Shown here: one piece after another, positions 1-64,000 of the stretch
How the letters are laid out: each line of letters starts with the position of its first letter
How positions within the stretch are numbered: position 1 is the stretch's first letter
Assembly: GCA_965203555.1 (NCBI GenBank)
Contig: CBDBCY010000004.1
Span: 1,216,001-1,280,000, forward strand
Reading direction: 5' to 3'
Length of the DNA stretch: 64,000 nucleotides
Source: Acidimicrobiia bacterium
GTDB taxonomy: Bacteria > Actinomycetota > Acidimicrobiia > Spongiisociales > ZC4RG35
Made by a program: the position numbers and the translations under genes
Notes under the pieces: model-generated
The model's database searches: none
Seen by the model: the letters and a program-made list of their open reading frames with translations, nothing else
Told to the model about the DNA's origin: nothing

Positions 1-2
1 CG

Positions 3-353
3 CCCATGCCGTCGAAGTTCTCCCAGCGGGTCACGGCCGGGATGCGTTTGATTCACCGCACCGCCGGCGCCGGCGGCTGGGGTGATCCCCTCGACCGGGA
101 CCCCGGGCTTGTCGCGGCCAACGTCCGCAATGGGATCCTGTCGGTCGAGCGAGCGTTCACCGAATACGGAGTGGTATTCCAGGCGGATAAGGCCGGAGTC
201 GATGCGGATGCCACCGAAGCCGAACGGACGGCTCGCCGGGCCAGGTCCCAGGCGGGCACTACCACCCCGGTCTCTTCATCTGAGCCGACACCCTTGGAAG
301 ACCGACTCAGCGACGCCCTACGAGAAACAGGGAAGATCCTGCCCCACCGTTGA
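3..353 (+). CDS. Hydantoinase B/oxoprolinase family protein, C-terminal end (5' truncated by window)
   Basis: Motif TAGAGGWGDPLDRDP..V..NVRNG.LS.E.A..EYGVV...VD..AT...R typical of HyuB/OplB C-termini; frame open at window start. Confidence 0.85.
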   Translation, partial: PMPSKFSQRVTAGMRLIHRTAGAGGWGDPLDRDPGLVAANVRNGILSVERAFTEYGVVFQADKAGVDADATEAERTARRARSQAGTTTPVSSSEPTPLEDRLSDALRETGKILPHR

Positions 354-484
354 CGGCCCCGTGGTATCCGCAACCGGGCGACTCCGCTGATGGTCCACTC
401 GCGAAATCATCAAACCGGCGAACCCGCAGATTGTCACACATGACAGTTATAGTCCCAGATGACCACCATAGGGGAGGAGCACTG

Positions 485-748
485 ATGCCGGCCACCATCA
501 CCCGAGAGGAAGCACGACGGGAGACCCACGACAACTACGCCGTTTTTGTGGAGGAGATGCTTCCAGATCTGCTGGAAAACCACCCCAATGAGTGGGCTCT
601 GCTCCGTGATCGCCGGCTCGTCGGTGTGTATCCAACGGGCATCGCTGCCAATCAAGCAGGCAGAGAGCGGTTCCCGGATCGTCGGTTCTCACTACAGGAA
701 ATCACTGATCGTCCCTTGTTCGTGACTTATCACACGAGTGCTCATTAG
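485..748 (+). CDS. Small hypothetical protein (DUF5678-like), partner of downstream aspartyl protease
   Basis: GGAGGAG RBS before ATG 485; pattern NY..F...LPDLLENHPNEWALLRDRRLVGVY......QAG; overlaps next gene by 11 nt. Confidence 0.65.
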   Translation: MPATITREEARRETHDNYAVFVEEMLPDLLENHPNEWALLRDRRLVGVYPTGIAANQAGRERFPDRRFSLQEITDRPLFVTYHTSAH

Positions 749-1139
749 GGAACCCTACGACTATCTCGTAGGACCAATCGTGAGGGGCGTAGTGATACAC
801 AATGAAGATTTGACCCGCCGCGTCCTGGTCAACGCTTTCTTTGATACAGGCGCCAAACTCACAGGAGTTTCCCAGCGAGTCACTTCCATGCTGGCGCCGT
901 TCCAAACGAGGGTCGTTTCCGTAACGACCGCATTTGCACGTTCGGAAAACACCCTCGGCTACACAGCTGTTGTGGAGCTGCCGAACGACGGCGACCCGAT
1001 ACCCGTGCTCGTTTTCGAGGGCGGACCTTTTGGGCAATGCGACGCGTTGCTTGGGAGAGATGTCCTGCGGACGGGTACGTTCCATTTGACCGAGCACTGG
1101 TTTACTTTCGATCAGACGTCACCGATGATCGACCTTTGA
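738..1139 (+). CDS. Retropepsin-like (clan AA) aspartyl protease
   Basis: Catalytic AFFDTGA motif and C-terminal ALLGRDVL motif in a 133 aa single-lobe protein. Confidence 0.8.
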   Translation: MLIREPYDYLVGPIVRGVVIHNEDLTRRVLVNAFFDTGAKLTGVSQRVTSMLAPFQTRVVSVTTAFARSENTLGYTAVVELPNDGDPIPVLVFEGGPFGQCDALLGRDVLRTGTFHLTEHWFTFDQTSPMIDL

Positions 1140-1207
1140 GATGTGCTGGGACTCGTCAACGACCCAACCAACCAACTGAACCGGCTTCCCCCTCCAAAGA
1201 ACCAATC

Positions 1208-2320
1208 TTACTTGTCGGATTTGTGTAGGGGTAGTAGCCGTGCGGGGTTCTCAACGATGATCTGTCTGATCACTTCGTTCGGTATGCCCTTCTTGCGCAT
1301 GAACGGAACCACGCTTTCCAGGATGTGGTAGTAGCCGTGGCCGCCGTATTTGGTCAGCCGGTGTTTGGTGCAGATATCTTGTGAAATAAGGAGACGAGAA
1401 GCTGTGTCGGCTTTGAGCAGTTTCACCATCCGGTCCAGTCTCTGGCCGTCGCTCGGCATGTCGAAGGGCGTGGCCCCGTAGAAGGAGGACTCGTGACCGA
1501 AGAGATCGAATTGGAGATAGGACTCCAGTTCCAGAAGTTCCCAGAGGATGCCTATGTCCTGTACCCGGAGATCAAGGTGTCCGAGCACCACGCGGCTCAT
1601 GTCGGCGCCGGCGTTGACCAGGACCTCGGCAACCTCCATCGGAGATCTCTGATCCCGGCCGGTATGGGTGGTGATGGCCACGCCGCACTCCCTCTGGACC
1701 TGGGCCGCGGCGGCCAAGACCCGCTTCTCGCGCTCATGCAAGGGCCAGGTGCAGGCGACCTTGATAACCCCTGCCCTGACCGATGTCTCTTCCTGGTGCC
1801 CCTGCCAGTCGTCGTGACCCTCGGTGGCAATCCGGATACCATCCAGGATGTCGGACTTCATCAGGTCCGCCAGTTGCTCTTCATTCAGGTCGAACATGTA
1901 GGAAGGGTGCGTGTGCGCCACGTAGAACCCGGTGGACATGATGATGTGGACGCCGCTTGCTCGAGAAACCCGCGCCAAGCCCACCGGATCACGACCTATA
2001 CCGGGAGGCGTAACCTCGACCACCGCGCCCCCACCCCATTCTTTGTAGAGCCGCATCTCGTCAATGGCTGTCGGAATGTCTCCCAGCAGGAGGTTGTCAT
2101 GGTGCCGGAAGTAGTTCCTCCGGATCCAGGCGAGATTGTCGAGACGTATGGGTTCAAACGCCCGGACCTTCTCGCTGGCTGTTCGAGGCGCCTCGAAGAT
2201 GCCGGTGACATCTGTCAGGATGTGCTCGTGCATCATGGTCGGACCCAACTGATGGGGATCCACCATTCCCAGTACCGTCTGTACCTGCCCTGGCGATGGT
2301 TGGTCTATGGTTTCGCTCAC
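1208..2320 (-). CDS. Phosphotriesterase-related amidohydrolase (PTER/Php family)
   Basis: VQTVLG..LGPTMMHEH metal motif, GRD..L..VSR.SGVHII.STGFY, SQDIC.K..L.KYGGHGY.HIL, NPARLL. Confidence 0.9.
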   Translation of the reverse strand: MSETIDQPSPGQVQTVLGMVDPHQLGPTMMHEHILTDVTGIFEAPRTASEKVRAFEPIRLDNLAWIRRNYFRHHDNLLLGDIPTAIDEMRLYKEWGGGAVVEVTPPGIGRDPVGLARVSRASGVHIIMSTGFYVAHTHPSYMFDLNEEQLADLMKSDILDGIRIATEGHDDWQGHQEETSVRAGVIKVACTWPLHEREKRVLAAAAQVQRECGVAITTHTGRDQRSPMEVAEVLVNAGADMSRVVLGHLDLRVQDIGILWELLELESYLQFDLFGHESSFYGATPFDMPSDGQRLDRMVKLLKADTASRLLISQDICTKHRLTKYGGHGYYHILESVVPFMRKKGIPNEVIRQIIVENPARLLPLHKSDK

Positions 2321-2329
2321 AGTTCTCCC

Positions 2330-3484
2330 CTAACCGGATAGATTCAACTGGCGGGCTACATGTTCGAAAGCCGTCAGGATCCGTTCCATCTGCTCTTCGG
2401 TATGCACCGCCGAAGCGATAATACGGATTCGAGAAGTGCCCGCAGGGACATATGGCGGCAGGATGGCTCGTACGAAGATGCCGTTGGCAATGAGTATCGT
2501 CTCGGCCGCCTGAGTCTTGGCATCATCAGCGATCATTACGGGAGTTATCGGATGAACCGTGTCCGGCACCGAGAACCCCATCTGTGACAACGAAGAGTTG
2601 ATCCTGGCGGCATTCTCCCACAGCCGTTCTACACGCTGCGGCTCAGACTGCATGATCCGTAATGCCTCCAATGCGGCGGCCGCTGCTACGGGAGAGGGAG
2701 CGGTGGTGAATAAGAAGGTGCGGGCCACCTCGCTGAGGTAACCGATAACCTCGGCCGATCCGGTGGCGAATGCCCCCGCGCTCCCCAAGGCCTTTCCCAG
2801 TGTCCCCACGATCACATCAGCTCTGTCTGCGCGCTGGTAGTGGCCGCTCGAACCCTTCCCACCGGATCCGATGACCCCTGTGGCATGTGCGTCGTCCAGG
2901 ACCAGCATGGAGTCGTGTGCATCCGCCAGGTCGGCTATCTCATCCACCGGCGCCAAGTCTCCGTTCATTGAGAAGACGCTGTCGGTGACGATCAAGTTTG
3001 CTCCGGAAGCCTGGTCGAGTTGGCGGCTCAGATCTTCGACATCGCAGTGCTGGTAAACCCTTACCTTGGCGCGGCTCAAGCGGGCGCCGTCGATGATGCT
3101 GGCGTGATTGAGTTCATCGCTGCACACCGTGTCTCCGCGTCCGGGCAGAGCGGACACGACTCCCAGGTTGGCCGTATATCCGGATGCGAAGAGGAGCGAT
3201 GACTCGGCTGATTTCAATTCTGCCAGTTCCTCCTCGAGTTCCCGGTGCACCTGCGTGTCTCCTCCGATATGGCGAGATGCCCGTGCTCCGGCGCCGAACG
3301 TGGCCAGAGCGGTCTGTGAGGCGGCTATGACCCGTGGATCGGAAGCCAGCCCCAGGTAGTCGTTCAAACCGAGCGCTATGTAGGTGCGTCCCTCCAGGTG
3401 GATCGTCCCGGGCCGGACTACATCGGAGGCGGGATCGGATGGCGGCCACGCGGCGCTCCGATCGGCGATGCGCTCACGAATCAT
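2330..3484 (-). CDS. 8-amino-7-oxononanoate synthase/Kbl-like PLP-dependent acyltransferase (class II aminotransferase fold)
   Basis: NDYLGL, SDELNHASIIDG, DSVFSMNGD, DDAHATG, GTLGKALG motifs; no other bio genes nearby so bioF not asserted. Confidence 0.85.
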   Translation of the reverse strand: MIRERIADRSAAWPPSDPASDVVRPGTIHLEGRTYIALGLNDYLGLASDPRVIAASQTALATFGAGARASRHIGGDTQVHRELEEELAELKSAESSLLFASGYTANLGVVSALPGRGDTVCSDELNHASIIDGARLSRAKVRVYQHCDVEDLSRQLDQASGANLIVTDSVFSMNGDLAPVDEIADLADAHDSMLVLDDAHATGVIGSGGKGSSGHYQRADRADVIVGTLGKALGSAGAFATGSAEVIGYLSEVARTFLFTTAPSPVAAAAALEALRIMQSEPQRVERLWENAARINSSLSQMGFSVPDTVHPITPVMIADDAKTQAAETILIANGIFVRAILPPYVPAGTSRIRIIASAVHTEEQMERILTAFEHVARQLNLSG

Positions 3485-3569
3485 GTCACACCTTTTATCG
3501 GCATATGTGGCGTTTCCTCACCGGGTTGTTCCGGCATGGCGCATGCTGACTGATCGATCCGGCTGAGCT

Positions 3570-5135
3570 TCATCTTCGCAGCACCCGCCCGGGCCGGGTC
3601 CCAGTGAGGCTACCCGACCGCAACACCGGTTCGCCGTTGACCAGAACGTGCACCATGCCTTCGGCCAGGACATTCGGCTCGTACCTGGTCGCCTTCTCGC
3701 GAAACCCTGCCGGGTCGAACACCGCGATGTCGGCGAAGGCGCCCGGTTTCAATACGCCGCGGTCACGAAGTCCGAGGCGCTGCGCCGGAAGACCGGACAT
3801 CCGGTATGCCGCTTCGCCCGGTGTCAAGACTCCCTCCCGGTTGACGGAGAAGTTGTAGAAGTAAGAAGCCCATGTGTATGCGCCGTGGAAAGTCTTACCG
3901 GCAAGAGGACCGTCCGGCGCCATGGTGGTGGCGTCGGAGGCCGGCATCGACAGCGGGTGCGCGAAAGCCGTGCGGTGTTGAGCGGCGCTGTGACAGTCGA
4001 TCAGGACCATGAGCGACTCCATCGTCTCGATCGCTCCGAGCAGCAGGTCGTAGATGCAGTCCAGGCCCTCCTGTCCCCGCTCGTCGGCAATCGATCTGAT
4101 GGATCGTCGGCCGTAGTCGGGGTAAGCGTCGTGGTCGAGCAGTACTATGCGCTCCCAGTCGCCGCCCGCGCTGAGAATGCTGCGGAAACCTTTCATGCGC
4201 CGGCGTGCGTCGGCGTCCTCCAGCACGGAGGCGAGTCCATCGAGGCCGTTAGCCATGGCCCATGGCGGGAGCACCGAATAGAGGTAGGTGAACCCGAACA
4301 GGCGGGTATGCAGATCGAAAGCGACATCCAGGTCGCTGTGGTGAGCCTCATCGACCAACTCCAGGCACTGTTCCATGTCCGCATCGCCACTGCGGGGAAC
4401 CAGGTGGGACACCTGCAGTCTCACCCCCGCTGCCCTGGCGGTCCTGATGGCCTCGGCCACCCCTTCGGGCGCCCCGGCGTCCCGGTACCTGGCATGGCAG
4501 ACGTAAAGGTCATCCCGTTCAACCAGCGGCGCGCAGAGCCTGGTGACCTCCGACTCGGAAGCGCCGGCCTCGGTTGCATATTCCAGGCCGGTCGACAGCC
4601 CCCAGGCGCCCTCATCGAGTGCGGTCCGCAGGAGTTGGGCCATCTGGTTCAGTTCCTCTTCTGTCGATGGTCGATCTGTGAGACCCACGACGGCCAGGCG
4701 AAGCTGACCATGGGGGACCATGCTCACCACGTTCAAAGCCGGCGCCGCCTGCTCGAGTCGGGAGAAGTAACCCGAAGCCGAGTCCCAATCCAGATCGACG
4801 GAATCGGAGTATCCGTAGATCGCCTTCAAAGCGAGTTCCCGGTCTCTGATGGGAAAGCACCCGTGGCCACAGTTACCCACGACCTCGGTGGTGACTCCCT
4901 GGTAGATGGCGCTGACTGCCCGTGGATCCGCCAGAAGGGTGTAGTCGGAGTGACTGTGGATGTCGATGAATCCCGGAGTGACGAGCAATCCGGTTGCGTC
5001 CAGTTCCTCACCTTGACTTGAAGCCAGGTTCCCCACGGCAGCGATGCGTTTACCCACAATGCCTACATCGGCCGGTTCGGGCTCGGCGCCGGTGCCGTCC
5101 GCTATGGCGCCGCCACGGATCAAAAGGTCGAACAT
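3570..5135 (-). CDS. N-acyl-D-amino acid deacylase family amidohydrolase
   Basis: PGFIDIHSHSD, QGVTTEVVGNCG, GLSTGLEY, LGLRDRG.L.PG..ADIAVFDP. Confidence 0.9.
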   Translation of the reverse strand: MFDLLIRGGAIADGTGAEPEPADVGIVGKRIAAVGNLASSQGEELDATGLLVTPGFIDIHSHSDYTLLADPRAVSAIYQGVTTEVVGNCGHGCFPIRDRELALKAIYGYSDSVDLDWDSASGYFSRLEQAAPALNVVSMVPHGQLRLAVVGLTDRPSTEEELNQMAQLLRTALDEGAWGLSTGLEYATEAGASESEVTRLCAPLVERDDLYVCHARYRDAGAPEGVAEAIRTARAAGVRLQVSHLVPRSGDADMEQCLELVDEAHHSDLDVAFDLHTRLFGFTYLYSVLPPWAMANGLDGLASVLEDADARRRMKGFRSILSAGGDWERIVLLDHDAYPDYGRRSIRSIADERGQEGLDCIYDLLLGAIETMESLMVLIDCHSAAQHRTAFAHPLSMPASDATTMAPDGPLAGKTFHGAYTWASYFYNFSVNREGVLTPGEAAYRMSGLPAQRLGLRDRGVLKPGAFADIAVFDPAGFREKATRYEPNVLAEGMVHVLVNGEPVLRSGSLTGTRPGRVLRR

Positions 5136-5229
5136 GAGCCGGCTATTCCATTCGAGTCAAGCTCTCAGCCCGGCCTGGAGGATGGGTGGACAGGGTGTGA
5201 AAAGTCGACACCGGGCGGCGGCAAAAGGT

Positions 5230-5457
5230 GACGGTAAAGGGTTGCCTTTTGTCCCACTCCCGGTGCATATTGAATTCTGTCACGAAAACACCTCCCGGCC
5301 CGTTCCGACGTCACCGCGGCCGCCATACTTCCACGGAGGTCATATATCTGTCGAAGAGGGCGACTCCCGGCGGACCGGCGAAGCGCGCGCTCCGACCCTT
5401 GGCGGTGGTGGCGGGGGTGGGCCCGAAGGGGAGAAAGCGCTAGACGTTTTTCGCGAG
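5230..5457 (+). ncRNA. Candidate structured non-coding element, copy A (with -35 TTGCCT/-10 CATATT promoter-like motif)
   Basis: Colinear similarity to reverse complement of 26059-26281; ACCTCC/GGAGGT and CGGCC/GGCCG pairings; no credible ORF. Confidence 0.45.
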
Positions 5458-5645
5458 ACAGGAGTAGGTCTTCGCGACTTGGGGAGGATCCACCGTTCTC
5501 GCCTACCCGCGTTCCTCTTGACAACCTGTATCCCCGCCCTGCCATCAGCGTAGATGGCACAAGTCCGATGCCGGGAAAGGAGAAAAAATATGCGTCACCC
5601 CCTGACCAGAGCAGGGATGCTTCACTACCATGACAGGTGATATGT

Positions 5646-5665
5646 TACACAATGCATGTTGTGTA
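5646..5665. promoter_or_regulatory. Palindromic operator candidate TACACAA-N6-TTGTGTA upstream of ABC operon
   Basis: Perfect 7 bp inverted arms ~105 bp upstream of SBP start; operon ends in a GntR-family gene (assignment inferred). Confidence 0.45.
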
Positions 5666-5770
5666 GCAGGCAGGAGTCTCAACTTTCGCCAACCATCTGT
5701 GCTGATTCCACAGAGACCCCTTGGGGCGACATGCTCACCCATGTCACTCCTAAAGAAAGGAGCTGAATAA

Positions 5771-6856
5771 ATGCCTAAGAACCGACTACGAATTGCCATC
5801 GCTGTCATCATCGCTTTCTCGATGCTGGCGGCAGCCTGCGGCGAGGAGGAGCCCGCGCCTACCACCGCTGCTCCCACGACTGCAGCGCCCACCACCACCG
5901 CGGCGCCCACCACCACGGCGGCGCCCGAGGAAGCACCCATCCGGATCGGACTGGTGATTCCGGACTTCACACAGAACGAATTGATCCTGGCTCTGAAGAC
6001 CGGCGCAGAAGACGCCGCCGCCGACTATGGCGTCGAACTGCTGGTGACGGGTAGCGGTAGCGCCCAGGATCTGGTGGCAGCAATCGAGAACTATGCGGCG
6101 GCGGGTGTTGACGTGATCGTTTATGACACCATCGACGCCCAGGCCCTGGCGCCTGCGATTCTCGCCCTCAATGAACAAGGCATTCCGGTGGTGTGCACGG
6201 TGGCCTGTGCTTCCGAGGGAGTCAGCGCCATCGAGATAGGTTACGACTATCGGGCTGACATGGGCCGACCACTCGGTGATTGGCTGGCCGCTTATGAACC
6301 CCGCCCGGCGAAGCTTGCCTTCATCGACTCCAACCAGGCTGATGAATCGATTGCCGCCATATACGCGGGAGTCGAAGATGGCCTGGAAGCCGGTGGACTG
6401 ACCGACGTGGAAAGGGTTGTTTCCCCGCCCACCAACTGGGACCGCGCAGCGGGTCTCGACGCAGCCAGGTCTTTGCTGACCGCCCATCCGGATGTGGACA
6501 TCATCGTCGGATTGCATGACCTGCTGGCCGGAGCGACGCTCACCGCCATGGAAGAGCTGGGATACAAGGAGACCACCTTGACCGGTCTCGGTGGCACCTG
6601 CGAAGGGTTGATGAACATTCTCGAGGGCCGCCAGGCGCTCACGGTGATCCAACCGCTCTATCCGGCCGGTTACCTGGCTGTCGAGGCGGCCGTGGAGATT
6701 GCCATGGGAGAGACGCACGACGTGGACTTCATCCCGATCGGAATGGTGGTCGTCGACAAGGCGTTCGCCGAAGGTGTGCTGGACGGTTCGGAAGAACCCG
6801 TGCAGAGCGGTGTCGATCTCAAGACGGCACTGGAAGCCGCCGCGGCGGGCTGCTAA
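5771..6856 (+). CDS. Sugar-type ABC transporter substrate-binding lipoprotein (RbsB-like)
   Basis: Lipobox LAAACG, PTTAA-repeat linker, periplasmic binding protein type I motifs, AAAGGAG RBS. Confidence 0.88.
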   Translation: MPKNRLRIAIAVIIAFSMLAAACGEEEPAPTTAAPTTAAPTTTAAPTTTAAPEEAPIRIGLVIPDFTQNELILALKTGAEDAAADYGVELLVTGSGSAQDLVAAIENYAAAGVDVIVYDTIDAQALAPAILALNEQGIPVVCTVACASEGVSAIEIGYDYRADMGRPLGDWLAAYEPRPAKLAFIDSNQADESIAAIYAGVEDGLEAGGLTDVERVVSPPTNWDRAAGLDAARSLLTAHPDVDIIVGLHDLLAGATLTAMEELGYKETTLTGLGGTCEGLMNILEGRQALTVIQPLYPAGYLAVEAAVEIAMGETHDVDFIPIGMVVVDKAFAEGVLDGSEEPVQSGVDLKTALEAAAAGC

Positions 6857-6887
6857 ACACGGCAAACCTATAACCAATCAATAAAGA

Positions 6888-6932
6888 TGGCGCCCTCCTA
6901 CCAATCCAAGAGGATGCGGTGGGAGGGCGCCA
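6888..6932 (+). terminator. Intercistronic stem-loop after SBP gene (terminator or mRNA-stabilising hairpin)
   Basis: TGGCGCCCTCCTACC...GGTGGGAGGGCGCCA inverted repeat. Confidence 0.6.
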
Positions 6933-7003
6933 CTGCCTTTACCCTGCATTGATTAGAGTCGCCAACGTACCAAGAAACGGTTTGAAAGGTCTGCGGGTTT
7001 TTC

Positions 7004-8032
7004 GTGGTTGACACAGATCACACTACGCAAGCAAACAAGAAACGGTCCCCCAGGGTGCGACTTGGCTTGAATAGATATCGGCAACTGCTGGCGCTCCTGG
7101 TCGCCGTTCTACTCCTTTGGACCGTCCTGAGTTTTTCCAGTCCGTACTTCATGACGGTGCAGAACCTGACCAATATCGCCCTTCAGAGTTCGGTGGTGGG
7201 GATCATGGCGATCGGGTTCACCATCTTGTTGATCGGGGGAGAGATCGACTTGGCGATCGGTTCCACCCAGGCCCTGGCCGGGACCATGGCTGCCCTGCTC
7301 ATCATCCAACGCGAACTGCCGATCTGGGCCGGGGTACTGATAGTGCTGGCCATGGGTCTGATCGTGGGCAATGTGAACGGATACTTTTCTCTGTTCACCA
7401 AGGTCCCGTCCTTCATCGTGACCCTGGCGATGCTGGGAGTACTGCAGGGTCTTGCCTTCGTGATGACCAGCGGACAAACAATTGGCGGATTCCCGGAGGC
7501 GTTCAAGGTACTTGGTCACGGTCGAGTGGGTGTGATCCCGTTGCCGGTAATCATCTTCTTTTCCGTGACCGTGCTCGTCCAATTGGTGCTGAGCCAGACC
7601 CGATACGGCGTGGAACTGTACGCCACCGGTGGTAATCGAGAGGCGGCCAGCCTGGTGGGTATCAGTGTGAGGAGAGTCCTGATGCTGGCCTTCATCGCCA
7701 GTTCGATGCTGTGCACACTGGCGGGGCTGGTGCTGAGCGCCCGATTGAACGCCGGCCACGGGTCATTTGGATCGGAGTCACTGCTCGACGCGGTGGCGGC
7801 AGTGATAATCGGAGGGACATCGCTCAATGGCGGCGCCGGCAACACGTTTGGGACGCTTCTGGGAATCATCCTGATCAGCACCATCAAGAACGGCCTGATC
7901 CTGCTGGGGGTGGACCCGTTCTGGCAGCAGGTGGCGGTCGGTGCTCTGATCCTGGCAGCAGTCCTGGTGGACAAGACGATCAAAGGCGAACTGGCCCTGG
8001 CAGACCTGCTGCCGAGGGTGAGGAAGCGCTGA
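7004..8032 (+). CDS. Sugar ABC transporter permease (RbsC-like)
   Basis: GEIDLAIGS, PSFIVTLAM, GGNREAASLVGI, AAVIIGGTSLNGG motifs. Confidence 0.92.
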   Translation: MVDTDHTTQANKKRSPRVRLGLNRYRQLLALLVAVLLLWTVLSFSSPYFMTVQNLTNIALQSSVVGIMAIGFTILLIGGEIDLAIGSTQALAGTMAALLIIQRELPIWAGVLIVLAMGLIVGNVNGYFSLFTKVPSFIVTLAMLGVLQGLAFVMTSGQTIGGFPEAFKVLGHGRVGVIPLPVIIFFSVTVLVQLVLSQTRYGVELYATGGNREAASLVGISVRRVLMLAFIASSMLCTLAGLVLSARLNAGHGSFGSESLLDAVAAVIIGGTSLNGGAGNTFGTLLGIILISTIKNGLILLGVDPFWQQVAVGALILAAVLVDKTIKGELALADLLPRVRKR

Positions 8033-8819
8033 TGGCTTCTCCTTCACAGAGCATGAACGGACCCAACGGTGGTGCTGGAACGGAAAGAACTCCCCCGCCG
8101 GTTATGGTGGCCAGAGGCGTCCACAAGTCCTTCGGCCAGGTACGCGCTCTCATCAACGCCACGTTCCAGGTCGAAGAGGGAGAGACGGTGGCGATCGTTG
8201 GTGACAACGGCGCCGGGAAGTCCACCCTGGTCAAGATTCTGACCGGAGCCGTGATACCGGACACCGGTTCTCTGGCGCTGGACGGAAGAGAGGTGGTGTT
8301 CCGCACCACCCGGGACTCCTTGCAGTTGGGAGTGACCGCCGTCTATCAGAACCTGGCGCTGGCCGACAACATGACCGTGGCGGAAAACGTGTTTCTGGGT
8401 CGGGTCCCCACCAGATGGCTGCGGGTGGATCGCCGGCGGATGGAACGGGAATCGGCGGAACTGCTTGACTCGCTGGCAATCAATGTGCCTGATGTCAGGG
8501 CGACCGGACCGCCGTGTTGTCGGGTGGACAGCGGCAGGCCGTCGCCATCGCCCGCGCCTTCCGATCCGGTCGAAGGCTGATGATCCTGGACGAACCGACC
8601 GCGGCGCTGGGAGTCCAGGAGGGCCAGAAGGTCCTCGACATCATCGAAGGTCTGAAGGGACAGAGAGTCTCGATCATCGTGGTCAGCCACAACCTCGACC
8701 ATGTGTTCCGGGTGGCCGATCGAATCGTGGTGATGAGAGGAGGCCGGATAGTGGGTTCACGTGCAAAGGAAGAAACGACAACCGACGACATCGTCCATCT
8801 GATAGTGGGAACCCGCTAG
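8032..8819 (+). pseudogene. Sugar ABC transporter ATP-binding protein, frameshifted near 8502
   Basis: Walker A GDNGAGKST in one frame; LSGGQRQ and ILDEPT in another frame (8514-8819); removing 2 nt at ~8502 restores one ORF. Confidence 0.85.
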
Positions 8820-8860
8820 GGGGCGCAGAGGTCGGCGGTCGAGAACGCTCGGGGGAACAA

Positions 8861-10416
8861 ATGAATCGATTTGAACGCAATCGCCAGACGGTCCGGCCTC
8901 CCTCAACCGTCGACATCGAAGAAACAGCGGCTCTGGACGGGATCGAACTCGCCGACTCGGAGGCCGAGGACCTGTCGGGCATCATCACCGCCCTGGTGAT
9001 GGCGGCCGGGGAGGCCGACCGGTTCCAGCCGCCGGCTGTATCCACCTTTGCGACTTCCCGCGATGCCGGTCGGCGGCCGTCTGCGAGAGCGAGGACCCGC
9101 TGAACGCCTTCATCCGGATGTGCGAAGTGGCGGGCGCCGAGGATGGCCCCCTGGCCGGTTGGCGCCTGGGTGTGAAGGACAACATCGCGGTGGCCGGCGT
9201 GCCGATGACCAACGGATCCGCCCTGACCCCGTTCACCCCCACGTTGGACTCGGTGGTCGTCGAGAGGATCCTCAAAGCGGGGGGCTCGATCGTGGGGACG
9301 CTCAACATGGACGACCACGGTGGAGGAGCAACGGGGGTGATGAGCGCCTTCGGTCCGGCGAGGAACCCGCTCGACCCGTCGCGAACCGCGGGAGGGTCTT
9401 CGGGAGGGGCGGGCTCCGCGGTTGCCTCGGGCGCGGTCGACGCGGCTCTGGGAGTGGACCAGGGGGGCAGCGGGCGCATACCCGCCGCGTGCTGCGGGGT
9501 GGCGACCATCAAGGCCACTCACGGCCTGATCCCCACCTTCGGGGTGACCCCGATAGACCACTCGATCGACTACGTAACGCCCCTCGCCCGTTCGGTGCGG
9601 GAAGTCGCCATCCTGTTGGAGGTGATCGCCGGAGACGACTGGCGTGACCCCCAGGGGATCCACATTCCCATCGAGATCCCCGAGTACCGGCGGGCCGAGG
9701 AAGACGGCGTCTCGGGGCTGCGGGTAGCGGTGATCGAAGAGAGCATCACAGGTGTCGAATGCGAACCGGTGGTGGTCGAGACGATCGATGAGGCGGTCGG
9801 CGCACTTGAGCAGGCCGGCGCGCATGTTGAGCGGATCTCGGCGCCAATGTGGAGCGACGCCTCTGCCATATTCGGCCCGTACGTGGCTCACCTGGTGGGC
9901 AACATGGTGCGGACCGAGGGCGGCAGCCACGGTCACATGGGATACATCGATGCCGACCGGATGCATGCCTTCGCCACCGGCAGGCGCGCCCAGTCCAGAG
10001 AGTTGAACCCCTACGTCAAGTGCTGGACCATCGCCAGCAGGTATCTGATGGAGCGGTACATGAACGTCCCGTTCGGGCGGTTGCACAATGCGCGGCTGGA
10101 GTCGCGCCGAGGCATCAGCGAGCTCCTGGATGCCTGGGACCTGCTGATCACGCCGACCATCCCCTTTGTGGCGCCCAAGTTGCCTGCGGTCCCCACTCCC
10201 CTGCCAGACCTGTTGGCGGACTCGAAAGCCTCGGTGGCGTTCAACACCTCACCGCTCAACATGTCCGGCCATCCGGCGGCGGCGGTGCCCGGTCTTTACG
10301 ACGCCGACGGCCTGCCCGCCTCGGTGCAGATCGTTGCCTCCCACTTCGACGAGTACACGGCGTTGCGGGCCGCGTTCGTGCTGGAGGACTACTTCTCGGG
10401 GCGCAAGCCCCAATAG
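8861..10416 (+). pseudogene. Amidase signature family enzyme, frameshifted near 9086
   Basis: KDNIAVAG, GGSSGG.G, DQGGSGRIPA catalytic motifs in 9118-10416; N-terminus from ATG 8861 is in another frame; removing 2 nt gives RRPSASEDPLNAFIR. Confidence 0.82.
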
Positions 10417-10426
10417 GTGTGACGCT

Positions 10427-11761
10427 ATGACCGCCGGGAGGTCCCTCGAACGACGGGCCCTCGACCATCTGTGGATTCACGAGAGCCCCCGATCCGAATT
10501 CGTGGATCACGACATGCTCAGGGTCTTCGAACGGGGCGAGGGCCCGTGGCTGTGGGACACCCGCGGTGATCGCTACTTCGACCTCTGCTCGTCGATGTGG
10601 CAGACGCCGCTGGGGCATGGTCGCCAGGACATCCCCGCGGCGATGGCCGAGCAGGCCCGCAGGGTCGCCACGGCCGGGCCGATCTTCTTCACAACCCGGG
10701 GAGCGGTGGAACTTGCCGAGCGGCTTGCCGCCTCGGCGCCGGGGGATATGCAACACTCGTTCCTAACCAGTTCCGGCTCGGAGGCCACCGAGACCGCCCT
10801 CAAGCTGGCTCGCCAGTATCACCGCATGCGGGGCGATCACCATCGCTACAAGGTGATATCCCGCTACGGGTCGTATCACGGCGCCGGTGCGGGAGGCCTG
10901 GCCATGTCGGGTCGCCGGCACCGCGATTCGGTGTACTACCCCCTGATGCCGGGAGGAGTCCACGTCATGCCGCCCACGGGAGTCTCGGACCTTCAGTACG
11001 CCGAGCAGATCCGGGACGTGATCGAACTGGAGGGACCTGAGACGGTGGCGGCGGTGATCGGCGAGCCGGTGGCGATCACCGAGTTCCGGATCCCGGACGA
11101 GACGTACTGGCCGCGGGTGAGAGAGATATGTGACGAGTACGGCGTGCTGCTGATCATCGACGAGACGCTGGTGGGGTGCTGTCGGAGCGGGCGGATGTGG
11201 GGAATCGAGCACTGGAACGTCGTGCCGGATGTGATGGTGGTGGCCAAGGCATTGAGCGGCGGATACGCACCCGCGGCTGCGATGATCGTCCGAGAGCACG
11301 TCTTCGCGGCGTTCGGGCACGACACGGGCTCTCCCTCGGTCCAGAGTTACGGGGGTCACGGCGCCACCGCCGCGGCGGCCGCCAAGGCCATGGAGATCTA
11401 CATGGACGGGCGAATGGACCGGGTGGCGGAGTCGCTGGGTTTGGAGCTATTCGAGATGCTGAGCGGGGTCAGGGAGTTTCCGATCGTGGGAGACATGCGC
11501 CGCTTCGGTCTGTGGGTCGGAATCGAACTCGTCAATCCAACGACGGGAGAGTCCTACGCAACGGGGATCCGCGGCACGTTCGAAGTGGCCAGGGAACTCA
11601 GCCGGCGATTGTTGCGGCTCGGCTGTGCCGCCGCCCGGATGTCAGAGGGCATCCTGCACGTGGCCCCTCCCTATGTTTCCACCAGCGAAGACCTGGAATT
11701 CGCCACCGAGGCGGTGGTTTCCGTGCTGGACGAAATCTCCGATAAGCTATCCAAAGGCTGA
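10427..11761 (+). CDS. Class III aminotransferase (omega-amino acid/BioA/taurine-pyruvate type)
   Basis: SGSEATETALK, SYHG, LLIIDET, PDVMVVAKALSGGY with PLP lysine; ATG at 10427. Confidence 0.9.
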   Translation: MTAGRSLERRALDHLWIHESPRSEFVDHDMLRVFERGEGPWLWDTRGDRYFDLCSSMWQTPLGHGRQDIPAAMAEQARRVATAGPIFFTTRGAVELAERLAASAPGDMQHSFLTSSGSEATETALKLARQYHRMRGDHHRYKVISRYGSYHGAGAGGLAMSGRRHRDSVYYPLMPGGVHVMPPTGVSDLQYAEQIRDVIELEGPETVAAVIGEPVAITEFRIPDETYWPRVREICDEYGVLLIIDETLVGCCRSGRMWGIEHWNVVPDVMVVAKALSGGYAPAAAMIVREHVFAAFGHDTGSPSVQSYGGHGATAAAAAKAMEIYMDGRMDRVAESLGLELFEMLSGVREFPIVGDMRRFGLWVGIELVNPTTGESYATGIRGTFEVARELSRRLLRLGCAAARMSEGILHVAPPYVSTSEDLEFATEAVVSVLDEISDKLSKG

Positions 11762-11791
11762 TAGATAGAGGAAACGAAGGGGACAACGAGC

Positions 11792-12466
11792 GTGCAGCAC
11801 AACTGGACGATTGAACAGCGCATCACCAAGGAATTAAGGGACCTCATAGTCGCAGGGGAACTCGAACCGGGCATCAGGGTGCGATACCGGGATCTCGCCA
11901 AACAGTTCGGAGTCAGCGTCACGCCGGTTCGCGCCGCTCTGCGGGAACTGGCACACGAGGGCCTGATCGACGCCCGCCCCAACGCCGCCAACTACGTGTC
12001 GCCGCTGTCACTTGATGAGGTCGAACAGTTGTACCTGACCAGGATGGGATTCGAATCGTGGCTGGCTCAACTGGGCGCGCCCCGGTTGTCGAGTCGGTCC
12101 CTCCGTCTGATGGAGCAGAAACTGAAGAGGTTCGAGACGGCCGCGGAAAAGCGGGACAGCGAAGGCTTGGTGGATGTCGCATGGAAGATGCGGTTGGTCT
12201 GCTATGAAGCAGCCGATCGTCCCGGCCTGCTGCAAAAGGCGGCGGAGCTTTACGACCGCTCGCGGCGCTATACCCATCGGACACTGATGGTCGCCTCCCG
12301 TCACGATGAGTCCAGTGCGGTGGCCAAAGCCTTTTATGGCGCCTGTCTGGAACACAACGGCGATCTGGCGGCGGAGATCATCCGGAAGGCCCTCGAGGTG
12401 ACCTTCCTGGATCTGAACGCTATCATCGCCTCCTCTCTCGACGGGCGATTCCCGGTTTCGGCCTAA
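11792..12466 (+). CDS. GntR family transcriptional regulator (FCD domain)
   Basis: LRDLIVAGELEPG...LAKQFGVSVTPVRAAL..L..EGLI HTH. Confidence 0.9.
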   Translation: MQHNWTIEQRITKELRDLIVAGELEPGIRVRYRDLAKQFGVSVTPVRAALRELAHEGLIDARPNAANYVSPLSLDEVEQLYLTRMGFESWLAQLGAPRLSSRSLRLMEQKLKRFETAAEKRDSEGLVDVAWKMRLVCYEAADRPGLLQKAAELYDRSRRYTHRTLMVASRHDESSAVAKAFYGACLEHNGDLAAEIIRKALEVTFLDLNAIIASSLDGRFPVSA

Positions 12467-12718
12467 CCGCAGAAGCGTCCTTCGCCGCTCTGCGCGGCGC
12501 CAGTTTCCGACCACGCCTCGTGCGGCAGGCCATTACGACGCTGGCTCAGTCGAGTTGAGAACCACCGGCCGAACAGGGGACCCAGGGCGCCATCGCTTGG
12601 TCCCTCGGGCTCCGGAGTAGCAGTACAAGGCGTGTAGGGCCGGTCGGCACGCCTGGATTTAGGGACAAGAGATGAGCGATCGTCCGGTTCGCCGGCCGAT
12701 GGTCCGAGGGCTGTCGGG

Positions 12719-13102
12719 CTAGACCTGGTAGAGGTGGATCAGGTTTCCACAGGTGTCGTCGAGGACGGCCTGGATGATTCCCCCTGCGGTTGTCGGTTCC
12801 ATTGTGAACCTCACACCGAGTTGGCTCAATCGTTCGAACTCTGCCTGGACGTCTTCTGTGGCGAACGACGCCTGGGCTATTCCCTGTTCGTAGATTGCCT
12901 GCTGGTAGGTGCTGGCCACGGGGTTGTCGTTGGGTTCCAGAAGCAGTTCGACGTCATCGGGTCCATCGGGGGAGACCACGGTCAACCACTTGAACTCCCC
13001 CGCTGGGAAGTCCTGCTTCTTGACGAAGCCGAGAATCTCGGTGTAGAACCTCAGTGCCTTGTCCTGGTCGTTCACGAACACACTGGTGAGGTTGATTCTC
13101 AT
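12719..13102 (-). CDS. VOC/glyoxalase family protein
   Basis: SVFVNDQDKALRFYTEILGF...WLTVVSP...DDTCGNLI; ATG at 13102. Confidence 0.9.
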   Translation of the reverse strand: MRINLTSVFVNDQDKALRFYTEILGFVKKQDFPAGEFKWLTVVSPDGPDDVELLLEPNDNPVASTYQQAIYEQGIAQASFATEDVQAEFERLSQLGVRFTMEPTTAGGIIQAVLDDTCGNLIHLYQV

Positions 13103-13253
13103 TGTCGCCCTCTGCCTTCTCTTTGAGTTGTCCGATGTGCGGGCCGCCGTGAGCACACGTCGGCCACCCGGTGTCAAATGCTAATGCCGACCGATTTGGC
13201 GGCGGGACCCTGGTCGTTAATGTCGCGGCTAGGAAAGCCACCAACCGGACGAG

Positions 13254-14768
13254 ATGAAGAGACGAGCGATCGGGGCCATCGACCAGGGAACGACCAGTAG
13301 CCGGTTCATGATCTTCGATCAAGCCGGTGGGGTGGTCGCATCCGCACAGCGGGAGTTCCCTCAGATCCTCCCCCGGCCGGGTTGGGTCGAACATGATCCC
13401 TCGGACATCCTCGAGAGCGTGGAGGCGGTGGTTGGCGAGGCGCTCGACTCGGCGGGAATGACTGCCCGGGAACTGGCGGCGGTGGGGATCGCCAACCAGC
13501 GGGAGACCACTCTGGTGTGGGACCGCACCAACGGCAGGCCCCTGGCCAATGCGATCGTATGGCAGGACACCCGGACCGACCGGATCTGTGAGAAGTTGGC
13601 CCGCGACGGAGGCATCGATCGGTTCCGGGAGCGGACCGGGCTTCCCCTGGCCACCTACTTCAGCGGGCCGAAGGCGGCCTGGCTGCTGGAGAACGCCGAG
13701 GGCGTGGCGGAGAAGGCGGCTCGTGGGGAGGCGGCCATGGGCACCGTGGACTCCTGGCTGGTGTGGAACCTGACCGGCGCAGTGGACGGAGGGAAGCATG
13801 TGACCGATGTCACCAACGCCTCTCGGACCCTGCTGATGGACCTCGACACCCTCGACTGGAGCGACGACCTGTTGGGAGCGATGGGAATACCCCGCTCGAT
13901 GATGGGCGAGGTGCTCCCCTCGATCGGCAGGGTGGGGATCGGAACCGGGGTCCTAGAGGGGGTTCCCATCTCGACGATTCTGGGAGACCAGCAGGCCGCG
14001 CTGTTCGGTCAGACGTGTTTCGAGCCCGGTGAGGCCAAGAACACCTATGGGACCGGGTGTTTCATGCTGATGAACACCGGAACCCGCAAGGTGCCTTCCA
14101 TCCACGGACTGCTGACCACGGTGGGCTACCAGGTCGCCGGGTCCGATCCGGTGTACGCGCTGGAGGGGTCGGTGGCTGTCACGGGTTCTCTGGTGCAGTG
14201 GCTTCGGGACAACCTGGAGATGATCTCCTCGGCGGAGGAGGTTGAGGGGTTGGCGGCCTCGGTCCCGGACAACGGCGACGTCTACTTCGTTCCGGCATTC
14301 TCCGGTCTGTTCGCTCCCCATTGGCGGGCGGACGCCCGGGGAGTGATCACCGGCCTCACCCGGTTCGCCAACCGGGGGCACATCGCCCGGGCGGTGCTGG
14401 AGGCCACCGCCTACCAGACGCGGGAGGTACTCGAGGCGATGAAAGCCGACTCGGGAGTGGCGCTGACCGAGTTGCGAGTGGACGGGGGGATGGTGGCCAA
14501 CAGCCTGCTCATGCAGTTCCAGTCGGACATCCTAGACGTGGAGGTGGTGTGTCCCCGGGTGAGCGAGACCACCGCCCTGGGCGCCGCCTACGGTGCCGGG
14601 CTGGCCGAGAGATTCTGGACCAACCTCGACGATCTGCGCCGCAACTGGCAGGAGGACCGCCGCTGGTCGCCCCGGATGTCGGAAGAAAACCGGGAAACCC
14701 GGTACGCCCGGTGGCAGAAGGCCGTTACTCGCTCCCTGGGGTGGACCGGAGAAGGTTCAGCGAGATAG
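13254..14768 (+). CDS. glpK: Glycerol kinase
   Basis: [50 protein letters not shown]. Confidence 0.96.
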
Positions 14769-14864
14769 ACCCTTGACTACGTCGGGATCGCGCCTACCGT
14801 CGTTCCCTGTCCACAGCCATCTACCAGCGGCCATTCCAGGTTGGCCTTTAAACATGCTGGCCCT

Positions 14865-15269
14865 TCAGGCCGTCGATGAAGGTCCGTTCGATCCCAATCT
14901 GCGCATTATCGCATTAACTACCGGCACCACAATACCTAGGCTCCCAAAAGCGATGCCGGTAGGGGGATGTCCCAAGATCATCGCCACCAGGGCGACCATA
15001 AGCGCCATGTATGTCACGAGTCCACCCAACAACATGCCAGTTCGCAGACGTCGCTCTTTCGCGGTGTTAGCTTGAATTCGTGCGCCTTGCTCTGTTTGAG
15101 CCATTTGGAGTATCGTCATGGCTGATCCAGGTAAGACATTCTCATAACCCTCGAGATCCTCTGGAGCAGGAATAGGCCCGATCCAATGCCTCTCTACACT
15201 CTGAATCTCTGCGACTTAGGGGTCGGGGGTGGTAGACGGCTGATCTGAAGGCGTCTCAGATAGAGTCAA
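14865..15269 (-). pseudogene. DUF2335-like membrane protein interrupted by in-frame TAA at 15216-15218
   Basis: GPIPAPEDLEGYENVLPGSA..ILQMAQTEQ.AR motif then two TM helices; TTG start overlaps upstream stop (TTGA); nonsense codon at codon 18. Confidence 0.7.
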
Positions 15270-15535
15270 TGTTCAATAGTCTCCAAGGACTTCACAGCAT
15301 TGAAGAAGTATTGGCCAACATTGACCCAGTCCCCACGAAGCGCAACAGCATCAGCACGGAAGCCGTTAGGACCAAATAGCATTTCTGCATCTTCATCAGT
15401 TTCGATCCACAGGACCGCCTCCGCAGCCCCATCCAGATAATCATCCATACGATGCCGCCATTGACAAGCAGCAGGTTTGTACACACGGGTGAGTCTCCTC
15501 CGCAACTTCTCCCGTCCTTGCTGTTGTCGGCTCAT
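15266..15535 (-). CDS. Small hypothetical protein coupled to DUF2335-like gene
   Basis: C-terminal DAVALRGDWVNVG motif; start uncertain (15535 or 15448). Confidence 0.55.
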   Translation of the reverse strand: MSRQQQGREKLRRRLTRVYKPAACQWRHRMDDYLDGAAEAVLWIETDEDAEMLFGPNGFRADAVALRGDWVNVGQYFFNAVKSLETIEH

Positions 15536-15731
15536 ACCTTCGAGAGTAGGAAACTACAAAAATGTAAGTTCAAGTTGATTGGGGCTTACTCCAGTCTAGG
15601 CTCTACCGATCCCAAAGAAGAGGTTTCCGCGCCATGAATCGTTCGCTGGAGGAGGACGTCGATTCAAGACCACTAGGAAGGGAGAGCAGCATTCATTATG
15701 CTCTCCTAGCTGCGCTGATCGTAGGAGTACC

Positions 15732-16526
15732 GTGCCGCTGGACTTTCCTGACATCTCAAGGAACCTGTTCGACCTGAGCGGGTATTGCAGCGTGGTGACC
15801 GGCGCCGGCCAGGGCATCGGTCTGTCCCTCTCGAAGGGCCTGGCGCATGCGGGAAGCGACCTGGTGCTGGTCGACATGAACGCCGAGACCCTGGAGAGCG
15901 CCGCGCGGGAGATCGGCGAGATCGGCCCCGGGGTTTCGACCGTCCATGCGGATGTAACCGCGGAAGACACGCCGGAGAGAATCGTCCGGGCCGCGCTGGC
16001 ACTGAGCGGTCGGATCGACGTGCTGGTCAACAACGCCGGGATCATGGGGTACTCGGACATGCTGGACGTCACCGACGAGCAGTGGGACCGCATGTACGGG
16101 ATCAACCTGCGGGCGCCGATGCGGATCATGCGGGCGGTCTTGGGGGAGATGAGCCGGGCGGGCCGGGGAAGCGTGATCAACATCGGGAGTTCCTGGTCGT
16201 CCCGGGCCTCGATCTTCAACCAGGACGGGGGTGGAGTGGACTACTGCTCGGCCAAGGCGGCGTTGCAGGCTCTCAGCCGGGCCGCCGCCCAGGATGTGGC
16301 GCCCTACGGCGTGCGGGTGAACGCCATCGCTCCGGGAGCGGTGGACACACCCATGCACGCCCACCATCGCGAATACCTCTTCTCCTATGAGAAGTACATC
16401 CCGATCGGACGGATGCAGGTGGCAGAAGACCTGGTGGGGCCGGTGATCTTCCTGGCGTCGGACGCCGGCGCGTATGTGACCGGCCAGACCATCCATGTCA
16501 ACGGCGGGATCCTGATGGTCGACTGA
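15732..16526 (+). CDS. Short-chain dehydrogenase/reductase
   Basis: TGAGQGIG, NNAG, YCSAK, VRVNAIAPG; AGGAG RBS. Confidence 0.93.
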   Translation: MPLDFPDISRNLFDLSGYCSVVTGAGQGIGLSLSKGLAHAGSDLVLVDMNAETLESAAREIGEIGPGVSTVHADVTAEDTPERIVRAALALSGRIDVLVNNAGIMGYSDMLDVTDEQWDRMYGINLRAPMRIMRAVLGEMSRAGRGSVINIGSSWSSRASIFNQDGGGVDYCSAKAALQALSRAAAQDVAPYGVRVNAIAPGAVDTPMHAHHREYLFSYEKYIPIGRMQVAEDLVGPVIFLASDAGAYVTGQTIHVNGGILMVD

Positions 16527-16568
16527 TAATCTCTGCGGTTGGTACCCGTCACTGACCAGGAGGTTTGA

Positions 16569-17399
16569 ATGTTCACCCGCGACCAGGTGTGGCAGAGGCT
16601 GACGGACACTCTTTCGGAGGGAAGGCCCGTCATCGGAGCGGGTGCGGGAACCGGGATTTCAGCCAAGTTCGCAGAACGCGGTGGCGCTGACCTGATCCTG
16701 ATATACAACTCGGGCCGGTACCGGATGGGAGGGCACGGGTCCAATGCCGGTTTGCTCCCCATCGGGGACGCCAACGCCATCGTGATGGAGATGGGTGAGA
16801 GAGAGGTCCTGCCGGTGGTGGAGAACACGCCGGTGATCGCCGGGGTGAACGGGACCGACCCCACCCGGGTGATGGACCACTTCCTGGGACAGGTGGAGGC
16901 GATGGGCTTTTCGGGTGTCATCAACTTTCCCTCGGTTGGGTACATCGACGGGAGGTGGCGCCAGAGCCTGGAAGCGACCGGCTTCGGCTATTACCGGGAG
17001 GCGGAGATGATCCGGAAGGCGTCCGCGCGGGGCTTGTTCACCCTGGCCTACTGCTACGACCCCAGGGAAGCGCCGATGATGGCCGAGGCGGGAGTGGATG
17101 TGATGGTTGCCCACCTGGGCTTGACCACCGGCGGCAGCATCGGCGCCGACGATTCTTTCACCTCTTCTCTCGATGCCTGCGTGGAACAGGCGATCGAGAC
17201 CCGGGAGTTGTCGGAGGCGGTGAACCCCGACATCCTGGTGGTGCTGCATGGAGGTCCACTGGAGAATCCCGAGCAGGTCGACATGGTGATGCGCGCCTCT
17301 GGATGCCCGGGATTCATCGGCGCCAGCACCATGGAACGCCTACCGACCGAGACAGCTATCGAGAACACGGTGCGAGGCTTCAAGGACCTGGCTCTCTAG
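16569..17399 (+). CDS. Phosphoenolpyruvate hydrolase-like TIM-barrel protein (Tm-1 C-terminal homolog)
   Basis: GAGAGTGISAK, LIYNSGRYRMGG.GS.AGLLP.GDAN, HLGLTTGG.IG, HGGP, GASTMERLP.E. Confidence 0.9.
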   Translation: MFTRDQVWQRLTDTLSEGRPVIGAGAGTGISAKFAERGGADLILIYNSGRYRMGGHGSNAGLLPIGDANAIVMEMGEREVLPVVENTPVIAGVNGTDPTRVMDHFLGQVEAMGFSGVINFPSVGYIDGRWRQSLEATGFGYYREAEMIRKASARGLFTLAYCYDPREAPMMAEAGVDVMVAHLGLTTGGSIGADDSFTSSLDACVEQAIETRELSEAVNPDILVVLHGGPLENPEQVDMVMRASGCPGFIGASTMERLPTETAIENTVRGFKDLAL

Positions 17400-17444
17400 A
17401 GCAGTGGTTCGCATTCGCCGGCAGTCGACCCTCACTCCCCCACC

Positions 17445-18656
17445 GTGAGCCGGGTGGTCGTGGTCGGCGCCTTCGACACGAAGGCCGAACCTCTCGGACT
17501 GCTGGTGGAGACACTCACCCAGATGGGATCTCCTCCCATCACCATCGACACGGGAGTTTTCAGCGGCGACCACGGTTGCCACCATCCCGCCGGGGCTGTG
17601 GCCGAGGCTACCGGGCACTCGCTGGGAGAACTTCCTTCGCTCGGTCGAGCGGAGGCGGTCTCGGCAATGGCGCGGGGAGCCTCGGTGATTCTCCGAGAAC
17701 TGGTCGGAGACGGCCAGGTTGGCGCCCTGGTTTGTTTGGGGGGATCCAATGCCTCAGCGCTGTTCACACATCTGGCGCCGATCGTCCCGTTGGGCATCCC
17801 GAAGGTCCTCATGGCCACCTCTGTTGCCGGGGAGACCCGGCCCCTCGTGGATGGCCGCGATGTCACGATGATCTATCCGATCGTGGACATCGAGGGGGAT
17901 AACAGCATCCTCCGGGCAATGATCGGGCGGTTGGCCCGGGTGACGGTGGCGTTGCGGGGATCAGGACCGCTGAGCGACCCGGAAGGTTCAGCACGGCCGG
18001 TGGGAATGACGATGTACGGGTTAACCAATCCGTGCGTCACCCACTGCCGGTCGCTGCTTTCCGAGGCCGGCCTCGAATCGGTGGTCTTCCACGCCAACGG
18101 GACGGGTGGGCGGTCTTTCGAGTCCTTCATCTCCCAGAGGCTCGTCTCGGCGGTGATCGACATCACCATCTCGGAGATCACCGACGAACTGTTCGGCGGC
18201 CTCTGGCCGGCCGGGCCGGAGCGGCTTCGGACGGCTTCTCGGGTTGGAGTCCCCCAGGTGGTGGCGCCCGGGGCGATCGACATGATCTGCGTGGGCCCTC
18301 TTGCCACTCTGCCCGAGGGTTTCCGAGACCGGACCATCCAGGCTCACAACGAACTGGTGACCCTGGTTCGGACCACTGCAGAGGAGAATTACCGGATGGG
18401 CCGGACGGTGGCTGAACGACTGGGAACGCCGCAGGCCAAGACTGCGGTGCTGGTCCCCATGAGAGGGTTCTCCGGCCTCGACATCGAAGGCGGTCCGTTC
18501 CACGATCCCGAAGCTGTGGAGGCCTTCTTGGAGGGGGTGCAATCCTGTGTGGCGCCGCTGGTGTCGGTGGTGGGAGTGGATCACCACATCAACGACCGCG
18601 AGTTTGCCGAGGCGCTGGCGAGAGAAGCCGTCTCGCCGGTCGTCACCTTGACCTAG
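17445..18656 (+). CDS. Tm-1-like ATP-binding domain protein (UPF0261)
   Basis: GAFDTKAE, LGGS, P.GIPKV, TMYGLT.PCV, FHANG.GG, APGAIDM. Confidence 0.88.
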   Translation: MSRVVVVGAFDTKAEPLGLLVETLTQMGSPPITIDTGVFSGDHGCHHPAGAVAEATGHSLGELPSLGRAEAVSAMARGASVILRELVGDGQVGALVCLGGSNASALFTHLAPIVPLGIPKVLMATSVAGETRPLVDGRDVTMIYPIVDIEGDNSILRAMIGRLARVTVALRGSGPLSDPEGSARPVGMTMYGLTNPCVTHCRSLLSEAGLESVVFHANGTGGRSFESFISQRLVSAVIDITISEITDELFGGLWPAGPERLRTASRVGVPQVVAPGAIDMICVGPLATLPEGFRDRTIQAHNELVTLVRTTAEENYRMGRTVAERLGTPQAKTAVLVPMRGFSGLDIEGGPFHDPEAVEAFLEGVQSCVAPLVSVVGVDHHINDREFAEALAREAVSPVVTLT

Positions 18657-18666
18657 GAAACGGAGC

Positions 18667-20631
18667 ATGGCGTTCGAGAACCTGCTGCGGCCGGGGCACA
18701 TCGGGCGGATGTACATGCGCAACCGCCTGATCGTGGGTCCGATGGAGAAGTCCCTTGCCAATCTTGACGGCAGTCTCAACCAGCGCTACATCGCCTATGC
18801 CCGCCGACGGGCCATGGGCGGCGCGGCGTTGATCCAGTTGGAGTCGACCTACGTGTCGCCCGAGGGCCGGGGGAATCCCCCCCAGGTCGGATGCCACGGA
18901 GATCATGTCATACCAGCCTTGACCGAGATGGCCGGTCAGCTTCATCGCCACGGCGCCAAGCTGGCCATGGAACTCAACCACGGAGGCCGCCAAGCGGGGG
19001 TCACCGCCCACCATCGGCGCCCGATCGCGCCGTCGGCGATCGGCTCCACGTTCATGGACCCCGGGTCGGTCCCCCGGGAGATGACCCTGGCGGACATCCG
19101 GCGGGTGATAGACGATTTCGGGCGAGCGGCTGAACGATGCCTGGCGGCCGGAGTCGACATGATCCACCTCCACGGAGCGCACGGGTACCTGCTGGGTCAG
19201 TTCCTCTCCCCTCGTTCCAACCGGCGAACCGACCGCTATGGGGGTTCGCTCGAGAACCGGGCCCGCTTCGCGTTGGAGGTGCTGGCCGCGGTCCGCAAGG
19301 TGGTTGGCGACAGGTACCCGATCGGATACCGCATCTCGGCATCCGAATATGTGGAAGGCGGCCTGGAGGCGGAGGAATCGGCGCTCTTCGCGGTGATGCT
19401 GGCCGAGGCCGGGATTGATCTCATCGACGTGGCCGGCGGCACTTATGAGTCGATGTCGAAGATCTTCCAGGGTCCGGAAGCGCCCAAGGGAGGTTTCGTG
19501 GCGGAGGCGTCGGTGATCCAGCGGGCGGTCGGAGACCGGGTGCCGGTGAGCGTGGCGCAGCGGATGAACGATCCGGTGTTCGCCGACCAGGTGATGGAGA
19601 GGGAGGGATTCGAATACGTGACCCTGGCGCGGGCTTTTCACGCCGATCCTGACTACGTACTGAAGCTCATGGAAGACCGCGCCGAAGACATAGTGCCCTG
19701 CATCAGCTGCAACACCTGTGTCAACCTCACCGTGGCCCGAACTCCCGCGGGGTGCGCGGCCAATCCGGTTAGTGCTCACGAGTATTCGCGAACCACCCCC
19801 ATGAAGGCAGCCGTGCCCCAGCGGGTGATGGTGATCGGAGGTGGACCGGCGGGGATGCACGCCGCCCGCTTTCTGGGAAAGGGGGGACACGATGTGACTC
19901 TGTGCGAGGCGACCGGGCAACTGGGTGGACAGCTCCATTACCTGCGTAAGGCCCTGCCCGAGTACGGGACACTGGTCGACTGGTTGGCGCTCGAGTTGGC
20001 CAAGGTGGGGGTGACGGTGGAGTTGGGGCGTTCGATCGGCGTCGAGGACGTGCGGGAGGCGGACCCTGATGCCGTGGTTGTGGCCACCGGCGCGAGGGGC
20101 GGTTATCTGTGGGCCGAGGAGTCCGGTCGCACCATCCCGTTGTTTGACGTCTTCTCGGCACTGGAGCGTCCGCCCGGGAAGTGGGAGAAGACAGTCGCGA
20201 TCCTCGGCGGGGACTATGCAGCCTGCGCGGTGGCGCTCCATCTACGTCGGTCGAGCGTGGAGGTCCACATCATCGAGAGCGGCGCTTCGCTGGCATCCGA
20301 CGGGGAGTTCAACGGACTGTTGATGGAGATGGAACTCGACGCCGACCCGGGAGTGCATATCCACCGGGAAACCACAACCGAACTCATCACCGGCGACCGG
20401 GTTGGGATCCAGACCCTTGGGAAACAGAGTTGGCTGGAAGTGGGCGCGGTGGTGATCGGAGGCCGGGTGCCCAGAAACCGGCTGGCGGACAAGCTACGGC
20501 AGGCAGACCTTCGCGCTTCGGTCTACCCCATCGGCGACGCCGTGGCGGCCCGGGACCTATACGCGGCCGGCCAAGAGGCCGCAGAGGTAGCCGAGAAGGT
20601 GGGCCTGATGTCTCTGCCGGCGTTTATCTAA
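18667..20631 (+). CDS. NADH:flavin oxidoreductase (OYE-like, 2,4-dienoyl-CoA reductase type) with Fe-S and FAD domains
   Basis: HGAHGYLLGQFLSP.SN.RTD.YGGSLENR, CISCNTC..C, VIGGGPAG. Confidence 0.9.
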   Translation: MAFENLLRPGHIGRMYMRNRLIVGPMEKSLANLDGSLNQRYIAYARRRAMGGAALIQLESTYVSPEGRGNPPQVGCHGDHVIPALTEMAGQLHRHGAKLAMELNHGGRQAGVTAHHRRPIAPSAIGSTFMDPGSVPREMTLADIRRVIDDFGRAAERCLAAGVDMIHLHGAHGYLLGQFLSPRSNRRTDRYGGSLENRARFALEVLAAVRKVVGDRYPIGYRISASEYVEGGLEAEESALFAVMLAEAGIDLIDVAGGTYESMSKIFQGPEAPKGGFVAEASVIQRAVGDRVPVSVAQRMNDPVFADQVMEREGFEYVTLARAFHADPDYVLKLMEDRAEDIVPCISCNTCVNLTVARTPAGCAANPVSAHEYSRTTPMKAAVPQRVMVIGGGPAGMHAARFLGKGGHDVTLCEATGQLGGQLHYLRKALPEYGTLVDWLALELAKVGVTVELGRSIGVEDVREADPDAVVVATGARGGYLWAEESGRTIPLFDVFSALERPPGKWEKTVAILGGDYAACAVALHLRRSSVEVHIIESGASLASDGEFNGLLMEMELDADPGVHIHRETTTELITGDRVGIQTLGKQSWLEVGAVVIGGRVPRNRLADKLRQADLRASVYPIGDAVAARDLYAAGQEAAEVAEKVGLMSLPAFI

Positions 20632-20633
20632 TC

Positions 20634-20748
20634 AAACGAAAAGGGACCCCGTGCTTCATGCGGGCCCCGAGACCCGAGGGGAAACAGGGAGGTGAGCCTT
20701 GCAGGGCGGGTCAGGGGCCTAAGACCCCTGACCCGACTCGCTTTCTTT
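20634..20748. terminator. Pair of stem-loops between convergent genes
   Basis: Imperfect hairpin 20643-20668 preceded by A-run (U-tract on minus strand); CGGGTCAGGGG/CCCCTGACCCG hairpin 20707-20735 followed by T-rich tract. Confidence 0.65.
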
Positions 20749-20764
20749 ACAGACTGTGTCCTCT

Positions 20765-21178
20765 CTAGCCGCTTTTCGCCATCGCCATGTCGCGCAAGAT
20801 CACAAGGGCTGCGAGGGCATGACCGAAGACAATGTGGCCATAGAAGCTGGTCCCTATTCCAAACTGGAACACGTCGCCGCCAGCGATTAGCGGCATGATG
20901 AGGTTGGCGCCCATGACCCACCAGAGAAGGCCGTAGATCAGACCACCCACCACGATGTCCACCAGCCGGTTACCCAGCTTCACGATCCGCGTGAAGAATG
21001 CCGTGTACACACCGCCGATGATGGCGCTGAAGACAACGTGCAGGATGAAACCTACGAAGTCGTTGGCATTGATCATGCTACCGACCATGTCCTGCATTCC
21101 CCCGCCGGCGTAAGCGAGGAAAAGATATCCGGCCATGATGCCAGGGATGATGCCCCTGACAAATGTGTTGTTTTGCAT
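20765..21178 (-). CDS. Small integral membrane protein (about 4 TM)
   Basis: Hydrophobic helices, GFILH.VFS.IIG, GLIYGLLWWVMG..LIMP, GHIVFG motifs; GAAAGGG RBS. Confidence 0.75.
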   Translation of the reverse strand: MQNNTFVRGIIPGIMAGYLFLAYAGGGMQDMVGSMINANDFVGFILHVVFSAIIGGVYTAFFTRIVKLGNRLVDIVVGGLIYGLLWWVMGANLIMPLIAGGDVFQFGIGTSFYGHIVFGHALAALVILRDMAMAKSG

Positions 21179-21464
21179 GTTGCCCTTTCTCGGGGAGACT
21201 GCTACGTGTCAAAAGGCTACCCAGGAAACCGTCTCGCAGGACGGAACTCCACCACTGAAGTCGGAAGTTGGCCAGGATACCTTTCATGCCCTGTTGGCCT
21301 AGCCGTGCCGCCGTTTAGTGGTTTTTCACAGGTTACCCAAGCCCATCTCAACCATCCAGCGCCACCCAACGGGGGCGGTCTGTTCTTCCCGTTCCGAGAG
21401 GCCAGGCTCTATCAGACTTCGCAGTGAGCAGGATGGGCAGGATAGGGAATGTCGGGATGGGCCG

Positions 21465-23579
21465 TTAGTTCAAGGGGATGGTGAATGAGCGCGGCCCATT
21501 GGGGTCGCTGGCCGTTTTCCCTCCGATCGCTATTTCAAGTCCTGCCTCATGTTGGCGCACGGCGAAGTTGGCGCAGCTCGGCGTTCCGGGATTCCACGGG
21601 TCGTCGGGTCTTATGCCCAGAGACCCCTGCGACATCTCGGGGAGCGCCACCCACTCGCCGTCGATCCAGGCTCTCGGGCGGCGGATCGCCGCGCTGCGGA
21701 CCTGGCGGGCGAGACAGTGCGGCGCCTTAACCGTGAAGTCCTCGACGAACATCCCAAAGGAAGTGAAGTTTGCGCGCCTGGCGAAGCGTATGGTTCCTAC
21801 GAAGCGCCTGTGTCCCGACGCGAGATCGGTCACGTGCAGGGTTATCGCGCTACCCCCGTTCATCTCCTCCTCGGTGACCTCGAAGCGATAGGCCGACCCC
21901 ACCGCCCACGGATAGTGCATCTCGCAGTTGATTCCCGTTCCTTCGCCCCCGAAGGGGGTGCACAGGACATCGCTTGCGTTGTCGATGAGTTCGGCATCGC
22001 CGTACCCGGGGGCGTTCCAAACCGAGAACTGAAGCTGTCGGCCGAAAGGGATCCCGCCGCTCTGCAGGCCCGTATAACCCCCGTCCCACTGGATCGCGGC
22101 GTAATAGGTGCCCGCCGGGTCGGTCAGTGGGGTCATGTCGATCGAATATCCCGCACTGGCGGTCCGGTTCTTGATCCACATGTAGGCATGTGCCGCCGGA
22201 GGGTTGCTGTGGGTCGTGGACAGCGTTGTCAACTCCTCGCTCACCCGCGAGTACTGGTTCTCGACGGTGACCGACAGGGCGCCCTCCCCCGGCCAGCCCG
22301 CCACCCAGGTCGCCTGGAAGCGGCCCAGGGCGTCCGTAGCGCCCTGAGGAGGGTAAACCCAGCCCGAGTGCCGGTCGGTCGACCACCGGTACCTTGCGTT
22401 GACGACCGGTGACCCTCGGCCGTCCAAGGCTGTGGCCATGATTGTGTCCGCGCCCTGCGTGCCCGCCTTGGCGGACCTCAGGGCCGCAGGTTCCACCGCC
22501 ACCTCCGCAATCTTCTGTGCCACCGCCACCGTAGCCATGGTTGACGCAGACCCGGCAGTGGCGGTGATCGTGGCGGTGCCGTTGCTCACCGCCGTCACCA
22601 GTCCGGTGGCGTTCACCGTGGCCACCGTGTCGTGGCTGGACTCCCATGAGAACTTCGCGCCTGCCACCACCTTGCCGCTCTGATCCCGCAACTCGCCTAT
22701 GAGTAGCACGGTCTCGCCCAGCGCCGACAATTCAACAGTGGCGGGCGTGATTGTTTGCTGGACGGCGGCGATCCCGAGAGCCCGGGCCAAGAAAGTGGCC
22801 ATCTGCGCCCGAGTCGTAAGGCTATCAGGACAAAAGCGGGCCGGTTCTGTAGCACAGCCCGCGGTGATCCCCGACGCCGCCAAGGCGCTGATATCAGCCA
22901 GATGGGAATTCCCCTTCAACACATCAACGAACCCATTCGCAGGCGCCGGCTCCAGTTGGAAAGCTCTAACCAGAAAAGAAGCCATCTGCTGGCGGGTAAC
23001 CGGATCGGCAGGACAAAAACGAGCCGGCTCGACCGCACAGCCCAGGGTTATCCCCAGATCAGCCAAACGCTCCACATAAGGCAACCACCACTCCCCCGCA
23101 TCCACATCCGAAAACCTCGAGGACCCCGCCGGATCAGGTTCGGCATCGTCCACGGCCCGCACCAACCATACAGCCATCACCCAACGCTGGATCGGTCCCG
23201 CCGGACAGAACTCCTCCGGGCCACACTCGGTTCCCTCCAAGACGCCCCTCTCCAAAAGCGTCTCAACATTCCGCCGGTGCACACCCGCACCCGCTATATC
23301 CGAATACCCCTCCTCCGCCACCAAAACCCCCTCCACACCCGACAAAACCGCAAACTCCTGTACCACCCCCGAAACGGGACCCACCCCGCCAAACCCCAGT
23401 CCACCAGCGACAACCATGACCCCCACCACGCCCGCCACACCACGAACGGCTCTCCATCGTAAGATAACAGCCCTAAACACAGCAATCCTCAAACTCGGAA
23501 CCACACAACAGGTCACCAATACCACGGCCAAAGGACCGCGCCTTTGCCCCACTGTAATAAGTGACTCTGCCAAGGCCAC
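21465..23579 (-). CDS. Surface protein: 3 SLH domains + Ig-like (Big_2) + DUF3472-like domain (start uncertain)
   Basis: Repeats GIT.GC..EPARFCP...TR.QMA.FL.RA; WESS...VATVNATGLVTAVSNGTATITAT; GYTGLQ..FSVW..FGGEGTG..YPW..FVEDF. Confidence 0.82.
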   Translation of the reverse strand: MALAESLITVGQRRGPLAVVLVTCCVVPSLRIAVFRAVILRWRAVRGVAGVVGVMVVAGGLGFGGVGPVSGVVQEFAVLSGVEGVLVAEEGYSDIAGAGVHRRNVETLLERGVLEGTECGPEEFCPAGPIQRWVMAVWLVRAVDDAEPDPAGSSRFSDVDAGEWWLPYVERLADLGITLGCAVEPARFCPADPVTRQQMASFLVRAFQLEPAPANGFVDVLKGNSHLADISALAASGITAGCATEPARFCPDSLTTRAQMATFLARALGIAAVQQTITPATVELSALGETVLLIGELRDQSGKVVAGAKFSWESSHDTVATVNATGLVTAVSNGTATITATAGSASTMATVAVAQKIAEVAVEPAALRSAKAGTQGADTIMATALDGRGSPVVNARYRWSTDRHSGWVYPPQGATDALGRFQATWVAGWPGEGALSVTVENQYSRVSEELTTLSTTHSNPPAAHAYMWIKNRTASAGYSIDMTPLTDPAGTYYAAIQWDGGYTGLQSGGIPFGRQLQFSVWNAPGYGDAELIDNASDVLCTPFGGEGTGINCEMHYPWAVGSAYRFEVTEEEMNGGSAITLHVTDLASGHRRFVGTIRFARRANFTSFGMFVEDFTVKAPHCLARQVRSAAIRRPRAWIDGEWVALPEMSQGSLGIRPDDPWNPGTPSCANFAVRQHEAGLEIAIGGKTASDPNGPRSFTIPLN

Positions 23580-23629
23580 TACCAGCCCTCCGAGCCGCCG
23601 GGTGAAGCATTGGAGAGAGGAAAAACCAC

Positions 23630-23929
23630 ATGTCCGGATATGTCATTGTGACCGCAGAGGTCGGAGACGAGCCACTGTACGCAGAAGTTGTCAAACGGGC
23701 ACCTGAAGTTGTTGCCCAGCATGGAGGAAAGTACCTGGTGCGGGGCGGAAACATCGAGCAGGTTAGCGGAGGCTGGACAACCAACTGGGTGGTTGTAATT
23801 AGATTCGACAGCCTTGACCGAGCCAGGACTTTCCTCGATTCACCCGAACAGTCGGAGATCCTGTCCGAGATCAATAACATTGGCGATGATTTGGCCGATG
23901 TGAAGATCATCCTGGTGGAGGGCCTGTAA
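23630..23929 (+). CDS. DUF1330 domain protein
   Basis: HGGKYLVRGG..E...G.W....VVIRFDS.D.A..F..SPE...LVEGL; GAGG RBS. Confidence 0.88.
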   Translation: MSGYVIVTAEVGDEPLYAEVVKRAPEVVAQHGGKYLVRGGNIEQVSGGWTTNWVVVIRFDSLDRARTFLDSPEQSEILSEINNIGDDLADVKIILVEGL

Positions 23930-24133
23930 GTCGCCTGCTCTCTACTATGTGCTGCGGAAGCGACTGCTCAAAGCCCCCGGTCCCCCAAACAAGACACCGA
24001 AACACCGCAACTTCGCGACAGCCCTGAGACAATCCACAAGGTCGCTACATCTCAGAAACAGGACACCTTAGGGGCGCTGCTACTTCTACAATTTCTGTCA
24101 GCCCGCTATCTCAACAACGAAGAGGAACAACAG

Positions 24134-24286
24134 ATGGCCGATCAACGGGAAACAAACGAAGAAGAGCGGCTACATGCGCTCTTCGACAAGTGGCACGCTC
24201 AAGCCCCGCCGCCGGATCGAGTCTATGAAATAGTGCGCAACCTGTTTGACAAGTGGCACGCCGAGGCTCACCAACAGTCAGACTGA
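24134..24286 (+). CDS. 50 aa hypothetical microprotein with internal LFDKWHA repeat
   Basis: GAGG RBS, ATG 24134, TGA 24286; MADQRETNEEERLHALFDKWHAQAPPPDRVYEIVRNLFDKWHAEAHQQSD. Confidence 0.55.
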   Translation: MADQRETNEEERLHALFDKWHAQAPPPDRVYEIVRNLFDKWHAEAHQQSD

Positions 24287-24355
24287 TCCGCTACCAGTAG
24301 GGGACGGCTGCACCCGATCTTCGAGAGAACGAGAGCGCTCGCTTCGATCCAATAC

Positions 24356-25990
24356 TCAGGCGGACCGGGCTTGGGCGGCTAAGAGTTTGCGGTTGAGTTT
24401 GCCGGTTGAGGTCTTGGGCAGGTTTTCCACGTATTCGACCATCCGGGGGTACTTGTAGGCCGCCAGTTGGGTCTTGACCTGGGCCTGGAGTTCCTGGGTC
24501 AGTTCATCTCCCGCCCGATGCCCGTCGGCCAGCACCACCATCGCCTTGACCACATGGCCCCTGATCTGATCGGGAGCAGGGATGACGGCCACTTCTGCGA
24601 CTGCAGGATGGCGGACCAGGGACTCCTCGACCTCGGCAGGGCCGATGCGATAACCGGCGCTGGCGATCATGTCGTCGTCGCGACCCAGGAAGCGGATGTA
24701 GCCGCTGGCGTCCAGGGTGGCCTGGTCGCCGGTCATGATCCAACCGTCTCGGCGCATGCCCGCAGTTGCCGCCGGGTTGCCCCAGTACTCGAGCATCTGG
24801 GTGGGATCGCCCGGCCGCACCGCTATCTCGCCGATCTCGCCCGGGCGGATCTCCTCTCCACTCTCGTCCAAGAGGGCCACCTCTCGGCCCGGGTAGGGCA
24901 GTCCCATCCATCCGGGCTGGCCGGGCCACAGGGCCTCGCATCCACCCACCAGGTGGTTGACCTCGGTGAGCCCGTAGAACTCGTTGATGACCGCTCCCAG
25001 GTCCCGTTCGCTCCACCGGTGCAACTCGTCGGCCACCGACTCTCCCCCGCTGGCTATCACGCGGAGATCGAGGTCGAAGCGAGGACCGGGGTCGGGCACC
25101 TGCGCCATCACCTTGAGGGCGGTGGGGGTCAAGAAGGCATGGGTGACGCCGTTTCGACCGATGACCTCGAAGGCCCGCTCGGCGGAGAAGCGCTCCTCGT
25201 CGGCAACAACCGGGCGGCCGAAGACGAGAGCCGGAAGCAGTATATCGAGGAGTCCTCCCACCCACGCCCAGTCGGACGGGGTGTAGAACACGGTGGACTC
25301 GTCGAACTCCACGTTGAAGAACAGCTTGAAAGTGAGGAGGTACCCCTCGAGGATCCGGTGAGCATGGAGAGCGCCCTTGGGATGGCCGGTGCTTCCCGAC
25401 GTGTAGAGCAGCAGCGCCGGATCCTCCGACCACGTGTCGACCGGGTCGAAGTCGGACGGGTAGCCGTCGGCCTCGGACAGCGACCGCTCCCCCTCTCCGG
25501 GCTGTCCCGAGATGACCACCGTACCCAGAGCCGGCAGATCAGCGCGGACCGATCGGATCGGGTCGGCGTAAGGCTCCCCCACCACGATGACGCCGGTCGC
25601 CGAATCGGACAGGATGTGCCGGTAAGAGTCGGGACCGTACAGAATCGACATGGGAAGGGCGACAGCGCCGACTGAATAGACCGCCAGATGGAGAGCTGCC
25701 AACTCGGCGCCCTGCTGCATCACCAGCGAGACGCGGTCACCGGGCTGTACTCCCAAAGACACCAGGAAATTGGCGTAACGCTTGGCCAGTCTGATCAGGC
25801 GCCAGTAGGACCAGGTGTCCCGGCGCCCATCGCAGTGTTCAACATAGATGGCGACCCGGCCACGATCGTCGCTCCAGCGGTCGAAGACCTCCGAGGCCAT
25901 GTTCATCCGTTCGGGGATGTCCCACTCGAAGCCTTCCACCAGCGCCCGGTAGCCGCCGAAACCGAGCAGGTCTGTATCTGCAATTCGCAT
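24356..25990 (-). CDS. AMP-binding acyl-CoA synthetase (medium-chain/acetate-CoA ligase family)
   Basis: YTSGSTGHPKG, YGLTE, TGD, GRDDD, YRIGP.EVE, LPKTSTGK. Confidence 0.92.
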   Translation of the reverse strand: MRIADTDLLGFGGYRALVEGFEWDIPERMNMASEVFDRWSDDRGRVAIYVEHCDGRRDTWSYWRLIRLAKRYANFLVSLGVQPGDRVSLVMQQGAELAALHLAVYSVGAVALPMSILYGPDSYRHILSDSATGVIVVGEPYADPIRSVRADLPALGTVVISGQPGEGERSLSEADGYPSDFDPVDTWSEDPALLLYTSGSTGHPKGALHAHRILEGYLLTFKLFFNVEFDESTVFYTPSDWAWVGGLLDILLPALVFGRPVVADEERFSAERAFEVIGRNGVTHAFLTPTALKVMAQVPDPGPRFDLDLRVIASGGESVADELHRWSERDLGAVINEFYGLTEVNHLVGGCEALWPGQPGWMGLPYPGREVALLDESGEEIRPGEIGEIAVRPGDPTQMLEYWGNPAATAGMRRDGWIMTGDQATLDASGYIRFLGRDDDMIASAGYRIGPAEVEESLVRHPAVAEVAVIPAPDQIRGHVVKAMVVLADGHRAGDELTQELQAQVKTQLAAYKYPRMVEYVENLPKTSTGKLNRKLLAAQARSA

Positions 25991-26058
25991 TAGGGCGATT
26001 CTAGAGAGCCGGCGGGTACCGTTTACCGAGCGGAAACCCGCGAAAATCACCCTCTAAA

Positions 26059-26281
26059 TCGCGAAAATCCGGGACGCTTTTGCCGCTGGGCCCACCCCCC
26101 GCCGCCACCACCAGGAGAGGGACGCGCTCGGGTTGTCGGCCAGAAGACGCGTTCCGTAGACATATGACCTCTCTCGCAGAATGGATCCTGCACGGCCCGA
26201 GCGACGCCGGAAGGGACCGGGAGGTGTTTCGACTAAATCCAATATGCACGGGCGCCGTGACGAAGTCAACACTTCACCGCC
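26059..26281 (-). ncRNA. Candidate structured non-coding element, copy B (with -35 TTGACT-N17-CATATT promoter-like motif)
   Basis: Colinear similarity to 5230-5457; ACCTC/GAGGT and CGGTCC/GGGCCG pairings. Confidence 0.45.
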
Positions 26282-26356
26282 GTCTTTTTTCGCGCTTTTC
26301 CACAGGAACGTATATGCGCCGACTCCATGGGCTCCGTTCGTTGAGGTCGACCGCCC

Positions 26357-27265
26357 TCAAGGTCGCGGACGAGAGCGGGAAATGCAGCGGAATCCGATGT
26401 GGCTGGTGGATGTGTCAACGGTCTGGGGCTGGCGGGCAGCGGGACGGTATCGGAAGCAGTACTGGATAGTGCACAGGTGCGATCCTCCTTTGATCACGCC
26501 AGTCGGCAGGGAATCGTCGGAGGCGGGCTGCGGGGCGCAGCAGGGCAACGCCGACGCTTCGACTGAAGGATGCCGGTAGGGATCGCAGGTCCATTCCCAC
26601 ACGTTGCCGGCCATGTCGTGGAGGCCGTAACCGTTGGGTGGGTAGGCGCCGACCGGGCTGGTGTACGTCCATCCGTCCAACTCGGTGTTCTCATAAGGGA
26701 ACCGGCCTTGCCAGGTGTTGGCCAGGGGCGCTTCTTCCTGTGGGTCGTCATCACCCCAGGTGAACTCGGCGCCGTCCAGCCCGCCCCGGGCGGCGTACTC
26801 CCACTCGGCTTCGGTGGGCAACTGCATACCGGCCCAGTGTGCGTAGGCCTCCGCGTCCGGGTAGGCGACATGCACAACCGGATGGTTGTCGAGACCGTCC
26901 AGGGATGATCCCGGTCCGCGGGGATGGCGCCAGTCGGCGTCCGGGGTCCAGGCCCACCAGCGCCAGAACTCCCCCAGGTTCACCGGCCCGGGTGTCATCC
27001 GGAAGACAAGCGATCCGGGAACCAGGTCCTCGGGTTGGACGTCCTGGTATACAGCAGGGTCGGGAGGCCGCTCCGCAAGAGTTGGATAACCGGTGGCCTC
27101 GACGAACCGCCGGAACTGGCGGTTGGTGACCGGGTGAGTATCAACCGTGAACGGCTCGACCGTTACGGTTCGAACGGGGCTCTCTTCGGGATAGTGGTGA
27201 TCCGACCCCATCGAGAACTCACCGCCCGGGAGCCGGACCTGCCGATGATCGGGCGAAGTTATCAT
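26357..27265 (-). CDS. Formylglycine-generating enzyme (SUMF1 family)
   Basis: LPTEAEWEYAARGG, NGYGLHDMAGNVWEW, KGGSHLC...YC.RYRPAAR, GFRC. Confidence 0.92.
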   Translation of the reverse strand: MITSPDHRQVRLPGGEFSMGSDHHYPEESPVRTVTVEPFTVDTHPVTNRQFRRFVEATGYPTLAERPPDPAVYQDVQPEDLVPGSLVFRMTPGPVNLGEFWRWWAWTPDADWRHPRGPGSSLDGLDNHPVVHVAYPDAEAYAHWAGMQLPTEAEWEYAARGGLDGAEFTWGDDDPQEEAPLANTWQGRFPYENTELDGWTYTSPVGAYPPNGYGLHDMAGNVWEWTCDPYRHPSVEASALPCCAPQPASDDSLPTGVIKGGSHLCTIQYCFRYRPAARQPQTVDTSTSHIGFRCISRSRPRP

Positions 27266-27331
27266 CCAACAGGCAAATTACACGTGCCCGGTGAACTCCG
27301 GATCACCCAGGCCCGGCAAGAGAGGACAGAG

Positions 27332-28219
27332 ATGAGCAAGGTCGGTTTTGTCGGCGTGGGAGTGATGGGCATGCCCATGGCGCTCAACCTGATGGCAGGG
27401 GGGCATCAGGTGCGGGTCTTCGACATAGCCCCTTCCGCTGTGGAAGCCGCCGGGCGAAGCGGGGCCGAGGTGGCCATCTCTCCGAAAGATGCTGCGCAAG
27501 GGGCCGATTTCGTCATCACGATGCTGCCAACCGGCAGGCATGTGGCGGACGCAGTGTTCGGCGCTGACGGCATCGCCGAGTCACTGGGCGAAGACTCTCT
27601 GCTGATCGAGATGAGCACCGGGCTCCCCGGTGACTTCGATTCATTGGCGGACCGGTTGAGGTCCCAGGGAAGACGGGCGATAGACGCACCGGTCGGGCGA
27701 ACCTCCAAGGAAGCCGAGGAGGGAACCCTCCTGATCATGGTGGGAGGTGAAACCGAGGACGTGGAACGGGCTCGCCCGATATTGGACTGTATGGGCGACA
27801 CCATCGTCCATTGTGGCCCCGCCGGTGCGGGGATCCGCACCAAGCTGGTCAACAATTACCTTTCGATAGTCTCCAACGTGGTGGTGGCCGAGGCGTTGGC
27901 CATCGCCGAGGGCGCGGGTCTCGACCGGGACACCGTGATTGAGGTGCTGATGGGGACCACCGCGGGGCGGGGCCATCTGGGTACCACCTATCCGGCCAAA
28001 GTCCTCGCCGGCGACGTGGAACCGGGTTTCATGATCGACCTGGCCCGCAAAGACCTGGGCCTTGCCCTGCAAATGAGCACCGGCAATGGCTCGCCGGTGG
28101 TGATGGGAACTTGTGCTCTGCCGGTCTATGACGCCGCCCACCACCAGGGCATGGGTCGTTTGGACTGGACCGCCGTATACAGCATGGTGAGCGGCAAGGA
28201 TGCGAGACCGGGCGGGTAG
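27332..28219 (+). CDS. yihU: Sulfolactaldehyde 3-reductase (beta-hydroxyacid dehydrogenase family)
   Basis: DAPVGRTS (GRT sulfonate pocket), GIRTKLVNNYLSI, GRGH, KVLAGD..PGFMIDLA.KDLGLAL match E. coli YihU as recalled. Confidence 0.75.
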   Translation: MSKVGFVGVGVMGMPMALNLMAGGHQVRVFDIAPSAVEAAGRSGAEVAISPKDAAQGADFVITMLPTGRHVADAVFGADGIAESLGEDSLLIEMSTGLPGDFDSLADRLRSQGRRAIDAPVGRTSKEAEEGTLLIMVGGETEDVERARPILDCMGDTIVHCGPAGAGIRTKLVNNYLSIVSNVVVAEALAIAEGAGLDRDTVIEVLMGTTAGRGHLGTTYPAKVLAGDVEPGFMIDLARKDLGLALQMSTGNGSPVVMGTCALPVYDAAHHQGMGRLDWTAVYSMVSGKDARPGG

Positions 28220-28275
28220 GATTCCCCTCCAGCCGGTACGCCCGTGTCGCATCCCATATCGACCGGGGCGTGGTT

Positions 28276-30696
28276 CTACAGGGGGCGGACGGTAACCCTG
28301 GTCACCGAGCCCAGAGGAGACGCGCCGGGTTGATTGAAGGGAACGTATACGACCCTTCTGTGGAGGGAGGCATCTATATCGGCCTCGACCTCCAAGACGC
28401 CCTGAGACGAAGCAACCCTGACCCGGTCGCCGGGCGCCACTCCCAAACCTTGCGCGTCGGAGGGATGCAGATATACCGCCGTCCCCGGCGCCAGAGGGCG
28501 CAATGAGGGGCTTTCTCTTATCATCACCCCGTCGTCATACATGGTGCGGGCATAGTGCAGGGCCATCTGGCCCGGTCCCGGAGGAGAACCGCCGCCGTTC
28601 CCGTAGACCGGGATGTAGCCGAGATTCCCACCCACCATGATCCCGTCCCGATCTTCCCAGTCGAGCCGGTCCCAGTTCACGCCCCGGTAGATATCGGCGA
28701 ACTCCTCGATCTCCTCACTGATCTGCTGAGCGGAGACAAGACCGAGATCCACCCCCAGCCGGGCGGCCAGATCGGCCAGAATGGCCCAGTCGGCCCTGCT
28801 CTGACCCGGGCCTGGGGTGAGGCGGTTCACTTTGAGGACGCGGCTCTCGATGTTGGTGACGGTGCCTTCGACTTCGGCAAAGCCCATCGCCGGGAACACC
28901 ACATCGGCCATTTTGGAACTGTCGGTGAGAAACTGATCTATCGCCACCACCAGACCCGCGTTCTCCAAGGCTCGACGGGCCTGGTCCCCGTCAGGTACGT
29001 CGCGCACCGGATCAGCGCCCATCAGGATCAAGGCTTCGATCTCCCCGGACTCCAAACCATCCAGTATCCCCCGGCAGTCTTTCCCCGAAGCTGCCGGGAA
29101 TTCGCCCCATCGCTCGGCCAACATCTGGGCGGCCAAGGTGCCCCGCTGGGCCCTGCCGGGCAGCAGAGCGGGGCTGAGGCCCATGTCCAGGGCGCCGAAC
29201 ACATTCCCGCGGCGGGCCAGGGGCAGGATGGTTGCCCCGGGAAGGGTACGGACGAAGGCTGCCGCCGCCTCGGTCAGATCGGGGCTCTCACCATATCCGG
29301 GCCTACCCAGAAGAGCCACCACCGGACCCCGGGACAGGACTTCTTTCGCTTCGGCCATCCTTCCCTCGCCGGCGATCAGTTCGGAAAGCACCTGTCCGCC
29401 TGTTCCGGGCTGATAGGTGATCTTCACGGCAGCGCGGTCGTCCAGTCCCGTGCGGCGGGGATGGATCACCACCAGTCCTGCTCCCAGTTCCTGGGCCGCC
29501 CGGCGCACCCGCAAGTACAGGGTGGGGTGCTCCTCTTTCAGGTCCGGTCCCCACACCAGAATGGAATCCGCCTTTTCCAGGTCACTGATCCTGGCCCTGT
29601 CCACCACTCCCGACAGCAGCCGGGGATCGAGCCCGTCGTCCATCTGGCAGTCGACGTTGTTGGTGCCCACTGCGGACCGCAGGAACTTGGAGAACGCGTA
29701 GGCATCCTCATTGGTCGAACGGGCCCCTCCCAATCCTGCCACCGCCCTCCCTCCCGCACGCGCGAGAACCTCGCCAAGAGCCCGGCCGGCATGGTCCAGA
29801 GCCTCGCCCCAGGTAGCCTCCTCCAACTCGCCCTGTTCGTTCCGAGTCAGGGGAACGGTGAGCCGCGCCGGGGAGGATACGTACTCGAACCCGAAGCGGC
29901 ACTTGTCGGAGAGCCAACCCTGGTTGGTGGGTTCAGAGTCCACACCCAGGATCCGCAGCAGCCGGTTCTGGCTGGACTGGAGATTTATACGGTCGCCGCT
30001 CGAACAATGCTGGCAGGTGGACTCGACCGCGGTGAGATCCCAGGGACGGGCCCGAAAGCGATAGGGGGTGGCGGTTAGAGCGCCCACCGGACAGATCTGG
30101 ACCGTGTTGCCGGAAAAGTAGGAACGGAACGGCTCGTCGGGGAAAGTGTTGACTTGGGTGTAGTTGCCGCGGTCCTGGAATTCGATCAGGGGATCTCCCG
30201 AAACCTCCTCGGAGAAGCGGGTGCACCGGGCGCAGAGAATGCACCGCTCGCGGTCCAGCATGACCAGTTCGGAGATCGGGATGGGCTTTTCGAAGTGGCG
30301 CTTTTCCTCCACGAACCGGCTCTCGCCCGGTCCGTATGCCATGGTCTGATCCTGGAGAGGACACTCCCCTGCCCGGTCGCACACCGGGCAGTCCAGCGGA
30401 TGGTTGATCAACAGGAACTCCAGCACGCCCTCCTGGGCCTTCTTTACGGTCGGATTGGTGGTGTCCACCGTCATGCCGTCGCTGACCGGCGTGGTGCAGG
30501 AGGTCACCATGAGGGGGCCCCGAGGGGTCTCGATCTCCACCAGGCACATGCGGCACATTCCCACCGGATTCATGCGGGGGTGCCAGCAGAAGCGGGGAAT
30601 GTACACGCCGTTGTCCTGGGCGGCCTTGATGAGCATTTCTCCGGGCCGGGCGCTCACTTCCCTGCGGTCGATGGTTACGGATACCGGCTCAGACAA
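28276..30696 (-). CDS. nuoG: NADH-quinone oxidoreductase subunit G
   Basis: IPRFCWHP, CRMCLVE, NHPLDCPVCDRAGECPLQD, RCILCARCTRF, CPVGALT. Confidence 0.93.
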   Translation of the reverse strand: MSEPVSVTIDRREVSARPGEMLIKAAQDNGVYIPRFCWHPRMNPVGMCRMCLVEIETPRGPLMVTSCTTPVSDGMTVDTTNPTVKKAQEGVLEFLLINHPLDCPVCDRAGECPLQDQTMAYGPGESRFVEEKRHFEKPIPISELVMLDRERCILCARCTRFSEEVSGDPLIEFQDRGNYTQVNTFPDEPFRSYFSGNTVQICPVGALTATPYRFRARPWDLTAVESTCQHCSSGDRINLQSSQNRLLRILGVDSEPTNQGWLSDKCRFGFEYVSSPARLTVPLTRNEQGELEEATWGEALDHAGRALGEVLARAGGRAVAGLGGARSTNEDAYAFSKFLRSAVGTNNVDCQMDDGLDPRLLSGVVDRARISDLEKADSILVWGPDLKEEHPTLYLRVRRAAQELGAGLVVIHPRRTGLDDRAAVKITYQPGTGGQVLSELIAGEGRMAEAKEVLSRGPVVALLGRPGYGESPDLTEAAAAFVRTLPGATILPLARRGNVFGALDMGLSPALLPGRAQRGTLAAQMLAERWGEFPAASGKDCRGILDGLESGEIEALILMGADPVRDVPDGDQARRALENAGLVVAIDQFLTDSSKMADVVFPAMGFAEVEGTVTNIESRVLKVNRLTPGPGQSRADWAILADLAARLGVDLGLVSAQQISEEIEEFADIYRGVNWDRLDWEDRDGIMVGGNLGYIPVYGNGGGSPPGPGQMALHYARTMYDDGVMIRESPSLRPLAPGTAVYLHPSDAQGLGVAPGDRVRVASSQGVLEVEADIDASLHRRVVYVPFNQPGASPLGSVTRVTVRPL

Positions 30697-31984
30697 GAGA
30701 ACAACCTCTCCCGTGGATGTGCTCCATGATCTCGTCCTTGAAGTAGGTGGTGATAGCGAGGATAGGCGAGACCGCCGAGGGACCCAGCGGACAGATGGTG
30801 GTCATCCGGGGCGGCCAGGCCAGCCCCGGAGAGATGTTGTCGGAGATGTCGAGCAGCATGTCGATGTCCACCTCCCGCCCGGCCCCCTCCCGGATGCGAC
30901 GCAGCACGCGCTCCATCCAGGAGCATCCCTCCCGGCAAGGTGTGCACTGCCCGCACGACTCGTGGGCGAAGAACCGGACCACCCGTTCGGCGGCCCGCAG
31001 GACACAGGTGGTCTCGTCCATGATCACCACTGCTCCCGACCCCAGCATCGACCCGGCCTTGGCTGTGTCGTCCAAAGTAACCGGTAGATCGAGGTGGAGA
31101 TCCGGAACGAACCACGGCGCCGAGGCACCCCCGGGGATCCAGCATTTGAGCGCCCGGTCGCCGGGTATCCCCCCCGCCACCTCGAAGATCAGTTCTCTCC
31201 AGCTGAGTCCCATCACCAACTCGTAGTTGCCCGGACGGCGCACATGCCCGGAGATGGAGAAGAGCCGGGTGCCCCGGGAGCCGTCCGGTCCGATCGAGGA
31301 AAACGCCTTTCCTCCGTTCTCGATGATCCAGGGGATGTTGGACAGGGTCTCCACGTTGTTGACGATGGTGGGCTTCATGTACAGTCCCTTGGCCGCCGGA
31401 TAGTAGGGCGGTTTCAACCGGGGTTCTCCCCTCCGCCCCTCCAGACTGTTCAGAAGCGCCGTCTCCTCACCGCAAATGTAGGCGCCCGCTCCCAGATGCA
31501 CGGTGACATCCAGGTCATATCCGGTCCCCAGGATGTCCGTACCCAGGTAGCCGGCGGAGTAGGCCTCGTCCACCGCCGCCTGAATCCGCCGCGCCGAGCG
31601 GGGGTATTCACCCCGGATGTAGATGAATGCATGATGGACATCGCTGGCGTAGGAGGCGATGATGGTCCCCTCCAGCATCTGGTGGGGATCGCGTTCCATG
31701 AGTTGACGGTCCTTGAATGTGCCGGGCTCGGATTCGTCCCCGTTCACCACCAGGTAGGCAGGTTTGCCCGGCGCCAGGAATCCCCATTTGACCCCGCAGG
31801 GAAAACCCGCCCCGCCCCGACCTCGCAGGTCGGCGCTCCGTACCTCTCCGGTCACCTCTTTAGCCGACATCCCCAGGGCCTTGGGGAGCGAGCGGTATCC
31901 ACCCGTGGCCAGGTAACGGTCCAGGGTGTGGCTGTCGGCCGGAAAACGGTCCATCCGGTCGGTGATGATGCTGGGTGCGCTCAC
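30689..31984 (-). CDS. nuoF: NADH-quinone oxidoreductase subunit F
   Basis: LRGRGGAGF, NGDESEPGTFKDR, GAGAYICGEETAL, ESCGQCTPCREG; GTG start 31984. Confidence 0.95.
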   Translation of the reverse strand: MSAPSIITDRMDRFPADSHTLDRYLATGGYRSLPKALGMSAKEVTGEVRSADLRGRGGAGFPCGVKWGFLAPGKPAYLVVNGDESEPGTFKDRQLMERDPHQMLEGTIIASYASDVHHAFIYIRGEYPRSARRIQAAVDEAYSAGYLGTDILGTGYDLDVTVHLGAGAYICGEETALLNSLEGRRGEPRLKPPYYPAAKGLYMKPTIVNNVETLSNIPWIIENGGKAFSSIGPDGSRGTRLFSISGHVRRPGNYELVMGLSWRELIFEVAGGIPGDRALKCWIPGGASAPWFVPDLHLDLPVTLDDTAKAGSMLGSGAVVIMDETTCVLRAAERVVRFFAHESCGQCTPCREGCSWMERVLRRIREGAGREVDIDMLLDISDNISPGLAWPPRMTTICPLGPSAVSPILAITTYFKDEIMEHIHGRGCSLV

Positions 31985-31988
31985 CGTT

Positions 31989-32648
31989 TTATCCGTCTTG
32001 GCTCTGGGAGCGAACTGAAACCGTACCCAAGGGTTCGAAGGCAGGATAGGGTCCCACTGCGGAACTGCGATCGAAAGATCCCCACTCAAAACTGCGCCTC
32101 CCGCCGAACAGTTCTTGACATTCGGCGCCGCCGACCGTCTCCGGACGCGCATTATGGAGCCACCTCACCAATTCGCGAGCCTTTTCGACCGTCATGCCTT
32201 CGATCAACTCGTAGTTGACAGTGACGGCCGGCGCTCCCCCGCATGCTCCTATACACTCCACGTGCTCCACGGTGACCAGACCCTCGGCATTGCTCTGTTC
32301 GGCCATGACCTCCGTTTCATCCTCAATGGCCTTCAACACCTCATCAGACCCCAACAGCATGCAACTTATCGAAGTGCAACAAGAAATCAAATAGTTGCCG
32401 GGGTGCTCCCTCTTGTACATCGTGTAGAAAGAAGCCACCGCGCTGACCTGGGCCGGGGTCAAGCCCACTCGTTTAGCCACTTCCCTCATCCCGTCATCGG
32501 TGAGGTAGCCCTCCTCGGCCATGGCCAGATACAGAAGAGGCATAACCGCGGACCGGGGCTCCGGATAGCTTTCAATGATCTTCGAGGCCCTCCGTTGGGT
32601 CTCCTCGGACCATTCATTACCGACGCTCGGGGGGCGAATTTTGACCAT
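31989..32648 (-). CDS. nuoE: NADH-quinone oxidoreductase subunit E
   Basis: RSAVMPLL, VASFYTMY, CTSISC, ECIGACGGAP. Confidence 0.93.
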   Translation of the reverse strand: MVKIRPPSVGNEWSEETQRRASKIIESYPEPRSAVMPLLYLAMAEEGYLTDDGMREVAKRVGLTPAQVSAVASFYTMYKREHPGNYLISCCTSISCMLLGSDEVLKAIEDETEVMAEQSNAEGLVTVEHVECIGACGGAPAVTVNYELIEGMTVEKARELVRWLHNARPETVGGAECQELFGGRRSFEWGSFDRSSAVGPYPAFEPLGTVSVRSQSQDG

Positions 32649-32803
32649 TGGAGACGAGATTAGTTATCGCCACGCCCATCTCAAACCTCACCCGTCCTCA
32701 GCACCTCTAAAGTACATCCCGCCCGCGTCGAAGCATGCCCCACCACCCTCTCATTTAACACGTTTGTATTAGTCTCCGCCCCAGGCTGTGGGCCTGTCGG
32801 TCT

Positions 32804-33892
32804 TTACCGGATCACCAACTCGGGATGGGAGCGAATCCGGGGACGGGCCTTCTCGACCTCCGAAGCCAGCCGGGTAAATGCCCGGGCAGCCTCGCTTTCG
32901 GGGGCGGTCGCCATCACCGGGAGACCGCGATCGGCCCCCTCCCGCATCAGGGGCAACAACGGGATTTGCGCCATCAGGGGAACACCGAGTTCCGAAGCCA
33001 GGGCCTGGCCACCTCCCGATCCAAACAATTCGTAGCGTTTATGGTCATCGCCGGTGAACCAGGACATGTTTTCAACCACCCCGATCACCTCCTGGTTGAC
33101 CTGGGCCGCCATCAGCGCCGCGCGCCGGGCGACCCGCTGGGCGGTGGGCTGGGGAGTGGTAACCAGAAGGACCTGGGATCTGGGCAAAAAATTCTGGATG
33201 GAAATGGCAATATCCCCGGTTCCCGGCGGCATATCGATCAGCAGGTAGTCCGGCCTGTCCCAGAACACGTCCTTGAGGAACTGCTCCAGGGCCTTGTGGA
33301 GCATCGGACCCCGCCAGATCACCGCCCGGTCGTCAGGCACGAAATAGTCCATGGACATGGCGTTGACCCCGTAGGCGCTGGGAGGGATGATGGACTGGTC
33401 GATGACCACCGGCGGCCGGTCTATGCCCAGCATCTTGGGGATGGAGAAACCCCAGATGTCGGCGTCTATCAGCCCCACTTTCCTTCCCAGTTCCCGCAAC
33501 GCGAGCCCGAGATTGGTGGCGACCGACGACTTCCCGACTCCCCCCTTACCCGAAGAAATCGCCACCACCCGGGTGGCGGATCCGGTCTCTCCGGGACCGG
33601 GACCGGCTTCTTGGCGGACCCGCGCCATCATCGCCTCCCGGTCTGCGTCGGTCATGAGTTCGGTCCGGACGTCCAGATCGGAAACCAGGTCCGAACCGGC
33701 ACGCCGCAATCTCTCGACCAACTCAGAGAGCAGCGGATAGTTGGGCACGGGTAGGGCAATGGTTACCGTGGGCGAACCGAATCTTCGCGTCTTAACCGAA
33801 CGGACCATGTCCAGCGAGGCGAGAGAACGGCCCAATAACGGCTCTTCGACCGCCGCCAGAGCGGCCCTCAAAGCACCCTGAGACGGCATCAT
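32804..33892 (-). CDS. mrp: Mrp/NBP35 (ApbC) Fe-S cluster carrier ATPase
   Basis: SGKGGVGKS, DADIWGFSIP, WRGPMLH, DMPPGTGD, GVVENMS. Confidence 0.92.
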   Translation of the reverse strand: MMPSQGALRAALAAVEEPLLGRSLASLDMVRSVKTRRFGSPTVTIALPVPNYPLLSELVERLRRAGSDLVSDLDVRTELMTDADREAMMARVRQEAGPGPGETGSATRVVAISSGKGGVGKSSVATNLGLALRELGRKVGLIDADIWGFSIPKMLGIDRPPVVIDQSIIPPSAYGVNAMSMDYFVPDDRAVIWRGPMLHKALEQFLKDVFWDRPDYLLIDMPPGTGDIAISIQNFLPRSQVLLVTTPQPTAQRVARRAALMAAQVNQEVIGVVENMSWFTGDDHKRYELFGSGGGQALASELGVPLMAQIPLLPLMREGADRGLPVMATAPESEAARAFTRLASEVEKARPRIRSHPELVIR

Positions 33893-33932
33893 CTGTAACT
33901 ATAATCTCTCCCTGTAAGTTCAAAGGTCAGTC

Positions 33933-34646
33933 ATGAGCCATCAGGTAATCGACAAGCAAATAGCCGACCTGACCTCTGCGCTCGGAGACGCCACTCGCCG
34001 AGCCATCTTCATCGCGGTGCGGGAGTCACCTAAGGCTCTCACGGTAGGCAAAGTCTCCGAGTTGTTCGGAATTCACCGCAACCTGGCTCGCCACCACCTG
34101 GAAAAGCTCATGGAGGACGGATTCCTCAAAGTCGGCGACCAACCCGCGCCAGCCACCAGAAAGGCGGGAAGGCCGCCCAAGCACTACCAGGCCACCACCC
34201 GCCACATAGAGATCATCTATCCCACGCTTCGGTACGACCTCCTGGTGGAACTCCTTACCAAGATTCTCAGCCGCCTGTCTCCCGAAGACCTCTCCGAAGT
34301 AGCCGAGCAGGTGGGGAGGGAGTACGGACTGGAGTTGGCCGAGGAGATCGGGACACCTGCCGACGCGGGCTACGAGGAGGCGATCCGAGGAGTGATGGGC
34401 GCCATGGGTGGGATCGGATTCGCCATGAATCCCGACTGGGAGGCGGGACGTCTTCTCACCTATCACTGTCCTTTCGGGGAAGCCGCCATCAGTCATCCCG
34501 AAGTGGTCTGTTCCCTGGACCGCGGCATCGTATCCGGGCTGTTCGAGGCGATAGCCAGATGCTCGGAGACGGTGCTCCGTCCCCACCTCGATCATCTCGA
34601 GGACTGCGTTACCGAGATCCCGGTCGAAATCACCATCCGCTCCTAA
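33933..34646 (+). CDS. Winged-HTH metalloregulator (ArsR/SufR-like) with C-terminal cysteines
   Basis: ALGDATRRAI, ARHHLEKL, GRPPKHY, HCPF..VVC; TATAAT at 33900-33905. Confidence 0.82.
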   Translation: MSHQVIDKQIADLTSALGDATRRAIFIAVRESPKALTVGKVSELFGIHRNLARHHLEKLMEDGFLKVGDQPAPATRKAGRPPKHYQATTRHIEIIYPTLRYDLLVELLTKILSRLSPEDLSEVAEQVGREYGLELAEEIGTPADAGYEEAIRGVMGAMGGIGFAMNPDWEAGRLLTYHCPFGEAAISHPEVVCSLDRGIVSGLFEAIARCSETVLRPHLDHLEDCVTEIPVEITIRS

Positions 34647-34655
34647 AAGGAAGCC

Positions 34656-37322
34656 ATGAACACCGCCGACAAATCGACAGCCACTATCACCACGCCCCTG
34701 GGACTGAGAAAGATCGCCCGGCTGGATTCCGTCCCGGAGGTCGACGCCCTTCCCTACTCGATCAAGGTGCTGCTGGAATCGGCGATTCGCAACCTGGGCC
34801 GTCCCGGATTCTCGGCCGACGACATCCGGACGATCGCCGCCTTCAACCCCGACCGCTCCTCGAACGACGAGATTCCCTTCCTCCCCGGGCGGGTGATCCT
34901 GCAGGACTTCACCGGAGTGCCCGCCGTGGTGGATCTCGCCGCCATGCGGGACGCCATAGTGGCGATGACCGGAGATCCCGACTCCGCCGACAAGGTCAAT
35001 CCCCTGGTGCCGGTGGACCTGGTGGTCGACCACAGCGTGCAGATCGATGTCTTCAACCGGCCCGACGCGCTGCTGATCAACTCCCGGCGGGAGTTCGAGC
35101 GAAACCAGCAGCGATACCAACTGCTCAAATGGGCGCAGTCGGCTTTCGACAATTTCCGGGTGGTGCCTCCCGCCACCGGGATAGTCCACCAGGTCAACCT
35201 GGAGTACCTGGGCAAAGTCGTCTGGGACGACGGAGAGTGGCTCTACCCCGACAGCCTGGTGGGCACGGACTCCCATACCACCATGATCAACGGACTGGGG
35301 GTGGCCGGATGGGGCGTCGGCGGAATCGAAGCCGAGGCGGTGATGGTGGGCCAACCTATCTTCATGCTCCTCCCCGAGGTGGTGGGGGTCCGGCTGGTCG
35401 GACGCCTGCGGGAAGGTTCCACCGCCACCGACCTGGTGCTGCGAGTCACCGAGATGCTCCGCAGCCACGGGGTGGTGGGCAAGTTCGTTGAATTCGGGGG
35501 TCCGGGACTGGACGACATGCCGGTGGCCACTCGGGCCACCATCGCCAACATGGCGCCGGAGTACGGCGCCACGGTGGGATTCTTCCCGGTGGACAGCCAG
35601 ACCATCCGTTACCTGGAACTGTCAGGCCGGTCCCCGGAGTTGGCGGAGACGGTGGAGCAGTACTGCCGGGAACAGGGACTGTGGCGAGATGACCGGGAGA
35701 TCTCATACCACGCCCACCTGGAACTGGATCTGGACACCGTGGAACCGTCCCTGGCGGGTCCCCGCCGTCCCCAGGACCGCATCCCGCTGTTCCGGATGAA
35801 GGATCAGTGGCATTCGGACCTGGCTTCGGTATTTGATCGCTCCCCTCCCAATGGCGCCAACGTCGCCCAGCAGGTCAGCCTGAACGGTGATACCTTCGAT
35901 CTGGAGGACGGCCGAGTGGTGATCGCCGCCATCACCTCCTGTACCAACACCTCCAACCCGGCGGTGATGGTCGGGGCCGGGCTACTGGCCCGCAACGCCC
36001 GGCGCCGAGGCTTGACACGCCGGCCCTGGGTCAAGACTTCGCTGGCGCCCGGATCCCAGGTGGTGACCGACTACCTGGACCGGGCGGGGCTGACCGAGGA
36101 CCTGGAAGCGCTGGGTTTCTACGTGGTGGGCTATGGATGCACCACCTGCATCGGCAATTCCGGGCCGCTGCCCGAGCCCATCACCGAGGCCATCGATTCA
36201 GCCGATCTGGTGGCCGCCAGCGTGCTGTCGGGCAACCGCAATTTCGAGGGCCGCATCAGCCCCCACATCCAGGCCAACTATCTGGCCTCTCCTCCGCTGG
36301 TGGTGGCCTATGCACTGGCCGGCACGGTCGACTGGGATCCGTCCGCCGAGCCCCTGGGAACCGACTCCGAGGGCCGGGAGGTTTACCTGCGGGACATCTG
36401 GCCCTCCCAGGAAGAAGTCACCTCCATCATCGACCGTCACGTGAGCCGCGAGCAGTTCAACGCCCGCTACGCCGACGTCTTCACCGGCGCCGCGGAGTGG
36501 CGAGCCGTTGACATGGAAGAAAGCCGGCTGTACCAGTGGTCGGACGATTCCACCTACATCCAGTCACCGCCGTTCTTCACGGATCTCACCCCGGAGCCCC
36601 GTCCGGTGGAGCCCATCAGTGGCGCTCGGGCACTGGTGATGGTGGGAGATTCCATCACCACCGACCATATATCCCCGGCCGGTCCGATCTCGGCCAACAC
36701 CCCTGCCGGACAGTATCTCATCGAACGGGGTGTGCAGCCTTCGGGCTTCAACTCCTACGGCGCCCGCCGGGGCAACGACCGGATCATGAGCCGCGGCACC
36801 TTTGCAAATATCCGGGTGCGCAACCTGCTGGCCCCCGGAACGGTGGGCGGGTTCACCACCGACTTCGGAGACGGTCAGGTCAAGACCATCTTCGAAGCGG
36901 CCGGCTCCTACCGGGAACGGGGGACTCCGCTCATAGTGATCGCCGGTCGGGATTACGGAATGGGGTCATCGCGGGACTGGGCCGCCAAGGGTCCCTTCCT
37001 GCTCGGCGTGCGAGCAGCCATCGCCGAGAGCTACGAACGCATCCATCGCACCAACCTGGTGATGATGGGCCTGCTCCCCCTCCAGTTCACCGAAGGCGAG
37101 AACCCCGAGACCCTGGGCCTGTCCGGCTCGGAGACCTTTCACATTCCGGTCGACGAATCACTGGTCCCCGGACAGCGGGTGACGGTGAGAGCCGAAGGGG
37201 AGAACGGCGCGGCGACGGAGTTCGAGGTCATCATCCGCATTGACACCCCCATCGAGGTCGACTACTACCGCCACGGAGGCATCCTCCCCTACGTACTCCG
37301 CCAGATGGCAAATACCGGCTGA
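34656..37322 (+). CDS. acnA: Aconitate hydratase A
   Basis: [55 protein letters not shown]. Confidence 0.97.
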
Positions 37323-37502
37323 CCGGTCAGGGACCGATGAGACCTCCCAGTCCTATGCCTTCAAACAACAGACCCACCCATCGGGCATGAAGATCGACGT
37401 TACCGATGTTGCCGAAAGCCATGGAACTGCTATCGGGGACGCCCCGGCGCCCCGCAGTTTCACCACCGCTGTCTACAGGGGCGTGAAGATCGGAAGAGAA
37501 CT

Positions 37503-38699
37503 ATGAGCGCCGGACCGTTGGAAGGGATTCGGGTGATCGACATCGCCACCCTGTTCGCCGGTCCCATGGCAGCCACCCTCCTGGCCGACTACGGCGCCTC
37601 GGTCATCAAGGTGGAACACCCCCGCGGCGACCCGGTTCGCAACCACGGACACGTCAAGGACGGCGTGCCTCTGTGGTGGAAGACCCTCAATCGCAACAAG
37701 GAGGCAATCACCCTCAACCTGTCCACCCCGCAGGGGCGTGACCTGCTGTTATGTCTGCTTGCCGACGCCGATGTCCTGATCGAGAACTTCCGACCAGGCA
37801 CCTTGGAGAGGTGGGACCTCGCCCCTGAGCTATTGACGGAGGTAAATGCGGGACTGGTGATTGCCAGGGTGAGCGGGTTCGGCCAGTTCGGTCCCTACTC
37901 CCGACGACCGGGATTCGGGACTCTTGCTGAATCGATGAGCGGCTTCGCCTCCCTGACCGGCCAGCCGGACGGCCCTCCCACCCTTCCCCCCTTCGGGCTG
38001 GCCGACAGTATCACCGGCCTGACGGTAGCCAACGCAGTGCTGATGGCACTCCTACACCGAGACCGCAATGGCCGAGGTCGGGGCCAGGTGATCGACTGCG
38101 CCATTATCGAGCCGATCATGGGGATGCTGGGACCACACGCCTTGGTTTACGACCAGTTGGGGATCATCCAGCCCCGAACCGGCAACCGGTCCGTCGATAA
38201 TGCCCCACGCAACACCTACAAGACCCGGGACAACCGCTGGGTGGCGATCTCCACCAGCGCCCAGAGCATCGCCGAGAGAGTGATCCGCCTGGTTGGTCAT
38301 GCCGAGCTGGTGGACGAGCCGTGGTTCTCCTCGGGACGGGAACGCGCCAAGCGGGTGGATCTGCTCGACAAGTACGTGGGCGACTGGATCGCGCAGCGAG
38401 ACCTGGAGGAGGTGATGGAAGCGTTCACCGCCGCCCAGGCGGCAGTCGCCCCCATCTACGACATCTCCCAGGTCATGGAAGACCCCCAGTATCAGGCGCT
38501 CGATTCAATCATCCAACTGGACGATCCCGAATTGGGGAAGATAAAGATGCAGAACGTCCTGTTCCGGATGTCGGAGACCCCCGGCGAAGTCCGATGGAGC
38601 GGTCGCACCCAGGGAGCGGACAACCACCGGATCTATTGCGAGAAGCTGGGTCTCAGCACCGAGGAATTGGCCGAGTTGAAGAGAAAAGGTGTGGTGTGA
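37503..38699 (+). CDS. CoA-transferase family III (CaiB/BaiF)
   Basis: GPLEGIRVID..TLFAGP, LADYGA.VIKVEHP, ENFRPGTLERW, SGFGQ.GPY. Confidence 0.93.
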   Translation: MSAGPLEGIRVIDIATLFAGPMAATLLADYGASVIKVEHPRGDPVRNHGHVKDGVPLWWKTLNRNKEAITLNLSTPQGRDLLLCLLADADVLIENFRPGTLERWDLAPELLTEVNAGLVIARVSGFGQFGPYSRRPGFGTLAESMSGFASLTGQPDGPPTLPPFGLADSITGLTVANAVLMALLHRDRNGRGRGQVIDCAIIEPIMGMLGPHALVYDQLGIIQPRTGNRSVDNAPRNTYKTRDNRWVAISTSAQSIAERVIRLVGHAELVDEPWFSSGRERAKRVDLLDKYVGDWIAQRDLEEVMEAFTAAQAAVAPIYDISQVMEDPQYQALDSIIQLDDPELGKIKMQNVLFRMSETPGEVRWSGRTQGADNHRIYCEKLGLSTEELAELKRKGVV

Positions 38700-38976
38700 G
38701 GAGTACAGATAGGACGAGAGGCCGCTCACCGACCGGGGAGAACACCGATAGCCCCCGGAGTCTTCCGCGGGCTGCACCCCACCAACCAATGTCCGTTACT
38801 CGGAGTGGAACTCATCGTTGAGATGACATAGCCGCACAACTTGGAAGTTCGAGTGATATCCGTTGCCCCACGGCGATCCGGGCTTATTGGGAAAGTCATA
38901 CTCTACGGTTCTGCCTCCTCAAAGTCCTCAGTCCGGTGGAGTCCAAAATGACACATGTGTAAGCTATCCTGACCTC

Positions 38977-39894
38977 ATGGTCAGTGATTCTCTTCCAGCA
39001 CCTCCCCAGGGCAGAGAACGAGCCTTGGCCAAGCTGTTGCATAAAGGGGTCGTGTGGGGGGATTCCGCCGAATGGCTGCCCAGACTGCCGTCAAACTCGG
39101 TGGACCTCTTTTTCATGTCCCCTCCATACGCTGATGCCCGTTCTTATGCGCGGATTGCCCCCGAAAAATATGTCGAGTGGTTCTTGCCCTTCGGTGAAGC
39201 CATGCTCAAGGCTGCACGAGAGACCGGCTCCTTCGTCTTGAATATCAAAAACCGGGTGGCAAAAGCCGGTCCCCTCCGGGGCCAGCGCCACCCGTACGTG
39301 TATCAACTTGTACTGGAGTTGCAGAGACTGGGCTGGCGTTGGACCGAGACATACATTTGGCAGAAGCCAAATGCCATTCCCGGTCGGTTCGGACCCCGCA
39401 CCAAGGATGCTTTCGAGTACGTATACCACTTCAGCAAAGGAACAAAGCCCTACTTTGATCTGGACAGCGTGCGAGTCCCTTACAAGGCTGATCCGTCAGA
39501 GATTGCCCGGCGGGTCAAGGACGCCAACGGCCGGCGCAACACTGAAGCCGGGTTTGGCAGAGACCGCGCCCGAACCTACGGTTGTGGCGGCGCCGATCCG
39601 GGAAACGTGATCACGGTTGGTCAGACTTACAATCAGCACAGAGGGCCGGCGGGACTCCACACCGCAGTTATGCCGGAAGGACTGGCGGAGTTCTTCGTCA
39701 AAGCAATGTCTCCACCGGGCGGGGTGGTAATAGACCCATTCGCCGGTTCAGGCACCACCGTAGTTGTGGCGCGGCGCCATGGTCGCCGCTCAGGTGGGAT
39801 CGAATTGCATTCCGGATATGTGCAGGTGGCCCGAAATCGTATCGCGGAGGACCACTACACGGAAGAACAGGGATTGCTCTTTGTCGCTCACTGA
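38977..39894 (+). CDS. Site-specific DNA methyltransferase, beta class (N4-C/N6-A), orphan
   Basis: Motif IV SPPY before motif I DPFAGSGTT; YIWQKPN, H.AVMP. Confidence 0.9.
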   Translation: MVSDSLPAPPQGRERALAKLLHKGVVWGDSAEWLPRLPSNSVDLFFMSPPYADARSYARIAPEKYVEWFLPFGEAMLKAARETGSFVLNIKNRVAKAGPLRGQRHPYVYQLVLELQRLGWRWTETYIWQKPNAIPGRFGPRTKDAFEYVYHFSKGTKPYFDLDSVRVPYKADPSEIARRVKDANGRRNTEAGFGRDRARTYGCGGADPGNVITVGQTYNQHRGPAGLHTAVMPEGLAEFFVKAMSPPGGVVIDPFAGSGTTVVVARRHGRRSGGIELHSGYVQVARNRIAEDHYTEEQGLLFVAH

Positions 39895-39949
39895 TTCGGA
39901 GCGCCGACTGCTCTCGGTAGCGGGTACCACACCCAGTCCGACAATCAGG

Positions 39950-40130
39950 CGCCAAGCGGTGGACTAAGGCTTCGTAGCTCATCCTTTTTTGGGTGTCACA
40001 GATTAACTCCCCTGCCCTGGGCAGGGCTTTCATCGTATAAGTCCGCCATCTGGCGGACGGCTTCGAATTCATCCCGGGAGGGCGTGAAGATTTCGTTAAT
40101 GACCGGCACTTGCACCGGATGAATGGCACG
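39950..40130 (-). pseudogene. Degenerate fragment of CitE-like lyase 3' end
   Basis: AIHPVQVPVINEIFTPSRDEFEA..QGRG then frameshifted DTQKRMSYEALV, matching the C-terminus of 40411-41247. Confidence 0.75.
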
Positions 40131-40410
40131 AGCGGGAGGAGAAACCGCAGCAGTTGCGTAACCTGGGTGGATGCTCTCGGTCCGCTGATCAGGGTTCATC
40201 ACCAGAGGCATGCTCTACAGCCCCGCCCACGCGTTTACGGTCTTCGACGACTTTCTTCGGCACCACTTCTTACGGTGGAACAGCGAAGCGCCGCCTGATT
40301 GCAACCTCAGTCGACCCGCATCCCCAGATAGCAACGTATCGAGCCAGTTCTCACCGAATGGCCGGGACATCCCGGTACGCCGTCCCTCCGTGGGCGACAA
40401 CCCACGTTGA

Positions 40411-41247
40411 TCACTGGTTCAAGCGATTCATGATGCCGCGGGCTCGGCGGACCACCGCTTCGTCGATCATCCTTCCCTGGGAGTCGGTGATCGCCCCCTT
40501 GCCCTCGGCCAAGGCTTGATCGTATCGAGCGACCAGTCGGCGAGATGCTTCAAGTTCGTCCTTTGAAGGCGTGAAAACTTCGTTGATGACCGGTACCTGT
40601 GCCGGGTGGATGGCTGATCGGGACGCGAACCCGGACTGTCGGAGCAGGAGAGTGGACTCTCTCAGTCCTTCCAGATCCCGGATATCGGTCGAAACCGAAC
40701 CGGTCGGACCTGGCAATCCCGCCGCTGCCGCCGCCCACACCAGCCGGGATCGGGCGGATTGCCAGAGCATCGGGTCTGCGTCGGGGTCCACGCCCAAGTC
40801 GGCGCCCAAGTCCTGCTCCCCGATAGCCACTCCAACCACCGAGGGGTGTTCGGCAATAGGAAGAGACTCCCACAAACCTCGAGCGCTTTCGATGAGGGCA
40901 ATCAAACGAAGCGGACCGGGATTTCCTGCTCTTTCGACCCCCCGTGTCACGCCTCCTAACACCGACATTGTGGCTTTCGGCACCACCAAGGTCGAGACCT
41001 TCGTATCCGCGAGAACAGCTAGGTCGGCTTCCATCTCCTCCGGTTCGGAGTTGATGCGAACGGCAAACCTCGCTCCGGCGCTTCCTATTACCGGGATCAT
41101 GTCAGCAAGGATCCGGCGAGCCTCCGCCTTGGCGCTGGGAGCTACTGCGTCCTCCAGATCAAGGATGAGCATGTCCGCCCCCCGTGTCGGCGCTTTGGCC
41201 AGCATGGAAGGCTGGTCGCCGGGAACGTAGAGGTAGCTTCGGATCAT
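40411..41247 (-). CDS. CitE-like CoA-ester lyase (HpcH/HpaI aldolase/citrate lyase family)
   Basis: RSYLYVPG, ILDLEDAVAP..K..AR, ALIESARG, AIHPAQV. Confidence 0.9.
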   Translation of the reverse strand: MIRSYLYVPGDQPSMLAKAPTRGADMLILDLEDAVAPSAKAEARRILADMIPVIGSAGARFAVRINSEPEEMEADLAVLADTKVSTLVVPKATMSVLGGVTRGVERAGNPGPLRLIALIESARGLWESLPIAEHPSVVGVAIGEQDLGADLGVDPDADPMLWQSARSRLVWAAAAAGLPGPTGSVSTDIRDLEGLRESTLLLRQSGFASRSAIHPAQVPVINEVFTPSKDELEASRRLVARYDQALAEGKGAITDSQGRMIDEAVVRRARGIMNRLNQ

Positions 41248-41276
41248 CGCCGGCGGCTTCGGCGAGTGTTTGGAGA

Positions 41277-42524
41277 TCAACCGCCCGGCATAGGATCGAA
41301 GTCCATGCCCAGTTCGGCCTTCCCGAGATGTTCTTCCATCTCCGGCGCCTTGAAAATGATTGCGGTCTGAGCCAGGAGATCCCGGTACATCCGCTCGTAA
41401 GGATTGACAGCCACGATCCCGTGCGCTCCTGCCAGCCGGAAGGACTCCCGCGCCACATCCTCGGTCATCCGCCGGATGTGGTAGAGCGCCATCAGGCTGA
41501 TCCAGGCCCGCCTTTCCTGCGGGTAATGAGGGTCGGATAGTTTGGCGGCCGTGTCGTAGAGCACCGTGGAAGCCGAGCGGACCCAGAAGCTCATTCGCCC
41601 GTAGGTGGACTGCGCCCATCCCACGTCGGCGCGAGTCAAAGGCACGTTTCCCTTGATGGCCACCGCGATCCCGCCCTTGCGCTTTCGCAGATATCCGGCC
41701 ATATAGTCAAGAATCCGGCGGCAATGTCCCAACTGCATTCCGCCGCCGGACAGATTGAGGAGACCAAACGCCATGTGCTGGACCTCTCCCTCATCGTCGG
41801 TGAAGGTGGCCTGAGGCTGGTCCAAGTCGCGCACCAGGGCATACTTCTCGGGCACGAACGCGTCTTTGATTGTTACCGAATTGGTGGCGGTCGCCCTCAG
41901 GCCCATGGCGTTCCAGTCGTCATGGATCGTCATGCCGGGCGTCCCGACCGGAACGAACATCACCAGGAGTCTGCGCCCCACCAACTCGCCGTGCTCATCC
42001 ACCACCGAGGCGATGGTTCCCACATAGGTGGCGCCCGCCGAATTGGTGGCGAACCCCACTCGGCCGTTACCCAGCCACCCCCCTTCAACCCGGCGGAACC
42101 GGGCGCCCACCTTGGTCACATCCAACTCATCGGGGGGCGCGGAGGCGGCGCCACAGAACATCGACTGGTTCTCGGCGCAGTCCCGAAGCAGTGCGGCCAT
42201 GTTGTCGTCCCCGAAGGCGTAGGGTCCGATCAGGTCGAGCGCCGACCAGTGCATGTTGGTGCAGGCGGCGGACACCGGGTCGCCGTAGGCGATCACCTCC
42301 GCCACCTTGGTGCGGGTGGCGATGTTGTGGCCGGGCCCGCCGAACTGGGGGTGGATGGCCATGGAGGGCACGCCAACCGATTTGAGCGCTTCCATGTTCT
42401 CGAAGGGATAACGCGACTCCCGATCATTTCGGGATGCTCTTCCAAAGAAATCCTCTTCGGAAACTACCTTTTCTACGAGTTTTACGTAATCGTGATCAAT
42501 CATGTCAGAAGGGCCGGGGGTCAT
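41277..42524 (-). CDS. Acyl-CoA dehydrogenase family flavoprotein (monooxygenase-like subgroup)
   Basis: YPFEN..L, NMH, GGWLGNG...F.TN, DDWNAMGLRAT.T, ERMYRD. Confidence 0.82.
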   Translation of the reverse strand: MTPGPSDMIDHDYVKLVEKVVSEEDFFGRASRNDRESRYPFENMEALKSVGVPSMAIHPQFGGPGHNIATRTKVAEVIAYGDPVSAACTNMHWSALDLIGPYAFGDDNMAALLRDCAENQSMFCGAASAPPDELDVTKVGARFRRVEGGWLGNGRVGFATNSAGATYVGTIASVVDEHGELVGRRLLVMFVPVGTPGMTIHDDWNAMGLRATATNSVTIKDAFVPEKYALVRDLDQPQATFTDDEGEVQHMAFGLLNLSGGGMQLGHCRRILDYMAGYLRKRKGGIAVAIKGNVPLTRADVGWAQSTYGRMSFWVRSASTVLYDTAAKLSDPHYPQERRAWISLMALYHIRRMTEDVARESFRLAGAHGIVAVNPYERMYRDLLAQTAIIFKAPEMEEHLGKAELGMDFDPMPGG

Positions 42525-42779
42525 ATTTCACCCGGCTAAGCCTAACCCCATCAATCTCGCCCTCTGCAACACCCGGATGAGGAGTCCGTGTTCTGGGTGT
42601 CTTCCTGTCCCGAGACCGTAACCGTTATGCCTACCGGTTCCTTGGTGGGATCTGTCCTCTGTCAAGATCGGCGTCTCGTTGCCAGGTCGGATTTGAGGTA
42701 TGGGGAAAAACCACAAAGAGGCGCCTTCCTACTCGGAATGACTTTTGCTGCATCCCCGGGTTTGTCACACCCCGGGGAT

Positions 42780-43730
42780 ATGGTTGGCCGCGTGGACCTC
42801 AACACACAGTTGCCATCGCGCCGCCCCCTGTTCCGGACAGGCGAAAGCGGGCCGGCCCGCATCGGTTCGCACGTCACGATCAGCACGGACCTAGACCTTC
42901 CGACGGCTTCCTTGACCTATCCTTTGATCATGTGCGGTCGTGCGACCGACGCCTTGAGTCTTCTGCCGACCGGTAGCGTGCAGACGGTCGTGACCTCTCC
43001 TCCGTACTGGTCGTTGCGGGACTACGACGTTTCCCAGCAAATCGGTTGCGATGACGGACTGGGAGAGTACGTCGAGAGCATCGTCACGGCCTTCGACCAG
43101 ATTCGGCGCGTTCTCACTGATGACGGCACCGTCTGGCTCAACGTCGGAGACAGTTACACCTCGGGCAACCGGAAGTACCGCGCCCCGGATCGCAGGAACC
43201 GGGCAAGAGCGATGTCGGTGCGCCCTCCTACTCCGGTTGGACTGAAGCCGAAGGATCTGATCGGCGTTCCGTGGCGGCTTGCCTTCGCTCTCCAGGATGC
43301 CGGGTGGTGGCTGAGGTCCGAAGTGATCTGGTATAAGCCCAATGCGCATCCCGAGTCGGTACGTGACCGGCCCACGAAGGCTCACGAGACTGTGTTTCTG
43401 TTGTCGAAGAATCAGGACTACTTCTACGACGTCTCGGCCGTGACGGGACCGAACGGCCGTCGGCTGCGGACGATGTGGGACATCAATACCGAGCCCAGGT
43501 CTCGGAAGGCGGGGGGGATTGATGACCACCCTGCGGTCATGCCAATGACCCTGGCTCGTCGGTGCATCCGGATCACCAGTCGCCCCGGTGATGTGGTCCT
43601 CGATCCTTACGCCGGGTCCGGGACGACGCTCGTGGCAGCCAGGGAACTCCACAGGAACTGGGTCGGCATCGAACTGAAGCCCGAGTATGTGGATCTTATA
43701 GAACGCAGGATTGCCACGGCAACCACCTGA
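42780..43730 (+). CDS. Site-specific DNA methyltransferase, beta class (N4-C/N6-A), orphan (start uncertain)
   Basis: VTSPPYWSLRDY, LNVGDSY, KPKDLIGVPWRLAFALQ, HPAVMP, LDPYAGSGTT. Confidence 0.92.
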   Translation: MVGRVDLNTQLPSRRPLFRTGESGPARIGSHVTISTDLDLPTASLTYPLIMCGRATDALSLLPTGSVQTVVTSPPYWSLRDYDVSQQIGCDDGLGEYVESIVTAFDQIRRVLTDDGTVWLNVGDSYTSGNRKYRAPDRRNRARAMSVRPPTPVGLKPKDLIGVPWRLAFALQDAGWWLRSEVIWYKPNAHPESVRDRPTKAHETVFLLSKNQDYFYDVSAVTGPNGRRLRTMWDINTEPRSRKAGGIDDHPAVMPMTLARRCIRITSRPGDVVLDPYAGSGTTLVAARELHRNWVGIELKPEYVDLIERRIATATT

Positions 43731-43894
43731 GGACCATCGACGAACTCAAGGACCGAATCGAGTCTCTTTCGCCGATGGCCGTCCGGCTCGTCGCACGTCT
43801 GACCTGCATGGGAACAGACATACCACACCCATAGGGCGAGCCTCTGCGTAAGCCCCTCGGCGAGACGCGAAGATCCTCCGAGGCAGACTCCCGG

Positions 43895-45190
43895 TCAGTT
43901 GAACTGCATCTCTTCGGTGGAGCCCACCAGCGCCAATGTGGAGGCGTTGCCGCCGCTCACGGCTTGCGCCACCCGGTCGAAATAGCCCGCTCCGACCTCG
44001 GCCTGGTGCTTGGTGGCGGTGTAGCCATGAACCTCTGAGGCAAACTCCCGGTTCTGAAGCCTGCTGTAGGCGGCCATGCCTTCGGCGCCGTACGCCCGGG
44101 CCAGGTCAAAGGTGTGGTAGTTGACCGAGTGCCAACCTGCCAGCGTGATGAACTGGAACCTGTATCCCAACTCGGCGAGTTCATTCTGGAATCGAGCGAT
44201 CTCATCGTTGTTGAGATGCTGTCTCCAGTTGAACGACGGCGAGCAATTGTAGGCCAAGAGCTTCCCGGGGAATTCAGCATGGACGGCCTCCGCAAACCGC
44301 GCCGCATCTTGGATGTCCGGTTCGGGGGTCTCGCACCACAGGATATCGGCGAATGGAGCGTAGGTCAGGGCGCGGGCCGTCGCCGCCTCCATGCCGCCTC
44401 GCACCACATGGTATCCCTCGGCAGTTCGCTCCCCGGTGAGGAACCGATGGTCCCGCTCATCGACATCGCTCATCAGCAAGGTGGCGTCCCGGGCGTCGGT
44501 CCGAGCCATCAGAACGGTCGGCACATCCATCACATCGGACGCCAGGCGCGCCGCGGTCAGGGTACGAATGAACTGCGAGGTGGGCACCAGGACCTTGCCG
44601 CCCATGTGTCCGCACTTTTTCTCGGATGCGAGTTGATCCTCGAAATGAACACCTGCGGCGCCGGCCTCGATCATGGACTTCATCAGTTCGTAGCTGTGGA
44701 TAGGACCACCGAAACCCGCCTCCGCGTCGGCGACGATCGGAGCGAACCAGTGGGCGCCGTACTCGCCGTTGAGGTGAGCGATCTGATCAGCGCGCATCAA
44801 AGCACTGTTGATCCGTCTGATCAGGGTCGGCGCACTGTTGGATGGATAGAGGCTCTGGTCGGGATAAGTCTGTCCCGACAGGTTGGCGTCGGCAGCCACC
44901 TGCCAACCGCTCAGGTAGATAGCTTGCAGTCCGGCTTTGACCATCTGCACCGCTTGGGAGCCGGTCAGGGCGCCAAAGGTGCGGACAAAGGGCTCTGTCT
45001 GGAGCAGATTCCACAGCCGTTCGGCTCCGGCCCGGGCAAGGGTGTGTTCGATCTGCAGGGACCCGCGCAGCGCCAACACGTCCTGCGGGGAGTAAGAGCG
45101 CTGTATTCCTTGCCACCGCTCCTCGAAATCCCAGCGGACTTGGAGGTCGCCTACTACAGCGTCAAACCCATTGTGGCCATTAATCGACAT
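43895..45190 (-). CDS. aceA: Isocitrate lyase
   Basis: [39 protein letters not shown]; AGGAGG RBS. Confidence 0.97.
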
Positions 45191-45324
45191 GATGATCATC
45201 CTCCTTTGGCATTGCGGGTTTGGCTGCTTGAACTGCGCGCCGGTAATCGTCACCTTCGGGGTAAAGCCCAGATGATGCAACGACTCTTCGACACATTAAA
45301 GGAAAGTGTGCTCGATTTCAAGTG

Positions 45325-45371
45325 ATAGGAGAAGACCCTAATTTCATATCAGAGCGATAGGCGAAGCTTAT
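45325..45371. promoter_or_regulatory. LysR-type boxes between divergent aceA and lysR
   Basis: ATAG-N7-TTAT (45357-45371) and a related ATAGG...CCTA site (45325-45340) in an AT-rich intergenic region. Confidence 0.45.
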
Positions 45372-45412
45372 ACTTCCACAGTACGGAACATCTTCCACAG
45401 TGCGGGATTGTT

Positions 45413-46360
45413 ATGGAGCTTTCACAACTTGAATCGTTTATCGAGGCGGCCAAATCGGGGAGTTTTCGCGGGGCAGCCCGCGCCTTGTACCTGAGCCAGC
45501 CATCCGTGAGCGGGCGAATCCGGGCCCTCGAGCGGGAATTGCGGACTCCTCTCTTCCATCGCATGGGCCGGGGGGTGAGACTCACTGAAGCCGGGGAAGC
45601 CTTCCGCCCTTTTGTCGAGCAGGCACTTGAGACCATTGATCTGGGCACGCAAGCCGTTCGCAATACCCAGGAGTCCCAGCGGCGGACCATCACCATCGGG
45701 TCGGCCCGGATCATAGGAACCTACATACTCCCCCCCACCCTCGAGCGTTTCCAGCACCGCTTCCCCGGGGTGGCGGCTCGTATCCGCACCGGACGGTCAT
45801 CAGACGTGATAGATATGGTTGCGAACGGAGTGGTGGACATAGGCCTGTCGAGAGGTCTTGACCACCCGGAAGTGTTCTCGATACATCTCTACGACGAACC
45901 GATCGTCCTGGCAACCTATCCCGATCATCCCTTCGCGGAGCGCGGATACGCCTACATCTGGGAGGTGGCCAGACAGCCCCTTATCCTCTACGATCCCAGT
46001 TCCACTTACTTCCTGCTCATCAATCAAGCCTGCCGAGAAGCGGGAATCGTCCCTCAGATCGAGACGATGCTGGACAACATCGAAGCAACCAAGCGCATGG
46101 TGGCTCTGGGGCTGGGTATCTCCTTTCTGCCTCACAGCGCCATCCTCACTGAAATCGAGCAGGGGACTCTTCGACACATCGAGTTGAAGGGTGATCAGCA
46201 TGTGCATCTGCCCACCCACGTCTTGGTGCGACGAGCCCAGCACTACAGTGCACCCCTGCTCGATTTCCTCAGACTCCTGCGAGACATCTATGGGTGCGAC
46301 ATCTCCGAAATCGCGGGGAGCCCGTTAGCTCCTGGGGCGAGTTCGGGCTCGGTCGGCTAA
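45413..46360 (+). CDS. LysR family transcriptional regulator, divergent from aceA
   Basis: GSFRGAARALYLSQPSVS.RI..LE.EL...LF.R..RGV.LTEAG. Confidence 0.95.
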   Translation: MELSQLESFIEAAKSGSFRGAARALYLSQPSVSGRIRALERELRTPLFHRMGRGVRLTEAGEAFRPFVEQALETIDLGTQAVRNTQESQRRTITIGSARIIGTYILPPTLERFQHRFPGVAARIRTGRSSDVIDMVANGVVDIGLSRGLDHPEVFSIHLYDEPIVLATYPDHPFAERGYAYIWEVARQPLILYDPSSTYFLLINQACREAGIVPQIETMLDNIEATKRMVALGLGISFLPHSAILTEIEQGTLRHIELKGDQHVHLPTHVLVRRAQHYSAPLLDFLRLLRDIYGCDISEIAGSPLAPGASSGSVG

Positions 46361-48044
46361 GGCGTGTTCACATCATGCGGGGGGTCGCGGGTGAGGGCGG
46401 GGGTGATGTGGGCGAGGAACGTAAACCAACTGGGAGCGCCGGTTTCTGTCACCAAGCGCTCGGTGGGTCGGGGGTCTTTCGGCAACCGTTTGGTGGACGC
46501 TGCGGAAAAGTTTTAGTGTTTGTTTTCACAACTTAGTGATGTTTTGTCACACCCCCTGTGCATACTGTACACATGAAACAAGCAGTCAACAGCCGGCGGT
46601 CCGCCAACCTGGCCAAGCTCCTGTCACCCTCTCTGCCGGTCGTAGAGGCGTCGGTTGAAGAACTGAAACAGCGAATCCAGTCCACCATCCGCGTCCAGAA
46701 CCAAGTGGCGGCGGTCCGCGCCCAGGCGGTGTCGGAGTTGCGCCGCCGCCAGGGGGCGGAGAAGGTGGAGACGATTTTGCGGGAGGACGGTCTGTTGGGC
46801 CGTCGGAAGGCCCGGTCGGAGGTGGAGACCGCCCGGGGGTTGGAGGAGCTGCCCAAAACCCGGGAAGGGTTACGCAAGGGAGAGATCTCTGCTGACAACG
46901 CGCGTATCCTGGCGGGCGCCAACCAGAGGGGAACCATCGTCGAGGACGAGTTGTTGGACGGGGCCCGTTCCCAGTCTCCTGACAAGTTCGCCCGCATGGT
47001 ACGCAAACACGAACAGGCCCGTGCCCAAGATGATGGTGTGTCGAAGTTGGAGCATCAGCGCTCCCGCCGGTTCGCCAAGCTCACCACCGACCAAGACGAC
47101 GGAATGACCGTCCTTTATGGGCGTTTCGACCCGGTCACCGGCGCCCGGGTCGAAACGGCGGTGTCTCACATGATGAAACAACTATGGCACCAAGAAGACC
47201 CCACCGATCGGGCTACTGCGGGTCAGCGGATGGCCGACGCCATAGCCGAACTGGTCACCCGCCAAGGCAAAGACAAGAACGGTGGTTCCCAGGGCGTGAG
47301 GTTGTTGTTGATCGCCGACTACGACACGGTCAGCCAACAGTTGGGCAACCCTCGCCTCGAGAACGGAACCCCCCTCCCCGCCCAGACCCTGCGCCAGTTG
47401 GCCTGCGACGCTCAGATCCTGCCCGCCATGTTCTCGGGTTCGTCGGTGCCGCTGGATTTGGGACGGGCGCGGCGGACGGCCAGCGGTTCCCAGCGGGCCG
47501 CGCTGGTCGCCCGGGACAAACACTGTGTGGGTTGCGGCGCCAAAGCCTCCTGGTGCCAGGCCCACCACATCGTCCACTGGCAAGACGGGGGTCCCACCAA
47601 CCTGGACAACATGTGTCTTCTGTGCAGCAAATGCCACCACAAAGTCCACGACAATGACTGGCAGGTTGAACGCACTACAACCGGCGCCTACCGGCTCCGC
47701 CCACCACCCACCCAATGGGGACGCCCACCCCGACCTAAGTACCGGAACCGCCGACGCCAACCCACGCGCCGACGCCCGATCAAACAGAGAAAATGACCGA
47801 ACCCGCGTCCTGTCTCTATGGTTCCTGCCGGCCCGTTTTGCCACTCTTGATCCACGCCCATCCCCAATGGGGGTTTCTGGAAGCACTTTGAACACCAGAT
47901 ACAACACCCCGCTAATTGTTTACCGGCTCAAACGCGCATAAACAGCGCGCCACCTCCCAAACCGGGACGGCAACCCCCGCCACCTGCCGCCATCCTCCCG
48001 CCACCACGCCAAACCACCACCCCACCCAAGCGTGAACACGTCTT
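46359..48044 (+). mobile_element. Putative DUF222-HNH element bounded by 13 bp imperfect inverted repeats
   Basis: AAGGCGTGTTCAC (46359-46371) vs GTGAACACGTCTT (48032-48044), 12/13 match; G-rich left and C-rich right subterminal tracts. Confidence 0.45.
46573..47796 (+). CDS. DUF222 domain HNH endonuclease (REP13E12-like)
   Basis: QRMADA, RQLACDA, PLDLGR.RR.A...QR.AL..RD..C.GC, AHHIVHWQDGGPTNLDN..LLC..CH..VH. Confidence 0.9.
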   Translation: MKQAVNSRRSANLAKLLSPSLPVVEASVEELKQRIQSTIRVQNQVAAVRAQAVSELRRRQGAEKVETILREDGLLGRRKARSEVETARGLEELPKTREGLRKGEISADNARILAGANQRGTIVEDELLDGARSQSPDKFARMVRKHEQARAQDDGVSKLEHQRSRRFAKLTTDQDDGMTVLYGRFDPVTGARVETAVSHMMKQLWHQEDPTDRATAGQRMADAIAELVTRQGKDKNGGSQGVRLLLIADYDTVSQQLGNPRLENGTPLPAQTLRQLACDAQILPAMFSGSSVPLDLGRARRTASGSQRAALVARDKHCVGCGAKASWCQAHHIVHWQDGGPTNLDNMCLLCSKCHHKVHDNDWQVERTTTGAYRLRPPPTQWGRPPRPKYRNRRRQPTRRRPIKQRK

Positions 48045-48060
48045 GGTACGCTCTGCCCTG

Positions 48061-48792
48061 ATGTCGAGTTCTCGTGCCGTCGTTACCGGCGCCTCCGGCG
48101 CCATCGGCTCGGCTTGCGTGCGCCTGCTCCACGAACGAGGGTGGGAGATCACCGGCATTGATGTAGCTGAGCCTCCGTCCGATCTCGAATACGTCTCGTG
48201 GCACATGGTCGATGTCCGCGATCGGCAAGCTTTGGGCAAGGTGGCAGAACGATACGGGCCGGTCCAGCTGCTAATCAACGGCGCCGGTTTCGGAGACCGG
48301 GCGCCCGCCGCCGAGATGACCGCACATCAGTGGCAAAGCGTGCTGGATGTCTGCCTGACGGGCACTTTCATGACCTCCCAAGCCTTCTATCCCAACCTGT
48401 GCGAAGCCCAAGGAGCGGTGGTGATGAACATCGCCTCACTGGCCGCGCAACGATCCTGCGCCCTTCACGCCAACTACTGCGCCGCCAAAGCAGGGGTCGA
48501 GTCGCTCACTCAAGTGCTGGCGCTGGAGTGGGCCGCCGACAAGATACGAGTGATAGCGGTGAGCCCGGGTGTGGTGAACACCCCCATCGTCCGCAAGAAC
48601 ATGGCCCCCGGCTCAGAACGAGAAAAAGCCATCATCGGCATGACCCCCCTGGGTCGCCTGTTCGGACCAGACGAACTGGCCCGACTGATCCTGGCATACT
48701 CCTCCGAAGACTTCTACCACGTAACAGGCGCCACCCTGGTAGCCGACGGAGGCTTCGCTACTGCTGGCGGGCTGCCTCAGTTTTATGACTGA
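48061..48792 (+). CDS. Short-chain dehydrogenase/reductase
   Basis: TGASGAIG, NGAG, YCAAK, IRVIAVSPG, DGG. Confidence 0.9.
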   Translation: MSSSRAVVTGASGAIGSACVRLLHERGWEITGIDVAEPPSDLEYVSWHMVDVRDRQALGKVAERYGPVQLLINGAGFGDRAPAAEMTAHQWQSVLDVCLTGTFMTSQAFYPNLCEAQGAVVMNIASLAAQRSCALHANYCAAKAGVESLTQVLALEWAADKIRVIAVSPGVVNTPIVRKNMAPGSEREKAIIGMTPLGRLFGPDELARLILAYSSEDFYHVTGATLVADGGFATAGGLPQFYD

Positions 48793-48835
48793 GGGGCTCA
48801 CCGGAGGCTGCCCTGCCTGTGAACACAGGGCTGGC

Positions 48836-49513
48836 TCAGGGCGAGCAACGCCTTTCAGAAGCGTAACCGGATAGCCTTTCCCAACTTCCGCTGTCCTTCA
48901 TTGTGAAATTGGGGGGCGCCGTGCGGCGGGCAATGGCTACGGCGTTGCAACTCAAACATTTCGCCACGTACCTCATCTCCTGTGGGTCGATGCCCGCCTT
49001 CTGCTCGAAGGGAGTCAGCCGATGTCCCAGTTGCCGCGACTGTTCAGTCAAATAGTCCGGGACCGGGCTGGGGACTCGGGCGGGGGCGGTGTCGGGTGTG
49101 CGCCCGGGAACGCGGATGCGGCGCACCTTTCCCGTCGAGGTTCCCGCCGTTGGACGCCGCTCAGAAGGCTTGGTCCGGGATCTGGCAGGCGATTCCGTGA
49201 GCGCTTCCGACGGCGCCGGCGCCACCGATGAATGCCCGCTCGACTCTACAGGCGCCGCAGTCGGTTGCTCATCCGGCTCTGTGGTGGCCAAGGGCAGAGA
49301 CGGAGGAGCAGGGGCAGGCGCTTCGGTCCTTTTCTGTCCTACTCCGCGACGCAGCCGGGAAAAGACCCTCTTGACCCGCCGACGGTCGGGCCTTTCGGTG
49401 TCTTTTCGGAGGCGTTCCCCTCTTCTTGCCTTCTTCCCGAATGGGAGAATGCCCTGCTCCAATTCCTCGGGGGTGGGGACATCAAAGTCGGGAGTGGCGT
49501 CTCGTCGACTCAT
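48836..49513 (-). CDS. Hypothetical protein: basic/Pro-rich disordered region plus C-terminal putative Zn-binding domain
   Basis: ATGA overlap with Hsp70 gene stop; GH...CLSC...C candidate ligands. Confidence 0.7.
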   Translation of the reverse strand: MSRRDATPDFDVPTPEELEQGILPFGKKARRGERLRKDTERPDRRRVKRVFSRLRRGVGQKRTEAPAPAPPSLPLATTEPDEQPTAAPVESSGHSSVAPAPSEALTESPARSRTKPSERRPTAGTSTGKVRRIRVPGRTPDTAPARVPSPVPDYLTEQSRQLGHRLTPFEQKAGIDPQEMRYVAKCLSCNAVAIARRTAPPNFTMKDSGSWERLSGYASERRCSP

Positions 49514-50847
49514 GTCCAAATCTCCTGTGCGACCACTCCCAAACCTTTGGCGACGGTTGTGAACGGTTCCCGGTCACGTATCTTGTCTGCTCCGAAAACC
49601 CGTTCCAGCATCGCTGCAAAGGAGAACAAACGCGATGAGCCTCCGGTGCGGAACACCGCCGTGACCTGGTCCGGGCCTATTCCCACTCTGTCCAACGCTT
49701 TGAGCATCTGATTTCGGATAGTACGCAGGTAGGGCTCGGTTAGCCGGTCGAGGTCGGTTCTGTTCAGTGGTATCGACAAGTCTCCCTGTGGAGGATGAAA
49801 CTCGATGGAGGTCATCGACCTCTCCGACAGTCTGATCTTCGCCCTCTCTATGGCCTTGTGAAACGGATGCGCCTGGCCCCCTCTCACAATGGCGTCCACC
49901 AGTGCGCCGGAACGCGGATTCAACTTTCTCAGTTGATTGAGGACATAGAAAGTGTGCCTGTTGGTCATCAAACCCCGGAAGCCGCTCCAACTGCCCAGGC
50001 TGTCTCTGAACCAGGTCGGTATGGACGGGTGGTCAAGCCCCAGTGAGGGCGCCACCTTGTCACGGAAGATCAACTGGTCGAAGATCGAACCTCCTATTCT
50101 GGCGCCTTCCATGCTCACCACCTCTCCCTCCTGACCGTCGACCTCCACCACCGCTATGTCGAACGTCCCTCCCCCGAAGTCGACAGCTACCGCGTAACCG
50201 TCCGGAATCACCGTATCGAGAGCGGCGGCGGCCGGCTCCGGATACAACTCCACCTCTGAGAATCCGGCTTCGTGTGCGGCCTCCTTCAGCCTGTCCTCCG
50301 CCAGTTGCTGCAGTTCTTCGAAGTCTTCCTCGGCGGTCCCGAAAAAGGCCACCGGATGTCCTATAACCACTCTGGTCACGTCCTGACCGGTTAACCGATC
50401 AGCGCGGCGTTTCAAATCTCTGATACCGATGGAGGCCAGTTGCTCCATGGTGAAGTCGATCGACCACGAATGGGTACTGCGGAAGAGATCGTTGGCGAAT
50501 TCGCTCTTGAGTTCACCCATCAGTCGTGAATCGAGACAACCTCCCCCGCGCTCGTACTGGCGGCAGTCACTACCCCACTTCCAACCCCTTCGACCATGTC
50601 TCTCCCGGACCACCAGAGCACAGTGCTCGCAACTGGTGCGCTGGTCACCGGTGATCGTGAACTGCTCCACCGCCCGGTCTCCCGCCATTCGAAGGCCATC
50701 TCGATGCAGATAGGTAATTGAAGGGACCGAGTTGGGCATGCCCGCGTCGATACCCAACCGCAACACCTCCACCCGGTGGGGATAGGCCACAGAGATGGAA
50801 CTGTTGGTCGTACCGTAGTCGATACCGTAAGCGAGAGGACTGTTCAC
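49510..50847 (-). CDS. Hsp70-family ATPase, YegD-like, with Cys-rich insertion
   Basis: GIDYGTTNS, VVIGHPV.F, EPAAAA, VDFGGGTFD, TGGSS, VAKGL; 445 aa with no substrate-binding domain. Confidence 0.88.
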   Translation of the reverse strand: MNSPLAYGIDYGTTNSSISVAYPHRVEVLRLGIDAGMPNSVPSITYLHRDGLRMAGDRAVEQFTITGDQRTSCEHCALVVRERHGRRGWKWGSDCRQYERGGGCLDSRLMGELKSEFANDLFRSTHSWSIDFTMEQLASIGIRDLKRRADRLTGQDVTRVVIGHPVAFFGTAEEDFEELQQLAEDRLKEAAHEAGFSEVELYPEPAAAALDTVIPDGYAVAVDFGGGTFDIAVVEVDGQEGEVVSMEGARIGGSIFDQLIFRDKVAPSLGLDHPSIPTWFRDSLGSWSGFRGLMTNRHTFYVLNQLRKLNPRSGALVDAIVRGGQAHPFHKAIERAKIRLSERSMTSIEFHPPQGDLSIPLNRTDLDRLTEPYLRTIRNQMLKALDRVGIGPDQVTAVFRTGGSSRLFSFAAMLERVFGADKIRDREPFTTVAKGLGVVAQEIWT

Positions 50848-53800
50848 TCCCCGACCACCAATGCCGCTGCCAGCAATCGAATGGAGAGGTCCGATGCTCT
50901 GCTTTCGATGTCCTGCACTCTGTGTCGCCGATCCTCTTCCAGTCCTGCCAGACGCCTTCGGTTCTTCGCCAACATGCCGCGCCGGGCCGGCAACACTCTC
51001 CTTTCCTGGGACGTACCGGTCTTTTCCTTCTCATCGATCCAAGCCCTCTCATCCCTGATCCTGTTCATCAAGCGAACCTTCTGATAGGTGTACATGCGCT
51101 CGGTTCTCTCCAATTCCTCCCGGCGCCATTTCTCTTGCAGTTCGAATACATGTTGGTCAGCCTCCAGCCTCTTGTCCGCGATCTTGCTCGCGCTTACATC
51201 GAAAGCCGCGCCCAGCCACTCGGGCGTTTCTCCCTCCATCCAGGCACCTCCCACCTGGGGCATCTCGGTAACCACTTCCTCTTCCACAGTCAGGTTTTTG
51301 CTCACCAGATGACGCACGAATACGCCGAAACGAGCCGGACCCTCGCCCTCCAGTGCATAGAACACTTCCAAGTAGGGACCTCCTTGCACTCCGCTGACCC
51401 GGCGGTGGCAGGCCAAAGGGCTGTGGGACTCCAATGGCATGCTCACTATTGCGTCGATCAGCCCGTGCCCGAAAGCAAAGAAGTCGAGATCCTCACGTTC
51501 CAGAGCCAATCGATAGTCGAAAACCCCTCGGTAAGACCGTTTGTCCCGTTTCAGGCGCCGCTGCAGCCCACCGGAGAGATAGATGCCAACCCCGCCCTTC
51601 TCATGATCCGTCATGTTTCCTCCGTAATACCGAAGAGTCATCCCCACATGGTTCGCCAGGTCGGAGAACTCAGCCATAACGCGTTTTTCCACCAATCGAT
51701 TGGCATGGTCTCTCCGGAAAGTGGACGGGTCCAGGGCAAAATATCTTCTTTCCTTTTCCAGCCTCCGAGACTCTTTGACTTTCTGCTCCCACTCCGAGGC
51801 GATGGCCTGGAAATCTTCCCGGCGATTCCCAGCTTTGCTCAATGCCATACGCTCGATCTCCTTACTTACATCGCCCAGAATGGGATCCAGCGGACCCACC
51901 GACTCCTCGAAGAGACCGATCCGATCCTCCAACACCTCCAGAATCCGCTCTTCCACTGTCCCCTGGCAGGCAAAGTTGTAGATCACCACCTCTCTTTTCT
52001 GGCCGATGCGGTCCAAGCGTCCGATCCGTTGCTCGACCTTCATCGGATTCCAAGGCAGGTCGTAGTTGAACATCACATGAGCGAACTGGAAGTTGCGTCC
52101 CTCCCCGCCAGCTTCGGTGGAGATCATGATCTGCGACCTGTCTCGGAATCGCCGCACAGTCTCGTCCTTGTGCTCCTGGCTCATGACACCGTTGAATATC
52201 TCCACTCCATATCCCTGGCTCTCGAGTGTCGCCTTCAAGAATGTCTGAGTGTCGAGAAACTGGGTGAAAACGAGGATCTTCTGATCCGGCTCTATCTCGT
52301 CTCGGAGAATACGCAGGAATTCTCTCGCTTTGGAGTCGCGAATCTTCCCCAGCCGGAACACAAGTTGTTCCAGCCGATCAATCTCAGCCCGCAGTTCCTC
52401 AGCCAATCCGGCGCGGGTTTCATGGTGATAGCGGTCTGCAACCGCGCTGAGTTCCCTGGGATCGGTCCAGTCATCGAGATCATCCTCGGTAGGACGGTTG
52501 TTTCCCCAGTCCGAGGCGGGCGACCCGAGCTTCTCGCGTAGTTTGGCGATGCGTTTGAGCAGGGCGCCGCGAATGGCGTTGGAACTGGAAGCCAGCATCT
52601 TCTGGTAGCTGACCATCACAAACCCAACCGCCTTGCGATCTTCTCTTTGCGCCAGGTCGTACTCGTCCCGGATGTAGTTGTTTACATCCTGATATATCCC
52701 GATCTCCTCGGGGAGCATTTCCACCCGCACCACTTGAGGACGGCGTTTGGTGAATCCTCCCACCTCGGACTTGCGGTTCCGGACCAGCGTCCTGCTAAGT
52801 GGGAACTCCCGCGACAAGTCTTCCAGGGCCCGTTCCCGGTGTTCTCTCCTGTCCAAGTCCAGGTCTTCCCCGCTCGGCAGTTGGATTTTGACGAACGACT
52901 GCGTTTCCCCTCGGTCAGAGGCGTTCACCTTCTCCCACTCCTGCAAGCACTTGGCTACCTTGGTGAGGTCGGGCAGCCATTGCCTGGCCGCCTCGTACTG
53001 TTCAAAGGACTCGAACAGACCGGGTTCCACCAACTCGATCAGGGAATACAGCTCAAATGGGTGGAGTTGCATCGGAGTGGCAGTGAGAAGCAACAGACCG
53101 TAGACTGTCTCCTTCAGTTCATCTGCCAGGCGATAGGCCTGGGTAGTAACTATCTTCTTGGTGCTCGGGAGGCTGCGGCGCACCTTGTGGGCCTCATCGA
53201 AAATCGCCATGTCCCAGCCTGCCTCCAGTATCTGCTGTGCCCGGTCGTTCCGCCGGGCCGTGTTCAAAGAACAGATGACATTGTCGTAAAGCCGCCACGG
53301 ATTCTCTCCACGTTTCTCCAAAGACTTGATCAAAGGACCATCCAAGACCTGGAATTCCTCGTTGAACTTGGAACTGAGTTCTTGACGCCACTGCCACTGG
53401 AGTGACGGAGGCACCACGATCAGCGCCCGCTCAACCATCTGCCGGGCGCGCAGTTCCTTGAGGATCATTCCGGCTTCTATGGTCTTGCCCAGCCCCACTT
53501 CGTCGGCCAAGATCATGCGGGGCCGGGTTTTGGAAAGCACTCGAAGGGCAGTCATCACCTGGTGGAAGGCCGGCTCGATGCGGGCGCTGGACAATCCAGC
53601 CATATCGTCGTAGCGGTAAGCGTGCTGCAGGTAGAGCGCCTGTATGGCAAGCCCGTATACCTCGGCTCTGCCGAGATCGTTCCGCAGCAGAGCCTGTTGC
53701 GGGTTTTCCGACACAGGTTGTAATGCTGTGCCATCCAGATAGAGGGTGCCGGTGGCAAAAGAAACCTCGTAGCCGAGGGGACTGCCGGCGCCAACAACCA

Positions 53801-53873
53801 CGCCTGTTTCTCCCCCGGCGACTCTCATCACCCGATCACCCACATGGAAGGTTTTCGACTCCGGTTTTGTCAT
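50844..53873 (-). CDS. SNF2-family helicase, RapA/DrmD-like (start may extend to 53930)
   Basis: ILADEVGLGKTIEAG, DEAH, LLLTATP, STEAGGEGRNFQ, NYDLPWNPMKVEQRIGRLDRIGQ; RapA-like FD..LAL.REDLDF..GH.L; C-terminal coiled coil. Confidence 0.9.
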   Translation of the reverse strand: MTKPESKTFHVGDRVMRVAGGETGVVVGAGSPLGYEVSFATGTLYLDGTALQPVSENPQQALLRNDLGRAEVYGLAIQALYLQHAYRYDDMAGLSSARIEPAFHQVMTALRVLSKTRPRMILADEVGLGKTIEAGMILKELRARQMVERALIVVPPSLQWQWRQELSSKFNEEFQVLDGPLIKSLEKRGENPWRLYDNVICSLNTARRNDRAQQILEAGWDMAIFDEAHKVRRSLPSTKKIVTTQAYRLADELKETVYGLLLLTATPMQLHPFELYSLIELVEPGLFESFEQYEAARQWLPDLTKVAKCLQEWEKVNASDRGETQSFVKIQLPSGEDLDLDRREHRERALEDLSREFPLSRTLVRNRKSEVGGFTKRRPQVVRVEMLPEEIGIYQDVNNYIRDEYDLAQREDRKAVGFVMVSYQKMLASSSNAIRGALLKRIAKLREKLGSPASDWGNNRPTEDDLDDWTDPRELSAVADRYHHETRAGLAEELRAEIDRLEQLVFRLGKIRDSKAREFLRILRDEIEPDQKILVFTQFLDTQTFLKATLESQGYGVEIFNGVMSQEHKDETVRRFRDRSQIMISTEAGGEGRNFQFAHVMFNYDLPWNPMKVEQRIGRLDRIGQKREVVIYNFACQGTVEERILEVLEDRIGLFEESVGPLDPILGDVSKEIERMALSKAGNRREDFQAIASEWEQKVKESRRLEKERRYFALDPSTFRRDHANRLVEKRVMAEFSDLANHVGMTLRYYGGNMTDHEKGGVGIYLSGGLQRRLKRDKRSYRGVFDYRLALEREDLDFFAFGHGLIDAIVSMPLESHSPLACHRRVSGVQGGPYLEVFYALEGEGPARFGVFVRHLVSKNLTVEEEVVTEMPQVGGAWMEGETPEWLGAAFDVSASKIADKRLEADQHVFELQEKWRREELERTERMYTYQKVRLMNRIRDERAWIDEKEKTGTSQERRVLPARRGMLAKNRRRLAGLEEDRRHRVQDIESRASDLSIRLLAAALVVGE

Positions 53874-53990
53874 TTGGTATCGCGAGGTTACAACGACAGG
53901 TGTGACACTTGAGGACGGCCGCCCTGTCATCGGGCAGTTCTCGCCGTCGAATTTGCCTGCTCTACAGAGGGATCTCCCGCCCGGGTTCTA

Positions 53991-54713
53991 TCAGCCCGAA
54001 GATTCCACTCCCAGGAGCCGTCGCTGCGCCTCGGGGTCGTTGAGGAGTTGGTCGGGTTCCATCTCGGCGGCTATTCGCCCTGAGACCATCACCAAGTGGC
54101 GTTGGGCGATCTCCGACGCCACTCCCAGGTTCTGTTCGACCAGCAGGACCGCGTGTCCCTCTTCCACCAGTGTCCGGCAGGTGTCGATCAACTGCTCTAT
54201 GATGGTGGGCGCCAGTCCCTCGGACGGCTCGTCCATGATCAAAAGCGGCGCATTGAGCAGAAGCGCGCGGCCGATGGCCAGCATCTGCTGCTCCCCTCCG
54301 GAGAGTCTCGTCCCCTTCACGTTTTTGCGCTCCACCAAGCGGGGGAAGAGGTCGTACACCGCACTTGGAGTCCACCGTTGACCCTTGGTGCCCTTGGCTA
54401 GCATCATCAAATGCTCGTCAACGCTCAGCGAGGCGAACAGCCGGCGGCCCTGGGGAACATACCCGATGCCGCGTTCTGCGATGTGGTGGGGCTTTCTCCC
54501 GGTCAGTTCGTGACCGGCCAGGCGAATCGAGCCGGAACGGGCCGCCACCAGTCCCATGATGGTGCGGCACAAGGTGGTCTTCCCCATGCCGTTGCGACCG
54601 ACCACCGCTACGGCTTCGGCGCCCACCTGGAAGGAGACGCCGTGGAGGACCTGTGCAGCCCCGTACCCGGAAACGAGGTTCTCGACTTCCAGAAGGGGTC
54701 TGCTATCAGCCAT
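53991..54713 (-). CDS. Liv-type ABC transporter ATP-binding protein (LivF-like)
   Basis: GRNGMGKTT, LSGGEQQMLAIGRAL, DEPSEGLAP. Confidence 0.92.
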   Translation of the reverse strand: MADSRPLLEVENLVSGYGAAQVLHGVSFQVGAEAVAVVGRNGMGKTTLCRTIMGLVAARSGSIRLAGHELTGRKPHHIAERGIGYVPQGRRLFASLSVDEHLMMLAKGTKGQRWTPSAVYDLFPRLVERKNVKGTRLSGGEQQMLAIGRALLLNAPLLIMDEPSEGLAPTIIEQLIDTCRTLVEEGHAVLLVEQNLGVASEIAQRHLVMVSGRIAAEMEPDQLLNDPEAQRRLLGVESSG

Positions 54714-54719
54714 TTTCGT

Positions 54720-55475
54720 CTATCTCCGACCCAGATAGATATCGTGAACAAGCTGGTTGGCGCGAATCTCATCCGGGGTGCCTTCGGCCACTGTCAATCC
54801 CTCGTGCATCACCACCACCCGCTCGGCGACTTCCAGCGCCACGTCCATGTCATGTTCGATAAGCATCAACGTGATGCTGCGATCCAGCGCCAGCAGCAAC
54901 TCGGTGAGCCGCTCCCGCTCGGCACTCGACAGACCGGATGCCGGTTCGTCAAGCAACAGCAACGAAGGATCGGTGACCATGGCCATGGCAACCTCCAACT
55001 GACGTTGCTCGCCGTGGGAGAGATCTGCCACCATGGATCCCAGCTTGTCATCGAGCCAGACTTCGGCCGCCGCCTGCTGGGCGTGTTGCCGGTAGCCCTC
55101 ATCCGATCCCTTGTGAAACATCCGAAGACGTCCCCCGCCTTTGCCCGCAGCCGCCACAAACAGATTGTCCGCCACGGTCAGACCCCCGAAGAGCCGGGTT
55201 TGCTGGTAGGTCCTGGCCACTCCGAGGCCGGGCCGTACCCGGGACGGAGCGGTGCTCACATCCAGGTCACCAATGACGACCTGGCCTTCGGTGGGAGCGA
55301 AGTCACCGGAGATCACGTTGAACAGGGTGGTCTTTCCCGCCCCGTTCGGTCCGAGAATTCCCAGGCGCTCGCCCTGCGTGACGTCCAAGTCAACGCCACG
55401 CAGGGCATGCACGCCTCCAACGATCACCTCAATCCCGCGCAGTCGCAGGATCGGAGTTCCGTTGGTCTCGTTCAT
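54720..55475 (-). CDS. Liv-type ABC transporter ATP-binding protein (LivG-like)
   Basis: GPNGAGKTT, LSHGEQRQLE, LLDEPASG, IEHDM. Confidence 0.92.
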   Translation of the reverse strand: MNETNGTPILRLRGIEVIVGGVHALRGVDLDVTQGERLGILGPNGAGKTTLFNVISGDFAPTEGQVVIGDLDVSTAPSRVRPGLGVARTYQQTRLFGGLTVADNLFVAAAGKGGGRLRMFHKGSDEGYRQHAQQAAAEVWLDDKLGSMVADLSHGEQRQLEVAMAMVTDPSLLLLDEPASGLSSAERERLTELLLALDRSITLMLIEHDMDVALEVAERVVVMHEGLTVAEGTPDEIRANQLVHDIYLGRR

Positions 55476-55504
55476 GTTCTTACTCGGTCAGTTCCTTCCT
55501 CGTC

Positions 55505-57007
55505 CTAGCTCTGGGGAACGCCGTCGACCACCGGAATCGAGTTGCCGATCCAGGGCAGGTCACGCTCCTCACAGGTGGGAACCTCACGCCCGGGCGGGTC
55601 GATGTCCGGAGTGAAAGCGCCGCCGAAGCTCTGATCCACACCGGGGATCACCGCAACGGTGGTCAACCCGAGCGAACCGTCGTCGTTGGCGACGATCTGG
55701 CGGACATAGGAGTCCACGATCGCCTGGCGGTTGCTGTCCAAGGAGATCGGACCGTAGGGGCCTTCGACGGTCAAGCCACCGAGTGCCGCCTGCAGAGCCT
55801 GATGATCATCGGAGATGTCTCCGCCGACCTGCTCCAGTGCCTGGATGAGCGCCTTGGCGGCCACGAAGTAGTTCACCAGGAATCCGGAGTGGGCCTGGAG
55901 GGCTGCGGGCGTCATGTTTCCACCGGGATCGGGGAAATCATCGAAGTGACGATCCAGGATGGCGGTGTGCTCGCCAACCGAGTCCAGGGCGAGGTCGGCA
56001 GCAGTGCCGAATCCGCCGACATAGGCGCCGGCCATGCCAGGATCGAACGCTCCGACCGCGAACTCCCAGAACAAGTTACCCATGTGTTGCTCAGGGTTGA
56101 GTTCACCCTTGGCGTCCTCGAAGGCCTTGAGCGAGGGGATGGTTCCGGTTCCGCCGACCACCCAGAAGTACCCGTCGACCTCATCGGGGTCGGGGAGCTG
56201 GGCGGCGAACGACGAATAGTCGGTGGTGTTGAGCGGCGGGAAGACCCGCGAGGTCACATCACCGCCGGCCGCGCAGAACTCGGCGATAAAGCCGGCCGCG
56301 GAGGTCCAGCCGAAGCTGTAGTCGTCCATGACCACGGCCGCGGTCTCCCATCCGAGCACGTTCTTGGCGTAGTCGCCGGTACCGGCGTTCCACTGAGCTC
56401 CGTCACCGTTGTACCGGAAGAAGTTGGGAGCCTGGACGTGCATAGTGGTGTCCAGGGCGCCAGCCGTTCCGTTGATGAAGGTCTGGGTGGGATGGTCCTT
56501 GGCGTAGTTGGCCACCGCGATGGACTCGTCACCCGACAGCGGGCCGATCATGATGTCGGCGCCGATCTGCTCCATCAGGCGGCGGGTCTCTTCGATGGCC
56601 TTATCAGCGGTGTCGTCGGCACAACCGATACCCACCAACTCGACGGGGACCCCGGCAACCGAGGCGCCGGTGAAGCCGTCGGTCGGCTTATTGGGATTGG
56701 TGACGGTAGCGCCTGCAAACTCGGCGAACGCCGCGACGACGCCGGCCAGGTCCTGGTCGTGGAAACCTCCGAACGCTCCTTCGCAGTCGGACAGCACGGC
56801 CAGGTTGATGACCTCGGTGCCCATCATCTCCTCTTCCATCTCCTCCTCCGGCTCAGGGGCGGCCGCAGTGGTGGTGGGAGCGGCGGTGGTAGTGGGAGCG
56901 GCGGTGGTAGTGGCAGTCTCCTCCTCGCCTCCGCAGGCGGCGGCGATCAGAGCAATAACAGCTGCCAGTATCGCCAGCCTCATTACTTTTGACTTACGAA
57001 AAGACAT
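55505..57007 (-). CDS. Liv-type ABC transporter substrate-binding lipoprotein
   Basis: Lipobox IAAACG, TTTAAP linker repeats, GPLSGDE, DDYSFG, DYSS. Confidence 0.88.
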   Translation of the reverse strand: MSFRKSKVMRLAILAAVIALIAAACGGEEETATTTAAPTTTAAPTTTAAAPEPEEEMEEEMMGTEVINLAVLSDCEGAFGGFHDQDLAGVVAAFAEFAGATVTNPNKPTDGFTGASVAGVPVELVGIGCADDTADKAIEETRRLMEQIGADIMIGPLSGDESIAVANYAKDHPTQTFINGTAGALDTTMHVQAPNFFRYNGDGAQWNAGTGDYAKNVLGWETAAVVMDDYSFGWTSAAGFIAEFCAAGGDVTSRVFPPLNTTDYSSFAAQLPDPDEVDGYFWVVGGTGTIPSLKAFEDAKGELNPEQHMGNLFWEFAVGAFDPGMAGAYVGGFGTAADLALDSVGEHTAILDRHFDDFPDPGGNMTPAALQAHSGFLVNYFVAAKALIQALEQVGGDISDDHQALQAALGGLTVEGPYGPISLDSNRQAIVDSYVRQIVANDDGSLGLTTVAVIPGVDQSFGGAFTPDIDPPGREVPTCEERDLPWIGNSIPVVDGVPQS

Positions 57008-57033
57008 TCTTTCTCCTTTCTTATCTTTCTATT

Positions 57034-58122
57034 TCAACCAGTTGTGGTCGTTTCCTGTGGTTCCCCGAGCTTATCCCCGGGGGGTTCCCGACCGGAGGCC
57101 GGGCGGAAGATGCGTTTCAATAGCTTTCCGAAACTGCTTCCCAGTCCCATGAGACCGTCGGGGGAAGCCAGTACGATCACCAAAAAGATCACACCCACCA
57201 GGGTGTTGAACCGATCCTCGGTGATCCCGATCTTGTCGACCAACGGCACCGATCTGACGTAGTTGTTCACCACCACATAGATGAACGCTCCCACCCAGGC
57301 GCCCTCCAGCCGGTTCATGCCGCCGATGACCGCGATTATCAAAAGAGCCAGTATCTCTCCGATTCCTATCGAAGCAGGATCGATCTGGCGGTTCCACCAC
57401 ACGTTGAGCACCCCTGCCAGAGATGCGACGAACCCACCCAGCACGAAGGCAAGAGCGCGGTGCATAACCAGGTTGTATCCCAAGGCGCTCATCCTCACCG
57501 GGTCATCGCGAATTCCCTGCAGCGCCAGGCCGAAGGGAGTTCGGGTGACATAGCGCAGCAGCATGTAACTGAATACCGATACAGCCAGTGCCGCGTAGTA
57601 CAGGCTTACCGGATGTTCCCCCGGTTCCCCGATGAAGTCGGGCGCCACGATCTGATTGATGCCGCCAAAGCCCGAGAAGGTAGTGACCTGCCCGAAGAAG
57701 TAAAACCCGATCACACCGAAAGTGAGCGTGATCATCAAGTAATACAGACCCGTCGAGCGGCTCGCCACCAGACCAAGGATGAACGCCAGCACTGTTGTGA
57801 AAACGATTCCGATCGCCACCCCCACCCAGGGATTGAGGCCCAGGTTCAGTCCTTTGCTCCCCCCCTGCGTGACGGCATTCCCGATCGCGAAGCCTGCGAA
57901 CCCGTACATGAGAGTCTGGGCCAGGGAGATCATCCCCCCGTAGGCGGCCAGGAAAATCAGACTGGCGGCGGCGATTCCCAGCCAAAGAGTCTGGGTGAGG
58001 ACAAAGCTGACAAAGAAAGTGGTGGAGAAGGCCGGCGCCAATATCAACACGACTAGGACAACCAACAGCATTGCTCGTTCGGGGGTGAACTTGATCAAAC
58101 GAGAGGGTGATCGCAAGGTCAT
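57034..58122 (-). CDS. Liv-type ABC transporter permease (LivM-like)
   Basis: YGGMISLAQ, YYLMITL, TPFGLALQGIRD, VIGG; ATGA overlap with upstream gene. Confidence 0.9.
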   Translation of the reverse strand: MTLRSPSRLIKFTPERAMLLVVLVVLILAPAFSTTFFVSFVLTQTLWLGIAAASLIFLAAYGGMISLAQTLMYGFAGFAIGNAVTQGGSKGLNLGLNPWVGVAIGIVFTTVLAFILGLVASRSTGLYYLMITLTFGVIGFYFFGQVTTFSGFGGINQIVAPDFIGEPGEHPVSLYYAALAVSVFSYMLLRYVTRTPFGLALQGIRDDPVRMSALGYNLVMHRALAFVLGGFVASLAGVLNVWWNRQIDPASIGIGEILALLIIAVIGGMNRLEGAWVGAFIYVVVNNYVRSVPLVDKIGITEDRFNTLVGVIFLVIVLASPDGLMGLGSSFGKLLKRIFRPASGREPPGDKLGEPQETTTTG

Positions 58123-59180
58123 TCCGGCCGTCCGAACAAACCATAGGGCCGCCATGCCAGGACCGCGGCCAGCAGCACGAAGGTGAAGATCACCGAATAG
58201 TGCGTGAAATCAGCAGGCAGGTAGGCGGGAGCGAAAGCGGTGACCAGACCCAGAAGTAAAGAACCGGCCATAGCGCCCACCAGCGAGCCCATTCCACCCA
58301 CGATCACCACGATGATCGAGTTGAGCAACCATTGACCGTCCACTCCGGGCGCCAGGCTGGCGAAGGATCCTCCCATCACACCTCCGATCCCAGCCAGGGC
58401 CGACCCCACCAGAAAGGCCAGGGCGAACACCACTTGCACGTTGATCCCCAGCGCCTGCACCATGGCAGTGTCGTCAACACCGGCACGAATCACCATTCCG
58501 GTGCGGGTCTTGTGCAACCACAACCACAGGGCCACGCCCACCACTATGGCGGTGAACAGCATGAACAGCCGCGGCACCGAATACCGGAAGTCGAACACGA
58601 TCAGGAAGTGATCCAAGAGGGCCGGCCACCTGATGTCCTTGGCGAGACCGCCGAAGTGCGTCAGCATCTGGTCGGCCAGGATCACGGAGATGGCAATGGT
58701 GATCAGGGTCTCGCGCATGTCCTGTCCCTGAAACCACCGCAGGAAAACCTGCTGGGTGATCAATCCGATGATGCCCGCCACCGCCGCCGCCAGGGCGAGG
58801 GGGACCAACCATCTGAGAGCGCTCACCTCCGAACTGGAGATATTCCCGCTCTTTCCCACCATGAACCTCTGGAACTCCAGAGCCACATACCCGCCCAGCA
58901 GGAAGAAGGACCCATGAGCCAGGTTCACCACCCTCATCAGGCCGAAAATCAGAGTGAACCCGGCCGCCACGATGAAATAGAGCCCGGCGATTGTGAGGGC
59001 GTTGAGCAGCGTCGAGAGGAAGTCTCTCGGCTCGTGTATCAACGGCCCGGCCGGGGTGCCGGTTGCCAGAACCAGCACCCAGGCTGCGATCAGGGCCAGC
59101 AGAAGCAGGCCGATGCCAAGACCCACCCACTGCAGGGGGGATCTTTGCTTCGAGCTGCGCGTTGAGGCCCTGGTAACCAA
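58119..59180 (-). CDS. Liv-type ABC transporter permease (LivH-like)
   Basis: GFTLIFGLMRVVNLAHG, TRTGMVIRA, IVGGMGS, RPYGLFG. Confidence 0.92.
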   Translation of the reverse strand: MVTRASTRSSKQRSPLQWVGLGIGLLLLALIAAWVLVLATGTPAGPLIHEPRDFLSTLLNALTIAGLYFIVAAGFTLIFGLMRVVNLAHGSFFLLGGYVALEFQRFMVGKSGNISSSEVSALRWLVPLALAAAVAGIIGLITQQVFLRWFQGQDMRETLITIAISVILADQMLTHFGGLAKDIRWPALLDHFLIVFDFRYSVPRLFMLFTAIVVGVALWLWLHKTRTGMVIRAGVDDTAMVQALGINVQVVFALAFLVGSALAGIGGVMGGSFASLAPGVDGQWLLNSIIVVIVGGMGSLVGAMAGSLLLGLVTAFAPAYLPADFTHYSVIFTFVLLAAVLAWRPYGLFGRPE

Positions 59181-59185
59181 GCGAC

Positions 59186-59800
59186 TCAGCCGAGAGCCGA
59201 TATCACCGCATCCACATTGGTTACGGTCGACACGTTCTGAAGGGCATAGTTGATCGAAGCGTTGTGCCAGTCGGCATTCATGGTCGAGCAGCCATCTTCG
59301 GGGACGACCATGTAATAGCCCTTGTCGGCGCCGGTACGCGCCGTGTGCTCCACCGACATGTTGGTCCAGGCGCCGGTCACGATCACGGTGTCACGGCCCA
59401 AGCCCCTGAGCAGCGACTCCATCCTGGTTCCCTGCCAGGCGCTCATCCGCATCTTCTCGACGATCAGGTCGCCTTCCTGGGGCTCCAGGCCCTCGGCGGG
59501 CGCCGCTCCCCAACTTCCTCTCACCAAGCCGTTGGTACCCACCACGCCTTCGAACAGGGGGGCGTTGAGCTTGAGACCCGGAGCGCCTTCTTCGACTATG
59601 TACCAGACATGCATGACCGGCACGCCCTTGGCCCGGCAGACGTCGGCCAACCTCATAACGTTGGCCACCACGTTCTGCTCCCGGGCGTGATCGGGAGACC
59701 CGGTCTCCGCGAAAGCGCCCCCGTCGATCATCACGTCGTTCTGCAGATCCTGGATGACCAGCGCGCAACGGCTGGCATCCAGGGTGAAATCATCGCTCAT
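59186..59800 (-). CDS. Cysteine hydrolase/isochorismatase family protein
   Basis: ALVIQDLQND, VEK.R.SA, TG..TNMSVEHTAR..ADKGY. Confidence 0.88.
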   Translation of the reverse strand: MSDDFTLDASRCALVIQDLQNDVMIDGGAFAETGSPDHAREQNVVANVMRLADVCRAKGVPVMHVWYIVEEGAPGLKLNAPLFEGVVGTNGLVRGSWGAAPAEGLEPQEGDLIVEKMRMSAWQGTRMESLLRGLGRDTVIVTGAWTNMSVEHTARTGADKGYYMVVPEDGCSTMNADWHNASINYALQNVSTVTNVDAVISALG

Positions 59801-59872
59801 GTTCCTATTCCTTTCCTCTTTCGCAAACCTCTCAGCCCTTCCCACAGGGTGGCTGACAGACCAAGACGGGGA

Positions 59873-60787
59873 TCAGGCCCGCATGTAGGGCTCTTCGTGA
59901 GCCCGGACCTTGGTGCGGACCGTGTACAGCGATGTCGACGACGGCATGTACAACGTGCGCCAATCGTCATCACCCCAGGTCAGATTCCCGACGTTCTCGG
60001 GCACTTGGACAGTTCCCAGGTGCTCACCAGCGGTATTGAACACCCAAACCCCGCCCGGGCCGGTCACCCAGATGTTGCCCATCTCGTCGCACTTCATACC
60101 GTCGGGAATGCCTTCCTCGATGACGCCGCTGCCGATGTTCTCCGCAAACCGCCGACCGTTGGAAAGGGTGCCGTCGTCATTGACGTCGTACACGTCAATC
60201 AACGCCCGGGGGGTGTCGTTGATGTACATCAGGGACTCGTCGGGCGAGAAGCACAGACCGTTGGGCATCTCGTACTCATTGCGATCCACCACCAACTCCA
60301 GTTCGCCACCGGGCGGGATACGGTAGACACCCTGGAATCCCAGATCACGGGGGCGCTCCAGGCCGAAGACCGGAAAGCGGCCGTACCAGGGATCGGAAAA
60401 GTAGATGGAGCCGTCGGAACCGACGCACACATCGTTGGGGCTGTTCAGTTCCTTCCCCTCGAAATGGGAGGCCAGCACCACCCGTTCACCGTCGGTCGTC
60501 TCCATGATCAACGACGAGGTGACATGCTCGCAGACGATCAGGTTGAGGTCGGCGTCGTAGGTCATGCCATTGCACTTGTTCGACGGGTTGGCAACCTCCA
60601 TCACGGTCCCGTCGGGGGTGTACTTGCGACGCACATCACCGGGCATGTCCGAGAACAACAGATACCCGTCCTTGGGATGCCAGATGGGACCTTCGGTGAA
60701 CATAAACCCTGTAGCGGCCTGTACCACTTCCTCTCCCGGATCGACCAACTCGAAAATCGCGTCAGAATTCGCTTCCACGGAACTCAT
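59873..60787 (-). CDS. SMP-30/gluconolactonase family protein
   Basis: FTEGPIW, LNSPND, PNGLCFSPDES, PDGMKCDE.GNIW; AGGAGG RBS. Confidence 0.92.
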   Translation of the reverse strand: MSSVEANSDAIFELVDPGEEVVQAATGFMFTEGPIWHPKDGYLLFSDMPGDVRRKYTPDGTVMEVANPSNKCNGMTYDADLNLIVCEHVTSSLIMETTDGERVVLASHFEGKELNSPNDVCVGSDGSIYFSDPWYGRFPVFGLERPRDLGFQGVYRIPPGGELELVVDRNEYEMPNGLCFSPDESLMYINDTPRALIDVYDVNDDGTLSNGRRFAENIGSGVIEEGIPDGMKCDEMGNIWVTGPGGVWVFNTAGEHLGTVQVPENVGNLTWGDDDWRTLYMPSSTSLYTVRTKVRAHEEPYMRA

Positions 60788-60943
60788 GTCGTTCCTCCTT
60801 TTAATATGCGGGCCCTGGCAAAGATGCTATCAAAATGCCAAGTCCCATGCCCTGCCAACACATGCTGCGCTAATGTTTACAAAAAATATAGCACCCATGC
60901 CGCAGCGTGGGTCCAAGAGCAAGTAAATGTAGATTGGAGCCAT

Positions 60944-61726
60944 ATGGATATTGACGTGCGGATTCCCGATTCGTCAGAGGCTGCCGCGGCTGACTTCGGA
61001 GACGGGTCAGACGTCTCGGTCATGGCGGGCGGGACGATAATGATGAACCTTCTCAACTCCTACACGGTGCAACCCTCCAAGGTGTTGCTCCTCCACCGGG
61101 CCGGTCTGTCCTATGTCAACCGGAACGGCTCCACCGTGACGATCGGCGCCACCACCTCGCTGGCCGATCTGACCGGGATGTCGGCCCCGCTGGGACCCTG
61201 CGCGGCCAACATCGGAGACCCTGCCATCAGAGGACAGGGGACAGTAGGGGGCAACCTGTGCGCGGTGGCCTCGCCGGAGTTTCCGGTCGGGGATCTGCAG
61301 GGGCCACTCCTGGCACTGGACGCAACCGTCCGGTCGGTCGGAGAGGGAGGGGAGCGAAGCGAAAGCCTCGCCGATTTCCTGGCGGGAGGAGGTGGCCGCC
61401 TACTGCTGGAAGTGTCCTTCGAGGCTCCGTCCGCAGGGGCATTCGAAGCGTTGCGTCGCCCCCACACCAAGCACTTCACCCCCCTGGCGGTCTCCGGAGC
61501 CCTGGCGTCCGACGGCCGGATCAGGCTGGCGGCGACCGGAGCAGGCAGCACCGGAGTTCGCCTTCCCTCGGCGGAGGCAGCAGCCGATGATCCGTCGGGA
61601 GCCGGTCAGGCTGCGCTGGGAGACGTGACACTGGCGGACGATGCCCTGGCTTCGGCCTGGTATCGCGGTCGGACTCTCCCCACCCTGGTGGAACGGGTCC
61701 TTGAGCAACTGAAGGAGCAAGCGTGA
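60944..61726 (+). CDS. Molybdenum hydroxylase FAD-binding subunit (CoxM/XdhB-like)
   Basis: MAGGT, TIGATT, IR.QGTVGGNL, LLALDA. Confidence 0.85.
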   Translation: MDIDVRIPDSSEAAAADFGDGSDVSVMAGGTIMMNLLNSYTVQPSKVLLLHRAGLSYVNRNGSTVTIGATTSLADLTGMSAPLGPCAANIGDPAIRGQGTVGGNLCAVASPEFPVGDLQGPLLALDATVRSVGEGGERSESLADFLAGGGGRLLLEVSFEAPSAGAFEALRRPHTKHFTPLAVSGALASDGRIRLAATGAGSTGVRLPSAEAAADDPSGAGQAALGDVTLADDALASAWYRGRTLPTLVERVLEQLKEQA

Positions 61727-62241
61727 GAATCGAAGTTAACGGCGCCGGTCACGAGGTTTCAAGCCCCCCCTTGACCTCACTGCTGAACGTCCTGCGGGAA
61801 GAGATGGACGTCACCAGCGTCAAGGCCGGCTGCGAATCGGGGGGATGCGGAGCCTGCACGGTTCTGGTCGACGGCCAGCCGCGGCGGGCCTGCCTCACCC
61901 CGGTGGTGACCGCGGTGGGGTCGGAAATCACTACGGTCGAAGGTCTGGGCACGCCCGAGTCACCGTCGGCAATACAGCAGTCGTTCATCCATCACTACGC
62001 CATGCAGTGCGGATTCTGCACGCCTGGTCTGGTGGTCGCCGCCACCGCCTATGTGAACGGGGGCGGAAGTGACGACCTCGAATCCGTAGCGGAAGCTATC
62101 AGCGGACATGTTTGCAGGTGCACCGGCTACAACAAGATCCTGGAGGCCGTCGCCGCCGCGGTGAACAGTTCGGAGTTCGACCTCAACTCGACGGCGGTGG
62201 ACAAGAACACCGTCGTTGTCAAAACGGGAGGTGCAGTATGA
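61723..62241 (+). CDS. Molybdenum hydroxylase 2Fe-2S subunit (CoxS-like)
   Basis: GCESGGCGACTV, QCGFCTPG, CRCTGY. Confidence 0.93.
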   Translation: MRIEVNGAGHEVSSPPLTSLLNVLREEMDVTSVKAGCESGGCGACTVLVDGQPRRACLTPVVTAVGSEITTVEGLGTPESPSAIQQSFIHHYAMQCGFCTPGLVVAATAYVNGGGSDDLESVAEAISGHVCRCTGYNKILEAVAAAVNSSEFDLNSTAVDKNTVVVKTGGAV

Positions 62242-63605
62242 AAGCAGTAGGAGCCCGACTGCCCCGCTATGACGCAATGGGGCACGTCACCGGGAGCACC
62301 CAGTTCGTGGATGACGTTCGGGTGCCCCGGATGTTGTGGGCCAAGATGTTGCGTTCGCCCCATCACCACGCCGCCATCACCCGGATGGGCACTTCCCGGG
62401 CCGAAGGCATGCCGGGGGTGAAGGCTGTCATCACCTGGGAGGACGTTCCACTCCTTACATACGGACACCTCGAGGCTCTGGGCATTCCGGCCGACGAGCC
62501 GCTCCTGGCCAAGGACGAGGTCCGGTACAAGGGCCAGCCCATCGCCTTGGTGGCAGCCGAGGACGTGGACACTGCCATGGCAGGCGTGGCAGCCATCGAT
62601 ATCGAATACGCCGAACGTCCCGCGCTGTTCGACGTGCGCAAGGCCTTCGATTCCGATTCGGCCCAGATCCATCCCTGGGGCAACTGGTATCCCCACTTCG
62701 AAGGAGAGATGGACCGGCGGAAAATCCGAAAGGGCGACATCGACGAGGCCTTCGAGCAGGCTGACAAGATCATCTCCGGTGTCTATCGTCCTGCCGCCAT
62801 CGAACATGTGCCGGTGGAGACGCAGGTTTGCCTGGCGGTACCGGAGCCCGATGGCCGTCTGACCATCTATTCCTGCACGCAGGCGCTGTATTTCACCATG
62901 GGCGTGGTCGCTGCCCACCTACAGGTTCCCCTCAACAGGCTGAAGGTGATCGGAGGAACGGTGGGAGGCGGTTTCGGCGGCAAGGTCGACACCGCCAGTG
63001 ACACCGTCACCACCCTGGCGGCCATGAAGGCGGGGCGCCCCGTCAAGTGGCGCTGGACCCGGGAAGAGGAGTTCCTGGCCTCCTCCACCCGAGCGCCCTG
63101 GCACATGGAAATCATTGACGCGGTAACCAGTGACGGCTGGATCCTGGGTCGTAAGATGTTGACGCTCCACGACTCGGGCGCCTACGCCAGGTTCTCGCCC
63201 TACGGAGTCACCAAGCACAGCTTCCACCACACCGGGGCCTACACCATCCCCAACCTGCACTTCGACGGTTACGTGGTGTTTACCAACCGGGTACCCACCA
63301 CCGCCATGCGCGGCTTCGGGGTGACGTCGATCTCGTTTGCGGTGGAGACCCATATGAGCCGGGTGGCCAACGAGTTGGGGATGGATCCCTACGAGGTGCG
63401 TCTGCTCAACGCCAACCGGATCAACGACACTTCGCCCAACCGGATCCGCTACACAGATCCGAGCACCGTGGATGTCCTGCAGTCGCTGGCTGATGCCGAA
63501 GGCGTCCAGTTGGACGCCGCCTATGCGGGTATGACCAGGGATCCACGCTCGGGAGACCTGCTGCCTGACCATCTGGTCGGACAACTGAAGACGGAGGGAC
63601 ACTAA
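62238..63605 (+). CDS. Molybdenum hydroxylase molybdopterin-binding subunit, N-terminal part of split large subunit
   Basis: LRSPHHHA, VRYKGQPIALVAA, GGGFGGK, TAMRGFG. Confidence 0.9.
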   Translation: MKAVGARLPRYDAMGHVTGSTQFVDDVRVPRMLWAKMLRSPHHHAAITRMGTSRAEGMPGVKAVITWEDVPLLTYGHLEALGIPADEPLLAKDEVRYKGQPIALVAAEDVDTAMAGVAAIDIEYAERPALFDVRKAFDSDSAQIHPWGNWYPHFEGEMDRRKIRKGDIDEAFEQADKIISGVYRPAAIEHVPVETQVCLAVPEPDGRLTIYSCTQALYFTMGVVAAHLQVPLNRLKVIGGTVGGGFGGKVDTASDTVTTLAAMKAGRPVKWRWTREEEFLASSTRAPWHMEIIDAVTSDGWILGRKMLTLHDSGAYARFSPYGVTKHSFHHTGAYTIPNLHFDGYVVFTNRVPTTAMRGFGVTSISFAVETHMSRVANELGMDPYEVRLLNANRINDTSPNRIRYTDPSTVDVLQSLADAEGVQLDAAYAGMTRDPRSGDLLPDHLVGQLKTEGH

Positions 63606-64000
63606 TGGCTGTTCATAAAGGACGCGGCATAGCCGCTATTGAATACCCCACGGGAATGAACCAGAACGGCGATCCCTCTCAGGCATGGATCAAAGTCAAG
63701 CCGGACGGACGCATCGATGTGTTCTCAGGCACCGCCGACATCGGCAACGGCGCCAAGACCATCCAGTCCCAGATCGTGGCGGACACCATCGGCGTCCCCT
63801 ACGACTGGGTGACCTTCGACAACTCCAACACCGACTCCTCGCCGGTCTGCACCGGGACTTTCGCTTCCCGCGCTACCTTCGTAGCCGGGAAGGCGGTGCT
63901 CAAGGCTGCCCGCGAAGTTCAGCAGAAGCTGCTGGACGTGGCGGCCCAGGAGATGGAGATCAGTCCCGAGGACCTGGAAATCGAAGACGGACGGGTCAGC
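63605..64000 (+). CDS. Molybdenum hydroxylase molybdopterin-binding subunit, second part (3' truncated by window)
   Basis: ATG overlaps upstream stop (TAATG); MAVHKGRGIAA, DIGNGAKT, TD.SP..TGTFASRAT. Confidence 0.88.
   Translation, partial: MAVHKGRGIAAIEYPTGMNQNGDPSQAWIKVKPDGRIDVFSGTADIGNGAKTIQSQIVADTIGVPYDWVTFDNSNTDSSPVCTGTFASRATFVAGKAVLKAAREVQQKLLDVAAQEMEISPEDLEIEDGRVS

Follow-up and report, generated by a model that had tools for sequence, protein, structure and literature searches.

A multi-copy intergenic unit of uncultured Acidimicrobiia, probably representing a new family of small-RNA genes

We identified a non-coding unit of ~290 bp (~350 bp in one group of genomes) that is present twice in the window, as we call the whole 64-kb stretch of DNA analyzed here, and at differing intergenic sites in public assemblies. 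It recurs in uncultured marine actinobacteria, lies outside the catalogued RNA families and probably represents a new family of small-RNA genes. The explanation we favor, with about as much doubt as confidence, is that the copies are independently transcribed genes for a structured small RNA, in a family new to the catalogues. Each copy would then form a gene by itself, encoding a structured non-coding RNA of ~190 nt or longer, and the family would be restricted to one lineage, the uncultured Acidimicrobiia-type actinobacteria.

Copies of the unit in the window and in other assemblies

The two window copies, copy A (winA; 5197–5481, + strand) and copy B (winB; 26034–26305, − strand), were delimited by nhmmer (5197–5479 and 26305–26036, respectively) and by cmsearch, which placed the RNA body of copy A at 5280–5481 (145 bits) and matched copy B at 26034–26236 (149 bits); with both programs, these two copies were the only ones in the window. 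The first-pass annotation had described a colinear repeat, and when we aligned 5180–5600 (+) with the reverse complement of 25990–26340, all of the blocks it listed appeared in order in both copies: CGGTRAAGKGTTGMCT, GTGCATATTG, AAACACCTCCCGGYCCNTTCCGRCGTC, GAGGTCATAT, AGCGCG, GGTGGTGGCGG, GGGGGTGGGCCC, AAAGCG and TTTTCGCGA. Mean column identity in this alignment was 73% (0.72 when the pair was compared as paralogues), with indels of 20, 11, 3, 8, 3, 2, 3 nt and so on. The longest block, the degenerate 27-nt AAACACCTCCCGGYCCNTTCCGRCGTC, had exactly two sites in the 64-kb window (5286–5312, +, and 26203–26229, −), against an expectation of 0.00 per window from 100 shuffles. Short blocks taken singly were no rarer than chance in the window, which has a G+C content of 58–66%: GGGGGTGGGCCC had three matches with at most one mismatch versus 2.26 expected, and TTTTCGCGA had 14 versus 11.1 expected, with no window-wide enrichment. 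We therefore treated the colinear set of blocks as the signal.

The extent originally reported for the repeat fell short of the unit, as a second TTCGCG box lies 21 nt beyond the first. The first box, D1 (TTTTCGCGA; 5448–5456 in copy A and, by motif match, 26059–26067 on the − strand in copy B), contains a TTCGCG that is invariant in 21/21 complete copies. The second, D2 (TCTTCGCGA, 5469–5477 in copy A; TTTTCGCGG, 26038–26046, −, again by motif match, in copy B), is a less conserved, decaying TTTCGCG box found 21–23 nt after D1 in the family. A D1:D2 hairpin formed through the palindromic TCGCGA was ruled out, as D2 decays by single transitions without compensation. The TCGCGA boxes lie outside the presumed RNA; they are suggestive of a role for the DNA itself and count against reading the unit as an RNA gene.

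We scanned a contig collection with the exact 20-mer AACACCTCCCGGNCCNTTCC, which matched 45 loci. Other blocks of the unit were present at 18 of these, and the remaining 27 were isolated matches, mostly inside apparent coding sequence. An nhmmer profile built from 20 copies recovered two more copies that lack the 20-mer, in L006 and L038, which lie 3.7 kb from known copies and were both confirmed by a covariance model (cmsearch). The claim that the element is multi-copy was thus borne out: the family totals 22 copies, two in the window and 20 in nine public assemblies, with E-values of 1e-20 to 1e-57 in nhmmer and cmsearch. Five of the assemblies are titled Acidimicrobiia bacterium and four only 'bacterium', and the highest copy number seen per assembly was five. 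These counts are lower bounds, and the window's own genome was absent from the matches of the 20-mer scan. Because 20 of the 22 copies had to contain the exact 20-mer to be selected, it is uninformative that the 5' block (AACACCTCCCGG, 5287–5298, +, in copy A), including the CACCUCC that it holds, is invariant; those letters were fixed by the selection. In 11 copies from one assembly group, the similarity runs on through TGCGTGGAACCGGCGAGGCC.

Covariance-model searches against Rfam 15 returned no family at the gathering threshold, in line with the earlier view that the element matches no Rfam family, either over the whole 64-kb window or over 13 homologous loci (122 kb); with E-values up to 10 allowed, only eukaryotic lncRNA and unrelated sRNA noise appeared (E 2.6–8.1). 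A T-box-like GGUGGACCGCG, noticed by eye in some copies, was not conserved and had no Rfam hit. In blastn searches at a distant setting, copy A had no plasmid match and the L013 copy had no phage match. We found no paper describing the element in the literature on Acidimicrobiia noncoding RNA, on multicopy actinobacterial small RNAs, or on PafBC together with small RNA, and a literature search with four of its sequence motifs gave unrelated primer-like matches only.

The distances between blocks occupy all three classes modulo 3, and we therefore regard the unit as non-coding, as had been proposed; no conserved frame of the kind that a decayed coding remnant might retain was found. Both strands have stop-free frames, which a G+C content of 62–69% leads one to expect. 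We also rejected a protein-coding or leader-peptide function, as frames are not conserved and an ATG follows GGAGGTCAT in copy B only, and a leaderless ORF beginning in the start region, where the number of A residues before CACC varies among copies.

The promoter region and its likeness to PafBC promoters

The 5' part of the family consists of an A-rich region with a CGCGAAA(A) box, TTGnnn, [T/C]GTC[A/C/T]C, 10–11 nt, CA[C/T]A[T/C/G]T, 10–16 nt and then AACACCUCCCGG. Sigma70-like −35 and −10 boxes had been read in this region, and their positions and spacers were as described: TTGCCT (5242–5247, +) lies 18 nt before CATATT (5266–5271) in copy A, and TTGACT (26264–26269, −) lies 17 nt before CATATT (26241–26246) in copy B. 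In a promoter consensus scan with a threshold of 9/12, one of three regions passed, that of copy B (9/12), and copy A failed. Across the family, a promoter-like −35/−10 pair is found upstream of every copy in some form, with a −35-like TTGnnn 17–18 nt before CAYAYT in about 20 of the 22. A GTC trinucleotide, part of TGTCCC (5250–5255, +) in copy A and of the −26-like CGTCAC (26257–26262, −; from the promoter alignment) in copy B, is invariant in 22/22 copies, as are the A at position 2 and the T at position 6 of the −10-like hexamer. The spacing between the GTC box and the hexamer is N10 in 19 copies, copy A among them, and N11 in three.

Further upstream, a pattern search found a CGCGAAA-like box at −48/−49 or −58/−60 from the hexamer in 18/22 copies. 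In copy B this box (GCGCGAAAA, 26287–26295, −) is 48 nt before the hexamer and inverted relative to D1. The pattern was absent from copy A, L013, L022 and L044, and L003 has a second upstream box at −70. The putative promoter would thus combine a −35-like TTGAC, the invariant GTC at about −26 and the upstream CGCGAAAA box, with transcription predicted to start ~7 nt after the CAYAYT hexamer (near 5278 on the + strand and 26234 on the − strand).

This arrangement is reminiscent of PafBC (RecA-NDp) promoters. As the motif is described in PMC8635444 and PMC6789036, mycobacterial DNA-damage promoters carry tGTCgg(N10)tA(N3)T, with GTC strictly conserved at −23 to −28. The family's invariant GTC lies 13 nt before the A of a NANNNT hexamer, which is the tGTCgg(N10)tA(N3)T geometry given in PMC8635444. 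The family differs in that the 'gg' of the motif is replaced by A/C/T followed by C and in that three copies have N11 spacing. In addition, PafBC promoters are described as having no −35, whereas the family has its −35-like TTG. We regard the PafBC-like −26 placement of the invariant GTC, a likeness in sequence, as a lead and not as a result.

The same layout of box, GTC and hexamer occurs at two protein-gene promoters in the window, one of which (46545–46566) is 6 nt upstream of the ATG of a leaderless DUF222+HNH gene, while the other (432–453) precedes a small ORF. DUF222/HNH '13E12' genes are considered to be damage-induced in mycobacteria; our literature search linking 13E12 genes with PafBC found nothing, which leaves that damage-induction link without support. 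In 228 kb searched, a lineage-specific promoter pattern matched all 22 units and four other sites, against 2.3 matches expected from shuffling. An antisense promoter served by D1 was rejected, as the opposite strand has no GTC/hexamer pair at the right distance.

Such regularities could also reflect a regulatory module that works as DNA. Its conserved blocks would then be bound by proteins, with TCGCGA boxes spaced by two helical turns and a GTC '−26' box recognized by a PafBC-like activator, and would control transcription of the neighborhood; the transcript itself would be functionless. The two positions of the upstream box (−48/−49 versus −58/−60) are indeed one helical turn apart, D boxes recur every 21–23 nt, with three of them in L037, L003 has two upstream boxes, the two window protein-gene promoters share the layout, and D2 lies 39–41 nt before the TAGAAT box of the next gene in copy B, L019, L039 and L003. 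However, conservation peaks in the 200 nt downstream of the hexamer (0.75–0.95) as compared with the 90 nt upstream (0.65–0.97), the G.U-rich complementarity within the unit is strand-specific, and TTTTCGCGA lacks window-wide enrichment. In addition, block spacing in the part downstream of the hexamer differs by as much as 15 nt, which favors hairpins over phased binding sites. We consider a purely DNA-level module improbable and give it little weight.

Pairing within the predicted RNA

Downstream of the 5' block, the middle of the family consists of a hairpin P1 with the loop UUCCGACGUC, a variable hairpin P2, GAGGUCAUAU, and a hairpin P3 that has an inner hairpin, such that P2 and P3, both variable in length, sit between fixed blocks. 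The 3' part comprises the G-rich block GGYGGYGGC(GGC)GGGGG(A)UGGGCCC, ~30 variable nt, UUUUCGCGA (D1), NNUAG and D2. On the + strand in copy A, P1 (CGGCC ... GGCCG, with the conserved loop UUCCGACGUCAC) spans 5296–5322 and is followed by the GGAGGTCATAT block (5335–5345), whose GAGGTCA lies outside the scan pattern and is invariant in 22/22 copies. P3, as folded, spans 5350–5396 with a GTCG..GAG / CTC..CGAC base and an inner CCGG/CCGG hairpin, and the G-rich block GGCGGTGGTGGCGGGGGTGGGCCC (5401–5424) has complementarity to both the 5' block and the P1 loop. On the − strand in copy B, the corresponding elements are P1 (26193–26219; CGGTCC ... GGGCCG with one U.G pair, from folding and pair counts), the GAGGTCATAT block (26162–26171, from the alignment), P3 (26117–26157, from folding and a register search) and the G-rich block (26088–26112, from the alignment and long-range pairing). 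Folding also placed a P2 hairpin (GCAG ... CTGC) at 26176–26191, which is absent from copy A.

Two stems had been proposed for the RNA, and they fared differently. ACCUCC:GGAGGU, which has 6 bp in copy A and 5 bp in copy B, is invariant on both sides in all 22 copies and hence uninformative on pairing. The CGGCC/GGCCG stem is real, is kept in copy B through a U.G pair, and covaries. In this stem, P1 (CGGYC/GRCCG), 93% of the alignment cells are paired, and pair 21:41, the sole P1 column left free by the scan pattern, is U-A in 15 copies, C-G in four, U-G in two and unpaired in one, changing together with its partner.

The alignment of 22 copies also revealed a long-range helix, unseen in the first-pass annotation, in which the 5' block and the P1 loop pair with the G-rich block. 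RNAalifold and many single-sequence folds preferred this helix, which has 16 pairs with 96–98% of cells paired. Pair 35:151 is G-C in 13 copies, A-U in five, G-U in one, another combination in two and a gap in one, and pair 24:162 is G-U in 14, G-C in four and C-G in one. The covariation score of the helix was exceeded by 0/500 shuffles, and sliding the partner by 1–3 columns lowered the pairing to 39–57%. About a quarter of the helix cells are G.U pairs, and these fit only the strand with the promoter-like boxes. P1 and the long-range helix are mutually exclusive, each with one or two compensatory columns. When each fold was forced, the energies differed by ~0.3–13 kcal/mol, with the long-range fold lower in 13/21 copies and the local fold lower in 8/21; CACCUCC is predicted to be paired in both.

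The P2 hairpin folded in 16/21 copies and is missing in those with a short linker (copy A, L011, L022, L044 and L037). P3 folded as a hairpin in 21/21 copies folded, with a mean z of −1.84. Because the covariance model R1 failed to realign P3 in divergent subfamilies, we analyzed P3 by its own register search, which misplaces at least five bulged rows (L003, L010, L014, L027 and L037). This search revealed arm flips (C-G in 13 versus G-C in six at x1, and C-G in 12 versus G-C in six at y1), with arms of CGAAC/GUUCG, GGAAGG/CCUUCC or GUCGAAG/CUUCGAC depending on the subfamily. The ungapped control for P3 was only moderate: a mean of 7.27 of 9 positions paired versus 6.02 in shuffles, with 8/22 copies no better than shuffles, partly due to bulges. 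In the model-fitted alignment, the P3 helices were 59–72% paired.

The folding energy of the whole RNA was no better than that of shuffles (z of −0.55 for copy A and +1.96 for copy B). Across the structure controls, covariation scores were reached by 0–2 of 500 shuffles. Two columns, 21:41 and 35:151, are clearly compensated, in addition to the P3 arm flips; the independent events are few, with the four C-G / A-U copies belonging to one subfamily, and some of the alignments are fitted to the structure. In the structured RNA of ~180 nt that was first proposed, several hairpins thus stay paired despite base changes; overall support for a conserved structure is moderate, with few covarying columns.

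Two competing folds could also belong to a cis-acting, riboswitch-like leader or attenuator, in which the choice of fold would decide between a stop at box D1 and read-through. The 5' block would pair either with local P0/P1 partners or with the G-rich block, whose GGGCCC would have an alternative partner further downstream in the GGGCC that immediately precedes the U-run, and read-through would enter a same-strand gene or run antisense into a convergent one. Both competing pairings keep their complementarity, each with its one or two compensatory columns, and the forced folds lie within those ~0.3–13 kcal/mol of each other. In one copy group, a GGCCC...GGGCC hairpin precedes GUUUUU, and in 9/21 copies a same-strand gene begins 38–292 nt downstream. 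On the other hand, a hairpin before a U-run was weak and seen in some copies only, a terminator-like hairpin was poor or absent in seven copies (copy A, copy B, L003, L018, L019, L037 and L039), and a consensus scan for intrinsic terminators returned 0 sites at both window copies and L013. A start codon, ATG, follows GGAGGU in copy B alone. The genes next to the copies also weigh against this reading, which we think unlikely.

Gene context, age and possible function

Gene context was established for 21 copies, one copy being cut by a contig end, from gene calls that used a GC3-based choice of ORFs and had Pfam support for most. Downstream, 9/21 copies are followed by a gene on their own strand and 12/21 by a convergent one. 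The neighboring Pfam families are diverse and share no common pathway; they include amidohydrolase, ABC binding proteins, acyl-CoA synthetase, hydantoinase B, aminotransferase, RelA/SpoT, FTHFS, AlkZ-like glycosylase and DUF169. Some flanks are shared between assemblies: the window, L019 and L039 all have the order FGE-sulfatase > unit > AMP-binding enzyme, and four assemblies have epimerase > unit < SBP_bac_5. The AMP-binding genes after copy B, L019 and L039 and the RelA/SpoT gene in L003 have a TAGAAT box 7 nt before the start codon, which suggests that these same-strand genes have leaderless promoters of their own. Leaderless mRNAs are apparently common near the loci, where TAGAAT or CATACT lies 6–7 nt before start codons. 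The suggestion that the unit is the leader of a downstream catabolic gene was not sustained: because the downstream gene is convergent in 12/21 copies, the unit is not a dedicated leader, and the genes after copy B and L003 have their own TAGAAT box. An attenuator faces the same difficulties, namely the convergent gene in 12/21 copies, neighbors without a shared pathway, and the TAGAAT boxes of the same-strand genes after copy B, L019, L039 and L003.

We compared copies that have the same flanking gene families in different assemblies. Their RNA bodies are 0.75–0.95 identical, compared with 0.76–0.97 for flanking coding DNA and 0.65–0.97 for the 90 nt upstream of the RNA body. At some shared positions the flanking genes are just 76–82% identical, and the unit is as well conserved there as coding DNA. 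Paralogues within one assembly are only 0.70–0.87 identical (five copies of one assembly), and no near-identical copies that would mark recent spread were found within a genome. On these comparisons of sequence, the family appears to be old, positionally stable and under purifying selection.

The unit might alternatively be a MITE-like repeat or 'mobile promoter' that was dispersed as DNA, with hairpins that are incidental or a by-product of inverted repeats. Inverted CGCGAAAA / TTTTCGCG boxes do flank it (the upstream box in 18/22 copies and D1 in 21/21), the copies nearly fill their intergenic gaps, often between convergent genes, and copy A, L011 and L022/L044 are 0.80–0.84 identical yet lie beside different genes. 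A check for terminal inverted repeats, raised with the original description, found that the inverted boxes exist but lie inside the region of homology: paralogue similarity extends ~35 nt upstream of the boxes and ~45 nt past D2, which rules them out as the terminal inverted repeats of a MITE. Conservation across genomes together with divergence within a genome argues against a recent mobile burst, as do the positions common to assemblies with diverged flanks, and the variable segments of the unit retain their hairpin potential. We judge a dispersed repeat to be distinctly unlikely.

If each copy is instead a gene for a structured small RNA, as we favor, the RNA would act in trans, most likely through its 5'-proximal CACCUCC, whose core presumably resembles the 3' end of 16S rRNA. 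This motif could base-pair with Shine-Dalgarno regions, or the RNA's own GGAGGU could mask it; protein binding is an alternative route. Several observations count against such a gene: no clear terminator was found, only one of three regions passed the promoter scan, the whole-RNA folding energy did not beat that of shuffles, and CACCUCC is predicted to be paired in both folds. The 5' C-rich block would pair either locally, in P1, or with the 3' G-rich block, and this switch may gate the activity of CACCUCC or the formation of the 3' end. A bolder version, which we regard as highly improbable, is a family of stress-induced riboregulators that combines PafBC-type hybrid promoters with an anti-Shine-Dalgarno CACCUCC and in which a flip of the fold shifts translation toward leaderless mRNAs. 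The sibling genes would respond to DNA damage through the PafBC-type −26 element, and a change from a masked to an open fold would let the RNA blanket Shine-Dalgarno sites.

Several known systems resemble the family in part. The 6C RNA of Actinobacteria (RF01066) is a single-copy RNA of <100 nt with two hairpins that have C-rich loops, is thought to pair with G-rich targets, and is reportedly linked to the SOS response. It shares with the family its nature as a C-rich actinobacterial small RNA, and a connection to DNA damage is possible for the family as well; in contrast, the family's unit is 190 nt or longer, multi-copy and of a different architecture, and had no Rfam hit up to an E-value of 10. 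The 6S and Ms1 RNAs are rod-like RNAs that bind RNA polymerase and are encoded by one- or two-copy genes. Like them, the family has a length in the range of ~180–300 nt, 5' and 3' parts that can pair into a long closing helix, and conserved promoters, but it reaches up to five copies per assembly and has no Rfam match. Sibling sRNAs such as Qrr, LhrC and the csRNAs, of 50–110 nt and with clear terminators and known regulators, likewise have paralogous genes in each genome, their own conserved promoter with an upstream factor site, and a conserved single-strand motif, whereas the RNA body of the family is much larger and no clear terminator was found for it. Finally, Correia and ERIC-type repeats and 'mobile promoters' are dispersed intergenic units of 100–350 bp that have inverted repeats and an internal promoter. 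The family resembles them in being intergenic, often between convergent genes, and in having inverted repeats and a promoter; unlike in these repeats, its inverted boxes are not terminal, and its copies are old (70–87%) and positionally conserved.

To our knowledge, Actinobacteria have no Hfq and few small RNAs have been characterized in the phylum. If transcribed, the family would add a large, multi-copy class of structured RNA to a poorly studied, uncultured branch of the actinobacteria. It would offer a compact test case in which a defined promoter module (CGCGAAAA box, −35-like element, GTC at −26 and −10) is combined with two competing folds and an anti-Shine-Dalgarno-like 5' motif, and it bears on how sibling RNAs may be coordinated in such bacteria and on whether PafBC-style 'sigma adaptation' promoters may drive non-coding genes. 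If the unit were instead a domesticated repeat, it would be an example of a mobile promoter that has been fixed and kept like a gene.

Putative promoters of the DUF222 + HNH gene and of a small ORF

On the + strand of the window, we found TGTCAC-N10-CATACT at 46545–46566, 6 nt 5' of the start codon (ATG) of a gene encoding a DUF222 + HNH endonuclease (ORF 46573–47796, + strand), and an GCGGAAAA box 58 nt upstream of the CATACT hexamer. The 6-nt gap between hexamer and ATG gives this gene a predicted leaderless layout, and the architecture of its putative promoter is the same as that of the RNA units (conserved ~300-base elements comprising a predicted promoter and a putative structured non-coding RNA). 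At the window start, TCGCGAAAT followed by TGTCAC-N10-TATAGT occupies 400–453 (+), ~30 nt 5' of a Shine-Dalgarno-led 87-aa ORF (485–748, +). No Pfam family was found for this ORF, which overlaps a 133-aa ORF (738–1139, +) with a sub-threshold match to a gag-type aspartyl protease.

Boxes and ORFs adjoining RNA units

Beside the window's copy B of the RNA unit, TAGAAT (25998–26003, - strand) lies 7 nt upstream of the start codon of an AMP-binding gene (ATG at 25990). The same box precedes the AMP-binding start codon by 7 nt in two homologous loci from other assemblies, L019 and L039, and the RelA/SpoT start codon by 7 nt in a third, L003 (about 5225–5241). In each case, TAGAAT is 39–41 nt downstream of D2, the second TTCGCG-type box at the 3' part of the unit. 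These TAGAAT boxes look like putative leaderless promoters.

Locus L037 carries three tandem TTTTCG(C/G)G...TAG boxes spaced ~22 nt apart (about 4828–4900, - strand), and two CTCGCGAAAAAC boxes occur upstream in L003, 21 nt apart (about 4895–4945, +); both resemble arrays of putative binding sites.

Between copy A and the downstream ABC binding-protein gene at 5771, a 16-codon ORF (MRHPLTRAGMLHYHDR; within 5590–5640, +) is preceded by a strong AAAGGAG ribosome-binding site. It is adjoined by a perfect TTGACA at about 5519.

Gene neighbourhoods and a possible island

Loci L006 (4269–9637) and L038 (4288–9698) each carry a pair of RNA units 3.7 kb apart, enclosing genes for a PLP enzyme, an AlkZ-like DNA glycosylase and a product with a sub-threshold HhH-GPD match, which are putative DNA-repair neighbours. 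GC3-based gene calls lacking Pfam support need caution; one ORF chosen in this way (26570–26908, +) was spurious, the real gene being an FGE-sulfatase (26357–27265, - strand; Pfam 3e-80).

The region at 38863–53930, within which G+C falls to 58%, contains two N6_N4 DNA methylase genes (38863–39894 and 42588–43730), an Hsp70-like ATPase (49510–50847) and an SNF2-family helicase (50844–53930), and may represent a defence or mobile island.
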